In this document: positions 1 through 64,000 of the stretch, one piece after another | Layout of the letters: each line of letters begins with the position of its first letter | Numbering within the stretch: position 1 is the first letter of the stretch | Origin: an uncultured Armatimonadetes bacterium | GTDB taxonomy: Bacteria; Armatimonadota; Hebobacteria; Hebobacterales; Hebobacteraceae | Length of the DNA: 64,000 bases | Assembly (NCBI GenBank): GCA_963716175.1 | Contig: OY970296.1 | Location: 452,031 to 516,030 of the forward strand | Reading direction: 5' to 3' | Program-made: the position numbers and the translations under genes | The notes under the pieces: model-generated | The model's database searches: none | What the model was told of the DNA's origin: nothing | Seen by the model: the letters and a program-made list of their open reading frames with translations, nothing else

Positions 1-52
1 CTCTCCTCCAGCGCTTCCCCGCAGTTCGGACACTTGTTGTCTTGCTTGGTCA
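1..52 (-). CDS. Partial CDS: N-terminal 17 codons of a minus-strand gene that runs off the window start. The N-terminus MTKQDNKCPNCGEALEE suggests a zinc-ribbon protein.
   Basis: Reverse complement of 1-52 reads ATG ACC AAG CAA GAC AAC AAG TGT CCG AAC TGC GGG GAA GCG CTG GAG GAG. It is truncated, so it is absent from the ORF track. Confidence 0.25.
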
Positions 53-288
53 TGAGCCGAGTGCGCATCACAGACCTGGCGCGAAGCCTGCCCCGACGAA
101 TCTCCGACACTGCCTGGTATTGGGCCACATCACAAGCTCACCCGGTCCCGCTGACCCGGGCTGGCGCGGTGTGGAGGCAGCCCCTAAGGCGGTTCTACCC
201 GCCCGGCCCCGCCAGGTAAACGCCCTCGGCCAGCCATCTCGGCCCACTCCAGCTTCACCAACCGCGGCTGCCGCCTGGAGAGGGTCTG

Positions 289-795
289 CTACCCCCACCG
301 ATCGCGGCGGACAATCTCGGCCAGCGACTTGCGAGGACGGCCTTCCGGCTCCTCGTCAGGATAGCCAAGAGGCGTCGTGGCCACCAGGCGTATTGCCTCC
401 GGCACGCGGAGAGCCTGTTTCGCCCTCTGCTCGTCAAACCAGCCAATCCAGCACGTGCCCAATCCCTGCTCGGCTGCCGCCAGCACCAAGTGCTCCATGG
501 CAATGCCGATGTCGAGCAAGTAGTAGCCCTGGTCGCCCTTGGTGCCGCTCTGCTTGGCATCGGCGCAGGCGGCGATAATCACCGGCGCGCCCTCAATCCA
601 CTCGTTGCCGGCCGCGGCCAGGTCGTGCTTCACCTTGGGGTCGGTGACCACCACGAAAGTCCAGCACTGGCCGTTCGCCCAGGAGGGCGCGAGCCGCGCC
701 GCCTCCAACACGTAGTCAACCTTCTCCTGCGGCACTGGATCAGGCCGGTAGCTGCGGACGCTGCGACGCCGGCGCACCACCTCCATGAACTCCAT
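289..795 (-). CDS. Nitroreductase-family (NAD(P)H-flavin oxidoreductase-like) protein
   Basis: The 168-aa ORF starts RRRRSVRSYRPDPVPQEKVDYVLEAARLAPSWANGQCW, a typical nitroreductase fold signature; protein-like composition. Confidence 0.8.
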   Translation of the reverse strand: MEFMEVVRRRRSVRSYRPDPVPQEKVDYVLEAARLAPSWANGQCWTFVVVTDPKVKHDLAAAGNEWIEGAPVIIAACADAKQSGTKGDQGYYLLDIGIAMEHLVLAAAEQGLGTCWIGWFDEQRAKQALRVPEAIRLVATTPLGYPDEEPEGRPRKSLAEIVRRDRWG

Positions 796-973
796 GCTAT
801 ACCCCTTTCCGACAGCGCCCCGTACCGCACCTCGATTATATGCTAGCTAGCCTCCCTGTCAAGCCAAGCCGAGGCCGAGGGGCCGGCCGCGGCCCTGCCG
901 CCATCTGCGAAGCCCAGAACAGGAATACGGCCGGCGGCCAGAGAAGACAGTGCCGAGAGTTTGAGCAGCGCAG

Positions 974-1951
<978 letters not shown>

Positions 1952-2974
1952 ATCCGCTGGTGCCCCATCATCAGCGCCACGCCGGTTATCACCAGCGCCG
2001 CCCCCGCCAGCAGGTAGCGCGTCACGGTCTCTCCGATGAGGAGATGGGCCTCGACCATGGTGAAAACGGGGAGGGTGGAGCCGAGCAACCCCACGGTCGC
2101 CGCCTCCAGGCGGGCCAGCCCCTTGACCAGCAGGACATAGGCCAGCCCGGTTCCGCCAAAGCCGAGGTATACCAGCGCCAACACCGCTGACCCTCGCAGC
2201 GGGTGGTGCGCAATCGGCTGCGTGAGCGCCACCAGGCCGGCGACCGCGGTGCCGACGAGGAAGACCGGCACCAGCGTGCCTCCTGGCGTTCGCGCCAGCA
2301 CGCGCTGACCCAGCCCGTAGGTGGCCCAGCAGCAGGCAGCGGAGAACACCAGCACATTGCCCAGCAGATACTTCGACTGAAGCAGCGCGCTCAGGTTCTG
2401 GCCGTTCCAGCCCACCAGCACCAGCCCGGCCAGCGCGGCCGCCCCCGCGCCGGCCTTCAGCCACGACATCCTTTCCCGCAGCACCAACACCCCCAGCAGG
2501 GCCAGCATGATGCCATCTGTGCTCACGATCAGGGTGGCGGCACTGGCTGTGGTGTAGTACAGCCCAAGCGTGTAGAGCAGCAGATCCCCGCCAATCCCGA
2601 GGCCCACGATCGCAATCCAGGCGCGGAGGCCAATCCAGTTGGGCCCGCCCAGGTCCAGCGCCGCGCGCCGGCCGGGCAAGCGAAGCCCCCGCCCGGCCAC
2701 CACCTCCAAAGCGGCGAAGACGCAGGTGCCGCCGACCAGCCGCGCCAACGCGATGAACCCAGGGTTGAAGCTGACATAGGCGAGCTTGACCGCAAGTGGG
2801 ATCAGGCTCCACAGCCAGACCGTGCCCAGCACCCAGAGGACGGGCATTAGGGAGTTTCGGGCACCACAGTCATGCCGGCGCGAAGTGGACAGCCCCGAAA
2901 CTCCTTTCGTGAGTGCATTCCTGGGGTAGGTCGGGTCCTGCTCACTGCAACTGGAGTGCTCAACGTGCTTTGGG

Positions 2975-3181
2975 TCAGCCGGTTGGCGTCTGCTGCAGGC
3001 AGGCCTCGGGAGGCGGCTGGCGCTGCTCCAGCGCGCGGCGGGTCACCCGATAGACGAATCCGGTGAGCCAAACCAGGAGGTAGAGCGCGATCAGCAGGAG
3101 TAGGCCGTAGCCGATCCGCCGCGCCCAGAGTTCGGACTTCTCCGCTGGCAGCATCCCGGCCCCTAGGAGGCGGGCCCCCAC
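2975..3181 (-). CDS. Small hypothetical membrane protein (68 aa), downstream of the NHL gene
   Basis: Hydrophobic helix LLLLIALYLLVWLTGFVY. Small ORFs in high-GC DNA are unreliable. Confidence 0.25.
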   Translation of the reverse strand: MGARLLGAGMLPAEKSELWARRIGYGLLLLIALYLLVWLTGFVYRVTRRALEQRQPPPEACLQQTPTG

Positions 3182-3200
3182 TTCTGAATGCGGTTGTTCC

Positions 3201-4130
3201 CTAGGTCCAGATGTAGACCGCCTGGTCTGCTCCCACCGCCACGCTGATGGGGCAGTCCAGCTCGCCCTTCCCCTTGCCCCATTTGCCGGAGAATGAGAGC
3301 AGCCGGCCCGAGGGCGTGAACTTCTGGAGGCGGTGATTGCCGAAATCCACTACGTACACATTGCCCTGGGAGTCCACGTTCACCGCATAGGGACGGTCGA
3401 ACTGACCTGGGTCCGCGCCGGCCTCGCCCCACTTGCCGTCGAACTGCATCTTCTTGCCATTGCTGCGGAAGGCCTGCACCCGATCATTGCCCAGGTCGGC
3501 CACATAGAGGCGGTCTTGGCTGTCAACAGCGAGCCCGGCGGGGCGGCTGAACTGGCCGTCCTGCCGGCCCTCCGTGCCCCACATCATCACGAACTTGCCC
3601 TTGGCATCGAACTTGTGGACGCGGTTGTTGTTGAAGTCGGAAACGTAGATAAAGCCCTGGGAGTCCACCGCCACGCCGTAGGGATACACGAACTGGCCAG
3701 GGGCTTCATCATATCCCTTGGGCTCCCCCTGCTCGCCGAACTTGAGCAGGAAGCGGCCCTCCGGCGAGAACTTCTGCACCCGGTGGTTCCAGTTGTCCAC
3801 CACGTAGATGTGGCCAGCTTTGTCCGTGGTCACAGAGCGAGGGCACTCGAACTGACCGGCCTTCTTCCCTCTCTCGCCGAAGCTGGAGATCAGCTTGCCA
3901 TTGGTGTCCACGCGCAGGATGCGGTTGTTCCAGGTGTCGGCCACCAGCAGGTTTCCCTTGGGGTCAATGCTGAGGCCCTCCGGATGGTCAATCCCGCCCG
4001 CCCCGGGATACTGGGTCCACTGAGCGAGGAAGTGCGGCGCCGTCTGGCTCGGTGCCCCGCACCCCAGGATCAGCGCTGCCATCACCAGCACCACCAGCCC
4101 GACCCCCGCTACTCTCCAGGCACCGGCCAT
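3201..4130 (-). CDS. NHL-repeat (six-bladed beta-propeller) lipoprotein
   Basis: Repeated blades containing NNRILRVD, NHRVQKF, NNRVHKFD, NDRVQAF and NHRLQKF. N-terminal signal MAGAWRVAGVGLVVLVMAALILGC has a lipobox. Start chosen at the internal Met (4130) of the 333-aa ORF. Confidence 0.8.
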   Translation of the reverse strand: MAGAWRVAGVGLVVLVMAALILGCGAPSQTAPHFLAQWTQYPGAGGIDHPEGLSIDPKGNLLVADTWNNRILRVDTNGKLISSFGERGKKAGQFECPRSVTTDKAGHIYVVDNWNHRVQKFSPEGRFLLKFGEQGEPKGYDEAPGQFVYPYGVAVDSQGFIYVSDFNNNRVHKFDAKGKFVMMWGTEGRQDGQFSRPAGLAVDSQDRLYVADLGNDRVQAFRSNGKKMQFDGKWGEAGADPGQFDRPYAVNVDSQGNVYVVDFGNHRLQKFTPSGRLLSFSGKWGKGKGELDCPISVAVGADQAVYIWT

Positions 4131-4380
4131 CTCATCCTCCTGTCCACTCAAGGCGGACGCTCGCTCGCTCCGATTATAGCCCCGCCTGCGCGCGGGCGTC
4201 AATGATGGCCTCTACCACTGCGGAAGCGCTTTTCCTGCTGGCGTCCGGGGCGGCTCGAGGGCGAGGCCCAGCCAAGAACAGCCAGGTAGGCACCATAAGG
4301 AGCACGGCCAGCATCAGTGTGCTCCGGTCCCCCGAAATTGACGCTCTCTCTGCCGCGATGCTATAATCCCCGAGGAGGCG

Positions 4381-5316
4381 TTGAGCACAGCCATTGCCAT
4401 GAAGGAAATTGTCGAAGTCTGGCGCTACCGCGAGGTGCTGTGGAACCTGGTGCGCCGCAACCTCAAGGTGCGCTATAAGAACTCCATCCTCGGCTTCCTC
4501 TGGTCTCTCCTTAACCCCCTGATGCAGATCGGGGTCTGGTGGTTCGTCTTCAAGATCATCCTGGATAACCCCGAGCCCAACTACATGGCCTTGCTGATCA
4601 CGGGTTTCTTGCCCTGGCTCTTCTTCTCCCAGACCGTGCTCGACAGCACCGCCTGCGTCACCCAGGAGATGGCGCTGGTGAAGAAGGCCTACTTCCCCCG
4701 CATGGTCCTGCCGCTGTCGGCCTTGTTCTCCAACCTGATCCATCTCGGGCTGGCCTTCGTGGTGCTGCTGGCGCTCTTCGCCGTCTGGCGGGTCGACATC
4801 AACATCAGCTATTTCCTGATCATCCCGGCCACCCTCCTGGTCGCGGTCTTCGCCTATGGCCTGTCGGCGATGCTGGCGGCCTGGAGCGTGTTCTACGCGG
4901 ATGTGAAGTTCATCATCGGTAACCTGCTGGGGCTCTGGTTCTTCCTGACGCCGGTGCTGTACTCGGCGTCCGGTTTGCTCGCCCGGCAGGCCATCTCGGG
5001 ACGGGAGCTGAACTGGCTCCAGCGCCTGATCCAGGCCGGACTGCCGGTGATCAAACAGGTCTACCTCGTGGACCCGGTGACCATTGGCGTGCTCGGGTAC
5101 CGCAGCGGGCTGCTCTACGGCGGCGGAAATCCCCTCCTGGTGCGCGCCGGAGCCACCAGGACCGAGGAGGCGGCGCGTCTGCTGCAGGCCCAGCTCCAGG
5201 CCCAATATCCCATCGGCCACTACATCATCGGGGCCACCATCGTGGCGGTGCTGGTGGCGATCGTCGGCCACCTGATCTTTCGGCGCCTCTCCCACCTCTT
5301 CGCGGAGCGAGGCTGA
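4381..5316 (+). CDS. ABC-2 type polysaccharide/polyol-phosphate export permease (Wzm/TagG-like)
   Basis: Signature RRNLKVRYKNSILGFLWSLLNPLMQIGVWWFVFKII plus six TM helices. Immediately followed by the cognate ATPase. TTG start in track; the alternative ATG is at 4399. Confidence 0.85.
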   Translation: MSTAIAMKEIVEVWRYREVLWNLVRRNLKVRYKNSILGFLWSLLNPLMQIGVWWFVFKIILDNPEPNYMALLITGFLPWLFFSQTVLDSTACVTQEMALVKKAYFPRMVLPLSALFSNLIHLGLAFVVLLALFAVWRVDINISYFLIIPATLLVAVFAYGLSAMLAAWSVFYADVKFIIGNLLGLWFFLTPVLYSASGLLARQAISGRELNWLQRLIQAGLPVIKQVYLVDPVTIGVLGYRSGLLYGGGNPLLVRAGATRTEEAARLLQAQLQAQYPIGHYIIGATIVAVLVAIVGHLIFRRLSHLFAERG

Positions 5317-5324
5317 ACCCTGCC

Positions 5325-6104
5325 GTGAGCGGAATCGAAATCCGAGACCTATGGAAGCAGTACCGCCGCCCTCATCAGCGGGTGAGCACGCTGAAGGAGG
5401 CGATCGTCGCCTTCCTCCGGGGCCAGACGGGCTATGAGGAGTTCTGGGCGCTGAAGAGCATCTCTTTCACCGTGGACGCAGGAGAGGCAGTGGGCGTGGT
5501 GGGGCCCAACGGGTCCGGCAAGAGCACGCTGCTGGCGCTGATGGCCGGTGTGCTCACTCCCACCCGGGGCACGGTGAAAGTGGGAGGGCGCATCTGCCCC
5601 ATGCTGGAGCTGGGCACCGGGTTCCATCCCGACCTGACGGGCCGGGAGAACGTGTTTCTCAACGCCAGCCTGCTGGGTCTGAGCCGCCGGGAGACGGCTC
5701 GCCGCTATCATGCCATCGTGGACTTCGCGGAGCTGGGCGAGTTCATGGACGCGCCGGTGAGGACCTATTCCAGCGGCATGGTGGTGCGGCTCGGGTTCTC
5801 CGTGGCGATGCACCTCGACCCGGACGTGCTGCTGATTGACGAGGTGCTGAGCGTGGGGGACGAGCACTTCCGGCACAAGTCCTTCGAGCGGCTGGTGCGC
5901 TTCAAACAGGAGGGCAAGACCATCTTCGTGGTCTCCCATGATCTCGGGTCGGTGGAGCGACTCTGCGCGCGCGCGATCTGGCTGGACCACGGCCACATGG
6001 TCATGGACAGCCCCAGTGCCCAGGTGGTCCGGAAGTACCGAACCGCGGTGGAGGAGAGCGAGCGCGCGGCGGAGGCCGGGTCTCCCCATGCCCGCCTGGT
6101 CTGA
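5325..6104 (+). CDS. ABC transporter ATP-binding protein (Wzt/TagH-like, short form without a C-terminal carbohydrate-binding domain)
   Basis: Walker A GPNGSGKST, signature SSGMVVRLGFS and Walker B VLLIDEVLSVGD. GTG start 8 nt after the permease stop. Confidence 0.9.
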   Translation: MSGIEIRDLWKQYRRPHQRVSTLKEAIVAFLRGQTGYEEFWALKSISFTVDAGEAVGVVGPNGSGKSTLLALMAGVLTPTRGTVKVGGRICPMLELGTGFHPDLTGRENVFLNASLLGLSRRETARRYHAIVDFAELGEFMDAPVRTYSSGMVVRLGFSVAMHLDPDVLLIDEVLSVGDEHFRHKSFERLVRFKQEGKTIFVVSHDLGSVERLCARAIWLDHGHMVMDSPSAQVVRKYRTAVEESERAAEAGSPHARLV

Positions 6105-7533
6105 GCTCATCCGGACGGCCGGAAACGTCTTCCTCACCCCAGTCGCGCTCTCCGACCTGCCCGGCCGGGAGACCTGGAGGCGCGCGCTGGTGGTGGGGTC
6201 GGGAGAGCCGGCCAGCATTGCCCAGGCCGCCCAGGCGCTGCGCAGGGCCTGCCCTGCGCTCCTGGTGGATCCGCCGGGTCCCCCGCGGCTGTGGCGAATC
6301 CACCGACGCCGCTACGATGTCGTCTGCCTGCTCCTCACCGGCGAGGGGAGACGCAGGGAAAAGCTGGCGGGACTGCTTTCCGGGGCCCGTGTGGCTCTGG
6401 CCTGCAACCGGAGCGGCCGGTGGTACCAGGTCCACCGGCCGGCCTTCCGGCCGCTCAACCTGCGTTGGTGGGCCCGCCTGGTGCTGGCCGGCATGCTGTC
6501 CGGGTGCTACCTGCGGGTGATGCTGTGGGCTCGCGCCTGCGATCTGCTGTGGCGCTTCGGCCCCATGCCGGCGCCGATTCCGGATCCAGGACCCCCGGTG
6601 GGGCGAGGGACCACTTTCATCGTGCCCACCTACAACCAGCGCCACCTGATGGACTTCTGCTTGCCAGCCCTGGTGGCCGAGGCGGGCCGTCAGCACGAGG
6701 TAATGGTAGTAGATGACGCCAGTGCCGATGGCACGGCCGAGTACGTGCGCAAGCAATACCCGCGCGTGCGCGTGCTCCGGCTGGCGCGCAACCAGGGCTT
6801 CGCGGGGGCGGTGCGAGCCGGCATTGCAGCCAGCCGGACGCCGCTCTTCGCCTTGATCAACACCGATGTGCAGGTGCGGCCCGGGTTCCTGAAAGCGATC
6901 CTGCCGCACTTCGCGCGCGAGGACACCTTCGCGGTGTGCTCCCGTATCGAGCTGCCTGGCGGCTCGCAGATGGAGACCGGCAACGTGGCTCCCGCCTTCT
7001 CAGGAATACTGGAACCCTATCATCTGCCTCCCGATCGCCCCGGCCCGATCCTCTATGCCGGTGGGGCCTCATCGGTCTTCCACCGCGCCCGCTATCAGGC
7101 GCTGGGCGGATTCGAGACCATCTACCGGCCCATCTACTGGGAAGACATTGAACTGGGATACCGCGCCTGGCGGCGCGGGTGGCGTTCGCTCTTCGAGCCC
7201 GGGGCGTCGGTGTGGCATGAGCGCCGCGCGTGGGTCGGCCAGCGACTGGGCGATGTCCAGGCCAACGAGACCTTCCTGAAGAACGGCCTGCTCTTCGTCT
7301 GGAAGAACATACGAGACCGGGGGATGCTATCCCAGCACTGGGTCTACGTCTGTGCCAGGCTCTACCGGGAGGTGCTGGCCGGGGAGCGAATGATGTGCTA
7401 CGCGCTGCTGCGGGCGCTGCCGCTGCTGCCCGCCGCGCTGATCAGGCGGTGGCGAGGGCGACATCGCGGCGACCTGATGGACCGCGACATCCTCGCCCTG
7501 GCCACGCCCTCGCAGGAGCGCCACGGGCCGTGA
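6088..7533 (+). CDS. Family 2 glycosyltransferase with an N-terminal GT9-N-like module
   Basis: GT-A motifs TTFIVPTYNQRH and VVDDASADGT. Start taken at the ATG (6088) overlapping the ATPase stop; the track ORF begins further upstream in the same frame. The N-terminal ~170 aa form the recurring module described in findings. Confidence 0.8.
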   Translation: MPAWSELIRTAGNVFLTPVALSDLPGRETWRRALVVGSGEPASIAQAAQALRRACPALLVDPPGPPRLWRIHRRRYDVVCLLLTGEGRRREKLAGLLSGARVALACNRSGRWYQVHRPAFRPLNLRWWARLVLAGMLSGCYLRVMLWARACDLLWRFGPMPAPIPDPGPPVGRGTTFIVPTYNQRHLMDFCLPALVAEAGRQHEVMVVDDASADGTAEYVRKQYPRVRVLRLARNQGFAGAVRAGIAASRTPLFALINTDVQVRPGFLKAILPHFAREDTFAVCSRIELPGGSQMETGNVAPAFSGILEPYHLPPDRPGPILYAGGASSVFHRARYQALGGFETIYRPIYWEDIELGYRAWRRGWRSLFEPGASVWHERRAWVGQRLGDVQANETFLKNGLLFVWKNIRDRGMLSQHWVYVCARLYREVLAGERMMCYALLRALPLLPAALIRRWRGRHRGDLMDRDILALATPSQERHGP

Positions 7534-9260
7534 GGATCCTTTTCGTCAGCCCCTTCCTCCCCTATCCGCCCACGGCTGGCGGCCACGCGCTGATCTGGGG
7601 CTGGCTGCGGCGCCTTGCCAGCAAGCACGAGATCGCGTTCGTGGGATTCTGCGAGCGAGAGGCGGACGCGGTGGGCGCCGACGAGGTGGCGAAGCACTGC
7701 GCCAGCATGCGAATACGTCTCCGCCGGCCGACGCCGCATGCCTACAGCTCCTTCGCGCAGGTCCCCCGATGGGTGAGCGAGTTCTTCTCGGCAGAGCTAG
7801 CAAGTGACCTGCGCGCGCTGGCGCGAGATTTCAGGCCGGAGGTGGCGCAGTTTCTGAGCACCAACATGGCGCAGTATGCGCGCGCGGTTGATGCCGCGCA
7901 TGTCATCACCGCGGTTGACGTCTCTTTTGTCGCCCATCGTAGGCGGATCGCAGCCGCGCGCGGACTCGAGCGTCTCCAGGCCCGGCTGGAGTGGCTGCGC
8001 ATGCTGCGCTATGAGGCGTCCGTCTTTCGCCGCGCCGATCACGTGATCGCAATGTCGCTCCGAGATGCAGAGATCATCAGGGCCGTCTCGCCTCGGGTGC
8101 CGAGCACCATCGTGCCTCCCGGCGTGGACCGGGAACTGCTCGCGCCCCGGCCGCGCCGGCCGGGGCCAGGCAGAGTGCTCTACCTGGGCCAGATGGAGCA
8201 CTTCCCCAACCTCGATGGTCTGCTCTTCCTCTATCGAGAGATCTGGCCCCGGGTTCGGCGCGCTCATCCAGAAGCTCGTCTCACCGTGGCCGGCCGCGGC
8301 GCGCGGGAGGAGCTGGCGCGCGTCGCGCCGCAGACCCTCGCTGCCATGGAGAGCGACCAGAGTGTGGACCTGGCGGGATTCGTGCCCGACCTCCAGGCGA
8401 CCATGGATCTCACCGCGGTCATGGCCGCGCCCCTGCGACTGGGATCGGGCGTGCGCACCAAGGTGATCGAGGCGATGGCCGCGGGGCTGCCGGTGGTGAC
8501 AACCACCCGGGGCGCGGAGGGCCTGGCGGTTGCGCACGAACGCGAGCTGCTCATCGCGGACGAGCCAGAGCAGTTCGCGCGGGAGCTGGTGCGCCTGCTC
8601 CGAGATCCGGAGCTGCAGGCGCGACTCTCCCGGGCCGGCCGCGAGCTGGCAGCTCGCGAGCATGACAACGATCAACTGGCGGCGCGGCTGGAGCGGGCCT
8701 TGATGGCAGCGGCAGGGTCTGCAGGGCGGGCACGTCTCGCATGCCCGCCGCAGGACGGCGAGGCGCGGGAGATGAGAGTCCTGATCCGATACCTCGCCGG
8801 CTATGTCTTCGACTTCTTCCGGGAGCGGGTGACCGCTGACGATTTCCGCGGCGAGCGCGTGCGCCGCGTCCTGGCGACGGCCGCGCTGGATGCGCGCGGC
8901 CAGGCTGCGGTGCGGTGCATGTTCCCGCAGGCCGTCCTGTATGCCGTCACTGCTCGCGCCAGCCTGGCCCAGGTTCGCCGGGGTCGGTTCGAGGCGAGCT
9001 GCATCTCCATGGCCGGCGGCGGCATGCGAGAGCGCTTGCTGGCTCTGCTCAGCGGCGCCCGGCACCAGCTGCTCATCCCTTCGCCGGACTACATCTACCG
9101 TCTGGGCATGCGGCAGGGAGGCCCGGCCCTCGCCTGGGCGGTGATAGACCGCTTCCTGGTCGCACCTGTCGCTCTGATGTGGTTCATCCTACTGGTTTGC
9201 TGGCTCTATGTGAGCGGATTGGTTGAGCGGACCGCGCAGCCAAAGGCGCAGGGAGGGTAG
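7530..9260 (+). CDS. Family 4 (GT-B) glycosyltransferase with a C-terminal GT9-N-like module and a TM helix
   Basis: VRILFVSPFLPYPPTAGGHA N-terminus and an EX7E-type motif IEAMAAGLPVVTTTRGAEGL. GTGA overlap with the upstream stop. The C-terminal 160 aa are the module plus the hydrophobic helix PVALMWFILLVCWLYVSGL. Confidence 0.8.
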   Translation: MRILFVSPFLPYPPTAGGHALIWGWLRRLASKHEIAFVGFCEREADAVGADEVAKHCASMRIRLRRPTPHAYSSFAQVPRWVSEFFSAELASDLRALARDFRPEVAQFLSTNMAQYARAVDAAHVITAVDVSFVAHRRRIAAARGLERLQARLEWLRMLRYEASVFRRADHVIAMSLRDAEIIRAVSPRVPSTIVPPGVDRELLAPRPRRPGPGRVLYLGQMEHFPNLDGLLFLYREIWPRVRRAHPEARLTVAGRGAREELARVAPQTLAAMESDQSVDLAGFVPDLQATMDLTAVMAAPLRLGSGVRTKVIEAMAAGLPVVTTTRGAEGLAVAHERELLIADEPEQFARELVRLLRDPELQARLSRAGRELAAREHDNDQLAARLERALMAAAGSAGRARLACPPQDGEAREMRVLIRYLAGYVFDFFRERVTADDFRGERVRRVLATAALDARGQAAVRCMFPQAVLYAVTARASLAQVRRGRFEASCISMAGGGMRERLLALLSGARHQLLIPSPDYIYRLGMRQGGPALAWAVIDRFLVAPVALMWFILLVCWLYVSGLVERTAQPKAQGG

Positions 9261-11895
9261 ATGGGCCGCCAGAAACAATGGCGCGGGGACCAGGGTTGAT
9301 GCCGTGAGCCATATCCTTATCTGCGGCGCGGCGGGCTATACCAATCTGGGCGATGATGCCATCCTCTGGGGGATGCTCACTCAGCTGCGGCCAGCGGTCG
9401 GGGGCCGTGCCATCAGGGTGGCCGGGGGCCCAGGGCTGGCGCCGCTGCTGACCCTATTCGGGGCTGCGCCCGTCTCCTACATGGACCGCCCGGAGCTGGC
9501 CCGCGCCGTCGAGGAGGCCGGCCTGGTCATCCTCGGGGGCGGCGGGATGCTGTACGATGTGGATTACGAAGCCAGCCTCGCTCGGTTCTTCGGCGACCCG
9601 GCCGATCGTCCCTGGCTCTATGAGCTCGCCCAGATCGCAGCCGCAGCGCGGGTCGCGGCACGGCCGTTGATGCTGTATGGGATGGGAGCAGGCCCACTGG
9701 TGACAGAGGCGGCGCGGCGGGCGGCGCGGTTCGTCGCAGAGCAAGCCTCGGTGGTCACTGTCCGCGACGCCGGCTCGGCTGATCTGCTGGCGGAATGCGG
9801 CGTGCCGCGGGCCCACGTCCAGGTCGCTGGTGACCCGGCCCTGGCCGTGGCTCCCGGATCGGCGGAGAGCGCGGAGAGCTTCCTCAGGGCCACCGGCATC
9901 GCCGCCCGTCCCAGGCCCTGGATCGCGCTGAACCTGAGGCCGTTGGTGGCGGGCATGGGCATGCCCGCCCTACAGGAGGCACAGCTCGTTGCCCGGGCCG
10001 CAGAGCTGGTGCGCCGGCTCACCGACCGGCTCGCCGCCACGGTGGTGCTGATGCCATTCCAGCGAACCAGACACGATGACCGGGAGGTCCTGGGCGCGGC
10101 GCTGGAGGCGGCCGGGAAGCCCGCTAACGCGCTGCTCGTGGCGCCACCCCCTCTGCCGCCCGATCTGGCGGCCGTGCTGGCGCGCTTCGATCTCGTGGTC
10201 GGGATGCGGCTGCACTCTCTGATGCTGGCCATGAACGGGGCCGTGCCCTTCGTCGGGCTCTGCTATGACCCCAAGGTGGCTGAGTTCGCTCGCGAGGCGG
10301 GCCTGGGCGAGTACCTGCATGCCGTTGATGAACTCGACCCGGAATCGGTCGCAGCTTCGTGCCAGCGCCTATTGAGCCGGCGCGCGGAGGCCTCGGGTCT
10401 GCTGGCTCAGCGCAACGAGCAGATGCGGACCGCTGCCGGGCTCTCGGCCGAACTCGCGGCCTGGCTGCTCGCCCGGAGGACCGGGCTCCCACAGGCGCCC
10501 CGCCCCCGCGGCGCGCGGTCTGCGGCCGCACCGCGGCCGGTGAGGCTGCCGCGGGTGCTGATGCAGATCCGGGCCGACTACCAGGACCTCCCAGGCGGCG
10601 ACACGGTGCAGATGACCCAGACCAGGCGCGCCCTGCAGGAGTTGGGGGTAAGGGCGGAGGTGAGCACCGAGGAAGCGCCTGATCTATCAGCATACGATCT
10701 CGTCCACACCTTCAACCTTGGGAGGCCGGGCGAGCCCTACAGGCACTGCCTGAACGCGATGTCACAGGGCAAGCCGGTGGCGCTTTCTACCGTCTACGCC
10801 GACTTTGGGGAGATGTGGGAGTGGGGCGACTCCGATTACTGGGAGCTGCCGCCGCCAGAGGTGGGGCTGCCGGTGCCCAGGAGGGCGCCGCCGGTGGGGC
10901 CAGTCGAGGCCCGCCGCCGGATGCGCTTGGAAGAGCAGCGGCAGGCCGCCATTGACTGGGCGACGGTCTATCTGCCGAATGGGCAGGGGGAGGCTGACTG
11001 GCTGCACGCCGCCCATGGTATGGACCTGAGCCGGACCGTGGTGGTGCCAAACGCGGTCGCGGACATCTTCTTCGACGCGCGGCCGGAGGCATTCGTGGCC
11101 CGCTGCGGGCTGCGGGATTTCGTCCTATGCGCAGCGCGGGTGGAGAAGCGTAAGAACCAGCTCAGTCTGGTGGCTGCCTTGCGAGGGACCGGCCTGCCTC
11201 TGGTGATCCTGGGGTGGGCGAACCCGGAGGCCTACCGCGATCTCTGCCGCCGCTATGCAGACGAGAATGTGCGGTTTATTGACGGGCTGGCCCACGAGGA
11301 GCTGCCTTCGGCCTACGCCGCGGCCAGGGTGCACGTGCTCGCCGGTTGGTTCGAGACCCCCGGCCTCTCCACCCTGGAGGCGGCCGCCGCCGGCTGCAAT
11401 GTCGTGTCCACCGACCGGGGGCTGGCGCGGGAGTACTTCGGCGACCTGGCCTGGTACTGCGACCCGGGCCGCATCGAGTCCATCCGGGAGGCGGTGCTGG
11501 CCGCCTACCAGGCCCCCCGGTCTGACCGCTTGCGGGACCACGTGTGCCAGCACTACACCTGGCGGCATGCCGCAGAGCGAACGCTGGAGGCCTATCAGCT
11601 CGCACTCGCCCTGCACCAGAGCGGAAGCGATCGCGATCGGCAGCCCGAGCTGCTGGCCGCCGCCCGGCGGCACGCGGACTGGCTGGCGCGGCTGGCCGCC
11701 GACCGTCAGTACGAGGCCGACCAGTTGCGCCAATGGGCCTCCGATTTGGACACGCGCAGGAAGGACCTGGAGGCGGAGGTGCAGCGGCTGCAGCGGGAGC
11801 TGGAACTGGTGACCTCGCGGCGGCTGTATCGGTGGTCGGAATCGGTGGGTCGTGCGGGCTGGGGCCTGCTTCGCGCTCTGAGGATCAAGCGGTGA
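9223..11895 (+). CDS. Polysaccharide pyruvyl transferase (CsaB/WcaK-like) fused to a GT4 glycosyltransferase, with a coiled coil and a conserved C-terminal tail
   Basis: N-terminal HILICGAAGYTNLGDDAILWGML resembles the PS_pyruv_trans signature. The C-terminal half carries GT-B motifs (RVEKRKNQLSLV ... ETPGLSTLEAAAAGCNVVSTD). The start may instead be the GTG near 9304. Confidence 0.8.
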   Translation: MSGPRSQRRREGRWAARNNGAGTRVDAVSHILICGAAGYTNLGDDAILWGMLTQLRPAVGGRAIRVAGGPGLAPLLTLFGAAPVSYMDRPELARAVEEAGLVILGGGGMLYDVDYEASLARFFGDPADRPWLYELAQIAAAARVAARPLMLYGMGAGPLVTEAARRAARFVAEQASVVTVRDAGSADLLAECGVPRAHVQVAGDPALAVAPGSAESAESFLRATGIAARPRPWIALNLRPLVAGMGMPALQEAQLVARAAELVRRLTDRLAATVVLMPFQRTRHDDREVLGAALEAAGKPANALLVAPPPLPPDLAAVLARFDLVVGMRLHSLMLAMNGAVPFVGLCYDPKVAEFAREAGLGEYLHAVDELDPESVAASCQRLLSRRAEASGLLAQRNEQMRTAAGLSAELAAWLLARRTGLPQAPRPRGARSAAAPRPVRLPRVLMQIRADYQDLPGGDTVQMTQTRRALQELGVRAEVSTEEAPDLSAYDLVHTFNLGRPGEPYRHCLNAMSQGKPVALSTVYADFGEMWEWGDSDYWELPPPEVGLPVPRRAPPVGPVEARRRMRLEEQRQAAIDWATVYLPNGQGEADWLHAAHGMDLSRTVVVPNAVADIFFDARPEAFVARCGLRDFVLCAARVEKRKNQLSLVAALRGTGLPLVILGWANPEAYRDLCRRYADENVRFIDGLAHEELPSAYAAARVHVLAGWFETPGLSTLEAAAAGCNVVSTDRGLAREYFGDLAWYCDPGRIESIREAVLAAYQAPRSDRLRDHVCQHYTWRHAAERTLEAYQLALALHQSGSDRDRQPELLAAARRHADWLARLAADRQYEADQLRQWASDLDTRRKDLEAEVQRLQRELELVTSRRLYRWSESVGRAGWGLLRALRIKR

Positions 11896-12968
11896 GACTG
11901 ACTGTCATCATCCCCACCTACAATCGCAGCGCGCTCCTGGGTAGGGCGCTGCGCCTGCTGCTGGATGAGCAGACCGCCGCGCCCAGCGACTACGAGCTTG
12001 TCGTGGTGGACGACGGCTCGACCGACGGCACCCCCGAGGTGGTCAAGGCCGTTGGCGCGCCGGAGTCGCGCCTGCGGTATTTCCGCCAGGAGAACCAGGG
12101 CCCGGCGGCGGCGCGCAACCTGGGCGTGCGAGAGGCGAAGGGCAAGATCGTCCTCTTCACCGGGGATGATTGCCTGCCCGACCGGCGGCTGATCGAGGAG
12201 CACCTGCGGGCGCATGATCGGAGCGGGGACGTGGGCGTGGTGGGGCATGTCGCCTGGCACCCCGACCTGGAGCTGACGCCGCTGATGCTCTTCCTCGATC
12301 AGGGAGCGCAGTTCGGGTTCGGGTACATCAACGACCCTGATCATGTGAGCGCCTGGTCGTTCTACACCGCCAACTGCTCGGTGCAGCGCCATTGGATCGA
12401 GGAGGTGGGTGGGTTCGACGAGGACTTCGAGAATGCGGCCTACGAGGACATCGAGCTGGCTTACCGCATGCAGCAGCGGGGCCTGCGTATCATCTACCAT
12501 CGCCCTGCGCTCACCTATCACCACCACGCGCCCACCCTGGAGGGACACCTGGTGCGCCAGCGTCTCTGCGGCCGGTCCTCGGTGATCTTCTGGCGCAAGC
12601 ATCCGGAGCTGAAGGAGGAGCTGGACATCGTCGAGGCGCAGCGACCCAGATATGCCCTTCAGTTCTTCGAGGCCGTGGGCGCCTATGCCAAGGCGCTGGG
12701 GGTGAGAGAGGTGCTGCGGCAGCAGATCCTGCTCAGGGAACAGGGCCAGGAGGCCGAGGGTGGCCCTGCCCCGGACCCCCAGGCCTGGGTGAGGGAGGCC
12801 CTGGGCACGGCCGACCCTGACAGAGAAGAGCTGATCCGTCTGCGGGCCGAACTCCGGGATATGGAGCAGGAGTGGCAGCGCGTCACCTCTCGCCGCCTCT
12901 ACCGATGGTCGGAAGCGGGGGCGCGGGCCGGGTGGAGCTTCCTGCGGCGGCTGGGGATCAGACCATGA
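11892..12968 (+). CDS. Family 2 glycosyltransferase (paralogue 1) with a coiled coil and a conserved C-terminal tail
   Basis: VRLTVIIPTYNRS and VVVDDGSTDGT (GT-A). GTGA overlap. Ends with the shared tail motif (see findings). Confidence 0.85.
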   Translation: MRLTVIIPTYNRSALLGRALRLLLDEQTAAPSDYELVVVDDGSTDGTPEVVKAVGAPESRLRYFRQENQGPAAARNLGVREAKGKIVLFTGDDCLPDRRLIEEHLRAHDRSGDVGVVGHVAWHPDLELTPLMLFLDQGAQFGFGYINDPDHVSAWSFYTANCSVQRHWIEEVGGFDEDFENAAYEDIELAYRMQQRGLRIIYHRPALTYHHHAPTLEGHLVRQRLCGRSSVIFWRKHPELKEELDIVEAQRPRYALQFFEAVGAYAKALGVREVLRQQILLREQGQEAEGGPAPDPQAWVREALGTADPDREELIRLRAELRDMEQEWQRVTSRRLYRWSEAGARAGWSFLRRLGIRP

Positions 12969-14062
12969 GGCTCAGCATCTTGATCCCGACGTACAACCGG
13001 GCCCAGATGCTGGGCCGCACTATCGCCGGCCTCCTGGACCAGTCGGCCCCTACCGAAGACTACGAGATCGTGGTGGTGGACGATGGCTCCACAGATGATA
13101 CCACCGAGGTGATGGCCGGCCTGAGCCGGCCCGGCGTTGCCCTCCAGTACATTCGCCAGGACAACAAAGGGCGGGGGGCCGCCCGGAATACCGGCCTGCG
13201 AGCTGCGCAGGGCAAGATAGCGCTGTTCATGGGAGATGACTGCATCCCGGACCGCCGCCTGGTGGAGGAGCATCTGCGGGCGCATGACAAGGAGGGGGAT
13301 GTGGCCGTGGTAGGTCATGTCTCGTGGCACCCCGAGCTTCCAGTGACACCCCTGATGCGGTTCCTCGACGAGGGCACCCAGTTCGGTTTCGCTCGCATCA
13401 AGGACCCCGATCACGTCTCTTACTGGTTCTTCTATACCAGCAACTGCTCGCTGCAACGGCACTGGATCGAGGACGTCGGCGGGTTCGACGAGGATTTCGT
13501 GCAGTACGGCTTCGAGGACAATGAGGTCGCGTATCGCATGCAGCGGCGGGGCTTGCGGATCATCTACCGGCCCGCGGCTCACTGCTACCATCATCATGCC
13601 ACCGCGCTGGAGCAGTTCCTGGTACGCCAGTGGCTGTGTGGCAAGGCGGCGGTCTCATTCTGGCGCAAGCACCCGGAGCTGAAGGAGCAACTCGGGATCG
13701 TGGAGGCGGGGCGGGCGACGACAGTCATCCAGCTGTTCGAGGCCACCATGGGCTACGCCCAGGCCCTGGGCGTGAAAGAGGAGCTGCGAGGCGAATCCCC
13801 TCTCGCCCAGGCCGACTTGGAGCGACTCTGGAGCAATGCCGAGATGGCGGAGGCCGGGCGCGCCTGGGCGGTCGAGGCCTTCGGCCCGATCGGCCCTGAG
13901 AAGGTAGAGCTGATCCGGCTGCGGGGCAAGGTTTACCTCATGGCTCAGCAGTGGCAGCGGGTCAGCGCGCGGCGCTTCTACCGCTGGTCCGAGTGGCTGG
14001 CGCGACAAGGATGGGGACTGCTACGCTGCCTGGGTTTCGGTCGCCGCGCCAGGACAGGCTAA
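12965..14062 (+). CDS. Family 2 glycosyltransferase (paralogue 2, collinear with 11892..12968)
   Basis: MRLSILIPTYNRAQ and VVVDDGSTDDT. ATGA overlap. Ends with the shared tail motif (see findings). Confidence 0.85.
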   Translation: MRLSILIPTYNRAQMLGRTIAGLLDQSAPTEDYEIVVVDDGSTDDTTEVMAGLSRPGVALQYIRQDNKGRGAARNTGLRAAQGKIALFMGDDCIPDRRLVEEHLRAHDKEGDVAVVGHVSWHPELPVTPLMRFLDEGTQFGFARIKDPDHVSYWFFYTSNCSLQRHWIEDVGGFDEDFVQYGFEDNEVAYRMQRRGLRIIYRPAAHCYHHHATALEQFLVRQWLCGKAAVSFWRKHPELKEQLGIVEAGRATTVIQLFEATMGYAQALGVKEELRGESPLAQADLERLWSNAEMAEAGRAWAVEAFGPIGPEKVELIRLRGKVYLMAQQWQRVSARRFYRWSEWLARQGWGLLRCLGFGRRARTG

Positions 14063-15702
14063 TGCCGACCGCATCGGTCGTCCTCCTCAACTGGAACGGA
14101 GCTCATCTGCTGCCCACCTGCCTGGCCTCGCTGCGCGCCCAGAGCCGCCCACCGGCGGAGATCATCATGCCGGACAACGGCTCCACCGACGGCTCCCTGG
14201 AGCTGGTGGCGAGGCGCTATCCTGAGGTGCGGGTCATCCGGTTTCCGCGGAATATGGGATTCTGCCTGGCCATGAACGCGGGGATGGAGGCCAGCCACGG
14301 CGAGTTCATCCTCTCGCTCAACAACGATACCGAGCTCGACCAGCATTGCCTCCACGAGCTGGTGTCCGCCATGCGGTCCGATCCCGGGCTGGGGATGTGT
14401 GCGCCCAAGATGATCTACTATGACGACCCCGGGTTGATCAACTCCGCCGGACATGCCTGCGGCCCCGATGGGGTGGTGGTGGACATCGGCCGGGGGCAGA
14501 GAGACGGGAAATGGTTCCGCCATCCCCGGGAGGTGCTGGGCGCCTGCGCGGGCGCGGCCCTCTACCGCCGGGAGATGCTGGCCCAGGTGGGGCTGTTCGA
14601 TCCCGACTTCTTCATCAGCTATGAAGACGCCGACCTGAGCTGGCGGGCGCAGTGGGCGGGGTGGCGTGCGCGCTATGTGCCGACCGCAGTGGTACGGCAC
14701 CGGGAGGGAGTCTCGCGAGGAATCCGCAGCCGTCGCGCGGTGTTCCTGGGGATGCGCAACAGCGTCCACGTATGGACCAAGGACTGGCCGCTGTCCTCTC
14801 TCTGGCATCATCTGCCCGCGATCTGGCGCGGCTGGCGCGCCGCTGCCTTGGAGCTGACGCGCCGGGGTGAGGCCGGGGTGGTGGCGGCGGCGACCTGGGA
14901 CGCGCTGGCGCAGACGCCGCGCATGCTGAACCGGAGGCGGCGGATCGGGCGCAGCAGGTCGGTCGCAGCCAGCAGGTTCGAGGCATTGCTGGAGATGGGC
15001 CGCCACCACACTCGTGGCGATTCTGAGCGACGCGAGGAATCGCCTGCCCTGGACAGCGGGGGCGCTTTAGCGCCCCCGCCCGCGTGCCGCCGGAGGAATG
15101 AACCCGTGCCGACGCGCATCCTCGCCATCTCGCTGGTCCCGCCGGAGACGTTCGCCCGAATATTGCGGGCGGTGCGCGACCAGTATCCAGAGGGGGAACT
15201 GGTGGCATTGCTCGGTTCCGAGGGGCGCTATGACAGCGCCGACGAGGTCATGCTCTGGCGATCCTCCGGCGCCCGAAGGCTGATCAAGGAGCTGCGGCGC
15301 CGGCGGCCTGACCTGGTGGTGGTGGCCCATGGCGGCGACCAGTGCCTGACCCGCGCTTACTGGAAGGCAGTGCTTTTGGCACTGCTGGCGGGAGCGCGGC
15401 AGCAGTTGCTCTGGCGAGACACCTGTAGGGTGGGCATGTCTCTGCATGCCCGCCGCCAGGGGGCGACGCCAGCGGTTCGCGCTTGCTCGAAGGCGGGATT
15501 CGTGCTGCGCGCAGCCGGCCAGGCGGTCGCCCAGTTGGCGGCCGAGGCCTATGTGGCCGCCACAGGCTTGCTGCTGGCGCCTATACTGGCAGCGGTCGCC
15601 ATCACCGATATCACTGAGTACTTGGCGCGGGCCGGGCGGCTGGGGCCGCCACGCGGCCAGCGGGAGAGAAGGAGCGTCCCCCGGCGGCGGCAAACTGGCT
15701 AG
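14062..15702 (+). CDS. Family 2 glycosyltransferase with a C-terminal GT9-N-like module and a TM helix
   Basis: VVLLNWNGAHLL and MPDNGSTDGS (GT-A). TAATG overlap. C-terminal module TRILAISLVPPETF...RRRRPDLVVVAHGGDQ...LLALLAGARQQL, then hydrophobic LLLAPILAAVAITDI. Confidence 0.8.
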   Translation: MPTASVVLLNWNGAHLLPTCLASLRAQSRPPAEIIMPDNGSTDGSLELVARRYPEVRVIRFPRNMGFCLAMNAGMEASHGEFILSLNNDTELDQHCLHELVSAMRSDPGLGMCAPKMIYYDDPGLINSAGHACGPDGVVVDIGRGQRDGKWFRHPREVLGACAGAALYRREMLAQVGLFDPDFFISYEDADLSWRAQWAGWRARYVPTAVVRHREGVSRGIRSRRAVFLGMRNSVHVWTKDWPLSSLWHHLPAIWRGWRAAALELTRRGEAGVVAAATWDALAQTPRMLNRRRRIGRSRSVAASRFEALLEMGRHHTRGDSERREESPALDSGGALAPPPACRRRNEPVPTRILAISLVPPETFARILRAVRDQYPEGELVALLGSEGRYDSADEVMLWRSSGARRLIKELRRRRPDLVVVAHGGDQCLTRAYWKAVLLALLAGARQQLLWRDTCRVGMSLHARRQGATPAVRACSKAGFVLRAAGQAVAQLAAEAYVAATGLLLAPILAAVAITDITEYLARAGRLGPPRGQRERRSVPRRRQTG

Positions 15703-15783
15703 GCCAGTGCCGCCGCGGCGGCCGCTTGCCGCGGCCTAGCCGCTGATGGGGCGGGGCCAGCAGACCGGAGTGACGGGAGAGCG

Positions 15784-16845
15784 ATGCGCGTTCTGGTTAC
15801 TGGGATTGCAGGCTTCATCGGCAGCCACGTGGCCGAGGGACTGGTCGCGGCCGGACACGAGGTGGTGGGGATAGACGATCTCGCCGGCGGGTTCAAGCGC
15901 AACGTGCCCGCCCAGGCGAAGTTCCTCCGGCTCGATCTGCGCGATGCCGCTGAGACCGAGCGCGTGGTGAGCGAGCATCCGGCGGACGTGCTCTGTCACC
16001 TGGCCGCCAATGCCCGCGAGGGCGCCTCTCAGTTCCAGCCCCGGGATGTCTGCGGCCGGAACCTGATGGCCTACGTCAATGTGCTGGTGCCGGCCATGCG
16101 CGGCGGAATGAAGAAGGTGGTGCTCTACAGCTCGATGGCGGTCTACGGCGATCAGCAGGCGCCCTTTGATGAGACTATGCCGCGCCAGCCGGTGGACATC
16201 TACGGGGTGAACAAGGCGGCAATGGAGGAGATCACCGGGATTCTGGCGGAGGTGCACGATTTCTCCTATACCATCATCCGCCCACACAACGTCTTCGGCG
16301 AGCGGCAGAGCCTGCGAGATCGCTTCCGTAATGTGGTGGCCATCTTCATGAATCGCATCATGCGGGGCGAACCGCTGTATATCTATGGAGACGGAGAGCA
16401 GACCCGGGCTTTTAGCTACATCGCGGACTCCCTGCCCGCCTTCCTGGCCGCGGTCGAGCTGCGGCCCGAGCTCGACCGGCAGGCCATCAACGTGGGTGGG
16501 AGAAAGGCGGTGAGTGTCAACGACTTGGTGCGGCTCGTGTGCGCCGCCTTCGGGGCCAAACCGGAGGTGGTGCACCTGCCCGACCGGCCTCGGGAAGTGA
16601 GGAACGCCTACTGCACCTGGCAGAAGTCCGAGGCGCTGCTGAACTACCAGGAGCACTACGATCTGGAGCAGGCGATTGGCCGCATGGCGCAGTGGGCCAG
16701 GATGATAGGGCCACAGCCCTGGAGCGAAGAGGAGCTGGAGCTGCCCAGCGCGAAGGCGCCTGTCATCTGGATGAGCGACGACCCGCCAGGCGAGATCACC
16801 AGCAGGCCCGCCACGCCGCCGGCGGGCAAGCCCGATAGCCCGTGA
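15784..16845 (+). CDS. NAD-dependent epimerase/dehydratase (SDR family, UDP-sugar epimerase-like)
   Basis: MRVLVTGIAGFIGSHV Rossmann motif, catalytic YxxxK region (SMAVYGD...YGVNKAAME), Pro-rich tail. Confidence 0.85.
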   Translation: MRVLVTGIAGFIGSHVAEGLVAAGHEVVGIDDLAGGFKRNVPAQAKFLRLDLRDAAETERVVSEHPADVLCHLAANAREGASQFQPRDVCGRNLMAYVNVLVPAMRGGMKKVVLYSSMAVYGDQQAPFDETMPRQPVDIYGVNKAAMEEITGILAEVHDFSYTIIRPHNVFGERQSLRDRFRNVVAIFMNRIMRGEPLYIYGDGEQTRAFSYIADSLPAFLAAVELRPELDRQAINVGGRKAVSVNDLVRLVCAAFGAKPEVVHLPDRPREVRNAYCTWQKSEALLNYQEHYDLEQAIGRMAQWARMIGPQPWSEEELELPSAKAPVIWMSDDPPGEITSRPATPPAGKPDSP

Positions 16846-19775
16846 GCGCTCCCCGTGCCAGCCTGATCATCTCCACCTGGAATGGCCGACACCTGTTGGA
16901 GACGTGTCTGCCGCGGGTGCTGCGCGCGGTAGAGCAGGCGGGTGGCGACCACGAAGTGATCGTGGTGGACGACGCCAGCTCCAATGACACGGTGGAGTTC
17001 GTCCGGCGCGAGTTCCCCCAGGTCCGGCTGTTGGCCCTGCGGCGCAACCTACGATTCGCGGGGGCGAACAACGCCGCCGCCCGGGCCGCCAGGGGCGAGG
17101 TCCTGGTCTTCCTGAACAACGACATGCTGGTCGAGCCGGACTGCCTGGAACCCTTGCTGCGCCACTTCCAGGATCTCACCGTGTTCGCGGTCACCGCCCA
17201 GATCGAGATGACGCCGCGGCGAGTGGCCGGGGAGGTGATCCGGGAGACGGGACTGGTGAGGGCGAGATTCGAGGACGGGCTGTTCGTGCTGCAGCACGAG
17301 GACGCGACCTCGCAGGAGCCGGTGCGCGTGATCTACGCGGGGGGCGGCTCCAGCGCCTGGCGGCGGGAGGTCTTCTTCGGACTCGGCGCATTCGGCCGCC
17401 TCTTTCGGCCTTTCTACTTCGAGGATCTCGATCTCTCCTACCGGGCCCAGAAGGCGGGGTGGAAAGTGCTCTTCGAGCCCGCCAGCCGCATGACCCACCA
17501 GCACAGACAGACCAATGCCCCGCGGAACTTCCCCGGCGGCTACGTGGACTTGATCTTCGGCAAGAATGGCCTGCTCTTCACGTGGAAGGCACTCACCGAT
17601 CCTGACCTGCTGAGCGCTCATTTCCGGGGGCTCTGGCGCAGGCTGATGCGCTCCCGCGCACACCCGCGGCTGGGGGCCTGCTTCCTGCGCGCGGCGGCCC
17701 AGTTGCCCGAGCTATTAGTGAAACGCCAGCAGGCACGAGCGCAGATGGCGCTCTCCGACAAGGAGGTGCTGCGGCTGGGCGCCAGCCCCCCGCCGCCGGA
17801 GGCGGCCGACGGCGGCGAGCTGCCATATGGCTCTGACGGCACCGGCAAGCGCCTGCTGGTGATCGGGTTCTCGCCCCTGCCCTTCGAGCCCGAGCTCCGG
17901 CTGGGTGCGCTCTGCTTCCGCACCTGGCATCTGGCGCAGGCGTTACTGGCAGAAGGGCACGAGGTGACGGTGGTGGGAGTTCGGATGGCCGCGGCTTACC
18001 GGGAAGAGGCGCAGCGTCCCTCGGTGCTGCGGTTCCGGGGCCGGCACTTCACCTACTACTCGGCCACGCACGCCGCCTTTGAGCCCTCCCCGCGGCCGGC
18101 GGGCAAGGGCAGTGACCTGCTCTCGCGCATCTGCGACCAGTGGCAGCCTGATGGGATCGTCGCCGTCCACGCCTACGGGGCCTGGGCGGCCTCGCGGCTC
18201 AAGACCGGGGCGCCGCTGTGGGCCGACCTGACCGGCTACGCGATGGCGGAAGCCCAGGCGCGCGCGGGCCTGGAGGGCAGCGACGCTCCCATGGCCGAGG
18301 CCTGGCAGCAGGAGCGGGCCGCCCTGGCGCGGGCCGACGTGTTCTCTGTGGTCACGCAGCGCCAGAAGTACGCGCTGATCGGCGAGCTCTTCGCCATCGG
18401 GCGACTGGGAGCCGCGAACTGCGGCGAAGACCGTGTCCATGATATTCCGCTCGCCATCGAGAACCTGCCCTATCGTCATCGGCAGGTGGTGCTGCGAGGG
18501 AAGCTGGTGGGAGAGGACGACTTCGTGATCCTGTGGGCCGGGGGCTACAACACCTGGACGGATGTAGACACGCTCTTCCAGGGGCTGACCGCGGCGATGC
18601 GGCAGCATCCTGGCATCAGGTTCGTTTCCCTGGGGGGCGCGCTGCCGGGTCGGGATGAGCAGACCTTCTATCGCTTTCGCCAGCAGGTCGAGGAAAGCGA
18701 GCTGAGCGGCCGCTTCGTCTTCACCGGCTGGGTGCCCAACGAGGAGGTGCCCAACTACTACTTCGAGAGTGATGTCGGGATCAACATTGATCGCTTCAGC
18801 TACGAGATGCTGATCGGGTGCCGCTACCGCATCCTCGACATGCTGCGCGCCGGGCTGCCGGTGATCACCACCCTGGGCACCGAGATCAGTCACATCGTGC
18901 GCGAGGAGCGGCTGGGTCTGACCTTTGCACCAGGAGACGCGCAAGGCCTGAAAGAGGCCATCCTGACACTGGCGCGAGACGAGGCGCTGCGGCGGCGCTG
19001 CGCCTACCGCGCCAAGGAGCATGTTTTCAGGCACCGCACGGTGGACCAGGTGATGGGGCCTCTGCGGCAATGGGCGCAGGCACCGGAGCGGTCCGCGGAT
19101 CGGATGCCTGTTGCGGCCGAGGCGGCGGGCGACGAGGCCCCGCGCTCTCTCCGCCTGCGAGAGCTGGCGCGATCAGTCACCGCCGGGCTGGCCGATATCG
19201 CGGCCCAGGCCTGGGTTCGGCGGCGCGGTACGCACGCCTGGGGGCTGGACCCGCGAGAGCCCCCACACGCGGTGCTGGTGATCCGGGCCGGGTCTCTCCT
19301 CCTGGTCCGGGAAGTGGTGGCGCGCCTCCGCGCACGCTACCCCGCAGCCGCGACCACGGTGCTGGCTCCCGAGGCCCTGACTGCGGAGACCGCCTACGAG
19401 ACCGGTGCCCGCGTGATCTCCGCGCCCGGCGCGGGGATGGTGAGCTATCGGGTCAGCAGGGCCGCCATCGGCCGGGTGCGGCAAGGAAGGTTCGACACCG
19501 TGGTGGTGGCCGGCGAGGGCAACCGGAGAGCCGAGCTGCTCGCGCTGCTCGCGGGTCCCGCGCGGCGAGTCGAGGTGCGAGACGATGGCGCCGCCCATGT
19601 CTTCTCGTTCGCCGCTTACAAGCCACTCGTCGTGCTGGCCATAGCCATCGCCAGCCTGCTGGAGAAGATCACGCTCACCGCGCTGGTGGGCCTGGTATGG
19701 GGAAGCATCCAACTGGAAGGGCGGCTGTGGAGGTTCCGCCAGCGGCGGGGCGCATCCACGCGCGCCACGCGGTGA
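16842..19775 (+). CDS. Tandem GT2-GT4 fusion glycosyltransferase (977 aa) with a C-terminal GT9-N-like module and a TM helix
   Basis: N-terminal GT-A (LIISTWNGRHLL, VVDDASSNDT); central GT-B (KRLLVIGFSPLPFE ... GLPVITTLGTE); C-terminal module HAVLVIRAGSLLLV...RQGRFDTVVVAGEGN...LLALLAGPARRV; hydrophobic helix VVLAIAIASLLEKITLTALVGLVWG. GTGA overlap with the epimerase stop. Confidence 0.8.
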   Translation: MSAPRASLIISTWNGRHLLETCLPRVLRAVEQAGGDHEVIVVDDASSNDTVEFVRREFPQVRLLALRRNLRFAGANNAAARAARGEVLVFLNNDMLVEPDCLEPLLRHFQDLTVFAVTAQIEMTPRRVAGEVIRETGLVRARFEDGLFVLQHEDATSQEPVRVIYAGGGSSAWRREVFFGLGAFGRLFRPFYFEDLDLSYRAQKAGWKVLFEPASRMTHQHRQTNAPRNFPGGYVDLIFGKNGLLFTWKALTDPDLLSAHFRGLWRRLMRSRAHPRLGACFLRAAAQLPELLVKRQQARAQMALSDKEVLRLGASPPPPEAADGGELPYGSDGTGKRLLVIGFSPLPFEPELRLGALCFRTWHLAQALLAEGHEVTVVGVRMAAAYREEAQRPSVLRFRGRHFTYYSATHAAFEPSPRPAGKGSDLLSRICDQWQPDGIVAVHAYGAWAASRLKTGAPLWADLTGYAMAEAQARAGLEGSDAPMAEAWQQERAALARADVFSVVTQRQKYALIGELFAIGRLGAANCGEDRVHDIPLAIENLPYRHRQVVLRGKLVGEDDFVILWAGGYNTWTDVDTLFQGLTAAMRQHPGIRFVSLGGALPGRDEQTFYRFRQQVEESELSGRFVFTGWVPNEEVPNYYFESDVGINIDRFSYEMLIGCRYRILDMLRAGLPVITTLGTEISHIVREERLGLTFAPGDAQGLKEAILTLARDEALRRRCAYRAKEHVFRHRTVDQVMGPLRQWAQAPERSADRMPVAAEAAGDEAPRSLRLRELARSVTAGLADIAAQAWVRRRGTHAWGLDPREPPHAVLVIRAGSLLLVREVVARLRARYPAAATTVLAPEALTAETAYETGARVISAPGAGMVSYRVSRAAIGRVRQGRFDTVVVAGEGNRRAELLALLAGPARRVEVRDDGAAHVFSFAAYKPLVVLAIAIASLLEKITLTALVGLVWGSIQLEGRLWRFRQRRGASTRATR

Positions 19776-19787
19776 GGACGGAGACCG

Positions 19788-20423
19788 ATGGCGCGGCCCG
19801 CGGTGTTTCTCGATCGCGACGGCACCGTGCTGCGCGAGCGCGATTACCTGACATCCGCGCACGAGATGCGGCTGCTGCCAGGGGCAGGAGCTGCGATCCG
19901 CCGGCTGAATGAGGCCGGCTTTGCGGTGGTGGTGATCACGAACCAGTCGGGGATCGCGCGGGGTCTGCTGAGCGAGCGCGACCTCGACCACATGCACCAG
20001 GTCCTGCGCCGGCGACTCGCGCGCTCGGGTGCACAGCTCGACGGCATTTACTACTGCCCCCATCATCCCGAGGCGCCGCTCCGGCGGTATCGCCGCCGCT
20101 GCGGCTGCCGCAAACCGGCGCCCGGCCTGCTACGCCGGGCAGCGCGGGAGCTGAACCTCGATCTCCCACGCTCCTTCGCCATCGGCGACAGCCCACGCGA
20201 CCTGGAGGCAGGGCGGCGCGCCGGTTGCCGCGCGATCCTGGTGCGCACGGGCTATGGCATGCTCACCGAGACCACCGTGAATGCCAGGGCCTTCGACCAC
20301 GTGGCGGACGACCTGCCCGCGGCCGTCACTTGGGTACTGGCGCAGAGGCGGCGGGCATGCAGAGACATGCCCACCCTACAGGAGAGGCAAAGGCGCACAC
20401 AGGCCCCATGCAAGCGACCCTGA
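19788..20423 (+). CDS. gmhB: D-glycero-D-manno-heptose 1,7-bisphosphate phosphatase (HAD-IIIA, GmhB-like)
   Basis: FLDRDGTV, VVVITNQSGIARG and the CxH...C...C zinc-binding insert (YYCPHHPEAPLRRYRRRCGCRKP) match the GmhB/histidinol-phosphatase-like family. Confidence 0.8.
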   Translation: MARPAVFLDRDGTVLRERDYLTSAHEMRLLPGAGAAIRRLNEAGFAVVVITNQSGIARGLLSERDLDHMHQVLRRRLARSGAQLDGIYYCPHHPEAPLRRYRRRCGCRKPAPGLLRRAARELNLDLPRSFAIGDSPRDLEAGRRAGCRAILVRTGYGMLTETTVNARAFDHVADDLPAAVTWVLAQRRRACRDMPTLQERQRRTQAPCKRP

Positions 20424-21349
20424 TCGTGGTCAACTACAATGGGCGGGAGCTGCTGGTGAAATCCGTGCCCGCGGCCCTCGAGGCCGCGCGCCAGGCCGGC
20501 GGTCACCGCGTCGTGGTGGCCAATGACGGCAGCACGGATGACAGCCTCCACTATCTGCCTACCACTCACCCGGAGGTGGATGTGCTCGCCCTTCCCCACC
20601 GCGGCTTCGGCGCCACCTGCAACGCGGCCGTGGCGGCCGCGCAGACAGATGCCGTCCTGCTGCTGAACAGCGATGTCGTGGTCGCCCCGGATTTCCTGCC
20701 GCCCCTGCTTGAGGACCTGACGGGGCGTGATGTCTTCGCGGTCGGAGGCAAGTTCCTCAATCCGGATGGCTCGTTGACCGACGCCCTGGGCAATCGCACC
20801 TCGTGCCAGTGGCGCCGCGGCCTGCCCTACATCCACCACGAGACCGACCCCGCGCTGCTCGCAGCAACTTGTCCCCAGCTCTATGCCAATGGCGCCATGA
20901 TGGCCTTCTGGCGAGATAAGTGGCTCGCGCTCGGCGGCTTCGATCCCCTCTATCGGCCGTTCTACTGGGAGGATGCCGATCTGGGCTATCGCGCCTGGGG
21001 ACGTGGCTGGCGCGTGCTCTACGAACCGGCGAGCGTGGTCTTCCATGCCCAGGGCAGCACCATGAGGCGGACTCACCAGGTTCGCCACATCGAGCTGATG
21101 TCCGCCAAGAACGCCATCCTCTTCACCTGGAAGAATCTGCTCGATCCCGGCTTGCTGCGGCGCGCCCTGGCCGCTCAGGCCCGGTGGGCCGCGGATGACG
21201 TGCTGATCGGAGGCCTGCCGCCCCGCACCCGCGCTTTGCTGTGCGCCTCGCGCCAGCTCGCCGAGGCGGCCCGGGGCCGGGCCCGGGAAGCCCGCGAGCG
21301 CAGGCGCGCCGATTGGGAAATCCTGGCTGCCAGCGGAGCTGATCGGTGA
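20408..21349 (+). CDS. Family 2 glycosyltransferase
   Basis: MQATLIVVNYNGRELL, VVANDGSTDDS and the FYWEDADLGYRA region. Start at the internal ATG overlapping the gmhB 3' end by ~16 nt. Confidence 0.8.
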   Translation: MQATLIVVNYNGRELLVKSVPAALEAARQAGGHRVVVANDGSTDDSLHYLPTTHPEVDVLALPHRGFGATCNAAVAAAQTDAVLLLNSDVVVAPDFLPPLLEDLTGRDVFAVGGKFLNPDGSLTDALGNRTSCQWRRGLPYIHHETDPALLAATCPQLYANGAMMAFWRDKWLALGGFDPLYRPFYWEDADLGYRAWGRGWRVLYEPASVVFHAQGSTMRRTHQVRHIELMSAKNAILFTWKNLLDPGLLRRALAAQARWAADDVLIGGLPPRTRALLCASRQLAEAARGRAREARERRRADWEILAASGADR

Positions 21350-21855
21350 ACGCGCGGGGGCCCACGATACTGCTCTTGACGTTCGCGCGGCAGGGCGAGG
21401 AGGGTGCCATCCGGGGAGCGTTGGCATGGCTCAGCCAGCAAGCGCCCGGGGCCGAGTTCGTCGCGGTCGGGACTCCCGTGTCCGCTCCTGTTCTCAACCG
21501 CCTCGGCCTGACAGATGTGATCATCTTCGGGGACGGGGCCTCCACGCGGCAAGTGGTGGGAGAGGCAAGGGCGCGGCGGCCCAAGATCACCGCCATTGTC
21601 TACGGCGGCCCTGGCAGCAGCGCCCATCTCAAGCTGGAGCTGGTGGCCCTGGGCGCGGCCGCGCCGGTCACCTATCGGTTCGTGCCCGACACACCGCCGC
21701 GGCCAATCGGCAGATGGGCGCTGCTCGCGTCGGTCGCGACCAAAGCGCTGTCGGCGGCAGGCCGCCTGGTCGTGGGGTGCGTGATCTGCGGGATCGCGCT
21801 CTGCCGGCTGCGCCTGGCGCAGCTCCTGACGGGAGGGCAGCATGCGCGTGGCTAG
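21346..21855 (+). CDS. Stand-alone GT9-N-like module protein with a C-terminal TM helix (169 aa)
   Basis: PTILLLTFARQGEEGAIRGALAWLSQQAPGAEFVAV...RRPKITAIVYGGPGSS...LELVALGAAAPV, then GRLVVGCVICGIALC. GTGA overlap with the preceding stop. Confidence 0.6.
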   Translation: MNARGPTILLLTFARQGEEGAIRGALAWLSQQAPGAEFVAVGTPVSAPVLNRLGLTDVIIFGDGASTRQVVGEARARRPKITAIVYGGPGSSAHLKLELVALGAAAPVTYRFVPDTPPRPIGRWALLASVATKALSAAGRLVVGCVICGIALCRLRLAQLLTGGQHARG

Positions 21856-23005
21856 GTCTTGCCGCCACGGCGGCCCGAAGGGCCTAGCCGTCGGCCTTGA
21901 TGCCCGCACCCTGGCCTCCGAGGTGCACTCCGGGGTAGAAGAGTACGTGATCAACCTGGTGAGCGCGCTGTCGCGCCTGACCGAGGCCCCGGAGATCATC
22001 GCCTATGTTGACCGCCCGATCCCTGACCCCGAGACTGCGGAGGCCGCTTCCTCCGGACCGCTGCGAACCAGCATCGTGCGGGCCCGCCGCGGCTGGCTGC
22101 GAGCCGCTCTCCCCTGGCGGCTATGGCGAGACCGGGTGAACCTGGTGCACCTCCCCAGCACCATCCTGCCGCCGCTCCTTCCCTGTCCGGCCGTGGTGAC
22201 AGTCCACGATCTGGCCTGGGTGCGATACCCAGAGACCTATGAACCCAAAGACCTGGTGATGCAGCGACGGGCGGTAGCCGGGGCCGCGGCGCGGGCCGGT
22301 CACATCATCGCGGTCTCGGACGCCACCGCGCGCGATCTGCGCCAGCACTATCCGCGGTCCGGGGACAGAGTCTCGGTCATCCCTCTCGGCGTCTCGCCCC
22401 GATTCTCGCCAGACGGGCCGCGGCTGAGCACCGCAGCCTTCCCGGGCGCGGAGCGGCTCACCCGCGGCTATGTCCTCTACGCCGGCGGGCTGCAGCCCAG
22501 GAAGAATGTCCTGCGTCTCCTGGTGGCCTACGAGAAGGTGCTGGCCGAGACGTCGGCGCCGCCGCTAGTGCTGGCCGGGGCCGTCTCCCCCCACGCGCAC
22601 GAGCTGCGGCAGGCTTCCCAGAGGCTCGGGATCGAGCGCCACGTGGTCTTCCCGGGCTATGTGGCCCAGGACCTGCTGCCGGCCCTCTACCGCAGCGCGA
22701 CCGTGTTCGTCTATCCCTCGCTCTACGAGGGCTTTGGGCTCCCCGTGCTGGAGGCGATGGCCTGCGGCGTCCCGGTCGTCACCTCGAACGTGTCCGCCCT
22801 GCCCGAGGTGGCCGGGGAGGCGGCGCTGCTGGTGGACCCAGAGAGCGTGGAGCGGCTCTCGTGGGCGGTTTCGCTGCTGCTGGCGGACCAGGCGCTGCGC
22901 CAGACCCTGGGCCAGCGCGGCCCGGCGCGCGCCCGGCAGTTCACCTGGGAGCAGACCGCGCGCCAGACCGTGGGAGTCTACCAGCGGTTTGCGGCAGAAG
23001 AATAG
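21842..23005 (+). CDS. Family 4 (GT-B) glycosyltransferase; last gene of the operon
   Basis: C-terminal GT4 signature GYVLYAGGLQPRKNV ... SLYEGFGLPVLEAMACGVPVVTSN. Confidence 0.85.
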   Translation: MRVARSCRHGGPKGLAVGLDARTLASEVHSGVEEYVINLVSALSRLTEAPEIIAYVDRPIPDPETAEAASSGPLRTSIVRARRGWLRAALPWRLWRDRVNLVHLPSTILPPLLPCPAVVTVHDLAWVRYPETYEPKDLVMQRRAVAGAAARAGHIIAVSDATARDLRQHYPRSGDRVSVIPLGVSPRFSPDGPRLSTAAFPGAERLTRGYVLYAGGLQPRKNVLRLLVAYEKVLAETSAPPLVLAGAVSPHAHELRQASQRLGIERHVVFPGYVAQDLLPALYRSATVFVYPSLYEGFGLPVLEAMACGVPVVTSNVSALPEVAGEAALLVDPESVERLSWAVSLLLADQALRQTLGQRGPARARQFTWEQTARQTVGVYQRFAAEE

Positions 23006-23074
23006 GCGCGATCCGCGCTGGCTGTGAAACTTCCTGCCAGCCATTTCCGTATCCCACAGTGGCGGAGGCCGTGG

Positions 23075-23644
23075 ATGAGTGGGACACAGGTCCCAGAGGA
23101 TGAGGGACAGCTAATCCGGCTCTGCCGCGAGGGCGACCAAAGCGCCTTCGATAGCCTGGTTTCCCGCCATTACCGCGGGATCTACAACATGACCTACCGC
23201 ATGCTGGGAAATGCCGAAGATGCCTCGGACCTGACTCAGGAGACCTTCCTGAGGGCCTACACACGGTTGGAGACCTTCCAGCTGGGCCGCCCCTTCACCG
23301 CCTGGATCAGGCGGATCGCCACCAATCTCTGCATAGATCACCTGCGCCAGCGCGGTCAGCCCACCTTGTCCCTGGAGGAACGGCTGGAGTCGGGTGTGGA
23401 GGAGGCCGATAGCCGCCCGGAGGGCTCCCCGGTGGAGCGAATGGAGATGGCCGAGGATTCCCAGCGGGTGCTGGCAGCGGTGCAGCGGCTGCCGGCAAAG
23501 CAGCGGGCGGTGCTCGTCATGAGGCACATCGAAGGCATGACCCTGGAAGAGATCGCGGCCGCGCTGCGCTGGCCGCTGGGCACGGTGAAGGTGAACCTGT
23601 TCCGCGGCCGCCAGGCGGTCCGCGAGATGGTGGGTGAGCTATGA
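23075..23644 (+). CDS. ECF (sigma-70 family group IV) RNA polymerase sigma factor
   Basis: Region 2 (DLTQETFLRAYTRLETF) and region 4 (MTLEEIAAALRWPLGTVKVNLFRGR). Start placed at the internal Met; the track ORF begins at 23024. Confidence 0.85.
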   Translation: MSGTQVPEDEGQLIRLCREGDQSAFDSLVSRHYRGIYNMTYRMLGNAEDASDLTQETFLRAYTRLETFQLGRPFTAWIRRIATNLCIDHLRQRGQPTLSLEERLESGVEEADSRPEGSPVERMEMAEDSQRVLAAVQRLPAKQRAVLVMRHIEGMTLEEIAAALRWPLGTVKVNLFRGRQAVREMVGEL

Positions 23645-24258
23645 AGCGAAATGTGATGACTTGCTCCGCGGTGGCCGATCTGCTGGAAGCTTACTTCGAG
23701 CAGGTGCTTCCGGAGGGCAAGGCAGCGCTGGTGGCAGCCCATCTCCGGCAGTGCCGCGCCTGTTCCGGCAAGCTGGCCCAGATCGAGAAGATCACGGCGG
23801 CTCTGGCTGCGGTGCCGAGCAGCGAGCCGAGCGCAGACCTGGCGCGGTTGATCTCAGCTCGCGTGGCCGCGCTGCCGCCGGCCGCTCGACGTCGCTGGCT
23901 GGTGGTGGGATGGCGCCGCCTGGAGGTGCTGGCCGCAGCGTTCATGGTCTTCCTGGCGGCCTGGCGCTATGCCCTGCCGCTGCTCCTCTCCGAAGAGGCA
24001 GGCCGACTCCGGATCATCATCTGGGCCAAGCATGCCACCGCTCAGTTGGCGATCTGGGCGACGGCCCTGGCCGAGCCCTGCCACCGCCTCTGGCTGGCGC
24101 TACGAGGAACGCCGGAGGCGCTGAGGCCGGTTGTCACTGCGGTCGCGCCGACGGTCGCGCTCTACGCGGCGGCCGAGGTCGTCATCATCGCCGCCGTCAT
24201 CGTGATCGCTCATCGCACTCATCGCGCTCGTTTCGCTTCCGCAACCATCCTGCTGTGA
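23641..24258 (+). CDS. Anti-sigma factor (zf-HC2 type) with TM segments
   Basis: ATGA overlap with the sigma factor gene. HLRQCRACSG zinc-finger motif near the N-terminus, with hydrophobic helices after it. Confidence 0.7.
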   Translation: MKRNVMTCSAVADLLEAYFEQVLPEGKAALVAAHLRQCRACSGKLAQIEKITAALAAVPSSEPSADLARLISARVAALPPAARRRWLVVGWRRLEVLAAAFMVFLAAWRYALPLLLSEEAGRLRIIIWAKHATAQLAIWATALAEPCHRLWLALRGTPEALRPVVTAVAPTVALYAAAEVVIIAAVIVIAHRTHRARFASATILL

Positions 24259-24271
24259 AGGAGGAAGCTAC

Positions 24272-25811
24272 CATGAAAGGGTACTGCAGCGAGACTGTGG
24301 GGAGACGCGACTTGCGCTGGACAGCATGCCTGCTGATGGTGTTGGCGGCGAGCGCGCTGCTCTGGAGCCAGCTCGCGCTCGCGGCCGGCCCGCCCCTAGA
24401 CCTGTCCGGCACCTGGAAGTTCAAGGCCGACTGGGAAGAGAACGGCCAGGCCCTGGGGTGGCAGAAGCCCGAGTTCGATGATTCCACCTGGCGCGACCTG
24501 GCGGTGCCTGGAACCTGGGAAGGGCAGGGCGTCACTACCACCAACCCCCGCTGGCCGGGATCGGAGCCGTACAACGGCTACGCCTGGTACCGGCGCCACT
24601 TCTCCGTCCCGGCGGATTGGGGCCAACCGAACGAGAGCCTGCACATCGGGGCGATTGACGATATGGACTGGGTGTACATCAACGGCCAGCTGGTCGGGTC
24701 CACCAGCGGCGAGAGGGCCTTTGAACAGGAGCGGGAGTACGACCTCAAGCCCGGCCTGCTCAAGCCCGGCGCCGATAACGTGATCGCCATCCGCATCCTG
24801 GACACAGCAGGCAAGGGGGGCATCGTAGAGGGGCCGGTGGAGCTGGTCGGGTCCGCGCCGGAGTCAGCAGCAGAAGAGGAGCCAGGCGAAGCGGCTCCGC
24901 CCCCCGGCAAGTACCCCGAGAAGCGGGGCGACATGGTGCAGGTGGTGGGCAGTGTCACCGTGCCGCCTGGCAGCCAAGTGGACGGAGATGCGGTGGCGGT
25001 GGGCGGCTCGGTTGATGTCAAAGGATATGTCACCGGAGACGTGGTCGCGGTGGGCGGCTCAGTCACGATCCGGCCGGGGGCGAGGGTGGATGGAGACGCC
25101 GTGGCCGTGGGCGGCACCGTCAAGACCGAAGGGGATGGCATAGTCAAGGGTCAGGTCACCCAGGTCACCCTCTTCCCCTGGGCCATCCCGGGTATCTTCG
25201 GGCTCGCCTTCCTCACTGGCTCGTCTTCTCTCGTCTTCGTGCTGGTGAAGAGGCTGATCCTGTGGGGGCTGCTGGCGGTGCTGCTCGCGCTGATCTGCCC
25301 TAAGCGCCTGCAAGTGATGGCGCGGGCCCTGCCGCTTTACCCGGGATGGGTGGCCGGGCACGGCGTGGTGGGCTGGGTATTGACCCCGGCGGTGGTGCTG
25401 CTGGTGGCGCTGGTGGCGGCCGCCGTCTGCGTGGTGCTTGCCATCACCATCATTGGCATCGTGCTGATCCCGGCCGTGGCGCTGGTGCTGGTGGCGGTGG
25501 TGCTTGGCCTATTCCTCCTGCTCTGCCTCGGGCTGGGCGGGGTCTGGGTGAGCATAGGGCAAGCGCTCATCGCCCGCATGGGCCGGCCGGAGGCGAGCGT
25601 GCTGCCGGCGGCGCTGCTAGGTGTGGTATTGACCGCGGTCGCTTCGGCGGTCCCCGTGGCGGGGACGCTGGTGCTGATCACGCTTGTGATCTTCGCCTAC
25701 GGGCTGGGGCTGATGACCGGAGGGGGAACGAGACCGGAATGGACTCATCGGCGCCTGGGAATCCGCCGCGCTCCCGAGGCTGCTCCGGCCTCGCAGACTC
25801 CCACCGCCTAG
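24272..25811 (+). CDS. Polytopic membrane protein with a signal peptide, a GH2-N-like (galactose-binding jelly-roll) domain and bactofilin-like beta-helical repeats
   Basis: The real start is an ATG about 640 nt inside the 725-aa track ORF (23634..25811), just after the anti-sigma stop. LSGTWKFKADWEENG...NGYAWYRRHFSVP...WVYINGQLVGS...DLKPG..NVIAIRILD resembles the Glyco_hydro_2 N-terminal sugar-binding domain. Repeats (VDGDAVAVGGSV)x3 are bactofilin/DUF342-like. At least 6 TM helices follow. Confidence 0.6.
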
Positions 25812-25837
25812 CCTAGCAGCGAGAACCAGTCCCAACG

Positions 25838-25872
25838 AGCAGCGCTGGCGGCAGGATCGCCAGCGCTGCTCT
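25838..25872. terminator. GC-rich 13-bp perfect inverted repeat (AGCAGCGCTGGCG-n7-CGCCAGCGCTGCT) between convergent genes; candidate bidirectional terminator
   Basis: Perfect palindrome read directly from the sequence. No U-tract, which is common for high-GC terminators but lowers confidence. Confidence 0.35.
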
Positions 25873-25896
25873 GCTCCCTGCGCTGCGGCTGATCTG

Positions 25897-26523
25897 TCAC
25901 TGGCCCAGGCCGAGAGTTCGCCTCCGCCCTCCCCGCTGCAGCGTTACGCTCTTGGCGCTGATCCTCACCACTCGGTAGCCGCCCGAGATGGTGTCACCCT
26001 CGCGGACCAGGTACCGGCTCTCGCCTTGCCTTAGCACTGCCACCTTCCGCTCATCGCCCACCACGCCTGAGAGCCTGAGCACATTCGGAGGAGGACCGCC
26101 AGAGGTGCCGGCGGCCAGCTGAGGCCCGCCAAATGGCAGCAACGGCGGCAGGGGCCCTCGTGCGTCCACACTTGCCCGCGCCACTACCCGCTTGACGCCG
26201 GCGCGCTGGCGAGTGGGAACGACCTTCACAGGCAGGCGGCCCGTGACCTGTGGTTGGGGAGCTCCTGGCGAAGTAGAAGTATTGGCACTGAGCGCAGACC
26301 CCTCGCCCGGAGGACCGGACTCCCGTAGGCGGCGGTTAGCCGCTGGCTTCGGGTTGACCGGGGACAAGGCCGGCTGGGGTGTCTGCGTGATCCGCACTCG
26401 ATCAGCTGGAACTGCGAGCCTGAGAGGCGCGCCGGAGTGGCTCGTGACGGCGCCGATGACGATTACCACCAGGGCCGCCGCGAAGACAAGCAAGCTGGAT
26501 AGGTTCCGCGTAGTGGACTTCAT
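25897..26523 (-). CDS. Hypothetical membrane-anchored protein (N-terminal TM helix, Pro-rich linker, C-terminal beta-rich domain)
   Basis: MKSTTRNLSSLLVFAAALVVIVIGAV anchor; the C-terminal GVVGDERKVAVLRQGESRYLVREGDTISGGYRVVRISAKSVTLQRGG resembles PilP/GspC-like small beta domains. No family assignment possible. Confidence 0.4.
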   Translation of the reverse strand: MKSTTRNLSSLLVFAAALVVIVIGAVTSHSGAPLRLAVPADRVRITQTPQPALSPVNPKPAANRRLRESGPPGEGSALSANTSTSPGAPQPQVTGRLPVKVVPTRQRAGVKRVVARASVDARGPLPPLLPFGGPQLAAGTSGGPPPNVLRLSGVVGDERKVAVLRQGESRYLVREGDTISGGYRVVRISAKSVTLQRGGRRRTLGLGQ

Positions 26524-26671
26524 GATCTCCCTCCCGGCGACCACGGCCTCCGTGCCGCTTCATACCATAACCAGGGCGTGATCCCACACAGAAGAGGCGG
26601 CCCCAGGCAGCGCGAATCTGTGCCCAGGGCGCCTGGCTTGCCGGCTCCCGGCTGGTTATGGAATATAGCCC

Positions 26672-27650
26672 TTGGCCCCGGAGCGGTGGGGCCTGCGCGC
26701 CGCAGACTCATGGGATTCTGCGGACGCGTGCCATTGGGAGGTGCGGGTCGGCATGAGGTCTCATGCCGGAGAGAGCCACACCCGCTCCCAGCGGCTAGTG
26801 GCGCGGGAGAACCAGGTGGTCAGGCGAGCAGCTCTCGAAAACACCCGGTGCGACGCTGAGGGATACCGTCGCCTCTGGCGGCGCGACCCGCACTCACTTC
26901 GCTTCGCCGAGCTGGCCGACTTGGCCCGCCGCCAGGGCCACCTCCCGCAGGCGGCAGCACTCTCCGCGCGCGGGCTCCTGCTGCACCCGGGCTATGCCAC
27001 CGGGCGCGTGGTAATGGGCGATATCTTCTGGGATCAGAACCTGGAGCACAGGGCCGAGCAGGAATGGCAGGAAGCGCTGCGGATTGACCCTCGGCATCCT
27101 CGGGCTCATCTCCGCCTGGGTGAACTCTACCTGCGCCGCGGCGATCTTCCCCGCGCGGGCCGCGGTGGAGGCGGCGCTCATCTGGAACCCGGAATCGGCC
27201 GAAGCGCGAGCCCTGCTGGCAAGAGTGAGTGGGCGCCCATCCGCTCCTGCTGAGGCAGGTGCTGCGCGCGCTGCCCCGCCCGCGATGTCGCCGGCGAGGT
27301 GCGAAGAAGTGCTAGCGGCCGTCTCCGCCTGCATCTCGGTGTCGCGCGCGGCTGTGGTCAACTCCGACGGCTCGACAGTTGCCGGGACCGACGCCCACCC
27401 GGAGGCAGGGTCGGCGGCGGTGGCGCAACTGATCCGCGAAGCCCGGAGGATAACGCCCCAGCTCGGTGGGGGGCGGCTGCGAGGCGCGCTGCTGCAAGGC
27501 ACCGGGGGCAGCCTGCGCTGTCTCGTGCTGGAGCAGCTGCTGCTGATTGCTGGACTTGAGCCTGGGGTTTCGCCGAGCGCGGCCGATGCTGAGATCGAAC
27601 AGGCCATTGCCGGCCTGGGTGGCTGTCAGGGGGAGCAGGCGTATGCCTGA
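26672..27650 (+). CDS. TPR-repeat plus Roadblock/LC7 domain protein, split across two frames by an apparent +1 frameshift near 27155-27160
   Basis: Frame 2 reads TPR helices ...HLRLGELYLRRGDLPRA; frame 0 continues the same TPR motif (AVEAALIWNPESAEARALLARV), then a Roadblock/LC7 domain (VVNSDGSTVAGTDAHPEAGSAAVAQLIREARRI...LRCLVLEQLLL). The shift lies in the run ccccgcgcgggccgcgg. Confidence 0.5.
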
Positions 27651-28047
27651 GGGGTCGCGATTCGAGCTGCCGCTCAATGTGCTGACCGCGACGCCAGGTG
27701 TGTGCGGAGGCGTGGTCGCCACTGATGACGGCCTGCCGCTGGCTGTGCGGCTCCAGGCCGGACACGACCAAGAGGCCCTATCGGCGGCCGCGGCGGTGCT
27801 CGGTCGTCTCGCGGCTATGGTCATTGCCACCCTCGATCGCGGGGAGCTCGAGCTCGGTGTGCTGGAGGGGGAGAAGCTGCGACTTATGGTCAGGCCGCTC
27901 TCGCTCGGCTTCCTCCTCGTGCTCACTGAGCCGGAGGCGAACCTCGGCCTGATCGCGCGCGAGATTGCGCGGGCGGCCGAGGCCCTGGAACAGGCGGCCG
28001 CAGCGGTTGGTGCGGATTGGATGGCGGCGCAGGGAGGTGCAGCATGA
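27643..28047 (+). CDS. Roadblock/LC7 (MglB-like) domain protein
   Basis: LNVLTATPGVCGGVVATDDGLPLAVRLQAGHDQEALSAAAAVLGRLAAMV...RLMVRPLSLGFLLVLTEP matches the Roadblock/LC7 pattern. ATG overlaps the upstream stop. Confidence 0.7.
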   Translation: MPEGSRFELPLNVLTATPGVCGGVVATDDGLPLAVRLQAGHDQEALSAAAAVLGRLAAMVIATLDRGELELGVLEGEKLRLMVRPLSLGFLLVLTEPEANLGLIAREIARAAEALEQAAAAVGADWMAAQGGAA

Positions 28048-28484
28048 CAGAGATCCTTGACCTGGTGATCCGAGAGCAGGACCTGTTGCAGGTGAACCGC
28101 GCGCTCGCGGCGATGCTGCGCGACTCTCGCGCCCGGTGTGTAATCCTGATCAACCGCAATGACGGCAGCGTGCTGGCGGCCCAGGGATTCCTCGATTCCC
28201 TGGACACCACCTCACTGGCGGCCCTGGCCGCAGGGGCGTTTGCCTCCGCGCGGGAGATTGCCCGGCTGATCGGAGAGCCCGAGTTCAGCGTGCTTTTCCA
28301 CCAGGGCCAGCGCGAGCATGTCCACGTCAACCTCGCGGGAGCGCACGGGCTGCTGATGACCTTGTTCAACGACACCAGCACGGTAGGGCTGGTGCGCCTG
28401 TGCGCGCGCCAGGCCTGCACCGTGATCGAACGCGCCCTGCATGGACGGGCCCCCGGAGAAAGCGGCGACCCCGCCAGACCGTAG
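28044..28484 (+). CDS. Roadblock/LC7 (MglB-like) domain protein
   Basis: MTEILDLV...ARCVILINRNDGSVLAAQGF...SLAALAAGAFASAREIARLIGE...HVHVNLAGAHGLLMTLFND. ATGA overlap with the previous gene. Confidence 0.7.
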   Translation: MTEILDLVIREQDLLQVNRALAAMLRDSRARCVILINRNDGSVLAAQGFLDSLDTTSLAALAAGAFASAREIARLIGEPEFSVLFHQGQREHVHVNLAGAHGLLMTLFNDTSTVGLVRLCARQACTVIERALHGRAPGESGDPARP

Positions 28485-28514
28485 CGGGGTCGCCAACCGC
28501 GCCTGACAGCAGGG

Positions 28515-28739
28515 CTAATCAGCCCAGCTGATCGCCTCCGCCGGGCAGCCATCAATCGCTTCCTGGATCGCGCTCTCGCCGGCCCCGGTGGGATTCTTCA
28601 CCACGGCGATGTCATCGTCCCCCATCTCGAACACTTCCGGGCAAGTCTCGACACAAGCCCCGCAGCCAGTGCAAAGATCGGCATCAACCACAGGTACTCT
28701 CATTGCAGCCTCCCCGGCCATGATCTCGGTGTGCTCCAT
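28515..28739 (-). CDS. Ferredoxin (single [4Fe-4S]/[3Fe-4S] cluster type)
   Basis: DADLCTGCGACVETCPEVFEMGDDDIAVVKNP...IDGCPAEAISW gives a CxxCxxC...CP ligand pattern. Start could be 28739, 28721 or 28703. Confidence 0.8.
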   Translation of the reverse strand: MEHTEIMAGEAAMRVPVVDADLCTGCGACVETCPEVFEMGDDDIAVVKNPTGAGESAIQEAIDGCPAEAISWAD

Positions 28740-29219
28740 ACCCCGGCGCCCGGTAGTTCTGTGGGCGCCAGTTGACTTCCTCCCAGACCACTCAGCGCGC
28801 GGGCGCGGCCTGCGGTAGCAACGGCTGGGCGGCAGCCGAAGCAACGGGCACCGCCAGGCCAACGCTACGACCGCCCCGGTTGGTGTGCCCTGTCAAGGAG
28901 GCGAGGAATTCGTAACTGCTTCGAACCACTCACACCCGGGACGGTCGCACTAACATCATACCCTACTGACCATTACGATGTGCGCGCAATTCTGGACACA
29001 TTCACACTGCTCTGTGATAGAAATACGACACGATGGTAATTGCTGGTACCAGACGGCAAAGGACTGTCACAAAGACGCCCACAGGCGAACGGAAAACGAC
29101 CAACCAGGAAGGCGGCGAGGTGGAAAGCAGTGCCAACGCCAGCCAGAGCGGCTGGCAGCGCTTCTGCGCCAGTCCTGGCAGGCCCCGCCCGGAGACCTAG
29201 ACCGGACTCCTCAGGGCCC

Positions 29220-29294
29220 TGGTGGCACCGGCTGGGCTCGAACCAGCGACATAGCGGTTATGAACCGCTCGCTCTACCACTGAGCTACGGTGCC
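29220..29294 (-). tRNA. tRNA-Met, anticodon CAT (elongator type, or tRNA-Ile2 if lysidinylated)
   Basis: Reverse complement: GGCACCG-TAGCTCAGTGGTAGAGCG-AGCGGTTCATAACCGCT-ATGTC-GCTGGTTCGAGCCCAGC-CGGTGCC-ACCA. 7-bp acceptor stem, GTTCGAG T-loop, encoded CCA. Position 1-72 is base-paired, so it is not an initiator tRNA. Confidence 0.8.
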
Positions 29295-29359
29295 CCACCA
29301 GCGATGATACATCAGCAGGACCGTCGCGACAAGTGATCTCCGCCAAGGCACTCGGGCCG

Positions 29360-31630
29360 TCACGGCTTCATGGTGGCCAGTCGCGCCAGGCTGGCGCGCT
29401 GCTGCCAGCGCTCGGCCGCCGCGAGGTCGGGCCAGGGCAGCTCGATGCGGTAGTCGTTCTCGTCGAGCGCAAGCTGGAAGCTGTGCCGGAAGGCGGCCAC
29501 TTTGAGCGGGAAATGCAGGGCTCGCTTCCTCCGGTCAATGGGCCGCATCACCATCTCCTGGTCGTCGTACGCGGAGAACCGCGTGGCCTCCCGCATGCGG
29601 GCATAGGCGGGCGAAAGGCGAGTCACCTCCCGCCACTGCTCCACCGCGTTCTCAGTTTCGCCCTTGAAGTAGTAGACCAGGCCCAGGTTGCTGCGCGCGA
29701 TGGGGTTGCTGGGGCGCCAGTCTACGACCTGTACCAGATGACGTACCGACTCCGCCAGCATCTTTCCCTTGGCATAGGCCAGGCCCAGGTCGTTGTGTCC
29801 CTCCGGGGAGCGGGGGGAGAAGATCAGCACCCGCTTGAAGCACTCCAGGGCCTCGTTCAGCCGGTCATCCTTGTAATAGGCGAGGCCAAGGTTGGCGTGG
29901 CCGTCCGGGTTGGGAGGCTCGAGCTTCACCAGGGCTCGGAAGTGCTCTATCGCCTCCGGCAATTCCCCTAGGTCCACCGCGGCATGGCCCACGAGGTCGT
30001 GGGCGGCCGCGAGCTGAGGGTCAAGGCTGGCCGCGTAACGGGCCTGCTCGGCCGCGGCCGCCAGGTCGCCTTCGAGGTAGTAGGTCAGCCCGAGATTGCA
30101 GCGGGCAATGGCGCTGCGCGGCATGGCGTCGGCCACAATCCGGAACTGCTCGGCCGCCTCCACTAGCCGGTCCTGAGAGAGCCGGAGGATGCCGATGGCA
30201 TTGTAGACCTCAGGGAAGCCGGAGTAGAGCCTGATCAGCTCATCGAGCTGCTCCTGGGCCTCGTCGAACATGTCCAGCATATGGTAGGCGGTGGCGCAGT
30301 TATACCGGGCCAGGGCGTGCCTGGGGTTCATCCTCACCGCAGCCCGGAAGTGGTCGAGCGCTTGCCTCAGCCGCTCGTCGAGGTAGACGGCCACGCCCAG
30401 GTTCAGCACTACGTCCGCGCTCTTGGACTCCAGCTCGTAGGCCCTTTCCAGCTCCCGCACCGCCTGGTCTACAATGCCCTCGCGCACCAGCAAGGTGCCA
30501 GCATTGTACCTGACCTGGAAATCGCCAGGGGCGACCCGGACCGCCTGGCGAATGGCATCAAGCGCGCGCCCGGTCTGGCCCAAGCGGTACCAACAGCTCC
30601 CCTTCTGAACCAGGGCCCAGCCGTGGTCGGGGGCGACCCGACCCACCGCGCTGAAGTCCTCGATCGCGGCCTGGCACCGACCCTGGAGCATGGCGCACAC
30701 ACCCCGGTTGTAGCGAGCGGCGACGTGGGCCGGCTGGCGCTGAAGCGCGCCGGTGAAGCATCGCTCCGCTACCGTGAGATCGCCTCGCGCCTGATGAATG
30801 ATGCCCAGGTTGCACAGCGCGTCGGGGTGCCGGCGCCGGATCGCGAGCGCCTCCTCCAGCTCTGCCACCGCCTGGTCTGGCATTCCTTGCCGCGCCAGCA
30901 CCAGGGCCAGGGCATTGCGGGCGGCGAGATGACTCGGGTCGAGTTCCAGCAGCTCCCGGAAGCACTGGGCGGCCTCCGAGAACTGCGCCAATTGCCAGTG
31001 ACAGAGCCCGAGGTTCCAGAGCGGCGTCTGTGAGCTGCTCATGCGGGGGCGGGCCCGTTCCAGCTCCTCGATGGCGCGAGTATGACGGCCGGCCGCGGCT
31101 TGGGTAGCGGCGAAGTTGTGGCGCACCAGAGCCGGCACCTCGGCCGCTCCCATCAGCCGCAGCAGCACCTGCTCGGCACGGTCTCTTCCGCTCTCGACCC
31201 AGAGCACGGCGGCGAGCCGCATCTGGGCCTCAGTATCATTGGGCTCAGCTTCGAGGGCGCGGTCGCAAGCGCGCCTGACGCGGGACAGGTTGCGCTTTGC
31301 CAGATAGGTGAAGAGGCCGAGGAGGGCACCGGCCCATCTGCGCCGCAGCACCCGCAGACCCGGGCCCGGTAGGCTTCCCACTGCCGAGCCCGCCGCCGCT
31401 CCAATCACGGCCCCGGCCAGGAGCACGCCGACAGGCAGAGGCGCGTCCCCCGCCCGTGTACCACCACCAGCCCCAGGCCGGCACCGAGCACGAAGCACAG
31501 ACCCGCCCAGATGAGCCACGCGGCGCGCGGCTCGGCATGCCTGCGCACACCCCGCGTCTCTGGTGCATGTTCTAGGGGCGTGCCGCAGACGGTGCAGCTG
31601 GCTTGCTGTGCTGTGTTGGCCGCCCCGCAC
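29360..31630 (-). CDS. Large TPR-repeat protein (at least 18 TPR units) with an N-terminal hydrophobic segment
   Basis: Long succession of W-LG-Y...A-F..AL...P motifs. The N-terminal boundary is uncertain: a GTG near 31426 or a fusion with the upstream zinc-ribbon ORF. Confidence 0.8.
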   Translation of the reverse strand: MRGGQHSTASQLHRLRHAPRTCTRDAGCAQACRAARRVAHLGGSVLRARCRPGAGGGTRAGDAPLPVGVLLAGAVIGAAAGSAVGSLPGPGLRVLRRRWAGALLGLFTYLAKRNLSRVRRACDRALEAEPNDTEAQMRLAAVLWVESGRDRAEQVLLRLMGAAEVPALVRHNFAATQAAAGRHTRAIEELERARPRMSSSQTPLWNLGLCHWQLAQFSEAAQCFRELLELDPSHLAARNALALVLARQGMPDQAVAELEEALAIRRRHPDALCNLGIIHQARGDLTVAERCFTGALQRQPAHVAARYNRGVCAMLQGRCQAAIEDFSAVGRVAPDHGWALVQKGSCWYRLGQTGRALDAIRQAVRVAPGDFQVRYNAGTLLVREGIVDQAVRELERAYELESKSADVVLNLGVAVYLDERLRQALDHFRAAVRMNPRHALARYNCATAYHMLDMFDEAQEQLDELIRLYSGFPEVYNAIGILRLSQDRLVEAAEQFRIVADAMPRSAIARCNLGLTYYLEGDLAAAAEQARYAASLDPQLAAAHDLVGHAAVDLGELPEAIEHFRALVKLEPPNPDGHANLGLAYYKDDRLNEALECFKRVLIFSPRSPEGHNDLGLAYAKGKMLAESVRHLVQVVDWRPSNPIARSNLGLVYYFKGETENAVEQWREVTRLSPAYARMREATRFSAYDDQEMVMRPIDRRKRALHFPLKVAAFRHSFQLALDENDYRIELPWPDLAAAERWQQRASLARLATMKP

Positions 31631-31779
31631 AGCCTACAGACCAAACCGCCCTCCCTGCCGGTCGTTCTCCTTTGCGCCCAGCGCACTATCAGGATACCAC
31701 AATCAGAGTGCTGTCGCAAAACGGCCAGCGACCGGGTCTGACGACTGCCAGTCTGCGAAACGGCTTCGCTGCCTGGCAC
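31405..31779 (-). CDS. Zinc-ribbon plus TM protein; possibly the N-terminal part of the TPR protein
   Basis: CRLCGAANTAQQASCTVCG (two CxxC pairs), then TM AAWLIWAGLCFVLGAGLGLVVV. The ORF ends inside the start region of the TPR ORF. Confidence 0.45.
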   Translation of the reverse strand: MPGSEAVSQTGSRQTRSLAVLRQHSDCGILIVRWAQRRTTGREGGLVCRLCGAANTAQQASCTVCGTPLEHAPETRGVRRHAEPRAAWLIWAGLCFVLGAGLGLVVVHGRGTRLCLSACSWPGP

Positions 31780-31871
31780 CAGCCGCGCGCTGAGCCGGGC
31801 CAGGGACGCGGGCCAGGCCTCCGGCCTCGCCGCCTCGACCGGAGCAGCCAGTCTGCCATGCCCCGAGTCGG

Positions 31872-32438
31872 CTACTGCGCCTTCAGCAGCTCGACCTCGA
31901 AGATGAGTATGGAGTTGGGTGGGATGGGGCCGATACCGCGGGCCCCGTACCCCAGAGCGGCCGGGATGATAAGCTTGCGCACCCCGCCCGGCTTCATGCC
32001 CGCTACCCCTTCATCCCACCCCTTGATCACCCGGCCCGCGCCGAGCGGGAAGGAGAAGGGCTGACCCCGATCCCGCGAGCTGTCGAACTTGGTGCCGTTC
32101 ACCAACCAGCCGGTGTAGTGCACGGTGACAGTCCCGCCGGCCTTGGCCTCTGCCCCTTCACCAACCTTGACGTCTATGTACTGCAGGCCGGAGGCGGTGG
32201 TGACAACCGGGTTGCTGCTGGGCGTTCCCAGCTTGCGGGCGGCCTGCACCGCCTCACTCTCAGTGGGTTTCATCTGGGTCTCCTTTGGCGCCTCGGCCGC
32301 GGGCGCTTTCGCAGCCTGGGGCGGAGCCGCAGGGGGCGGGGGCGCGGTTTCGACGGCCGTTCTCCGGCAGCCCAGCGCGGGTAGGGCTGCCAGCAATGCC
32401 GCGATCAGCAGACCATGGACGACGTTCCTGCGCGTCAT
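31872..32438 (-). CDS. FKBP-type peptidyl-prolyl cis-trans isomerase (secreted/lipoprotein)
   Basis: GLQYIDVKVGEGAEAKAGGTVTVHYTGWLVNGTKFDSSRDRGQPFSFPLGAGRVIKGWDEGVAGMKPGGVRKLIIPAALGYG is the canonical FKBP domain. Signal with LGC lipobox. Confidence 0.85.
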   Translation of the reverse strand: MTRRNVVHGLLIAALLAALPALGCRRTAVETAPPPPAAPPQAAKAPAAEAPKETQMKPTESEAVQAARKLGTPSSNPVVTTASGLQYIDVKVGEGAEAKAGGTVTVHYTGWLVNGTKFDSSRDRGQPFSFPLGAGRVIKGWDEGVAGMKPGGVRKLIIPAALGYGARGIGPIPPNSILIFEVELLKAQ

Positions 32439-32508
32439 GCTCGTTCCCTCCGAGTAGTATGGGCCGGGATGATAGCACGGGAGGCATGCCGGAACAAGAG
32501 CGTCCCGC

Positions 32509-33543
32509 TCACGCGGCCTGTTGCCGGCGACGCGGCCACACATTGACCGCGTTGCCGACCACGATCAGCGCCGCGCCCTGCCAGAAGCCTGGGCCGAAAG
32601 ACTCGCGCAGCACCAGCCAACCCAGGCTCACGCCCAGCACTGGCGTGAGATAGGTGATGGGCGGCAGCTTGTGCGCTTCGCCGAAACGGGCCCCCAGCTC
32701 GAGCGCACACAGCCAAAGGGTGTAGCTGCCGCAGTACACGGCTATCCCCATTAGCAGAATCAGAGCCCAGGCCGCAACTGGCGCCGGTCCCCATGGGCCC
32801 AGGAAAAGCGGAACGGCGTAGCCGGTGACGGGTCGCAGCTCGTGCCTGATGGTGACCACTGCGGCCAGCATGGCTAGACCCAGGGTCATGGCCAGGAAGG
32901 AGTGCACATCCGACAGGCCGCGCCGCTCGTATCCGGGCCGCAGCGGGACAAACCGGTCCAGGTTCGAGTAGACTCCCCAGGAGAAAGCCGCGAACAGCGC
33001 CAGCAGCGCGCCGAGAAGGGAGGTGATGCCGCCCAGGCGCGCGAGATGTCCCTCGGTGGCGATGGTCGCCACCCCCAGCAGGCACAGCAGCAGGCCCGCG
33101 CCCAGCCGCGCCGGCCCGGGCCGGCGCCGCAAGTCGGACTTCCACTCCCAGCCGGTGATCGGCCGTACCAGCGCGCCGAAGGCGGCCCCCTGGAACAGGA
33201 CCACGAACACCGGATGCAGGTAGTTGATGATGATGGCGTCGGGCAGGGGCAAGCGCACGAAAGCTGCATTCAGCGCCACCGGGTAGGCGGCCCAGCCGAA
33301 GAAACCCATCGCCGCCAGCGCCACCCAGCCCCGGGCTGCAATCGCGTGGATATGGTGAAGCCGGCGCCTGATCGCCAGCACGGCGAGCAGCGCCACCCAC
33401 CCCAGGCCGACCCCCCAGAAGGCCACCTGAAGCGGGGTCAGCCTTCCGCCGTCCCGCATGGCCAGCAGCAGCGCCTTGTTGGTAACCAGCGAGATCGCCC
33501 AGACCAGCACGATCAGCAAGGTGTAGGCATAGGCTCGTCTCAT
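32509..33543 (-). CDS. EamA/DMT-family transporter
   Basis: 10 predicted TM helices, duplicated EamA halves. Confidence 0.75.
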   Translation of the reverse strand: MRRAYAYTLLIVLVWAISLVTNKALLLAMRDGGRLTPLQVAFWGVGLGWVALLAVLAIRRRLHHIHAIAARGWVALAAMGFFGWAAYPVALNAAFVRLPLPDAIIINYLHPVFVVLFQGAAFGALVRPITGWEWKSDLRRRPGPARLGAGLLLCLLGVATIATEGHLARLGGITSLLGALLALFAAFSWGVYSNLDRFVPLRPGYERRGLSDVHSFLAMTLGLAMLAAVVTIRHELRPVTGYAVPLFLGPWGPAPVAAWALILLMGIAVYCGSYTLWLCALELGARFGEAHKLPPITYLTPVLGVSLGWLVLRESFGPGFWQGAALIVVGNAVNVWPRRRQQAA

Positions 33544-33716
33544 TGCCGCTCGCTGACCCAACTGCTCGCCAAGAAGTGCATGGCTGCCCTATCGCCTCGT
33601 CGCCGGCTCGCCTGAGGGCTGTGTTTCGGCCCGCGGCCAATCCCATCCTGCCGCCCCAAGCCGGAGGCAAGGGACGAGCGACGGGCGGAGCCTGACCCAC
33701 ACTTGCTCCGCCCGGC

Positions 33717-36269
33717 TTGCCCGCCTCCGGCGGGGACGGCGCTGTCGAATCTCGCGACAGGCGGGAAACCGCGCCCCAACGAAGAACCAAGCGCCAGATC
33801 AGGGAGGGCCTAGAGGTGGCGATACAAGACTTCGAGCTCAGTGCCGACCAACTCCGCGTGGTCTGCGATGCCAGCAGCCTGGGGTTCGAGACCACGGCGG
33901 AGCTGCCCACGCTGGAGGACAGCGTGGGCCAGGACCGCGCCATGGCCGCGATAGACTTCGGGCTGGAAGTGAAGACGCCGGGCTACAACATCTTCGCGGT
34001 GGGGCCGACTGGGACGGGGCGCATGTTCGCGGTGCTATCCCGGGCCCGGGAGGCAGCGGCGAAGCAGCCCACCCCGGATGACTGGTGCTATGTCAACAAC
34101 TTCGACGATGCCCGCCGGCCGGTGGCGCTGCGCCTGCCGGCGGGCCGCGCGGTCGAGTTCTCCCGGGAAGTGGAAGAGCTAATCCAGATGTGCAAGCAGG
34201 AGATTCCGCGCGCCTTCGAAAGCGAGGCCTACGAGCAGCGCAAGGAAGCGGCGATCGGGGACGTGCAGGCCGAGCGCAACCGCTTGCTGCGCCAACTGGA
34301 CGAGGAGGCGCGGGCCGAGGGGCTGGTGATCCAGGCCACGCCCATGGGGATTATCTCGCTGCCGCTGGCCGACGGCAAGGCCATGTCCCGGGAGCAGTAC
34401 ATGCAACTCCCTCCCGAGGAGCGAGACGCGATAGACAAGAAGATGGAGCGGCTCCGCGACCGGATCGCGGAAGGGCTGGGGCAGGCGCGGCAGCTTGAGA
34501 AAGAGGCGCGAAAGCGGGTGGAGGAGCTGGATGCTCAGATCGCGATGATGACTATCGGCCATCGCTTCGAGGAAGTGAAGGCCAAGTACCAGGACCATGC
34601 CAGTGTGGTGACGCATCTCGACCGCCTGGCTCAGGATGTGCTGCAGCACCTGGACGAGTTCCGCCCCGGGGAATCACCCCAGGGCGAGGCGCCGCCCACG
34701 GAGGCGGTTCCGCCCCGCTATCGGGTCAACGTCCTGGTGACCAACGAGAAGGGCGCCGGGGCGCCAGTGATGCAGGAGCAGAGCCCCACCTACTACAACC
34801 TGGTCGGAAAGCTGGAGTACCGGCCGGTGGCCGGGGGCGCGATCACGGATTTCACCTTGATCAAGCCAGGCGCATTCCACCTCGCCAACGGCGGCTACCT
34901 GATCCTCCAGGCACTGGAGGTGCTGCTCAACCCCTTCGCCTGGGAGGCGCTCAAGCGGACCATGCGCAGCCGCAAGGCCACCATCGAGAACATCGGAGAG
35001 CAGTACAGTCCGGTCCCGGCCGCCACTCTGCTCCCGGAGCCGATCCCCCTTGACACCAAGGTGATCCTGGTGGGCTCGCCCCTGCTCTATTTCCTGCTCT
35101 ACCAGTGGGATGAGGATTTCGGCAAGCTGTTCAAGGTGAAGGCCGACTTCGATGTGGACATGACGGCCAGCACCCAGGCCAACCGCAGCTATGCCGCCTT
35201 CATGGCCACCCACTGCCGCAACCACGGCCTCCGCGAGCTGACCAAGGAAGCCGTGGCCAGGGTGATCGAATACGGGATGCGGCTGGCGGCCGATCAGGAG
35301 CGGCTCTCCACTCGCTTCGCCGCCGTCGCCGACCTGCTCACCGAGGCCAACTTCTGGGCCCAGCGGGCGGGAGCCGAGTTGATCGGGGCCGAGCACGTGG
35401 ACCAGGCCTTGGAGCACAAGGAGTACCGCTCCCGCCGGCTCGCGGACCGCCTCTTCGAGTTCATCGCACGGGGCGATCTCATCGTGGACGTGACCGGCGC
35501 GGTGCCCGGGCAGGTCAACGGTCTGGCCGTGCTGGATCTGGGGGATTACGCCTTCGGACGACCCTCGCGCATCACCGCCCGGGTCACGCCCGGCCGCTCC
35601 GGTGTGGTCAACATCGAGCGCGAGGCGCGCCTGGGCGGGGATATCCAGCACAAGGCGGTGATGATCCTCACCGGCTATCTCGCTGGCAGCTATGCCTCGG
35701 AGGCCCCCCTCTCTGTTACCGCCAGCCTCTCCTTCGAGCAATCGTACGAGCTGGTGGAGGGGGATTCCGCCTCCTGCGCCGAGCTCTACGCCATCCTCTC
35801 CATGCTCGCCGACGCGCCCATTCGCCAGGGCATCGCGGTCACCGGCTCCATGGACCAGAATGGGAACGTGCAGCCCATCGGCGGGGCCAATCAGAAGATC
35901 GAGGGCTTCTTCGCCACCTGCAAGCTGAAGGGATTAGCCGGGGATCAGGGGGTGATGCTCCCGCGCCAGAACATCAAGAACCTGACGCTGAAGCCAGAGG
36001 TGGTGGAGGCCGTGAGGGAGGGTAAGTTCCACATCTGGGCGGTCTCCACTGTGGACGAGGGTGTCGAGGTTCTCACTGGCGTGAGAGCCGGCTCGCCCAG
36101 AGAGGCGGATACCATCCACGGGCGGGTGGCCGCCCGGCTGCGCAAGTTCGCGGATGCCCTGAGCGGTGTGAAAGAAGAGAGAATCAAGCAGATCATTGAG
36201 CTGCCTCCCAGCGCCGCCACCCCCCGTCCCCCCACCCCTCCGCCACCACCCATACCGCGACACGGTTGA
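33717..36269 (+). CDS. Lon-like ATP-dependent protease (AAA+ module plus S16 Lon_C peptidase domain), Pro-rich C-terminal tail
   Basis: GQDRAMAAIDFGL and NIFAVGPTGTGR (Walker A) AAA+ region. Lon_C proteolytic domain with catalytic Ser context TGSMDQNGNVQPIGGANQKIEGFF. Tail PRPPTPPPPPIPRHG. Confidence 0.8.
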   Translation: MPASGGDGAVESRDRRETAPQRRTKRQIREGLEVAIQDFELSADQLRVVCDASSLGFETTAELPTLEDSVGQDRAMAAIDFGLEVKTPGYNIFAVGPTGTGRMFAVLSRAREAAAKQPTPDDWCYVNNFDDARRPVALRLPAGRAVEFSREVEELIQMCKQEIPRAFESEAYEQRKEAAIGDVQAERNRLLRQLDEEARAEGLVIQATPMGIISLPLADGKAMSREQYMQLPPEERDAIDKKMERLRDRIAEGLGQARQLEKEARKRVEELDAQIAMMTIGHRFEEVKAKYQDHASVVTHLDRLAQDVLQHLDEFRPGESPQGEAPPTEAVPPRYRVNVLVTNEKGAGAPVMQEQSPTYYNLVGKLEYRPVAGGAITDFTLIKPGAFHLANGGYLILQALEVLLNPFAWEALKRTMRSRKATIENIGEQYSPVPAATLLPEPIPLDTKVILVGSPLLYFLLYQWDEDFGKLFKVKADFDVDMTASTQANRSYAAFMATHCRNHGLRELTKEAVARVIEYGMRLAADQERLSTRFAAVADLLTEANFWAQRAGAELIGAEHVDQALEHKEYRSRRLADRLFEFIARGDLIVDVTGAVPGQVNGLAVLDLGDYAFGRPSRITARVTPGRSGVVNIEREARLGGDIQHKAVMILTGYLAGSYASEAPLSVTASLSFEQSYELVEGDSASCAELYAILSMLADAPIRQGIAVTGSMDQNGNVQPIGGANQKIEGFFATCKLKGLAGDQGVMLPRQNIKNLTLKPEVVEAVREGKFHIWAVSTVDEGVEVLTGVRAGSPREADTIHGRVAARLRKFADALSGVKEERIKQIIELPPSAATPRPPTPPPPPIPRHG

Positions 36270-36463
36270 GAGGGGTTCCGCCGCTGGGCAGGGGCTTGCC
36301 TCTGCCATTCCGGGGCGGTATGTCAGAGTTCACCCGCCTCACGAGGGCATGCCGGCCATTTCCCTTGGGGTTGGGCAGGAGACTCGCTCCTGCCCCTGCC
36401 AGGCCTCGTCCCACATCGAGCCTACGCCATTGGGCGCGGTCGTGTCCAGGCGCTAGCTCGAGG

Positions 36464-37252
36464 TCACCGGTCGTGCAGAGATGTCTGTTTCGAGAATCTC
36501 GCATCAAGGTAGCTGATTATGGTTCTCGAAGCATTGATCACCAGCAGGGCCTCTTCTTCTTCTAGCAATGCTTGGCTAGGGTGAGCGACGCTCGCGGCGT
36601 TCCTGATAGGGTTGAGGGCATCCAATATCCCACCAAATGCTTGAAGGATTCTCTCGATATCCTGTCGTCTTGAGCCCAGGTCCTGTAGCGCAACGTGTTG
36701 CTGGCGTAAGAGTCTGAGCAACCTAGCGGGTGAGTCATCTCTTGAGTATGGAATGCTGGCATCCTCACACACTGCTCGCAGGTAGCCGTGCACGGCTGTA
36801 TGTATACGATCAACGCCGCTGACTGCTCCGCTTGCTCGAAGCAGCGTTTCGGTATCGCTGATCGCTCGCTCGACTACGCGCGAGGTGATCTTGGGTGCCG
36901 GGCTTCCAACTGGCTGCCCCTCCAGTCTGCTTATCATCTTGCGAATCTCGCTCTGTAACTCCTGAGTACGAGTGGACGCGGCCGACTTCGTTGACACAGG
37001 AAATCTCTCAATGACCCCGCGGAGTATCTGGGCCTGTACGTTTGGGGGAGAACCTTTCAGAACCGCTATGAACCTTTCCCGCGTCGTTCCTTCATACTGA
37101 TACGGGTCGATGTCAAGCTCGCAGTACTCCGGGTAGAACTCCGCGTGTGTCCGATAGCTGAAATCCCCAAGGTAGCCGCCAGATACCCCTATATAGCGGT
37201 TGACTACTTTCATGATCTCGGCATTGGTCAGTCCTGATGCTGGCATTGGCAT
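36464..37252 (-). CDS. AbiJ-like abortive-infection protein with a C-terminal HEPN (Abi_C) domain; lies in a low-GC island
   Basis: C-terminal Rx4-6H HEPN motif (IRNAASVAHPSQALLEEEEALLVINASRTIISYLD). Region GC is visibly below the flanking DNA. Start taken at the internal Met of the 296-aa ORF. Confidence 0.55.
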   Translation of the reverse strand: MPMPASGLTNAEIMKVVNRYIGVSGGYLGDFSYRTHAEFYPEYCELDIDPYQYEGTTRERFIAVLKGSPPNVQAQILRGVIERFPVSTKSAASTRTQELQSEIRKMISRLEGQPVGSPAPKITSRVVERAISDTETLLRASGAVSGVDRIHTAVHGYLRAVCEDASIPYSRDDSPARLLRLLRQQHVALQDLGSRRQDIERILQAFGGILDALNPIRNAASVAHPSQALLEEEEALLVINASRTIISYLDARFSKQTSLHDR

Positions 37253-37256
37253 GCTC

Positions 37257-37293
37257 TCCGTAGGGCAGGAGCGTTTCTCCTGCCAGTTGTACG
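37257..37293. repeat. REP-like palindromic element, GTAGGGCAGG family (GTAGGGCAGGAG-cgttt-CTCCTGCC)
   Basis: 8-bp perfect stem with a 5-nt loop; shares the GTAGGGCAGGAG head with the copy at 53321. Confidence 0.6.
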
Positions 37294-37302
37294 GTAGCGG
37301 GC

Positions 37303-37375
37303 CTGGACCGCCCGCCCTACAGAACCGCGGTCCTGCAAACGGCCCAGCGGGCATGGAATGCCCGCCCTACAGCGG
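37303..37375. repeat. REP-like element, GGGCAT-n4-ATGCCCGCCCTACA family; overlaps the radical-SAM stop codon
   Basis: CGCCCGCCCTACAG ... GGGCATggaaATGCCCGCCCTACAG; same arm as the copies at 47516 and 53355. Confidence 0.6.
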
Positions 37376-38392
37376 CGGCCCCTCATACGCTAGATAGCAG
37401 GCGCGGCAGAAGGCCGGGTTGCGGCCGGTGCGAATCTGCTCCCGCAGGCGCTGCATCGCCGAGCCGTTCCAGGCGGTGGCGAAGCTGGCGCCCGACTCCA
37501 GCGCATTGCCCAGCAGCAAGCCCTCTGGGCCCGCGGCATAAGGACACGGGGCCACGTCTCCCCGGACCGTGATCGCAGTCCTGCCCCAGGGCCAGCGGCA
37601 GGGCCTGCCCTCCGCCGGCTTCCGCGGCGGGGGAGGCGCTTCGGGACAGCGGAACTCGAGATTCGCCGCCAGGGCGAGGCGGCGGGCCTCGGGGAGCACG
37701 CGCTGTAGATCCTGGCCCAGCACGCGGCGCTCCGCCACCACGCGCTCCAGGGACTCAGACCCGAAGTTGGTGAGCTTGGCGGTGCACAGCAGGCCGTCCA
37801 CTCCCCACTCCGCGCAGCGCTGAACCAGCGCCGGAATCTGTGGGGCCGATTCCCGCTGGATCACATGCCAGACCCGGATCACCGGGGACCGCCGCCGGCC
37901 TCGCTCCCGCACCAGGGCCGCGATCCCCTGGGAGATGCGCTCCAGGTCGGACCCAGGCCGCAGCCGGGCATGAGTCTCTGGATCGGCGGCATCAACCGAG
38001 ATGTTGAGATGGTTGAGGCCACAGGTGAGGAGCTGGCGACGTGTCTCCTCGCCCAGCACGCTGCCATTGGTGGTGGTGAGCACCCGCACTCGGCGGCGCC
38101 GCGCCTCCTGCACCAGGCCGAAGAAATCCGGGTTCAGCAAGGGCTCGCCCAGCCCCACCAGCTTGATCCGATAGACGGTGGGAAGCTGGTCGAGCAGTCG
38201 GGAGAAATCGGCGAGTGAGAGGTGGGCGCGCGGGAAAGCGCCATCGGTGCTGGGGCAATGGGGACAGCGGTAGTTGCAGAAGCTGGTGGGCTCGATGTCC
38301 GCCCGCGCCGGGAGCGCGCGGCTCGCCGCCGGGCGGTGGCGGTAGGCTTGCCGCAGGCGCAGGGAGTTCAGCAAGGCGGAAGCTGGCCGCAT
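37367..38392 (-). CDS. Radical SAM enzyme with a C-terminal SPASM/twitch-like Cys cluster
   Basis: CNYRCPHC (CxxxCxxC) radical SAM motif. C-terminal CRWPWGRTAITVRGDVAPCPY...CRACY auxiliary cluster cysteines. Start at the internal Met (MRPASALL) of the 427-aa ORF, which itself opens on TTG. Confidence 0.8.
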   Translation of the reverse strand: MRPASALLNSLRLRQAYRHRPAASRALPARADIEPTSFCNYRCPHCPSTDGAFPRAHLSLADFSRLLDQLPTVYRIKLVGLGEPLLNPDFFGLVQEARRRRVRVLTTTNGSVLGEETRRQLLTCGLNHLNISVDAADPETHARLRPGSDLERISQGIAALVRERGRRRSPVIRVWHVIQRESAPQIPALVQRCAEWGVDGLLCTAKLTNFGSESLERVVAERRVLGQDLQRVLPEARRLALAANLEFRCPEAPPPPRKPAEGRPCRWPWGRTAITVRGDVAPCPYAAGPEGLLLGNALESGASFATAWNGSAMQRLREQIRTGRNPAFCRACYLAYEGPPL

Positions 38393-38403
38393 GCCGCGTC
38401 CCC

Positions 38404-39139
38404 TCAGAACAGCAGCGAGAAGGTGATGGGGCGAACCCGCCAGGATCCCTCTTCCTTCACCAGCCAGAGGTTCCCGCTGACGTGCTTGCGGAGAAGCCCG
38501 GCGAAGCGCAGGGTGGCATCGAAATCCACCCGGATCCCGTTCAGGGTAGTGGGCCGCCCGGCCACCTCCAGGCGGGTCATCTTCACCCAGTGGGGTGGGC
38601 GGCGAGGCACATTCCACCAGTGGAAGGTGAGTGCCTTCATCCCCCCCCAATCAGACCGCAGCCAGGCGTGCAAGAAGTCGAACGCCGCCTGCCGCACCGC
38701 GGGCTCCTGGCGCCGGTCGGCCTTCGTGGGGCTGCGGTCGGGGACCTGCGCCTCCGGAGGCAGCTCGTTGAACCAGTAGAGCTGGCGCACCTGCCAGCTC
38801 TTGCTCGCGCCCTCCTCCACGTAGCGCAGCACCATGATGCCGCGGGTCGGGAGATTGGGGTCGGTCATGGGTCCCGCGGAACTCAATCGCCCCGATCCTC
38901 CCATCCGCCCTCTGTTTGTCGAGCTGAGGCATGTGCGCGAACGGGCAGGGGCCATAGAGATTGGCCTTCTGATTGGGAAGCATGCGCTTGATCGCGTCTC
39001 GGTCGTTGCGGCTGAAGGCGAAGAGGAAATCCCGCGCCACCTGCGCCGCCTCCGGGGGCATACCCTGGGCCCTGCTCGGACTCCCCCAGGCCATCGCCAG
39101 TCCAACAGTCAGCATCACGGCCGCGATTTTGGTCTTCAT
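38404..39139 (-). CDS. Secreted hypothetical protein (signal peptide plus NTF2/SnoaL-like region), apparently split over two frames
   Basis: Frame X: MKTKIAAVMLTVGLAMAWGSPSRAQG signal plus AAQVARDFLFAFSRNDRDAIKRML. Frame Y from about 38869: MVLRYVEEGASKSWQVRQLYWFNE...LWLVKEEGSWRVRPITFSLLF. Both look protein-like and the join is near 38870-38930. Confidence 0.35.
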
Positions 39140-39453
39140 GGCTCTCCCGAAGCTGATGTTACCTGGTTTCGACGAGAAAGCCAAGCACTTGGGCCAGGAG
39201 CTGCCGATTGCGCGCAGGCAAAGAGGAAGGAGGCCGCGGCGCGAGGTATAAAGTCTACTGGTGGTTGCGGTGCCGTCGCAGTTACCAGACCGACGAGCAG
39301 CCCCCTGGCCACACCTTGCAAGGCGGCTCGACCTCGCAGGCGGTGCACCTGCTGGCAAGGCGAGCCGCAGACGGCGGGCCACCGGGATGCAGCGCAGCCT
39401 GGCGGGCTTGCGCGCGGGCCGCAGTAGCTCTAGTAGGAGGCAAGATATCCATC

Positions 39454-40896
39454 ATGTCAGTGGTAGCGCGACCCACGCCCCGCGCGCGGCCGCGGACCGC
39501 GGGTGAAGCCCGAGCGCGACAGATCCGGTGGTGGCACTACCTGCTCGCCGGCACCGGCCTGGTGACGCTGGGTGGAATGGCCTATGGCTTCTACGCCGCC
39601 TGGTTCGCCGTCACCCATGTCCGGACCAGCTACGCGCGGGTCAGTGGCTATGTTGTAGTTCTGTCGGCGAAATCCGACACCCGCGTCAAGCGGGTGCTGG
39701 TGCGGACGGGAGAGAAGGTCCGCGAGGGGCAAACGCTGGCCATCCTGGACAACGCCGATGTCGCCGCCCAGGCCGAGCAGGCCAAGGCCACGCTGCTGGC
39801 GCGGGAAAGCGCCCTCAACCGGGCGGAGGCCGAGCTGGATATGACCATCCGGCAGAGCGCGGCCAGCATCGAGGAGGCGGAGGCGCAGCTGGCCGCCTCC
39901 CAGGCGCGGCTCTCCCAGGCGGAGGCAGAGAAGGAGATGGCCTCCCGCACCGAGCGGGATGAAGTGAAGCGCGCCCAGGCCGAGCTGGCCGTGGCCAAAG
40001 CGCGGCTGAGGCAAGTGGAGGTGGGCCCCCGTCCCCAGGAGATCGAGCAGGAGAAGGCCGACCTGGCTTCCGCGGAGTCCCAATCGGCCAGTGCCGCGGC
40101 CACCTTGCGGCGGATGGAGAAGCTGCAGAAAGAAGGCGCGGTCTCGGAGCAGGCGCTGGACGCGGCTCGCACGGATCTGGAGGTGGCCCAGGCCGCGGTG
40201 AACTTGCGTCGCCAGAAGTTGAGCCTGCTGCAAGCCGGCAGCCGGCCGGAGGATATCGAGGCCGCACGACAAGCAGTGACCTCCGCCGAGGCCGCCGTGG
40301 CGCTGGCCACGGCCAAGAGCTTCGACAGCGAGATGAAGGTCCAGCAAGTGGCCACCCGGGTGGCGGAGAAGCGGCAGGCTGCGGCTGGAGTTCGGGGGGC
40401 CCAGTCCCTGCAGCGCACGGTAGCCCTCAAGGAACAGGACGTGGTGGCACAGCGAGCCGCAGTGGCCGAGGCGAAGGCCGCCCTGGAAGCGGCCAAGGCT
40501 CGTGTCTCGGACACGGAGCTGCGCAGCACGGACAACGGGGTAGTGGTGGCGGGACAGGGCCAGAGTATTCACGAGGGCGAGTCAGTCACCAACGGACAGC
40601 CCATCGTCACCATCGTCTCCACCGCGCGGCCTTTCTGGATCAGCGCCTCCGTCTCCGAACTGCAGGTGTCCCAGGTGAAGGAAGGGCAGCCGGCGCTGAT
40701 CTGGATTGACGCCTTCCGCAGGCAGGTCTTCCATGGCACGGTGTCACAAGTGGGAGGGGCCACCGAGTTCTCGGCCGCGGACACCCCGTGGGCCTTGAAG
40801 CAGGTACCACTGAGGCTCAGCTTCGACCCCGGCAAAGTGAAGGACAGTCTCAAGCCCGGCATGAGCTGTCGGGTGTGGATAGACGTGCGGCACTGA
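39454..40896 (+). CDS. HlyD-family secretion protein / efflux periplasmic adaptor (membrane fusion protein)
   Basis: N-terminal TM anchor, long coiled-coil region (AEAQLAASQARLSQAEAEKE...) and a C-terminal beta-barrel region (VTIVSTARPFWISASVSELQVSQVKEGQPALIWIDAF). AGGAGG RBS upstream. Confidence 0.85.
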   Translation: MSVVARPTPRARPRTAGEARARQIRWWHYLLAGTGLVTLGGMAYGFYAAWFAVTHVRTSYARVSGYVVVLSAKSDTRVKRVLVRTGEKVREGQTLAILDNADVAAQAEQAKATLLARESALNRAEAELDMTIRQSAASIEEAEAQLAASQARLSQAEAEKEMASRTERDEVKRAQAELAVAKARLRQVEVGPRPQEIEQEKADLASAESQSASAAATLRRMEKLQKEGAVSEQALDAARTDLEVAQAAVNLRRQKLSLLQAGSRPEDIEAARQAVTSAEAAVALATAKSFDSEMKVQQVATRVAEKRQAAAGVRGAQSLQRTVALKEQDVVAQRAAVAEAKAALEAAKARVSDTELRSTDNGVVVAGQGQSIHEGESVTNGQPIVTIVSTARPFWISASVSELQVSQVKEGQPALIWIDAFRRQVFHGTVSQVGGATEFSAADTPWALKQVPLRLSFDPGKVKDSLKPGMSCRVWIDVRH

Positions 40897-40900
40897 CGCG

Positions 40901-40929
40901 GTGGGGCGCGGGCCCAGGCCGCGCCCCCA
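40901..40929. terminator. GC hairpin GGGGCGCGG-gcccagg-CCGCGCCCC between convergent genes
   Basis: 9-bp perfect stem read from the sequence; no strong U-tract. Confidence 0.35.
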
Positions 40930-40933
40930 ACTG

Positions 40934-41527
40934 CTATACCTGTTGGTCCAGGATTCTCCTGCTGCGCTCGTCGAGGGCGTGCATATCCTCAATCTCGTAG
41001 CGGTTGCCATCGGCGTCCTGGAGCATGAGGCGCCCCTTTGCCAGCACCCGCAAGTCCTCCCGGTCTCGCACATCGAAAACGCGATAGCCGCGGTCGGTCT
41101 CCACCTCCCAGCGGGAGGCGCCGTGAGCGTCCTCGATGTCGTAGATGACGGTGATCTTGGGCACGAAGTAGGCCCGGCTTAGCTCCTCGGTCAGCACCCG
41201 CCGGCTCTCGCAGTCGAGCCCCTTGGGGTTGCGCAGCAGCACCGCCTCCCGCCCTTTCTCGTCCACCAGGCTCAGGTAGTCGGCGACCTCGGAGATGGGG
41301 AAAACCGGCGCCGGCTTCAGGTCCACGTGTTCGGTCTTGCCATCCACCAACACGTGGAGCCGCCGGAACTCGTCTCGCCAGATGCGCAGCCGGCTGGCAT
41401 CAACGATCTCCAGCCGCTGCAGTTCCTGGTCCCAGCTCGCGGCGCTGCCCAGGCGCTCCTGGGAGGGCCCAGTCTCGCCCGGCGCCGGCGCGCCAGTCTG
41501 CTCTGTCTGATCCTGGGGATCTTCCAC
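40934..41527 (-). CDS. DUF1854-like protein (commonly paired with ABC transporter genes)
   Basis: Composition and motifs (LRNPKGLDCESRRVLTEELSRAYFVPKITVIYDIED) recall DUF1854 proteins found next to ABC exporters. Co-directional with the adjacent ABC gene. Assignment from memory only. Confidence 0.5.
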   Translation of the reverse strand: MEDPQDQTEQTGAPAPGETGPSQERLGSAASWDQELQRLEIVDASRLRIWRDEFRRLHVLVDGKTEHVDLKPAPVFPISEVADYLSLVDEKGREAVLLRNPKGLDCESRRVLTEELSRAYFVPKITVIYDIEDAHGASRWEVETDRGYRVFDVRDREDLRVLAKGRLMLQDADGNRYEIEDMHALDERSRRILDQQV

Positions 41528-41583
41528 GGGTTTCCTCGCGAGGGCGTGACCCTCGCCTCGCCGGGTACTGCTAGCTGCGGTCC

Positions 41584-43851
41584 CTACCAGGCCCGCACTC
41601 TGGACAGCTCCGACTGGAGCTTGCAGAGCCGGCTGTAGAGCCCATCGGACTCCAACAGCTCATCGTGGCTGCCGATCTCGCCGATGCGGCCATGCTCCAT
41701 CACGACGATCTTTGTCGCCTTGCGCAGGGTCGAGAGCCGGTGCGCGATGGCGAACGTGGTCCGATTCGCCACCAGGCGCTCCAACGCCTCCTGGATCAGC
41801 ATCTCGGTCTCGGTGTCAACCGAGGAGGTGGCCTCGTCCAGGATGAGAATCCGCGGGTTCTTGAGAATGGCGCGGGCGATGGAGACGCGCTGGCGCTCGC
41901 CACCGGACATCAACTGCCCCCGCTCGCCGGTGAGGGTATCGTAGCCATGGGGCAGGTTGACGATGAAGTCGTGGGCGTTGGCCGCCTTGGCGGCGGCCAC
42001 GATCTCCTCTGGCTTGGCCTCGGGCGCCCCGTAGGAGATGTTCTCGGCCACCGTGCCGTGGAAGAGGAAGGGCTCCTGCAGCACCACGCCGATCTGCTGG
42101 CGCAGGGAGCGCAGGGAGAGCTCCCGCACGTCATATCCGTCTATCCGGACCTCGCCCTCGTCGACATCGTAGAAGCGGCTCAGCAGTTGCACCAGGGTGC
42201 TCTTCCCGGCTCCGCTGGGACCCACCAGCCCGATCACTTCCCCCGGCTCGGCCACGAAGCTGACCTCCTGGAGTACGGGCTTGCCGGGCTCATAGCTGAA
42301 GGTGACGTTGTCGAACTCCACCCGCCCCTCGAGCCGGGGCAGGACCACCGAGCCCGGCGCCTCCGGGATCTCGGGCGCGGTATCGAGCACCTCGAACACG
42401 CGCTCCGCGGCGGTGAGGGCGTGCTGCACCCGGTGGTTCATCTCGCCCAGCATCTGCACCGGCATGTAGAACTGCCACATGAGCTGGGTGAACATGACCA
42501 GGGTGCCCACCGTGGTCAGGCCCAGCACCGCCTGGTAGCCGCCATAGCCGTAGACCACGAGCGAGCCCACGGAGGTGATAAGGCCGATGGCCGGGAAGAA
42601 AAACGTCCACAGCTTGGCCGCATTCAGCTCCTGGGTGAACAGCGCGCCGCTGCGATCCCGGAATCGCTTCGACTCCCGGTGCTCCTGAGCGAAGGACTTG
42701 ACCACTCTGATCCCCGGGATGGAATCGGCCAGCACCGCGCTCAGGCCCGCCCACCGTCGCCACACCTTCTGGTAGACCTGGTGGATCAGGCGGCCAAACC
42801 AGTAAGTGCCGATGGCGATGAAGGGGGTGGGCAAGAGGGTAAGCGCGGCCAGCGCGGGGTTGGCCGCGAACAGCATCACGCAGATCACGGGGATGGTCAG
42901 CAGGTTGATGATGATCTGCTGCAGGCCATCGGCGATGAAGTACTGCAAGCGCATGATGTCGTTGGTGACGCGGGACATGATCTGGCCGGTCTGCTTCCGG
43001 CTGAAGAACCCGAGCGAGAGCATCTGCAGGTGGTCGTAAAGCTCGGTTCGCATGTCCAGCACCACCCGCGCCCCCAGCCACTCCATCATGTAGCCGCGGG
43101 CCATGCTCACCACGGTCCGCACCAGGTAGATCAAGAGCAGCCAGGTCACCACCAGGGAGAGCCCCGGCAGGTACTTGGGCCTGAGCACGCCGTCGAAGAG
43201 ATAGCGGGTGACGTAGGCCGGCAGCAGGTTCAGCACAGTCAGGACGATGCTCAGGAGGAAGCCCACGATCGCCACCGTGTGGTAGGGCCGCAGGTAGCCG
43301 ATGAGGCGCGCGAGCAGTTGCCCTCGCTTCATGCAGAAAGGGCAGACCTCAGACCAGCGAGGCAGCGCCCGCCCGCAGGTGGGGCAGCGGACGCTGCGCT
43401 GCGGGCCGTGTCCCTTGCGGCCGCCCTCTTCCTGTTTCTCGTCCTCCGAAGAGAGGCGGCGCAGGATGTAGTAGGCGCGCGACATCTGCGGAGCCACAGA
43501 GCGGCTGAACCGCAGCAGCTCCACCGACTCCGAGCCCGTGACCGCCTCCAGCGAGCCGCTGCCGATGAAATCGCGCAGGCGGAAGCGGCGGACATCGGAC
43601 AGAGGCAAGTCTACCTCCACCCGGGCCGCGCCGTTCTCGGGCGCCAGAGTCGCCAGCCGCCGGTCAGTGACCAGCAGCCACCGGTCGCCGTACTCCCCCT
43701 CAGGCGTGATGTCGCTGCGGAGGCTGATCAGGCGCCGCTCGTCCTCCTGCATCAGGCGAGCGACCTCCGCCTCCACGGCCGCAGGCAGCTCCTGCTGGAG
43801 CTCGGCGTCGAGCAGCTTATCTATCTGTTGGCGTTGGGCTTCTGTCATCGT
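41584..43851 (-). CDS. ABC exporter (fused permease and ATPase) with an N-terminal bacterial PH-like domain and a zinc ribbon
   Basis: Walker A GPSGAGKSTL, signature LSGGERQRVSIARA and Walker B ILILDEATS. Six TM helices. N-terminal RWLLVTDRRLATL...VELLRF (PH-like) and CPTCGRALPRWSEVCPFC. Confidence 0.85.
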   Translation of the reverse strand, partial: TMTEAQRQQIDKLLDAELQQELPAAVEAEVARLMQEDERRLISLRSDITPEGEYGDRWLLVTDRRLATLAPENGAARVEVDLPLSDVRRFRLRDFIGSGSLEAVTGSESVELLRFSRSVAPQMSRAYYILRRLSSEDEKQEEGGRKGHGPQRSVRCPTCGRALPRWSEVCPFCMKRGQLLARLIGYLRPYHTVAIVGFLLSIVLTVLNLLPAYVTRYLFDGVLRPKYLPGLSLVVTWLLLIYLVRTVVSMARGYMMEWLGARVVLDMRTELYDHLQMLSLGFFSRKQTGQIMSRVTNDIMRLQYFIADGLQQIIINLLTIPVICVMLFAANPALAALTLLPTPFIAIGTYWFGRLIHQVYQKVWRRWAGLSAVLADSIPGIRVVKSFAQEHRESKRFRDRSGALFTQELNAAKLWTFFFPAIGLITSVGSLVVYGYGGYQAVLGLTTVGTLVMFTQLMWQFYMPVQMLGEMNHRVQHALTAAERVFEVLDTAPEIPEAPGSVVLPRLEGRVEFDNVTFSYEPGKPVLQEVSFVAEPGEVIGLVGPSGAGKSTLVQLLSRFYDVDEGEVRIDGYDVRELSLRSLRQQIGVVLQEPFLFHGTVAENISYGAPEAKPEEIVAAAKAANAHDFIVNLPHGYDTLTGERGQLMSGGERQRVSIARAILKNPRILILDEATSSVDTETEMLIQEALERLVANRTTFAIAHRLSTLRKATKIVVMEHGRIGEIGSHDELLESDGLYSRLCKLQSELSRVRAW

Positions 43852-44198
43852 GCTCTTCCCGCGCGCACGCCGGCTTGGCCACAGGCCGGGCCGGCGCACC
43901 TCATCATGCCCTAATTTCCACGAGAATGCAAGTTCTTCCCTCCTTGCTCCGTTGGATATGGGCGGCCACATATACCGCGGACACAGCCAAAAAACTTGTG
44001 CGCGAATGCCAGGGATGTGGTATCCTCACACGGAAATGCAGTCTGGAATCGCGGTGGTCCCGCGGACGTTAACTCCCTCTTGAAAGGGGGTGGCACGGGT
44101 GAGCTGTGGAAGCTGTGGGAAGAAGGCGGCCCCGAAGAAGACCAAGAAGAAGAAGTAGGCCGCAGCAGTAGCGCCCGCCACGCGCGGGAACTGAACCG

Positions 44199-44227
44199 AG
44201 GCCGGCCTCCCAAGCAGGAGGCCGGCC
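44199..44227 (+). terminator. Intrinsic-terminator-like hairpin GAGGCCGGCCTCC-caagc-AGGAGGCCGGCC followed by TTCGCTTTCC
   Basis: 11-bp perfect stem; sits downstream of a Lys-rich sORF and at the 3' end of the convergent membrane protein gene. Confidence 0.4.
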
Positions 44228-44266
44228 TTCGCTTTCCGCTCACATGTTCAAGCAGCCGACCGGTGA

Positions 44267-46258
44267 TTAGCTGGGCGGCTGATGGATGCCGAAGATGGCC
44301 GAGAGCAGGGCCAGGCCAGCGTCGGTGAGATAATCCCCCAGCACCAGGCCCAGGAAGGCCGGGCGGAAGGCCCGGTACAACCTGAGCCCGCCGTAGCGCC
44401 GGATCAGAGTCGTCAGCGCCCAGGCGATGAACACATTCACCCACATGGAGCGGTTGGTCTCATAAGAGCTGGCGATGAGAAAGCCCACCGGGCTCAGGGG
44501 CCACCACACGAAACTGCTGTGGAGCCACACCAGCAGCACGGTGAAGGCTCCCCCTAGCACCAGGGCGACGCGAAGCCAGTTGTCCGGCGCCTCCGGAGCG
44601 CGCAGGCTGGAGTCCAACTCCCCGAAAGCCCAGTGCGGGTAGCTGTAGAAGGGCCAGCTCTCGAGGCTGGTGGCACCGTGCTGGTAGAGCACGTAGATCA
44701 AGGCCGGGATGCCAAACCCCACCATCGCGACCAGCGCCAGCGCCGCAGCCCACGGCCAGGCGCGGCCCCGCAGCCGGCCGGCCTGGAGCAGCTTGAAGCT
44801 GTCCATGATCTGGGGCATGGCCAGGTTCATGGGGTCATACATGTAGATGACAGAAAGATAGGAGTACAGGGTGAGCGAAGGCGCGCCTATGGGCACCGCG
44901 CCCACCGTCCGCATCATCACCATCCGGGGGAAGAAGCCAGTGTCCACGTACATCACTCCCCCGGCCGCCACCAGCCGCGAGGCCCCCACCAGCACCGCGT
45001 AGAACATCCCTATCAGTCCCGCAAACGCCCACCAGGACATGCCCGCCTTCACCGCCCACCAGACCATGAAGCCGTTGGCCAGCAAGAACCCCATCACCGC
45101 CCAGCGGCCCGCCAGCGGCCCGTACGGGTCCGCCTCCTTGGGCCCCCGCCCCACCAGTCCCAGCAAGCCTGACGCGATGGCCTTGCGGGACTGATAGAGG
45201 AGCACCGCGGTGAGGGCGATGAAACCCCCCGCTTCCTCGAAGCCGACAAAGACGCGGGGGTTGATCGCCACCGCCGCCGTGCCTCCCTCCTCCGCCACCC
45301 CGAACGCGCCCCACACCAGCAGCTGCAGCCGGAAGAAGGCATAGAAGAACCAGAGGCTGAGGGACACTTCTGCCGGAAGCAAGCAGGTGATACCGATGAT
45401 GGGGAAGATGATGGAGAACGACATGTCGGAGAGCACGTTCCAGGGCAGGCTCATACCGGAGAAGTAGCGCCCTATCCGCAGATCCCAGAGCGCAGGGGAC
45501 GGGATGCTGGGGAAGATGCGGTGGAACCAGCCCAGCAGCGAGAGAGTGGCGGGAAGGGCGAATCCCAGCCAGAAGATGCGGTTGCTGAGCAAGCTGCCAC
45601 GAAGGGTGGGGCGGGGTTCACTGCCGGTGATGGAGAGAGGCACGTCCACCAGGGGAAAGGCCAGCCGCTGGCGCTCGATCCAGTCTCTACTCAGCAGCGC
45701 ACCCAGACAGAAAATGCCGGCCATCAGGGCCAGGGTGAAGGCCGACCAGGCCACCATCGGTGCCGCCCAGGCGGCCCAGGGCAGAGGGAGGCCCTGGGGC
45801 AGACCTTCCCAGAACCAGTCGTTCGCCTGGAGCGGCTCGAGCCTCAGCCACAGCGGCACGTTGGGCCAGATCGAGTGCTGCCAGTTATTCTCTGGCCGGG
45901 CCATGTAGAAGGGAAAAGTGGTGGCCGAGACCAGGTAAGGCAGCCCGCCCTGCATCGCCAGCCCCACGGAGATGATCAGCATGCCATAGGCCACCAGCAG
46001 CTCGCCGCGAGTGAAGGCGCGGCCCGGCCAGAACCGGAGCAGGGCCCCGTTTAGCAGCACCAGCACGAATAGAACCACCACCGGGCTGCTCAGCAGGGAA
46101 CCGGAGCCTACCGACCAGGTGCGGCTGACGAAGGCGAGATAGGGGTTGATGGAGGCGAGGAGAGCGACGCTGAGAGCTCCGAGCAACACCGCCCGCGGGG
46201 TAATGGGGTTGACAGTCCGATCCTGGGCCTCGAGCTGTGCCGGATTGCCGCGTTCCAC
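44267..46258 (-). CDS. Large polytopic membrane protein (663 aa, at least 14 TM), function unknown
   Basis: Almost entirely hydrophobic helices rich in aromatic and Gly residues; no recognisable catalytic motif. Confidence 0.7.
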   Translation of the reverse strand: MERGNPAQLEAQDRTVNPITPRAVLLGALSVALLASINPYLAFVSRTWSVGSGSLLSSPVVVLFVLVLLNGALLRFWPGRAFTRGELLVAYGMLIISVGLAMQGGLPYLVSATTFPFYMARPENNWQHSIWPNVPLWLRLEPLQANDWFWEGLPQGLPLPWAAWAAPMVAWSAFTLALMAGIFCLGALLSRDWIERQRLAFPLVDVPLSITGSEPRPTLRGSLLSNRIFWLGFALPATLSLLGWFHRIFPSIPSPALWDLRIGRYFSGMSLPWNVLSDMSFSIIFPIIGITCLLPAEVSLSLWFFYAFFRLQLLVWGAFGVAEEGGTAAVAINPRVFVGFEEAGGFIALTAVLLYQSRKAIASGLLGLVGRGPKEADPYGPLAGRWAVMGFLLANGFMVWWAVKAGMSWWAFAGLIGMFYAVLVGASRLVAAGGVMYVDTGFFPRMVMMRTVGAVPIGAPSLTLYSYLSVIYMYDPMNLAMPQIMDSFKLLQAGRLRGRAWPWAAALALVAMVGFGIPALIYVLYQHGATSLESWPFYSYPHWAFGELDSSLRAPEAPDNWLRVALVLGGAFTVLLVWLHSSFVWWPLSPVGFLIASSYETNRSMWVNVFIAWALTTLIRRYGGLRLYRAFRPAFLGLVLGDYLTDAGLALLSAIFGIHQPPS

Positions 46259-46378
46259 CTGCTCTCCTGCCGCGCTCTATTCTCCGGTGCTTCCGCCGGG
46301 TCCTGTTGCGGAGGAGTTGGCTGCGCAGCGGCGAACGGAGGCCGCCACCGTTGCTCGCGAAGCCCCCGGGGAGGACGA

Positions 46379-47423
46379 CATGAGAAGAGCGAAGGCGAAG
46401 CTGCGCGCGGGCGTGATCGGGATCGGCATGGGCCGGCTGCATATGGAGGGATATGCCACCCATCCGCGCAGCGAGCTGCTGGCGGTATGCGATCTCAATG
46501 TGGCCAGGGCAAAGGCATTGGCGGAGAGATGCGGCGCCCGCTACGTCTTCCGCGACTGGCGCCAGCTCATCGCCATGGATGAGCTCGACCTGGTCTCGGT
46601 GGCAGTTCCCAATTATCTCCATGCCCGCATGACCATCGCCGCCCTGCGGGCCGACAAACACGTGCTGTGCGAAAAGCCGATGGCCACCCGGCTGGAGGAC
46701 GCGGAGATCATGGCCCGGGAGGCGAAGCGGGCGAAGAAGCGGCTGATGGTAGACATGAGCTATCGTTTCGACCCGCTGCAGCAGGAGATGTGGCGCCGCA
46801 TCCGGCGGGGCGACCTGGGCCGCATCTACTACGCCAAGTCGCACTACACGCGGCGCAAGGGCATCCCGCTGGGGGCCAGCGCCTGGTTCATCAACAAGCG
46901 CCAGGCCGGGGGAGGACCCAGCGTTGATCTCGGTGTCCACGCCTTCGATCTGGTGTGGTGGCTGATGGGGTCGCCCAGGCCCACCTGGGTGCTGGGCTCG
47001 ACCTATGCCGAACTGCTGCCAGAGCGAGCGTCGCAGATGGGGGTGAAGGGCGATGTGGACGATCTCGCTGCTGCCGTGGTGAAGTTCGATACCGGCCAGA
47101 CCATCTTCTTCGAGGCGAGCTGGGATGGGCACGTTCCTGGGCATGAGGGCTACGAGCTTTACGGGACCAAGGCCGGGGCCACTTGCCACGACTGGGAGAG
47201 CGATCTCAAGGTGACCATCCATTCCGACGACCGCCGCGGCAGGTCGGTGGACAGGCCGGTGAAGGCCACCCGCAAGACGCCTAGCGCCTATTGGCACTTC
47301 GTAGATGCCTGCTTGGATCGGCGCCTGAAGATGACCGCCTCCGCCGAAGAGTGCTTGCACGTGGCCCGGGTGCTGGATGCCATGAACCGATCGCAGAAGA
47401 CCGGCAAAGCGATCATGCTGTAG
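46379..47423 (+). CDS. Gfo/Idh/MocA-family NAD(P)-dependent oxidoreductase
   Basis: LRAGVIGIGMGRLHMEGY Rossmann start and the EKP motif (VLCEKPMA). Confidence 0.9.
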
Positions 47424-47515
47424 GGCGGGGTCTCCCGATGGCTAGGCCCTTCGGGCCGCCATCCCGGCCTCTACAGGCTTAGGGACCCCGCCAGGTGTGT
47501 CCAGAAGACAGCGCT

Positions 47516-47552
47516 CACTACACGGCGGGCATGGGAATGCCCGCCCTACAAG
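47516..47552. repeat. REP-like palindrome CTACACGGCGGGCAT-ggga-ATGCCCGCCCTACAA
   Basis: 9-bp stem with CTACA flanks; same family as 37303-37375 and 53355-53383. Confidence 0.6.
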
Positions 47553-47580
47553 GGCTTGCCACTCAGAAAGGAATCGCCCA

Positions 47581-48435
47581 ATGATGCCTCCCGCCATCTG
47601 GACCGGGATCTATGCGGCGAAGAACACCTGCGACACACTGCGGGCACTGCGCGCCATGGGCTGGCAGTGGTTCGAGCTTTCCACCGAGCACTTGCACCAG
47701 ATCGAGCAGCACAGCCGCCAGCAGGAGCAGATCGGGGCCGTGCGGGCGACTTTGGAAGAGTTAGCAGCGAGAATGCCCCAGGCCCACGCCCACCTGGAGG
47801 CGGACATCGCCCATCCTGATGAGTCACGGCGCGAGGCCGACATGGAGCGCATCCGGCGCGAGCTGATCTGCTGCGCGGACCTGGGCGTTGAGTACGTCGT
47901 TCTTCATCCCGGCACCGGCGAAGGGCACAGCAGCCCGGAGGAGCTTCGCCCTATCTACCAGCTCGATCTGCGGAATCTGTCACGCCTCGCCGACCAGGCC
48001 GGGGAGCTGGGGGTGAGGATCGGGCTGGAGAACACCATGGATTACTCGGGGAGGCGGCACTTCGGCGCCAGGCCTAGCGAACTGCTGGACTTGCTGGCCG
48101 ACCTCGACCACCCCGCGCTGGGCATCTGCGTTGACACCTCCCATGCCCATGTCCAGAAGCTCGATATCGGGGCCGCGATACGGGAGTTCGGCCAGCACCT
48201 GTGCGCGACCCATATCTCTGACAACGACGGCTCCGGGGACCAACACCTCACCCCTGGGAAAGGCACCATCAACTGGCCCGCGGTGATGGCCGCCTTCAAG
48301 GAGATCGGCTACCAGGGCATCTTCAACCTGGAGATCCCGGGCGAGTCCGAGTTTGGCACGCCGCCCACCCCGGAGGTGCTGGAGGCGCGCATTCGGGGCG
48401 CTTTCGAAGTCGCCCAGCGGCTAGTCAGTTCGTAG
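47581..48435 (+). CDS. Sugar phosphate isomerase/epimerase (xylose-isomerase-like TIM barrel)
   Basis: GLENTMD...CVDTSHAH...HISDNDGSGDQHLTPGKGTINW metal-binding pattern typical of the AP_endonuc_2 / xylose isomerase-like family. Confidence 0.85.
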   Translation: MMPPAIWTGIYAAKNTCDTLRALRAMGWQWFELSTEHLHQIEQHSRQQEQIGAVRATLEELAARMPQAHAHLEADIAHPDESRREADMERIRRELICCADLGVEYVVLHPGTGEGHSSPEELRPIYQLDLRNLSRLADQAGELGVRIGLENTMDYSGRRHFGARPSELLDLLADLDHPALGICVDTSHAHVQKLDIGAAIREFGQHLCATHISDNDGSGDQHLTPGKGTINWPAVMAAFKEIGYQGIFNLEIPGESEFGTPPTPEVLEARIRGAFEVAQRLVSS

Positions 48436-48467
48436 GGGAGCTGGTAGGGCAGGTCCGCGACCTGCCC
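48428..48467. repeat. REP-like element TTCGTAGGGGAGC TGGTAGGGCAGGTC-cgc-GACCTGCCC; overlaps the stop of the upstream gene
   Basis: 9-bp perfect stem, shared GTAGGG head. Confidence 0.6.
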
Positions 48468-48490
48468 AGCAATCTGGGTATGCTCCTGGC

Positions 48491-49699
48491 TCAAGCACCG
48501 GCGAGAACCTGCGCGATCCTCTCCCCCAAGAGCTGCTCGATCCATGGCTCGACCTCCCAGAAGCTCTTCAGGTCCTGGTACTCGCGGATGAACCTCTTGT
48601 CTCCCGCTTTGAGGCCTGACCTCGCCCGGATCATCAGGTTTTTCGTGGTGTGCTCGGGGGAGGCGAATTGCACCACATCGGTGCGATAGCCCACGATGCG
48701 CAGCACCAAGGCGCGGAAAGCGTCGGTGAGAATGTCGGCGGTTCTCTCCCCCAGAATGCCGTGGCGCAGCACCGGGCGCATGACCTCGGCCTTGAGCTGG
48801 GTATGAAGCTCGTGCTGGCAGCACGGAGCGGCGAGGATGACGCGGCTTCCCCAGAGGATGCCCTGCGCGAGGGCCTCATCGGTGGCGGTGTCGCAAGCGT
48901 GCAGGCTCAGCACCACATCCGGCCGAGTCTGAGGCGCGAACTCGGCAATGCGAGCGACGTGGAACCCCAGGCCATCCCAGCCCAGGGAATCCCGCAGTTG
49001 GTCGCACTTCTCGATGATCTCTCGGTTGCTATCAACCCCGGTGACATGAGCAGGGATGCCGCGCAGGTGGTTCAGGTAGTGGTAGGCGCCGAAGGTGAGG
49101 TAGGCGTTGCCACACCCGCAGTCCACGATCTCAAGCGGGCCGGCAGCGAAGTCCGCCGGTTGCAGCATCTGCTGCATTAGCGTGAGAAACTCGTTGATCT
49201 GGTGGAACTTGCCCTGCATCGTCGCCCGCACCCGGCCGTTGCGATCCATGATGCCGATGGCCTGGAGGAAAGCGTCGGGCGCGTTGGCCGACAGCGGGTA
49301 GGCCTTCACCCGGTCGTGCGAGAGGTCGGGCTCGGATTCGGCGCGCGAGGGCTTGCCTCTCCCAATCAGCACTCGGCCCCGCTTGGTGATGCGGACATGC
49401 AAATCACCCGAGGTGGACTGCGCCAGGAACTGAGTGAACGGGAGCGCGAGCAGCTCGTCCAGCCTGGCTGCAACGTCGTCTCCTGCGAAGTTCTTGGTGA
49501 TGTCCTTGCGGCCATCGAAGTAGGAGAACTGCATCCGGCGCCGGCCCCTCAGCAGGACAGGGCGCACCACTGCCTTGATCCACGGCACCTCCGCTCCCCG
49601 CAGCTTGCCGCTCACGGTGAGGCGCAGGAAGGTGGGCTCGTCGAGCACGGCCGCTCTCACCATCGCTCTGTAGTCTGCCTGCCGCTCGGACTTAGCCAT
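48491..49699 (-). CDS. Class I SAM-dependent methyltransferase with an N-terminal extension
   Basis: Motif I LEIVDCGCGNAYLTF; acidic motif II region VTGVDSN. Confidence 0.7.
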   Translation of the reverse strand: MAKSERQADYRAMVRAAVLDEPTFLRLTVSGKLRGAEVPWIKAVVRPVLLRGRRRMQFSYFDGRKDITKNFAGDDVAARLDELLALPFTQFLAQSTSGDLHVRITKRGRVLIGRGKPSRAESEPDLSHDRVKAYPLSANAPDAFLQAIGIMDRNGRVRATMQGKFHQINEFLTLMQQMLQPADFAAGPLEIVDCGCGNAYLTFGAYHYLNHLRGIPAHVTGVDSNREIIEKCDQLRDSLGWDGLGFHVARIAEFAPQTRPDVVLSLHACDTATDEALAQGILWGSRVILAAPCCQHELHTQLKAEVMRPVLRHGILGERTADILTDAFRALVLRIVGYRTDVVQFASPEHTTKNLMIRARSGLKAGDKRFIREYQDLKSFWEVEPWIEQLLGERIAQVLAGA

Positions 49700-50726
49700 G
49701 CACGTCTCCAGCACGCCATCGGGCCGGGCTCTCGATCCCGGCCAGTATCGTCTCGGCCGCCCATGCCAGCTCGCCTGGCGGCGCGTTCTTCCCCCCGATC
49801 AGCCAATCGAGGGCCGCGTCCAACGCAAATGCGAGCGCAAGAGCCACGGACCCTTGTTCCGCGGCCGCACCCACCTCGGACCAGTAGCGGCGCAGGAATC
49901 GCCGAACCAGCCCCGTCCGCTCTCGAGGCACGACAGGGAGAGTCGCCAGCAGGCCGATGATGCAGCTTCCCAGATCGCGCTCGCACGGGTCCAGCCCCGC
50001 GTGGTCCCAGTCTATGATGCCCGAAAAGTGCTCACCTGTCACCATGATGTTGGGAGCCGAGAGATCGCGGTGTGCGAGGCCCGCGCGGCTTACGGAGACC
50101 GGGGTCGCAGCCAGCACTGCAGCTCCCTTGAGTATGATCTCCGCGATGCGCTGGTCGCCCCCGGTCGCCCGCTCCGTATACCACTGTGCGTCCTCCGCGA
50201 ACATCGCCGCGACGCGCCGGCTGACTTCGTCGAGCGCGATCCCGCGCGAGCCAGCAGCCTTGCCATCAAGTCTTGTCAGGCGGGCGATTGAGGTGGCAAG
50301 CTCATCCACCAGCCTGGTCCTGCTAATCCCGCGGATCGCTCCGATGCAGCGATCCAGCGGCTCACCGCTATAGCTGGTAAGGAGCGTTGGCAGGCCAAAC
50401 AGGGCCGCTTCCCTCTCTATGCCAATGCTTGTGGGGACAGGTACTACGCCGCGCACAAGTTCGAGGGCCTTCGCATGGCGCCCCAGGCCGTCCTTTCCCG
50501 CATCCGAATCTTCATAGAACTTGATGCATATGCGGCCAGCTCGCGCGTCCTCACAGATGACTACGCGGCTCGCCGCTGGCGTCACCCCATCATCGCGGCC
50601 AGAGGTAGGATTCGTGATCGCTCGCACCTCACGCAGCCCGTACCTCGCCAGGCCGGTGACGACTCGCCGCCGGGCATCCGAGCCCGCCCTGGCGACATCC
50701 GCCGCATAGTCAACCGGGTTCATCAT
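49692..50726 (-). CDS. Phosphotransferase enzyme family protein (APH/choline-kinase-like small-molecule kinase)
   Basis: Brenner motif HRDLSAPNIMV and the downstream IIDWDHAG. Confidence 0.75.
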   Translation of the reverse strand: MMNPVDYAADVARAGSDARRRVVTGLARYGLREVRAITNPTSGRDDGVTPAASRVVICEDARAGRICIKFYEDSDAGKDGLGRHAKALELVRGVVPVPTSIGIEREAALFGLPTLLTSYSGEPLDRCIGAIRGISRTRLVDELATSIARLTRLDGKAAGSRGIALDEVSRRVAAMFAEDAQWYTERATGGDQRIAEIILKGAAVLAATPVSVSRAGLAHRDLSAPNIMVTGEHFSGIIDWDHAGLDPCERDLGSCIIGLLATLPVVPRERTGLVRRFLRRYWSEVGAAAEQGSVALALAFALDAALDWLIGGKNAPPGELAWAAETILAGIESPARWRAGDVHG

Positions 50727-50918
50727 AGCTGTCAGCCCCATCGTCGAAGAGCTGCTCCCGATCCTGGGTGTTCACGCGCATTCCCTTCCTAGTGCCTCGG
50801 CGCTCTGTGCTGCCTGCGTTCCAGGCCTCGTCATGCCACCGGCGTCCACGCCGTCGGGTCCAGCGAGCGCCCCGGCGGCGCGGTGCGGCCCGAGGTTTGT
50901 CCTCGCGGTCCGGTGTCC

Positions 50919-51527
50919 TCATCGCGCCCCTCCTCTTCTCTCCTCCCATCTCTCGCGGGTGAGGTGAAAGCTGAGCCCGTCGTACCAGTCGCCGCGCACC
51001 TCGCGGCACCGGAGATCGCGCTGGATCAGCACGAAGCCGCACTTCTCGGCCACGCGCACCATGCGCAGGTTTCCGGACCAAGTCGCGGTATGAATGCTGG
51101 CAAAGTTGACTTGAGTGAACAGGTAGTCCATCCACAACCGAAAGGCCTCAGTGCCGAGGCCTCGGCCCCAGTAGGCGGACTCGCAGATATCCACGCCGAT
51201 CCAGATGGTGCGCTCGGCCGGATCATAATGGTAGGAGTTGACCCAGCCAAGGAGCGGGCCGCCAATCGCCTGGATCCAGAGCTGCTTGCGGGGGGTGGGA
51301 AGCGGCTCGACCAGCTTCTCCAGGAAGCGGATTCGGGCCGCCTCGTGCTGCTCCGGCGGATCGGGAGAAGAGACACTCTTGCCCTCCCAAGGGGCATCCC
51401 AATCCTGCCAGATAGTCTCTACCGTATACCAGCGGCACCGCGCGTCGAAGTCCTCGGGAAGGGCATCGCGCAGCAGTACCCTCCGGCCCCGGATCTCGAT
51501 CCGGCCGGTGTCTCCGCTTAGAGGCAT
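50919..51527 (-). CDS. GNAT-family N-acetyltransferase (RimJ/RimL-like)
   Basis: Acetyl-CoA-binding motif region WGRGLGTEAFRLWMDYLF. Confidence 0.8.
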   Translation of the reverse strand: MPLSGDTGRIEIRGRRVLLRDALPEDFDARCRWYTVETIWQDWDAPWEGKSVSSPDPPEQHEAARIRFLEKLVEPLPTPRKQLWIQAIGGPLLGWVNSYHYDPAERTIWIGVDICESAYWGRGLGTEAFRLWMDYLFTQVNFASIHTATWSGNLRMVRVAEKCGFVLIQRDLRCREVRGDWYDGLSFHLTRERWEERRGGAR

Positions 51528-52432
51528 TACCTTCCTCCCATCTCCAGGAAGCTCTTCAGCCGCTGAGCGTCAACGGCGCCGGCGCGCACCGCTGCGGTCA
51601 GCGCACAGCCCTCCTCCCCTCCGTGGCCACAGTTGGAGAACCGGCAGTGGCCCAGATAGGGCCGGAGATCGGGAAAGGCGGCGGCCACCTGATCCGGCGA
51701 GACTTCCCACAGGGCGAGCTGTCGCAGCCCTGGGGTGTCGGCGATCCATCCGCCGAAAGGAAGCTGAAGGTAGGTGATAGAGGTGGTGGTGTGCCTTCCT
51801 TTGTGGGTCACCTCCCCTACTTCCCCTGTGCGCAGACGCAGACCGGGAGCGATGGTGTTGAGCAGTGACGACTTGCCCACGCCAGAGGGCCCGATGATCA
51901 CCGATCTGCGGTCCTTCAGCAGCTCCCGCAGCCCGCCCGTCCCCTCGCCCCGCAGGGCAGAGGTGTAGAGCAGGTGATCGGCCACTCGCTGATAGGTGAC
52001 GATGCGCTGGCGGAGCCAGGAGGGCGGCGCCAGATCGCACTTGTTGATGCACACCACCCGGCGCAGGCCGGCCGCGGTCGCCACCACCAGCAACCGGTCG
52101 AGCATGGAGAAGTCGGGGCGCGGCTCAGCCGCCGCGAACACGATGATCGCCTGGTCCACATTCGCCGCGAGCGTCTGCTGGAGCGGCTCATTGCCGGCCG
52201 CGGTGCGAGAGAAGTCAGAGCCGCGCGGCAGCACTTGCTCGATCACGCCGCGATCGCACTCCAGCAGGCTGACATTCACCCGGTCGCCGGCAGCGACCGG
52301 CGCCGCCTTCCGGCGCTTATCTTTCTTCAGTTTTCCTCGCAGCACGCAGCGCACCACGCGCTGGTTCAACAGCACATCGAAAACCGCCCCGTGATTCTCG
52401 ATCACGGTCCCTTCGAGCAACTGATTGGTCAA
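51527..52432 (-). CDS. rsgA: Ribosome small-subunit-dependent GTPase A (RsgA/YjeQ)
   Basis: Circularly permuted GTPase: NKCDL (G4) comes before GPSGVGKSSLLN (G1); N-terminal OB fold; C-terminal zinc finger CRFSNCGHGGEEGC. Confidence 0.9.
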   Translation of the reverse strand: MTNQLLEGTVIENHGAVFDVLLNQRVVRCVLRGKLKKDKRRKAAPVAAGDRVNVSLLECDRGVIEQVLPRGSDFSRTAAGNEPLQQTLAANVDQAIIVFAAAEPRPDFSMLDRLLVVATAAGLRRVVCINKCDLAPPSWLRQRIVTYQRVADHLLYTSALRGEGTGGLRELLKDRRSVIIGPSGVGKSSLLNTIAPGLRLRTGEVGEVTHKGRHTTTSITYLQLPFGGWIADTPGLRQLALWEVSPDQVAAAFPDLRPYLGHCRFSNCGHGGEEGCALTAAVRAGAVDAQRLKSFLEMGGR

Positions 52433-52443
52433 CTGGTCTTCCT

Positions 52444-52468
52444 CTCTGTCTAGGTAGGGCAGGTCCGG
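52444..52468. repeat. REP-like palindrome GGTAGGGCAGGTCC-g-GGACCTGCCC just upstream of rsgA
   Basis: 10-bp arms, nearly perfect palindrome. Confidence 0.6.
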
Positions 52469-52702
52469 GACCTGCCCGATTGGTCAGGCCAAAGCAAACG
52501 CCACAGGCCTCTCGGCCTGTGGCGGTAGATCGGCGTTCCGCTGACGAAAGGCGTCAGCGCGCTATCGCGTCCTCAGGCATAGGAGGCAGGTGGTGAGCTA
52601 TTGGGTATAGGATGTAGGTGTTCTTGGTCATCTCACACCCCCTCCTTTCCTGGGGAATGCACTGCCAGCCGAGCGACAGTATACGCGCTGCGCCCAGCCT
52701 CG

Positions 52703-53308
52703 TCAAGGCCTTCCCTCTGTGTCTTGCAGTCGTCGAAAGGCCTGATAGTCCGGCTTGTCGTAGGGCGTCCCCAGACCGGTGATGAAGCTTGGCACGCCGA
52801 CCGGCCGCCGGCCTTCCAGCAGGTCGCGGGCCAGGGCACGCAGTTCGGAGGGGAAGAGCGGCTCGTGCTCGATCTGCTCCAGAGTCACCCACTCGGCTGT
52901 GGCACCGCGGATGTCATCAGGCCTGGGGTCTGCCGAAGCGCTCGGGGAGAGCTCGGCCCACAGGTACGCCTCAAGCCCATAGGCGTGGCCAGGGCACGGT
53001 CCCTTCTCCTGCTCGAATCCCCACGCCTCCACCTCTGCTCTCATCTCTTCCAGAGACACCATCTTCGGTATCACCCACTCGCGCAGGAACGCGACCGACC
53101 GAACTCTGACCTGGAGGCCGGTCTCCTCCAATACCTCCCGCTGGCCGCACTCATAGAGGCTTTCGTTCGGCTCCAGGCCTCCGCCAGGTAAGCACCGGTA
53201 GGGATCGCGACCGCTGCCGTCCGGCAGCGGTGGGAACAAGAGCATTCGCCCATTCCGCAAGATGATCACTCGCGTTCGCACATTGCGATAGATGTTGTGG
53301 GTGAACAT
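52703..53308 (-). CDS. NUDIX hydrolase
   Basis: Nudix box GGGLEPNESLYECGQREVLEETGL (GX5EX7REUXEEXGU). Confidence 0.85.
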   Translation of the reverse strand: MFTHNIYRNVRTRVIILRNGRMLLFPPLPDGSGRDPYRCLPGGGLEPNESLYECGQREVLEETGLQVRVRSVAFLREWVIPKMVSLEEMRAEVEAWGFEQEKGPCPGHAYGLEAYLWAELSPSASADPRPDDIRGATAEWVTLEQIEHEPLFPSELRALARDLLEGRRPVGVPSFITGLGTPYDKPDYQAFRRLQDTEGRP

Positions 53309-53320
53309 GTCGGATCAGTT

Positions 53321-53383
53321 TCGTAGGGCAGGAGCCTGCCTCCTGCCCCCTTCTCTGTAGGGCGGGCATGCCTATGCCCGCCG
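53321..53383. repeat. Two adjacent REP-like palindromes: TCGTAGGGCAGGAG-cctgc-CTCCTGCCC and TGTAGGGCGGGCAT-gcct-ATGCCCGCC
   Basis: The first matches the 37257 copy and the second the 37303/47516 copies, which links the two sub-families. Confidence 0.65.
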
Positions 53384-53457
53384 CGGGGTACGACCATCAT
53401 GGCGGGTAAGGTTCACCCGCTTGCTGTGCGGACACGGCCGCAGGCTGGGAGCCTGCG

Positions 53458-54225
53458 CTACTGAAGCCCGCCCCACTGCGGCTTCCGCGCCTTCCAGATG
53501 ATGGTCGCCGGGACCATGCGCTGGCGCGCCGGGGAGTAGTAGTCGCCCCAGTCCTGGCCGCTGCCCTGGTCCACCGGCTCCGGCTCGATGATGTCCAGCA
53601 CCTCCAAACCGGCCGCTCGCAGCAATCGGAACCACTCGCCAACAGTGCGCTGAAACTGGGCGACGCGGGGGTGGGACTTCATCCCTTTCTGCTCCCAGGT
53701 GTAGGAATAGGCGGTATCGAAGTAGCTGCTCTCGATCCGCAGCTCATCGTCTGCCAGGCAGTACCAGAACGGGTGGTCCAGGCTGAAGACGAACAGCCCC
53801 CCCGGCCGCAGCACCCGCGCCACCTCCGCGAAGCACCGGGCGATGTGCTCGACGTACATGAGAGCGTAGGCCGAGAAGACGATGTCCTGGCTCGCGTCTG
53901 CGAGGGCCGACAGGTCGTCGGCTGAGCCCTGCAGGAAGGTCGCCTCTACCCCATTGTCGGCGGCCAGCTTGCGGCCAAACTCAATCTGGGCATCAGACAG
54001 ATCGAGGCCGGTGGCGATGGCGCCGCGCTTGGCGAAGGCGATGCTGCACTGCCCTCCTCCGCAGCCGATTTCCACCACACGTTTCCCGCGTACATCGCCG
54101 ATCAACTGAAGCTGATCCTCGTTCGGGCAGTGCGGGCCATAGTGCACGAAATCGGTCGGGATCTTATGCTCGGCCTGGTAGTGAGGCGAGATCTTATTCC
54201 AGGCCTTGCGCATGTCAATTCGCAT
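53458..54225 (-). CDS. Class I SAM-dependent methyltransferase
   Basis: Motif I VVEIGCGGGQ; motif post-I GLDLSD. Confidence 0.8.
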   Translation of the reverse strand: MRIDMRKAWNKISPHYQAEHKIPTDFVHYGPHCPNEDQLQLIGDVRGKRVVEIGCGGGQCSIAFAKRGAIATGLDLSDAQIEFGRKLAADNGVEATFLQGSADDLSALADASQDIVFSAYALMYVEHIARCFAEVARVLRPGGLFVFSLDHPFWYCLADDELRIESSYFDTAYSYTWEQKGMKSHPRVAQFQRTVGEWFRLLRAAGLEVLDIIEPEPVDQGSGQDWGDYYSPARQRMVPATIIWKARKPQWGGLQ

Positions 54226-54236
54226 ATCAGCCTCCG

Positions 54237-55076
54237 TCACAGCTTCACCGCCACCACTCGCCCATCGCCCATCTCGCCCGATTGCCACTGGGCGATATCG
54301 GTGTGCAGGCTTTGATAGGCCTTCCCCACCCAGGCCTCGCCCATCAGCTTGCGATAGCGCCCTTCCTGCTCCTCCAGCTTTCGCCTAGCAGGGAGCCAGC
54401 CGCACTCCAGATCGAACCCCGAGATGTCCTCGGCGCTGATCACCCGATACCCCATGTGCGTGACCCTCTCAGCCACCTCGTCAAGGGAGAGAAGTCCGGG
54501 ATCCCTGCTGGCCGCGCGGCGGATGATCCCAGTGAAAGCCACCCGTCCGCCTGGTACCAGGAGGCGCGTAATCTCCCTCATCCAGCTCAGGTCCGCCGGG
54601 AAGGTGCACTGCGACCAGGCCACAGTGAAGGAAGTATCGGGCAAGGGCACTGCCTCCACGCTGCCGCAGATGAAACTCACCTTGTCATCTGAACGACGGA
54701 GGCGCGTCAGCCGCTTGGCTACCGCGACATGCACGGGCGAGATATCAACACCCACCACCGTGCAGCCGTAATCGCGCGCCAACTGCCGCGCCGGCCCGCC
54801 CACGTAGCAGGCGAGATCCACCACCCGATCGGCCGCGGTGAGGCGCACCAGTTCCGCCATCCGCGTGGTATCCTCCGCGCCTCCGAGATGGTACTGCTCG
54901 CCCAGCAGAATGGCGTCAACGGACTCGTGATTATGCGGCAGCAAGCCGGCGGCCAGCAGCGGTTCGAGCAGTGCGGCGATCTGCTGCTCCGTATCTCCAG
55001 CCAGCTCCAGGCGCCAGCCCTCAATCAGCTTCTGGACCCTTCTCACCTCGGCCCCTTCTGTTGCCGCGCCGCTCAT
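54237..55076 (-). CDS. Class I SAM-dependent methyltransferase
   Basis: VVDLACYVGGPARQLA (motif I variant), VGVDISP, LLVPGGRVAFT. Confidence 0.7.
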   Translation of the reverse strand: MSGAATEGAEVRRVQKLIEGWRLELAGDTEQQIAALLEPLLAAGLLPHNHESVDAILLGEQYHLGGAEDTTRMAELVRLTAADRVVDLACYVGGPARQLARDYGCTVVGVDISPVHVAVAKRLTRLRRSDDKVSFICGSVEAVPLPDTSFTVAWSQCTFPADLSWMREITRLLVPGGRVAFTGIIRRAASRDPGLLSLDEVAERVTHMGYRVISAEDISGFDLECGWLPARRKLEEQEGRYRKLMGEAWVGKAYQSLHTDIAQWQSGEMGDGRVVAVKL

Positions 55077-55975
55077 TTTGCCTTCAATTCCTTGCGGAAG
55101 CTAAAGGTGCGGTCCAGGAAGCGATAGCCCACGTTGGTGTAGCAGAGGGCGGCGCGGTGATTGTCGTGATCGGTGCTGATGATGGCGTGCCGGCAGCCGA
55201 CGTTTCGCATCTCCTGCAGCGACTGCGCGAGCAGATACTTGCCCAGCCCTTGCCCGCGGAATGGCTCCTCGACAAACAGGTGGTCGCAGAAGCACCACTG
55301 CTGAAGCTCCGGCCGCCACGAGCCATAGCCCAGCCAGTTCATGGTGGAGTGGCCCATCTCGCACCCCACCTGCATCGCCCGCACCGTCACGCCAGGCCCC
55401 ATCGGGCTTTCTTCATGCCAATCGCTGGAGACCTCGAACTCTATGGGCGGCCTGGCGACGGAGGGTGCCTCGAAGTCCGGCCACTCGAAGAATACCTCGC
55501 TCTCCTCCACCCGGTATCCGGCCATGCCGAACAGGGGAGGCAGATGACAGATGCGCTCGGACAGGTGCCCGTAGGGAAGATGGTAGGACGGGTACAGGTA
55601 GTCCCAGTGCCCGGCAATGATCTCCGATCGCGCCTTCTCCCGCAGCCAGGACTCCGCGGCCTCAAGCAGCGCGGCCCCCACGGCCCTCTGCCCGGGACGG
55701 TAGGCAAGGAAGCGAATCACCCCCGGCTCGCCTTTGACATGCCAGTCCTCTGTCGCGGGCGCGGCCACGCCCAGATGGACGAAGCCCGCGATCTCCCCGC
55801 CGCGCTCCCGGGCCACCAGTATCTCTTCTTGGGAGCATGGCTGCCGCGCCAGCCGCGCGGGGTCGCGGAACCAGCCCTCCCCTATCGGCCCGCAGTGCGG
55901 CGCTGGCGCTACCAGTTCGTTGTAGCAGCGCGCCACGCCCGCGGCCATGCCAGGCTCAAAAGCAACGATCTCCAT
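55073..55975 (-). CDS. Tandem-GNAT acetyltransferase (two acyl-CoA N-acyltransferase halves)
   Basis: The C-terminal half has FRGQGLGKYLLAQSLQEM; the N-terminal half is GNAT-like. Similar in style to mycothiol synthase or aminoglycoside acetyltransferase architectures. Confidence 0.65.
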   Translation of the reverse strand: MEIVAFEPGMAAGVARCYNELVAPAPHCGPIGEGWFRDPARLARQPCSQEEILVARERGGEIAGFVHLGVAAPATEDWHVKGEPGVIRFLAYRPGQRAVGAALLEAAESWLREKARSEIIAGHWDYLYPSYHLPYGHLSERICHLPPLFGMAGYRVEESEVFFEWPDFEAPSVARPPIEFEVSSDWHEESPMGPGVTVRAMQVGCEMGHSTMNWLGYGSWRPELQQWCFCDHLFVEEPFRGQGLGKYLLAQSLQEMRNVGCRHAIISTDHDNHRAALCYTNVGYRFLDRTFSFRKELKAK

Positions 55976-56234
55976 CTCAGTTTTCTCCTCCCACAAGGTC
56001 GGACGCGCCTGCCTCTCACCACCCGGAATTCCCAGTGGCGTGAAGCAGGCGCGTCAAGGGCTGAGGTCGCGTTTCTCCTGCGCGCGGCTATGGTTCTGTC
56101 GCTGGTCAGCCGCCGGGATTATCCCGGATCAGACGCTGTCGGTCAAGAGGCCGAACCATCGCGCGACGGGCAGGAATGGAGCGGACTGCGCCCGAAAGGT
56201 CTTCGGGGATTCTGAACTGGAAGATCGAGCGATG

Positions 56235-57437
56235 AACTCCTTGCAGCGACTGCTGTCCTTGAGTGCGGCGGAGAAGGCGCGCCTCGGCATCGAGGCCACT
56301 CCCGCCGAGATTGCCCAGCAACCGGAGATGTGGCGCGACACGGCCCGCCGCTTCGCGGCAGCCGCGCCCGACATCCGCAAGCTCCTGGCGCAGATCGGGC
56401 TTCCCGGCGGCTCATCGGAGATCATCTTCAGCGGGGCCGGCACGTCGGATTTCGTCGGCCGGTGCGTGCAGGGCCCGGTCAGCGCCGCGCTGGCCACCCG
56501 CGGGATCGCCTGCCCCACTACCGACATCGTCACCCATCCCGAGTACGCCTTCCCCGCCGACCGGCCCGCGCTGATGGTCTCGTTCGCCCGCTCGGGCAAC
56601 AGCCCGGAGAGCGTCGCCGCCCTCGATATCGCGGTGGCCGAACGACCGCAGACCCGCCACCTTGTGATCACCTGCAATGAGCAGGGCGAGCTGGCGCGCA
56701 GGGCCCGCCAGCTCGCGGATCGCGCCTTCTGCCTGGCGCTCGACCCTCGCACCAACGACCGCGGCCTCGCCATGACTAGTGCTTTCACCTCTATGGTCGT
56801 CGCCGGCCTCGGCCTCGCGTACCTATATCAGACCGAGGACTACCTGGCACTGGTCGAGCGTCTGGCCGATGCAGGAGAATGCGTCCTCCGGCTCGCGCCC
56901 GACATCACGCAGTCACTCATCAAGCGCAGGCCGCGCCGGGCCTGCTTCCTCGGGTCCGGTGCGCTCTACGGCGCCGCGGTCGAGTCCCACCTCAAGCTTC
57001 AGGAGCTGACGGATGGGAATATCATCTGCCTCTGCGACACCTTCCTCGGCATTCGTCACGGCCCCCGCGCCGCCATTCATGACGACACCCTTGTGGTCTG
57101 CTTTCTCTCTTCCGACTCCTATGTCCGGCGCTACGAGCTGGATCTGGTCCGCGGCAATCGCCAGCAGAAGGTGGGCCTCGCGCATCTCGTGATCGCCGAC
57201 CGTGCGGACGACGAACTCACCGGTCTCGCCGACGAGGTCATCGCCTACGACCCGGAGGGGAAGCTGAAACTGCCGGATCACATGCTTCCACCCGCTGCCA
57301 CCATCGTGGGCCAGCTCCTGGGGCTGTTCGCCTCCCTGGACCATGGGCTGAAACCGGACGCGCCCAGCGCCAGCGGCGTCATCAGCCGCGTGGTGCAGGG
57401 TGTGACCATCTACCCGCGGGAGCGGCGCGCCCGATGA
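56235..57437 (+). CDS. SIS-domain sugar isomerase (AgaS/GlmS-C-like double SIS)
   Basis: Two SIS repeats (IIFSGAGTSDFVG ... ALMVSFARSGNSPESV; FLGSGALYGAAVESHLKLQELT). Confidence 0.8.
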   Translation, partial: NSLQRLLSLSAAEKARLGIEATPAEIAQQPEMWRDTARRFAAAAPDIRKLLAQIGLPGGSSEIIFSGAGTSDFVGRCVQGPVSAALATRGIACPTTDIVTHPEYAFPADRPALMVSFARSGNSPESVAALDIAVAERPQTRHLVITCNEQGELARRARQLADRAFCLALDPRTNDRGLAMTSAFTSMVVAGLGLAYLYQTEDYLALVERLADAGECVLRLAPDITQSLIKRRPRRACFLGSGALYGAAVESHLKLQELTDGNIICLCDTFLGIRHGPRAAIHDDTLVVCFLSSDSYVRRYELDLVRGNRQQKVGLAHLVIADRADDELTGLADEVIAYDPEGKLKLPDHMLPPAATIVGQLLGLFASLDHGLKPDAPSASGVISRVVQGVTIYPRERRAR

Positions 57438-58102
57438 TCCAGGCCGTGCTGTTCGATATGGATGGGCTGATGGTGGACACCGAGCCCATTCACTTCCAGG
57501 CCTTCCGCGCCATGATGGGAGAGTACGGCTACGAAATCGTCGAAGACCTGATGCCAGGCTTCGTGGGCTTTCCGGAGGCCGATAACATCCGCGACCTGAA
57601 GCGCATTTACCATCTGGACGCCCCCCCACAGGAGATGGCGGCCCGCCGCTATGCCATCTTCATGCAGCTCATCAGGACCGAGCCCTTCAGTGTCTTCGCG
57701 GGATTCTGGGAGCTGTCGGAAGAGGCGCGCCGCCGTGGCCTCAAGCTGGCCGTGGTCTCGTCGAGCACCGCGGAGCAGGTGGAGGTGATCCTGCGTCGCC
57801 TCTTCGCCACTCGGCCCGAGCTGGGTGCCCCTGAGGGCTACTTCCAGGCCATCGTCACCGGCGACGACATCGCGCGCAACAAGCCCGCGCCGGACATCTA
57901 CCTGCTGGCAGGGGAACGCCTGGCGGTCCCGCCGGGCCGGTGCCTGGTATTCGAGGACACTCCGCCTGGCGTGGAGTCCGCGGTAGCGGCGGGGATGATC
58001 GCCGTCGGCGTGCCCAATGATTACAGCCGCAATCTGGACTTCCCCGGCGCCCGCGCGGTTATCGGCAGCTTGCTGGAGGCGGCGCCCTATCTCGACATCT
58101 GA
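57434..58102 (+). CDS. HAD-IA hydrolase (beta-phosphoglucomutase / sugar phosphatase-like)
   Basis: Motif I VLFDMDGLMVDTE, motif II SSST, motif III/IV K...FEDTPPGVESAVAAGM. Confidence 0.85.
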   Translation: MIQAVLFDMDGLMVDTEPIHFQAFRAMMGEYGYEIVEDLMPGFVGFPEADNIRDLKRIYHLDAPPQEMAARRYAIFMQLIRTEPFSVFAGFWELSEEARRRGLKLAVVSSSTAEQVEVILRRLFATRPELGAPEGYFQAIVTGDDIARNKPAPDIYLLAGERLAVPPGRCLVFEDTPPGVESAVAAGMIAVGVPNDYSRNLDFPGARAVIGSLLEAAPYLDI

Positions 58103-58117
58103 AGTGTTGGAGGAACT

Positions 58118-59056
58118 GTGCCGTCCGTCGCCATCATCGGTGAGCTCAACCTGGACCTGATCGTGACCGGCGCGCCCGGCCTGCCGGAGCCCGGCCTGGA
58201 GAAGCTGGTCGAGGGGATGGAGCTAACCCTGGGCAGCTCCTCCGCCATCATCGCCGCCCAGTTCGCGCGGCTGGGCGATGATGTGCTCTTCATCAGCAAA
58301 GTGGGGGGCGATGACTTCGGCCGCCGGGCGCTGGAGTTCCTGCGCAGCATCGGCGTGCCCACCGGCGCCGTTGCCGTCCAGCCGCCCCTACGGAGCGGCC
58401 TGACGATCTCGATTGCGGTCGCCGGCGAGCGCGCCATGCTCACTCAACTGGGCTGCATCGAGGAGATGCGCTGGCAGGATGTGGACTTCGATCTCCTGCG
58501 CGGCCGCCAGCACCTGCACATCAGCTCCTTCTACCTCCAGCGCAACCTGCGCCCGGACATCGGCCGCATCTTCGCGCGCGCCCACCAGATCGGCCTCACC
58601 ACCTCCCTCGATACCGGCTGGCCCAGCGGGGGCGAGGTCAACGGCAACCTGGAGAGCTGCTGGCCGCACCTCGATGTCTTCCTGCCCAATGAAGTGGAGG
58701 CGATGCATCTCACCGGGCGCGACTCCGTGGAAGAGGCGCTGGAGGTGTTGGGCCAGCGTGTGCCCACCGCGGTGGTCAAGCTGGGCGCCAGTGGCGCCAT
58801 TGCCCGCCAGGGAGAGCGGATCGCCCGGCGCGCTGCCTTCGCAGTAGACGTGGTCGAGACCACCGGGGCCGGCGATTCGTTCAACGGCGGCTTCCTCCAC
58901 GGTTACCTGTCCCGCGTCGACCTCACCGATTGCCTCGACCTGGGCCTGGCTTGTGGCGGGTTGTCCACCCGCGCGGCTGGAGGCACAACCTCACAAGCCA
59001 CGCTCGCGGAGGCGATGCGGTTCATCCACACCGCCCCACGGCGGGCCGCGGCGTAG
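58118..59056 (+). CDS. PfkB-family carbohydrate kinase (ribokinase/fructokinase-like)
   Basis: N-terminal GELNLDL and C-terminal VVETTGAGDSFNGGFLHG (the PfkB signature). Confidence 0.85.
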   Translation: MPSVAIIGELNLDLIVTGAPGLPEPGLEKLVEGMELTLGSSSAIIAAQFARLGDDVLFISKVGGDDFGRRALEFLRSIGVPTGAVAVQPPLRSGLTISIAVAGERAMLTQLGCIEEMRWQDVDFDLLRGRQHLHISSFYLQRNLRPDIGRIFARAHQIGLTTSLDTGWPSGGEVNGNLESCWPHLDVFLPNEVEAMHLTGRDSVEEALEVLGQRVPTAVVKLGASGAIARQGERIARRAAFAVDVVETTGAGDSFNGGFLHGYLSRVDLTDCLDLGLACGGLSTRAAGGTTSQATLAEAMRFIHTAPRRAAA

Positions 59057-59189
59057 GGGCGCAATTCATTGCGCCCAGAGGACGGCTGGGCGTGATGAAT
59101 CACACCCCTACAGGTCTCTGTTGCCCTGCTGCTCGTTCTCCATTAGAATGTCACCAGTCCTGCGCAAGCGCGCGGCAAGGGGCGGTGCT

Positions 59190-60458
59190 ATGCAAGCCAT
59201 CTTCCTCATCATTGGCATACTGGTCGGGGCAGCGGTGGGGTGGTTGTGGGCGAACTGGCGCGGGGCGGGGCGCCTGCAGGCCGAACGGGAGCGACTCGGG
59301 GCGGCTCAGGCCGAGGCCGAGACGAGGGCGCAGGCCGAGCGCGAGCAGCGCGTCGCCGCCGAGACCCGGCTTCAAGAGGTGGGAAAGCAGCTCACCGATC
59401 GGGACACTCTGATCGCTGCGGCAAAACAACAGCTTGCTGACACCTTCAGAGCGTTGTCTTCTGATGCCCTGCGCGACAACAGCCAGGCCTTCGTGGAGCG
59501 AGCGGAGCAGTCTCTCGAACCGGTGAGGGAGACGCTGAGGCGCTACGAAGACCAGATACGCTCACTGGAAGGGCTCAACCGAGAGGTCTATGGGAACATC
59601 AGCCGCCAAGTGACAAGTCTGCTAACGAGCGAGCAGCAGTTGCAGCGAGAGACGGTTAACCTCGTCAACGCGTTACGACGGCCGCATGTGCGCGGTAAGT
59701 GGGGCGAGTTGACCTTGCATCGCGCGGTTGAACTGGCAGGGATGTCAGAGCACGTAGACTACCTTGAGCAAGTGACCTCTTCGGCCGACAGCGGGAGGAT
59801 CCGGCCCGACATGGTCGTCACACTTCCGAACGGAAGGCAGGTGCTGGTGGATGTAAAGACTCCCCTTGACGCCTATCTCACCGCGTTGGAAGCCAGCTCG
59901 GAAGAGGAACGAAAGGCCTGTCTATTGCGGCACTGCCAGCAGATTCGCCAGCATATGAACGCATTGGCAGGCAAGTCGTATTGGGAAGGGTTCAGATCGG
60001 CTGCTGATTTCGTGGTGATGTTCATACCGGGCGAGTCCTTCCTCTGCGAAGCGGCCGCCAGCGACCCGGCCCTGCTGGATGACGGCGCACAGAAGAACGT
60101 CATCCTTGCAACTCCCACTACTTTCATTGCCCTGTTGCGAGCCATAAACTTGGGCTGGAGGGAGGAAAGGCTCGCCAAGAACGCTGAGAAGATCAGTGAA
60201 GCGGGCCGACAGCTTTACGACGGGGTTCGCACTTTCACTGATCATCTTCTGGAGGTGGGCCAAAGGCTAGACACTGCTGCCAAGTCATATAACAAGGCGA
60301 TTGCCTCGCTCATGAGCCGCGTCTTACCGAGGGCACGCAGGCTCCGGGAACTGGACGCCGGAACCGGCGCGGATTTGCCGGAACCGGCGCTGATAGAGAC
60401 TCAAGTCCGGTATCTGGAGAGACCAGAGGAGCCAGAGGAGCCCGCACAAGGCCCGTGA
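59190..60458 (+). CDS. rmuC: DNA recombination protein RmuC
   Basis: N-terminal TM, long coiled coil and C-terminal RmuC nuclease-like region (VRGKWGELTLHRAVELAGM...FVVMFIPGESF...ILATPTTFIALL). Start at the internal Met of the 501-aa ORF. Confidence 0.85.
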   Translation: MQAIFLIIGILVGAAVGWLWANWRGAGRLQAERERLGAAQAEAETRAQAEREQRVAAETRLQEVGKQLTDRDTLIAAAKQQLADTFRALSSDALRDNSQAFVERAEQSLEPVRETLRRYEDQIRSLEGLNREVYGNISRQVTSLLTSEQQLQRETVNLVNALRRPHVRGKWGELTLHRAVELAGMSEHVDYLEQVTSSADSGRIRPDMVVTLPNGRQVLVDVKTPLDAYLTALEASSEEERKACLLRHCQQIRQHMNALAGKSYWEGFRSAADFVVMFIPGESFLCEAAASDPALLDDGAQKNVILATPTTFIALLRAINLGWREERLAKNAEKISEAGRQLYDGVRTFTDHLLEVGQRLDTAAKSYNKAIASLMSRVLPRARRLRELDAGTGADLPEPALIETQVRYLERPEEPEEPAQGP

Positions 60459-60468
60459 CGGCCGTGGT

Positions 60469-60498
60469 TCGTAGGGGAGCCCCTCTGCGGGCTCCCGG
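60469..60498. repeat. REP-like palindrome TTCGTAGGGGAGCCC-ctctgc-GGGCTCCC between convergent genes
   Basis: Shares the TTCGTAGGGGAG head with the copy at 48428. Confidence 0.55.
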
Positions 60499-60538
60499 CC
60501 GGAGCGTGAGGGCGGCAGATAAGCTCCTGCCGCACGGG

Positions 60539-61330
60539 TCAGGAACCGATCCCTTCGGAAGCGCCGGCCACTTGGCGTTTGACCTTCTCCCTGCCGGCCG
60601 CCAGAGCCTTCTTGATGTCGGCCTGGGAGAGAGCCGTGAAGCCGGAAACCGCTAGGTCCTTCTCAATTGCCTTGGCAGTGGCTTCGTAGAGGTTCTCCAG
60701 CGCGTTCATCACGGCCTCTAGGTGCGTCCCATAGAGACGCCCTAGCTCTTGGTCCGTTCGTGTCTGTACCTTGATCCTCCAGGAAGAGAAGCTAGAGAAC
60801 GCCTCCCAGAACGCAAACTGCACCCGGGCGGCAAGAATCACCGGATTCGAGTGCACGAAGCGGGCCAGCTCGACTAGGCGCGTATCCGTGCGCCGCGCGT
60901 CTTCCCGCTGGACATCAAGATCCGGGGTACTGGGCTCTTCGAAGAACCGAGGCGAGCAGTGCTGGTTCTTGGGCCACCGCAGGAGTTCAAGGCCGGTCTG
61001 TATCAACGGGAGCTCGTGGACCAGTTCGGCTAGGCACCGCATAAGTTCGCCGTACGCTGCGATTCTCTGCGCTAGCAGCAACTCCTGAAGGCGCTCCCTC
61101 CTCAGTCGGCGATGCCGCAGCAGATCGGCCAACAACATCATGCCTCCCGTTAGGAGGCTGCCCACTAACACGCCGACGAATGCGCTCCAGCCCGCCGGAA
61201 TGTCTCTTAGGTCTCGCGGCGGTGCCGCCGTGTTCACTCCATGCCCTGCAACTCTCCCCGCGTCACAAAAGGGGGGCGCTAGCAGCAGGAGCAAGTAGCT
61301 CATCGCAAGGACCACACGCCATCTTCTCAT
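60539..61330 (-). CDS. Hypothetical protein with an N-terminal signal/TM segment and a helical cytoplasmic region
   Basis: Protein-like composition; somewhat lower GC than the flanks; no recognisable domain. Confidence 0.45.
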   Translation of the reverse strand: MRRWRVVLAMSYLLLLLAPPFCDAGRVAGHGVNTAAPPRDLRDIPAGWSAFVGVLVGSLLTGGMMLLADLLRHRRLRRERLQELLLAQRIAAYGELMRCLAELVHELPLIQTGLELLRWPKNQHCSPRFFEEPSTPDLDVQREDARRTDTRLVELARFVHSNPVILAARVQFAFWEAFSSFSSWRIKVQTRTDQELGRLYGTHLEAVMNALENLYEATAKAIEKDLAVSGFTALSQADIKKALAAGREKVKRQVAGASEGIGS

Positions 61331-61383
61331 CGCCCCTCCTCTCGCTTCCGCAAGGGATCCTTCCATCTTCCGGCCCGGCTGGT

Positions 61384-62226
61384 CTATCCCTCGAAATCCA
61401 CAGCGATCTCTTTCGCCAGCCCCATCACATATCTCCGCGCCTGATCGTACTCCTCCGCGGTCTCCAGGTGCTCCAGCAGCACCGGCGGCTGGTGGGGTAG
61501 CTTCTGAACCTCCAACAGATGAGTCTTGATGTCGAATCCGCCCTGCCCCACCATCACCTCGTCCAGATGCACGGTGAGCTTCTGGTCCAGCCGCACGTCC
61601 TTGAGATGGCAGCACAGGATCTGCGGGCCGAGTTTGGCAAAGCACTCGCGGATCAGCGCAGCGTTGTCGTAGTAGCGCCGCGGGCTGTTGACGATATTCA
61701 CCACGTCCAGGTGCACGCCGAAGGCGGGCCGGCCAATAGCTTTGACCAGATCGAGATAGGAATCGGGGCTGTCCGGGATCGCCCAGGGCATCATCTCATA
61801 GGTCAGCTTAGCCCGCTTCGGACGCACCGCGTCGACGATCTCGCGGGCATTGGCCACCGCCAGGTCGAAGGTGTCCTGAGAGAAGTTGTGGGGGTGGTGG
61901 CCAGCCCAGTAATCGGCGTCGCGAGAGCCGGCGATGTTCACGCAGCAGAGCGCGCCGACCGCATCCGCCAACGCCAGAGCGCGCTTCATCCCCTCCAGGT
62001 TGGCGGCGCGCTTCGCCTCATCCGGGTCCATCAGGTTGTTCCACACTCCCACTTCCGCGATCACCACATCGTGCTTGGCGAACGCCTCCCGCACCGCGCG
62101 AGTCCCTGACTGGTCCTCGGGGTCGAGATGGGGGCAGTAGGCCGCCCGGTAGCCGAGCGCGCGGTGGGCGCGGGCAAGCTCCTCCGGGTCGGCTGTGTCA
62201 ACGAAGACCGGTCCACCTAGTCTCAT
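61384..62226 (-). CDS. Sugar phosphate isomerase/epimerase (xylose-isomerase-like TIM barrel)
   Basis: HLDVVNIV, CHLKD and the EHLET pattern of the AP_endonuc_2 family. Confidence 0.75.
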   Translation of the reverse strand: MRLGGPVFVDTADPEELARAHRALGYRAAYCPHLDPEDQSGTRAVREAFAKHDVVIAEVGVWNNLMDPDEAKRAANLEGMKRALALADAVGALCCVNIAGSRDADYWAGHHPHNFSQDTFDLAVANAREIVDAVRPKRAKLTYEMMPWAIPDSPDSYLDLVKAIGRPAFGVHLDVVNIVNSPRRYYDNAALIRECFAKLGPQILCCHLKDVRLDQKLTVHLDEVMVGQGGFDIKTHLLEVQKLPHQPPVLLEHLETAEEYDQARRYVMGLAKEIAVDFEG

Positions 62227-62540
62227 CTCACTCCTCCCATCCCCTGGCTTCCGCAAAGCTCCCCTCTGCCCTGCACGGCGCCGCTCTGGGCCCAGGCAGG
62301 AGGCTGCTGACTTGGTCCCGAACTCTGCGGCCGGAGGAACGCGCATGCAAGCTTGGCTGTCCAGTTCATTGGTTCGCCACTATCCCGGGTCGCGGCCCCG
62401 AAAGCGCAGCAGCCCTCGACCCGGGCGGCGGGCAGGCCTCACGCTCCACGCCGCGCGGGGAGAGCGTTTCGTTTCAGGCTGCGTTCCGCAGCGATGATCG
62501 AGACCTCAAGGTTCGCGCCTCCGCGAGCTCACGGGAGCCG

Positions 62541-63962
62541 GTGGCAGTGCGAGTGCGGCGCGTCGGCTACGTGCCGCTGGCTCACTTCTCCACAGAGACG
62601 CCGCCGGAGGAACTGGAGGGCCTGGGGTATCTGCCCGGCCTGGCGCCGGATCCGCTCTTCCCAGAGTCGGAAATCCATGCGGGACCATACGAGACCAACG
62701 CCTTCTGGATCAACGCCGATGTGCCGGCCGATACCCGCCCGGGCCCCTATCCAATCAGCGTGACCCTGTCGGCGGAGGGCGAGGAGACGCAGACACTGAC
62801 CGCGACGGTGAGAGTCCACCGCGGGGTGCTGGCCCTGCGCCGCGACTTTCCCGTCACCCACTGGTTCTACGCCGACGCGCTCTGCGACTGGTATAAGACT
62901 GCGCTCTGGCAGGAATCGTTTTGGCCCCTCCTCGATGCCTATCTCCGGGACCTGGCGCTTCATAACCTGGATACCACCCACATTCCTGCTTTCACTCCAC
63001 CCACCGACGGGGTGAAGAGGCCCACCCAACTGCTGGGAGTGAGCCGTCAGGACGACCGCTACCTCTTCGACTGGACCCTGGTGCGCCGCTGGATCAGGGC
63101 GGCCCGGGCCCAAGGCCTGTCACACGTCGAGTGGAACCACCTCTTCACCCAGTGGGGTGCGAAATGCGCCATCCGCGTCTACCAGGGCCATGGCGAGGAC
63201 GAGAAGCTGCTCTGGGCGCCCGAGACGCCGGCCGTTTCGGCCACCTACCGCGGCTTCCTGGCCCAGTACCTGCCCCAGCTCCGGCGCTTCCTGGAGGAGG
63301 AAGGGCTGACGGAAAGCAGCTTCTTCCACCTCTCGGACGAGCCGCATGGGGAGGAGCACCTCGCCAGCTACCGCGCCGCCCGCCAGATGCTGCGCGAGCT
63401 GGCGCCCTGGATGAAGGTGATGGACGCGCTCTCTCAGATTGAGTTCGCGCGCGAGGGGCTGACCGACGTCCCCATCCCGATTCTCGACGAGGCGCCGCAG
63501 TTCGTGCGAGAGGGCTTCCCGGCCTGGGCTTACTTCTGCTGCGGCCCCCGCGGCCGCTACCTGAACCGCCTCCTGGATACGCCCCTGCAGAAGATTCGCA
63601 TGGCCGGCTGGCTTTTCTACAGGAACCGCGCCCGTGGCGTCCTCCACTGGGGGTACAACTACTGGTACAAGTCGCAGACCAGAGAGCTGATTGACCCCTA
63701 TCAGGTGAGCGACGCGCTGGCCTGGCCCAGTTGGGCCTCAGGCGACCCCTTCCAGGTCTACCCGGGGAAGGCCGGGCCGGTGGACTCGATGCGATGGGAG
63801 GTGTGGGGGGAGAGCCTCCAGGATTACGGGCTGCTGCAGACGGCCGGTCTTGATCCTGATGACGCTCTGCTCGCGGACATCCGGGACTATGCCGATTTTC
63901 CGAGAGACGCAGGATGGATCAGCTCGCGCCGGAGACATTTGGTCTCCCGGCTGGGCGCGTAG
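62541..63962 (+). CDS. DUF4091-like putative glycoside-hydrolase-family protein
   Basis: HWGYNYWY and the surrounding aromatic-rich C-terminal region recall DUF4091. The N-terminal boundary is uncertain: an alternative frame upstream has MIETSRF... Confidence 0.45.
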   Translation: MAVRVRRVGYVPLAHFSTETPPEELEGLGYLPGLAPDPLFPESEIHAGPYETNAFWINADVPADTRPGPYPISVTLSAEGEETQTLTATVRVHRGVLALRRDFPVTHWFYADALCDWYKTALWQESFWPLLDAYLRDLALHNLDTTHIPAFTPPTDGVKRPTQLLGVSRQDDRYLFDWTLVRRWIRAARAQGLSHVEWNHLFTQWGAKCAIRVYQGHGEDEKLLWAPETPAVSATYRGFLAQYLPQLRRFLEEEGLTESSFFHLSDEPHGEEHLASYRAARQMLRELAPWMKVMDALSQIEFAREGLTDVPIPILDEAPQFVREGFPAWAYFCCGPRGRYLNRLLDTPLQKIRMAGWLFYRNRARGVLHWGYNYWYKSQTRELIDPYQVSDALAWPSWASGDPFQVYPGKAGPVDSMRWEVWGESLQDYGLLQTAGLDPDDALLADIRDYADFPRDAGWISSRRRHLVSRLGA

Positions 63963-64000
63963 CCAGGCAGAGATGGTGGTCAGCAGCGCGATGATGTTTG

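Follow-up and report, generated by a model that had tools for sequence, protein, structure and literature searches.

A PH-like/zinc-ribbon ABC exporter, a DUF1854 protein and an HlyD-family adaptor at one Armatimonadota locus: a candidate envelope-spanning export machine

ABC exporters with a DUF1854 partner are already catalogued in NCBIfam, and the pair is not new in itself. Close relatives carry the name 'cyanophycin metabolism-associated', both for the ABC transporter (NF052233) and for the DUF1854 protein (NF052234). In the beta-proteobacteria Acidovorax and Cupriavidus, the DUF1854 gene, the ABC gene and cphA/cphA' were shown to be cofit (Price et al., bioRxiv 10.1101/072470). An earlier note on the DNA studied here had called the exporter and its DUF1854 partner poorly characterised; this has to be qualified, as the note missed that the pair is catalogued and that relatives have a genetic tie to cyanophycin-synthetase-like genes.

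We analysed a window of 64 kb from an Armatimonadota contig, and all coordinates given below are positions in this window. The locus consists of a gene encoding an HlyD-family adaptor on the forward strand, followed on the reverse strand by the genes for the DUF1854 protein and the ABC exporter with its PH-like domain (PH-ABC) and, upstream of the latter, a DUF6785/DUF6784 gene. The domains and gene layout described previously were confirmed, apart from two details. The title of the earlier note had the genes divergently arranged, whereas the adaptor gene and the DUF1854/ABC operon are convergent, which is also how the text of the note describes them. Furthermore, the ABC gene had been started at 43851, which yields the reading 'TMTEAQ...'; the real start is the ATG at 43848, and a database protein that is 100% identical to the ABC protein (P0127) begins with MTEAQ. 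A gap of 37 nt separates the stop codons of the convergent genes and contains a GC-rich hairpin (40903..40927) with a 7-nt loop and a perfect stem of 9 bp (GGGGCGCGG/CCGCGCCCC, 40903-40911 and 40919-40927). As RNA it folds with -28.9 kcal/mol (z = -2.66), and 1 of 200 shuffles was as stable. The hairpin, previously regarded as a shared terminator, is thus present in the gap, and it is possibly a bidirectional terminator; we only infer this function, because a U-tract is found on neither strand and the terminator scan did not pick the hairpin up. We propose that the genes specify the inner-membrane and periplasmic components of a conserved type of ABC export machine that spans the envelope, a cphA-independent, DUF1854-dependent and type-I-secretion-like variant, and give this reading a probability of roughly 0.6.

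The exporter gene (41584..43848, reverse strand) encodes a half-transporter of 754 aa that matches Pfam ABC_membrane and ABC_tran as well as NF052233. From the N-terminus onwards, the protein harbours a PH-like domain, a zinc ribbon, a type-IV (B-family) transmembrane domain and a nucleotide-binding domain. The six-helix transmembrane domain covers positions 2-274 of the 274 positions of PF00664, the protein also matches PF00005 (ABC_tran), and the ABC motifs are intact (Walker A at 543, Q-loop at 591, signature MSGGE at 647, Walker B ILILDE at 667 and H-loop at 701). With this transmembrane domain and all ATPase motifs, the protein belongs to the B-family (type-IV fold) exporters. It would act as a homodimer and, because all catalytic motifs are present, is expected to hydrolyse ATP. 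In PDB alignments, residues 178-748 could be aligned to Sav1866, TM288 (TM287/288), TmrAB and MsbA, and residues 1-177 are covered by no solved structure.

The N-terminal extension reported earlier is real and comprises about 175 aa ahead of the transmembrane domain. Its first part, at about residues 33-133 (43450..43752, reverse strand), is predicted to form the seven-stranded beta-sandwich of a PH-like fold, shut by a C-terminal alpha-helix. The bacterial PH family bPH_3 (PF14470) matches this part with 17.0 bits (E=0.008), under the gathering score of 23 bits; the Poribacteria orthologue reaches 28.7 bits. The second part, at about residues 152-175 (43324..43395, reverse strand), is located directly before the elbow helix and TM1 and carries two conserved CxxC knuckles (CPTC-x10-CPFC), which mark it as a predicted zinc ribbon. 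C155, C158, C169 and C172 are present in every one of 29 diverse homologues, the region shows weak matches to the YacG, DZR and zinc_ribbon families, and in the structural model it consists of short strands with a pLDDT of about 76-79. Together, the modelled PH fold and the four invariant cysteines bear out the proposed combination of PH-like domain and zinc ribbon. When the N-terminal 177 aa were searched in isolation, they still matched NF052233 (E=9.5e-11, profile positions 7-162). The module was found in 498 clusters at 50% identity, N-terminal without exception, in Armatimonadota, Planctomycetota, Lentisphaerota, Sumerlaeota, Latescibacterota and Poribacteria and, by database annotation, in beta-proteobacteria; even by this module alone, DUF1854-partnered ABC exporters are widespread. 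The wording that the exporter is 'PH-domain-gated' and acts 'in response to a cytoplasmic signal' was overstated; a role of the module as cargo receptor is at least as likely.

Downstream of the exporter gene, separated from it by a 56-nt spacer with an AGGA Shine-Dalgarno sequence, a GTG codon starts the gene for the DUF1854 protein (40934..41527, reverse strand; 197 aa). Its assignment is clear, with an E-value of 6.8e-42 to PF08909 and a score of 142.9 bits compared to a gathering score of 26.8, over profile positions 1-129 of 130. Hydropathy analysis gave no TM segment. In the AlphaFold model (pLDDT 82), ~30 disordered N-terminal residues precede two small beta-rich sub-domains that both terminate in a helix, and the protein is predicted to be a cytoplasmic subunit of the exporter. 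Among 92 related loci, DUF1854 is encoded directly downstream of the PH-ABC gene in 80, while in the remaining 12 the contig ends, a frameshift intervenes or the DUF1854 match is weak. In addition, natural fusions exist in which DUF1854 forms the C-terminus of the ABC protein (P0339, P0370 and P0372). The three checks suggested by the earlier note, on the fold of the extension, the DUF1854 assignment and the co-occurrence with this exporter subtype, therefore all gave positive results.

Next to the envelope-spanning machine proposed here, the locus could be an Armatimonadota orthologue of the cyanophycin-associated exporter, with a cyanophycin-like poly-amino-acid as cargo and the gene for a CphA-type synthetase at another place in the genome, along the lines suggested for beta-proteobacteria. 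Among NCBIfam models the two proteins match NF052233 and NF052234 best, the alignment to NF052233 (CphA_assoc_ABC) spans residues 14-748 of the ABC protein including the N-terminal module, and a type-I-secretion-like conduit would suit a linear polyamide. However, both models are equivalogs and both scores are too low, with 689.1 bits for the ABC protein (cut-off 880) and 117.2 bits for the DUF1854 protein against NF052234 (CphA_assoc_prot; cut-off 150). The homologues from Brocadiaceae, Lentisphaerae and Poribacteria likewise stay under the equivalog cut-off (608-643 bits). Moreover, no Mur-ligase or ATP-grasp (CphA-type) gene was found among the scanned ORFs of the window, which include every ORF of 470 aa or more, and the 10 kb on either side of homologues from five phyla, annotated with Pfam, likewise yielded none. 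We therefore regard an orthologous cyanophycin-type exporter as quite improbable. The cargo probably has no link to a nearby cyanophycin synthetase of the kind seen in beta-proteobacteria, and caution is advised that the label 'cyanophycin-associated' should not be transferred to homologues outside this group.

The adaptor gene (39454..40896, forward strand) encodes an HlyD-family membrane-fusion protein (MFP, periplasmic adaptor) of 480 aa with matches to Pfam HlyD_D23 and HlyD_3; its matches to the NCBIfam models HlyD, EmrA and RND_mfp were all under the cut-offs. The ATG at 39454 is backed by the alignment with a 429-aa orthologue (L008). An Arg-rich cytoplasmic N-tail and a single N-terminal membrane anchor (about residues 27-54) are followed by a very long helical hairpin region rich in Ala, Glu and Gln and a C-terminal beta-barrel. 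In the window the gene is adjacent to the pair on the opposite strand, and an MFP homologue is convergent with DUF1854 in seven Armatimonadota loci. In all Brocadiaceae (9/9), Lentisphaerota (5/5) and Sumerlaeota (1/1) loci, it lies directly 3' of DUF1854 on the same strand. This co-directional arrangement in Planctomycetota, Lentisphaerota and Sumerlaeota supports the link between adaptor and exporter made in the earlier note. In Brocadiaceae and Lentisphaerota the order on one strand is ABC, DUF1854, adaptor and often then a TolC-like outer-membrane factor (OMF). A TolC-family (OEP) gene was found 3' of the MFP in seven loci (L090, L091, L018, L021, L065, L069 and L071); in L024 and L029 the contig ends carry fragments of OEP genes, and in the Armatimonadota locus L012 an OEP gene is located upstream of the ABC gene. 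As stated previously, the 64-kb window itself contains no OEP homologue by phmmer or the OEP HMM, even at E<=10.

Not all relatives have an adaptor. In a sister Armatimonadota clade (L001-L004, L019 and L020) an unrelated 552-aa multi-TM protein occupies its slot, and within 10 kb it is absent from about 55 Poribacteria loci, where the ABC-DUF1854 pair stands alone, and from 3 Latescibacterota loci. The adaptor is therefore not an obligatory neighbour, and because its gene in the window is on the opposite strand, co-regulation with the exporter is not guaranteed. These observations are what one would expect if the pair were a self-contained inner-membrane exporter or flippase (e.g. for a lipid or small molecule). 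In that case, HlyD would be adjacent in some lineages by synteny only, and the PH-like domain would serve regulation or membrane binding. PH domains classically bind lipids or membranes, and the next-best NCBIfam matches of the transporter core are models of the lipid A flippase MsbA, at 470 bits compared to a cut-off of 602. On the other hand, the adaptor is adjacent to the pair in four phyla and in two orientations, and a TolC-family gene completes several of the operons, which is hard to explain by inherited synteny alone. In the window, no other exporter able to partner the MFP was found among the annotated genes around it. A self-contained exporter or flippase is thus an unlikely explanation.

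Upstream of the exporter lies the DUF6785/DUF6784 gene (44267..46258, reverse strand), encoding a polytopic membrane protein of 663 aa (Pfam DUF6785 E=6e-111, DUF6784 E=1e-25) that has no PDB or NCBIfam match. Its position upstream of the ABC gene is conserved in Armatimonadota (L001-L004, L008, L010, L011, L014-L016 and L019). The interval to the ABC gene measures 418 nt and contains a GC hairpin at 44200-44227; the two genes are probably transcribed separately. In a block conserved in related loci we found an ORF of 19 codons with a GTG start (VSCGSCGKKAAPKKTKKKK; 44099..44158, forward strand), which runs away from the ABC gene and towards the DUF6785 gene. Its orthologues differ by synonymous changes, including Ser AGC to TCG, and share a Shine-Dalgarno sequence (GAAAGGGGGTGG), showing that the ORF is under coding selection. 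On the other side of the locus, the adaptor gene has a divergent radical SAM/SPASM gene (37367-38650) as its neighbour; this neighbourhood is conserved in L008, L011, L013 and L015, and in L014 the match is weak (37 bits).

Both neighbours raise the question of whether the machine exports a small ribosomal peptide of its own neighbourhood, either the 19-aa peptide or one that the radical SAM/SPASM enzyme matures. An ABC exporter, an HlyD adaptor and a radical SAM/SPASM enzyme are a common make-up of RiPP gene clusters. In a metagenome scan with an exact pattern, which is biased towards one narrow lineage, 8 of 9 hits encode a CxxC plus poly-Lys peptide; all 8 adjoin a DUF6785 gene, a PH-ABC gene or both, and the ORF is located between the two in all four contigs that hold both. 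However, the 19-codon ORF was found only in close relatives, no copy lies upstream of the ABC gene in L008 and L011-L016, and it occurs also in the clade that lacks the adaptor. The radical SAM/SPASM gene, in turn, is missing from the Brocadiaceae, Lentisphaerota and Poribacteria loci, and the enzyme matched no specific maturase family above cut-off. Export of such a peptide is therefore very improbable.

In the envelope-spanning export machine that we favour, each protomer of the homodimeric exporter would bear its PH-like beta-sandwich and four-Cys zinc ribbon on the cytoplasmic side ahead of TM1, and the co-transcribed DUF1854 protein would dock onto the exporter as a soluble subunit. Together they may form a platform that recognises or loads a cytoplasmically made polymer or peptide, in the position where ABC transporters of type I secretion and bacteriocin export have a C39 or C39-like domain. 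The convergent HlyD-family protein would serve as the periplasmic adaptor, connecting the exporter to a TolC-like outer-membrane factor whose gene would lie elsewhere in the genome, and the cargo would be driven through this ABC-adaptor-OMF conduit. Domain architecture, folds, conservation, gene neighbourhoods and fusions were observed here; we infer complex formation, the partnership of adaptor and exporter in this genome, the roles of the PH-like domain and DUF1854, and the direction and nature of transport. In agreement with the earlier note, no cargo gene was identified in the window, the 19-aa ORF being the only one of note. It is conceivable, at long odds, that the platform is a previously undescribed one, on a type-I-secretion-like machine which threads non-canonical linear cargo across both membranes. 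In proteobacteria with a cphA link the cargo would be a non-ribosomal polyamide, in Armatimonadota another polymer or a tiny peptide rich in Lys (e.g. the 19-aa CxxC-polyK product); if true, this would define a new secretion-system subclass across at least seven phyla. Because the PH-like/zinc-ribbon N-terminus is found family-wide, DUF1854 is fused to the ATPase in some proteins, and an HlyD adaptor and TolC-like channel occur in several phyla, the hypothesis becomes sharper: in place of an ABC transporter located near cphA, it now describes a secretion machine that spans the envelope and bears a distinctive receptor module in the cytoplasm. This offers structural and genetic studies concrete targets.

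Compared to known systems, the transmembrane and ATPase core resembles MsbA/Sav1866-type homodimeric exporters (424 bits to Sav1866 over residues 178-748, 470 bits to the MsbA model), which have neither the N-terminal extension nor a DUF1854 partner or an adaptor. The PH-like domain differs from bacterial PH domains such as Pfam bPH_3 (PF14470; solved example 3b77) in its fusion to a zinc ribbon and an ABC exporter. With type I secretion (HlyB-HlyD-TolC) and PCAT bacteriocin exporters the system shares a B-family half-transporter, an adjacent, though convergent, HlyD-family adaptor gene and, in the loci of some relatives, a TolC-family OMF; HlyB-family and bacteriocin-ABC models score 318-420 bits against the transporter core, with all type I secretion NCBIfam scores under the cut-offs. 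As in PCAT-type transporters, where a C39 or C39-like domain binds the cargo, an extra cytoplasmic domain lies N-terminal to TM1, but it has a PH fold plus zinc ribbon instead of the C39 papain-like fold; in addition, there is a DUF1854 subunit, and no RTX or double-glycine cargo gene was identified. The NF052233/NF052234 systems share the two-gene unit, the full-length architecture and DUF1854 directly downstream, whereas the window proteins are under both cut-offs and no cphA-type gene was found among the scanned ORFs of the 64-kb window. Here, in Planctomycetota and in Lentisphaerota, the pair is accompanied by an HlyD adaptor and in some cases also by a TolC-like OMF; partners of this kind are not described in the paper on the beta-proteobacterial systems (bioRxiv 10.1101/072470).

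The exporter locus comprises a HlyD-family adaptor gene on the forward strand (39454-40896, 480 aa) and, on the reverse strand, the genes encoding an ABC exporter (41584-43848, 754 aa) and a DUF1854 protein (40934-41527, 197 aa, GTG start). The start of the ABC gene had been placed at 43851, too early by one codon: reading from that position yields TMTEAQ, whereas the 100% identical database protein P0127 begins with MTEAQ. The arrangement had also been described as divergent. In fact, the adaptor gene and the DUF1854/ABC pair converge, with 37 nt between the two stop codons. Between them we found the GC hairpin that had been proposed as a shared terminator (40903-40927; perfect 9-bp stem, 7-nt loop), for which RNA folding gave -28.9 kcal/mol (z = -2.66 versus shuffles). 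The hairpin itself is thus borne out, while its role as a terminator is putative, because it has no U-tract and was missed by the terminator scan, as were the intergenic hairpins in general. The spacer between the ABC and DUF1854 genes measures 56 nt, with an AGGA Shine-Dalgarno sequence preceding the GTG; co-transcription of both genes is plausible and in line with the spacing of 10-35 nt in homologous loci. The adaptor gene is monocistronic in the window, and no other candidate pump for it was present among the annotated neighbours there. A sigma-70 promoter scan found no promoter. No RNA family was detected in an Rfam scan of 38500-46500 (E ≤ 1), and therefore we see no riboswitch upstream of the operon. 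In the database matches, close relatives are labelled Armatimonadota.

The ABC protein matches ABC_membrane and ABC_tran in Pfam, and its Walker A, Q-loop, signature (MSGGE), Walker B with the catalytic glutamate and H-loop are all intact. Sav1866, TM288, TmrAB and MsbA align end to end with residues 178-748, and residues 1-177 are not covered by any solved structure. This N-terminal extension, which the earlier note had read as PH-like plus a zinc ribbon, is kept in more than 110 full-length homologues, with W57, T61 and four cysteines (C155, C158, C169 and C172) invariant. In an AlphaFold2 model derived from an alignment of 29 sequences (mean pLDDT 88), seven beta-strands (residues 39-115) are followed by a capping helix (116-133), the topology of PH domains. 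Pfam bPH_3 matches the window protein weakly (E=0.008) and a Poribacteria orthologue above threshold (E=1.9e-6). The model, the cysteines and the bPH_3 matches all bear out the proposed extension. The module forms 498 clusters at 50% identity and is always located at the N-terminus of the protein.

The 197-aa protein is indeed a DUF1854 protein, as had been suggested, with a full-length match to PF08909 (E=6.8e-42). Natural fusions of the PH/zinc ribbon, ABC_membrane, ABC_tran and DUF1854 were found in a representative library (the homologues P0339, P0370 and P0372; 930-1021 aa), which puts DUF1854 in the cytoplasm, beside the ATPase domain, and speaks for a physical complex of the ABC and DUF1854 proteins. 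Sequence searches of PDB chains with DUF1854 and with the N-terminal extension returned nothing significant, the only matches being YacG-like zinc-finger noise (E about 0.01). A 'G..RW.V.TDR' motif is common to the N-terminal module and DUF1854. Profile-profile comparison gave a probability of 0.5% that they are one domain, and homology was rejected.

The best NCBIfam matches are NF052233 for the ABC protein and NF052234 for the DUF1854 protein, both equivalog models labelled 'cyanophycin metabolism-associated'. Price et al. (bioRxiv 10.1101/072470) reported cofitness, in Acidovorax and Cupriavidus, of DUF1854 genes with the ABC transporter and with two genes resembling cyanophycin synthetase; a search of the available literature on bPH with ABC transporters, or on cyanophycin synthetase with ABC export, gave nothing relevant beyond that study. 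The cargo might be a cyanophycin-like polymer, as has been proposed for the beta-proteobacteria. However, both proteins score below the equivalog cut-offs (689 bits versus 880 and 117 bits versus 150, respectively). Moreover, no CphA-type gene (cyanophycin synthetase; ATP-grasp plus Mur ligase) was found among the Pfam-scanned ORFs of the window, including every ORF of at least 470 aa, or in the Pfam-annotated 10 kb on either side of homologues in Armatimonadota, Poribacteria, Brocadiaceae, Lentisphaerae and Latescibacterota. The large ORFs of the window encode glycosyltransferases, a TPR protein, a LonB-like protease, glycoside hydrolases and similar proteins. Because of the scores and the lack of a nearby cphA, the label cannot simply be carried over from the beta-proteobacteria. 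The NF052233 alignment covers residues 14-748, and the isolated 177-aa N-terminus matches profile positions 7-162 (E=9.5e-11); since the alignment includes the N-terminus, the extension is a feature of the family and not peculiar to the window gene.

To compare neighbourhoods, 92 related loci (given L numbers here) were fetched and scored with phmmer. The PH-ABC gene lies directly upstream of the DUF1854 gene in 80 of the 92, the remainder being contig ends, frameshifts or weak matches, and this order occurs in every lineage compared below. In Brocadiaceae (9/9), Lentisphaerota (5/5) and Sumerlaeota (1/1), a HlyD adaptor gene adjoins the DUF1854 gene on the same strand. A TolC-family outer-membrane factor gene (OEP) is found in the Brocadiaceae loci L018, L021 and L090, with a contig-end fragment in L029, and in the Lentisphaerota loci L065, L069, L071 and L091, with a fragment in L024; the Sumerlaeota contig ends there. 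In the Armatimonadota clade of the window (L005/L017, L008 and L011-L015), the adaptor gene is convergent and has no OEP beside it, and L012 carries an OEP upstream of the ABC gene. As had been noted, the window itself has no visible outer-membrane factor: neither phmmer nor a purpose-built OEP HMM, even at E ≤ 10, found a homologue. That the adaptor is found beside DUF1854 repeatedly, across four phyla and in two orientations, points to a functional link and not mere inherited synteny. In this clade, the MAG records of L005/L017 (CP070666.1, assigned to Gemmatimonadota) and L013 (assigned to Bacillota) carry loci with 60-65% identity to the DUF1854 protein of Armatimonadota and have the same convergent adaptor; L013 additionally has radical SAM and LonB-like neighbours. 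These bins may have been given the wrong taxonomic labels. CP070666 has fragmented gene calls, suggesting frameshift errors.

The pair is also present where the adaptor is missing, which makes ABC and DUF1854 the invariant core. About 55 Poribacteria loci have no adaptor within 10 kb and no OEP, and the three Latescibacterota loci have neither adjacent to the pair (the OEP upstream in L092 is part of an RND system that is unrelated). In an Armatimonadota sister clade (L001-L004, L019 and L020), there is no OEP and the adaptor slot holds an unrelated 552-aa multi-TM protein. This slot, convergent to DUF1854, encodes a protein of 552-565 aa (L001, 10607-12265, reverse strand; L003, 10719-12416, reverse strand) that had no Pfam match in these two loci and contains GDCESKA, a possible transglutaminase-like cysteine motif spotted by eye. 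Because of the Poribacteria pattern, a standalone inner-membrane flippase with a merely coincidental adaptor neighbour is a serious rival. Best supported is nevertheless a homodimeric B-family ABC exporter with a cytoplasmic PH-like/zinc-ribbon module, in which DUF1854 would be an obligatory soluble subunit and, in the lineage of the window, the HlyD-type adaptor would connect the exporter to a TolC-like channel encoded elsewhere.

Upstream of the exporter lies a gene for a polytopic membrane protein with DUF6785 and DUF6784 (44267-46258, reverse strand, 663 aa; no NCBIfam or PDB match), which is conserved next to the PH-ABC gene across the Armatimonadota; a few Poribacteria loci (L063, L074 and L077-L079) have weaker homologues no more than 10 kb from the pair. 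The 418-nt gap between this gene and the ABC gene contains, on the opposite strand, a conserved 19-codon ORF with a GTG start (44099-44158, forward strand) that encodes VSCGSCGKKAAPKKTKKKK and is preceded by a GAAAGGGGGTGG Shine-Dalgarno sequence; the ORF points away from the ABC gene and towards the DUF6785 gene, with which it converges. In relatives, the Shine-Dalgarno sequence is conserved and substitutions include synonymous ones, among them a serine AGC to TCG switch, which indicates coding selection. Orthologues in L003, L020, L010 and L093-L101 retain the CxxC and poly-Lys peptide. An exact scan of a metagenome collection with a degenerate pattern gave nine matches, eight of which encode such a peptide; all eight adjoin a DUF6785 gene, a PH-ABC gene or both, and the ORF lies between the two in 4/4 contigs carrying both. 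Exact look-up of three orthologous peptides found none in the protein collection. As the ORF is confined to close relatives, its link to the exporter may be plain synteny. A GC hairpin between the small ORF and the DUF6785 stop codon (44200-44227; GGCCGGCCTCC / GGAGGCCGGCC, 6-nt loop, no U-tract) resembles a terminator and would be the second such element shared by convergent genes.

On the adaptor side, a radical SAM/SPASM enzyme (37367-38650, reverse strand) and a LonB-like protease (33717-36269, forward strand) are conserved neighbours in the clade of the window, divergent from the adaptor gene; both are present in L008 and L013, and one or the other in L011, L014 and L015. NCBIfam typing of the radical SAM/SPASM enzyme was generic, with every match under cut-off and no specific maturase family. 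Between its gene and the adaptor gene lies a small gene without a family match (38651-39105, reverse strand), whose slot is occupied by a 248-aa gene in L008. Together, these genes may form a unit for peptide maturation, or they may be a module unrelated to the exporter. A 296-aa protein with an Abi_C domain (abortive infection C-terminus; 36464-37354, reverse strand) is encoded between the protease and radical SAM genes and is missing from the corresponding position in the syntenic L008. Further away, about 15-35 kb from the exporter, a long forward-strand run of polysaccharide-biosynthesis genes (about 5900-25800) encodes several GT2 and GT4 glycosyltransferases, including multidomain proteins of 890 and 977 aa, and a polysaccharide pyruvyl transferase domain; it has the appearance of a large cluster for an exopolysaccharide or a glycan of the cell envelope.

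The structural guesses of the earlier note were good and the finding is real; the system is a variant of a catalogued, genetically flagged family. To this family our analysis adds the confirmed PH fold and the family-wide zinc ribbon, the operons with adaptor and outer-membrane factor, the PH-ABC-DUF1854 fusion proteins, and caution over the cyanophycin label. In the ABC transporters of type I secretion and bacteriocin export, the position of the PH/zinc-ribbon module is taken by a C39 or C39-like domain that binds cargo. Because of this shared location, we favour a role of the module in cargo recognition or loading, by analogy, over gating by a cytoplasmic signal.
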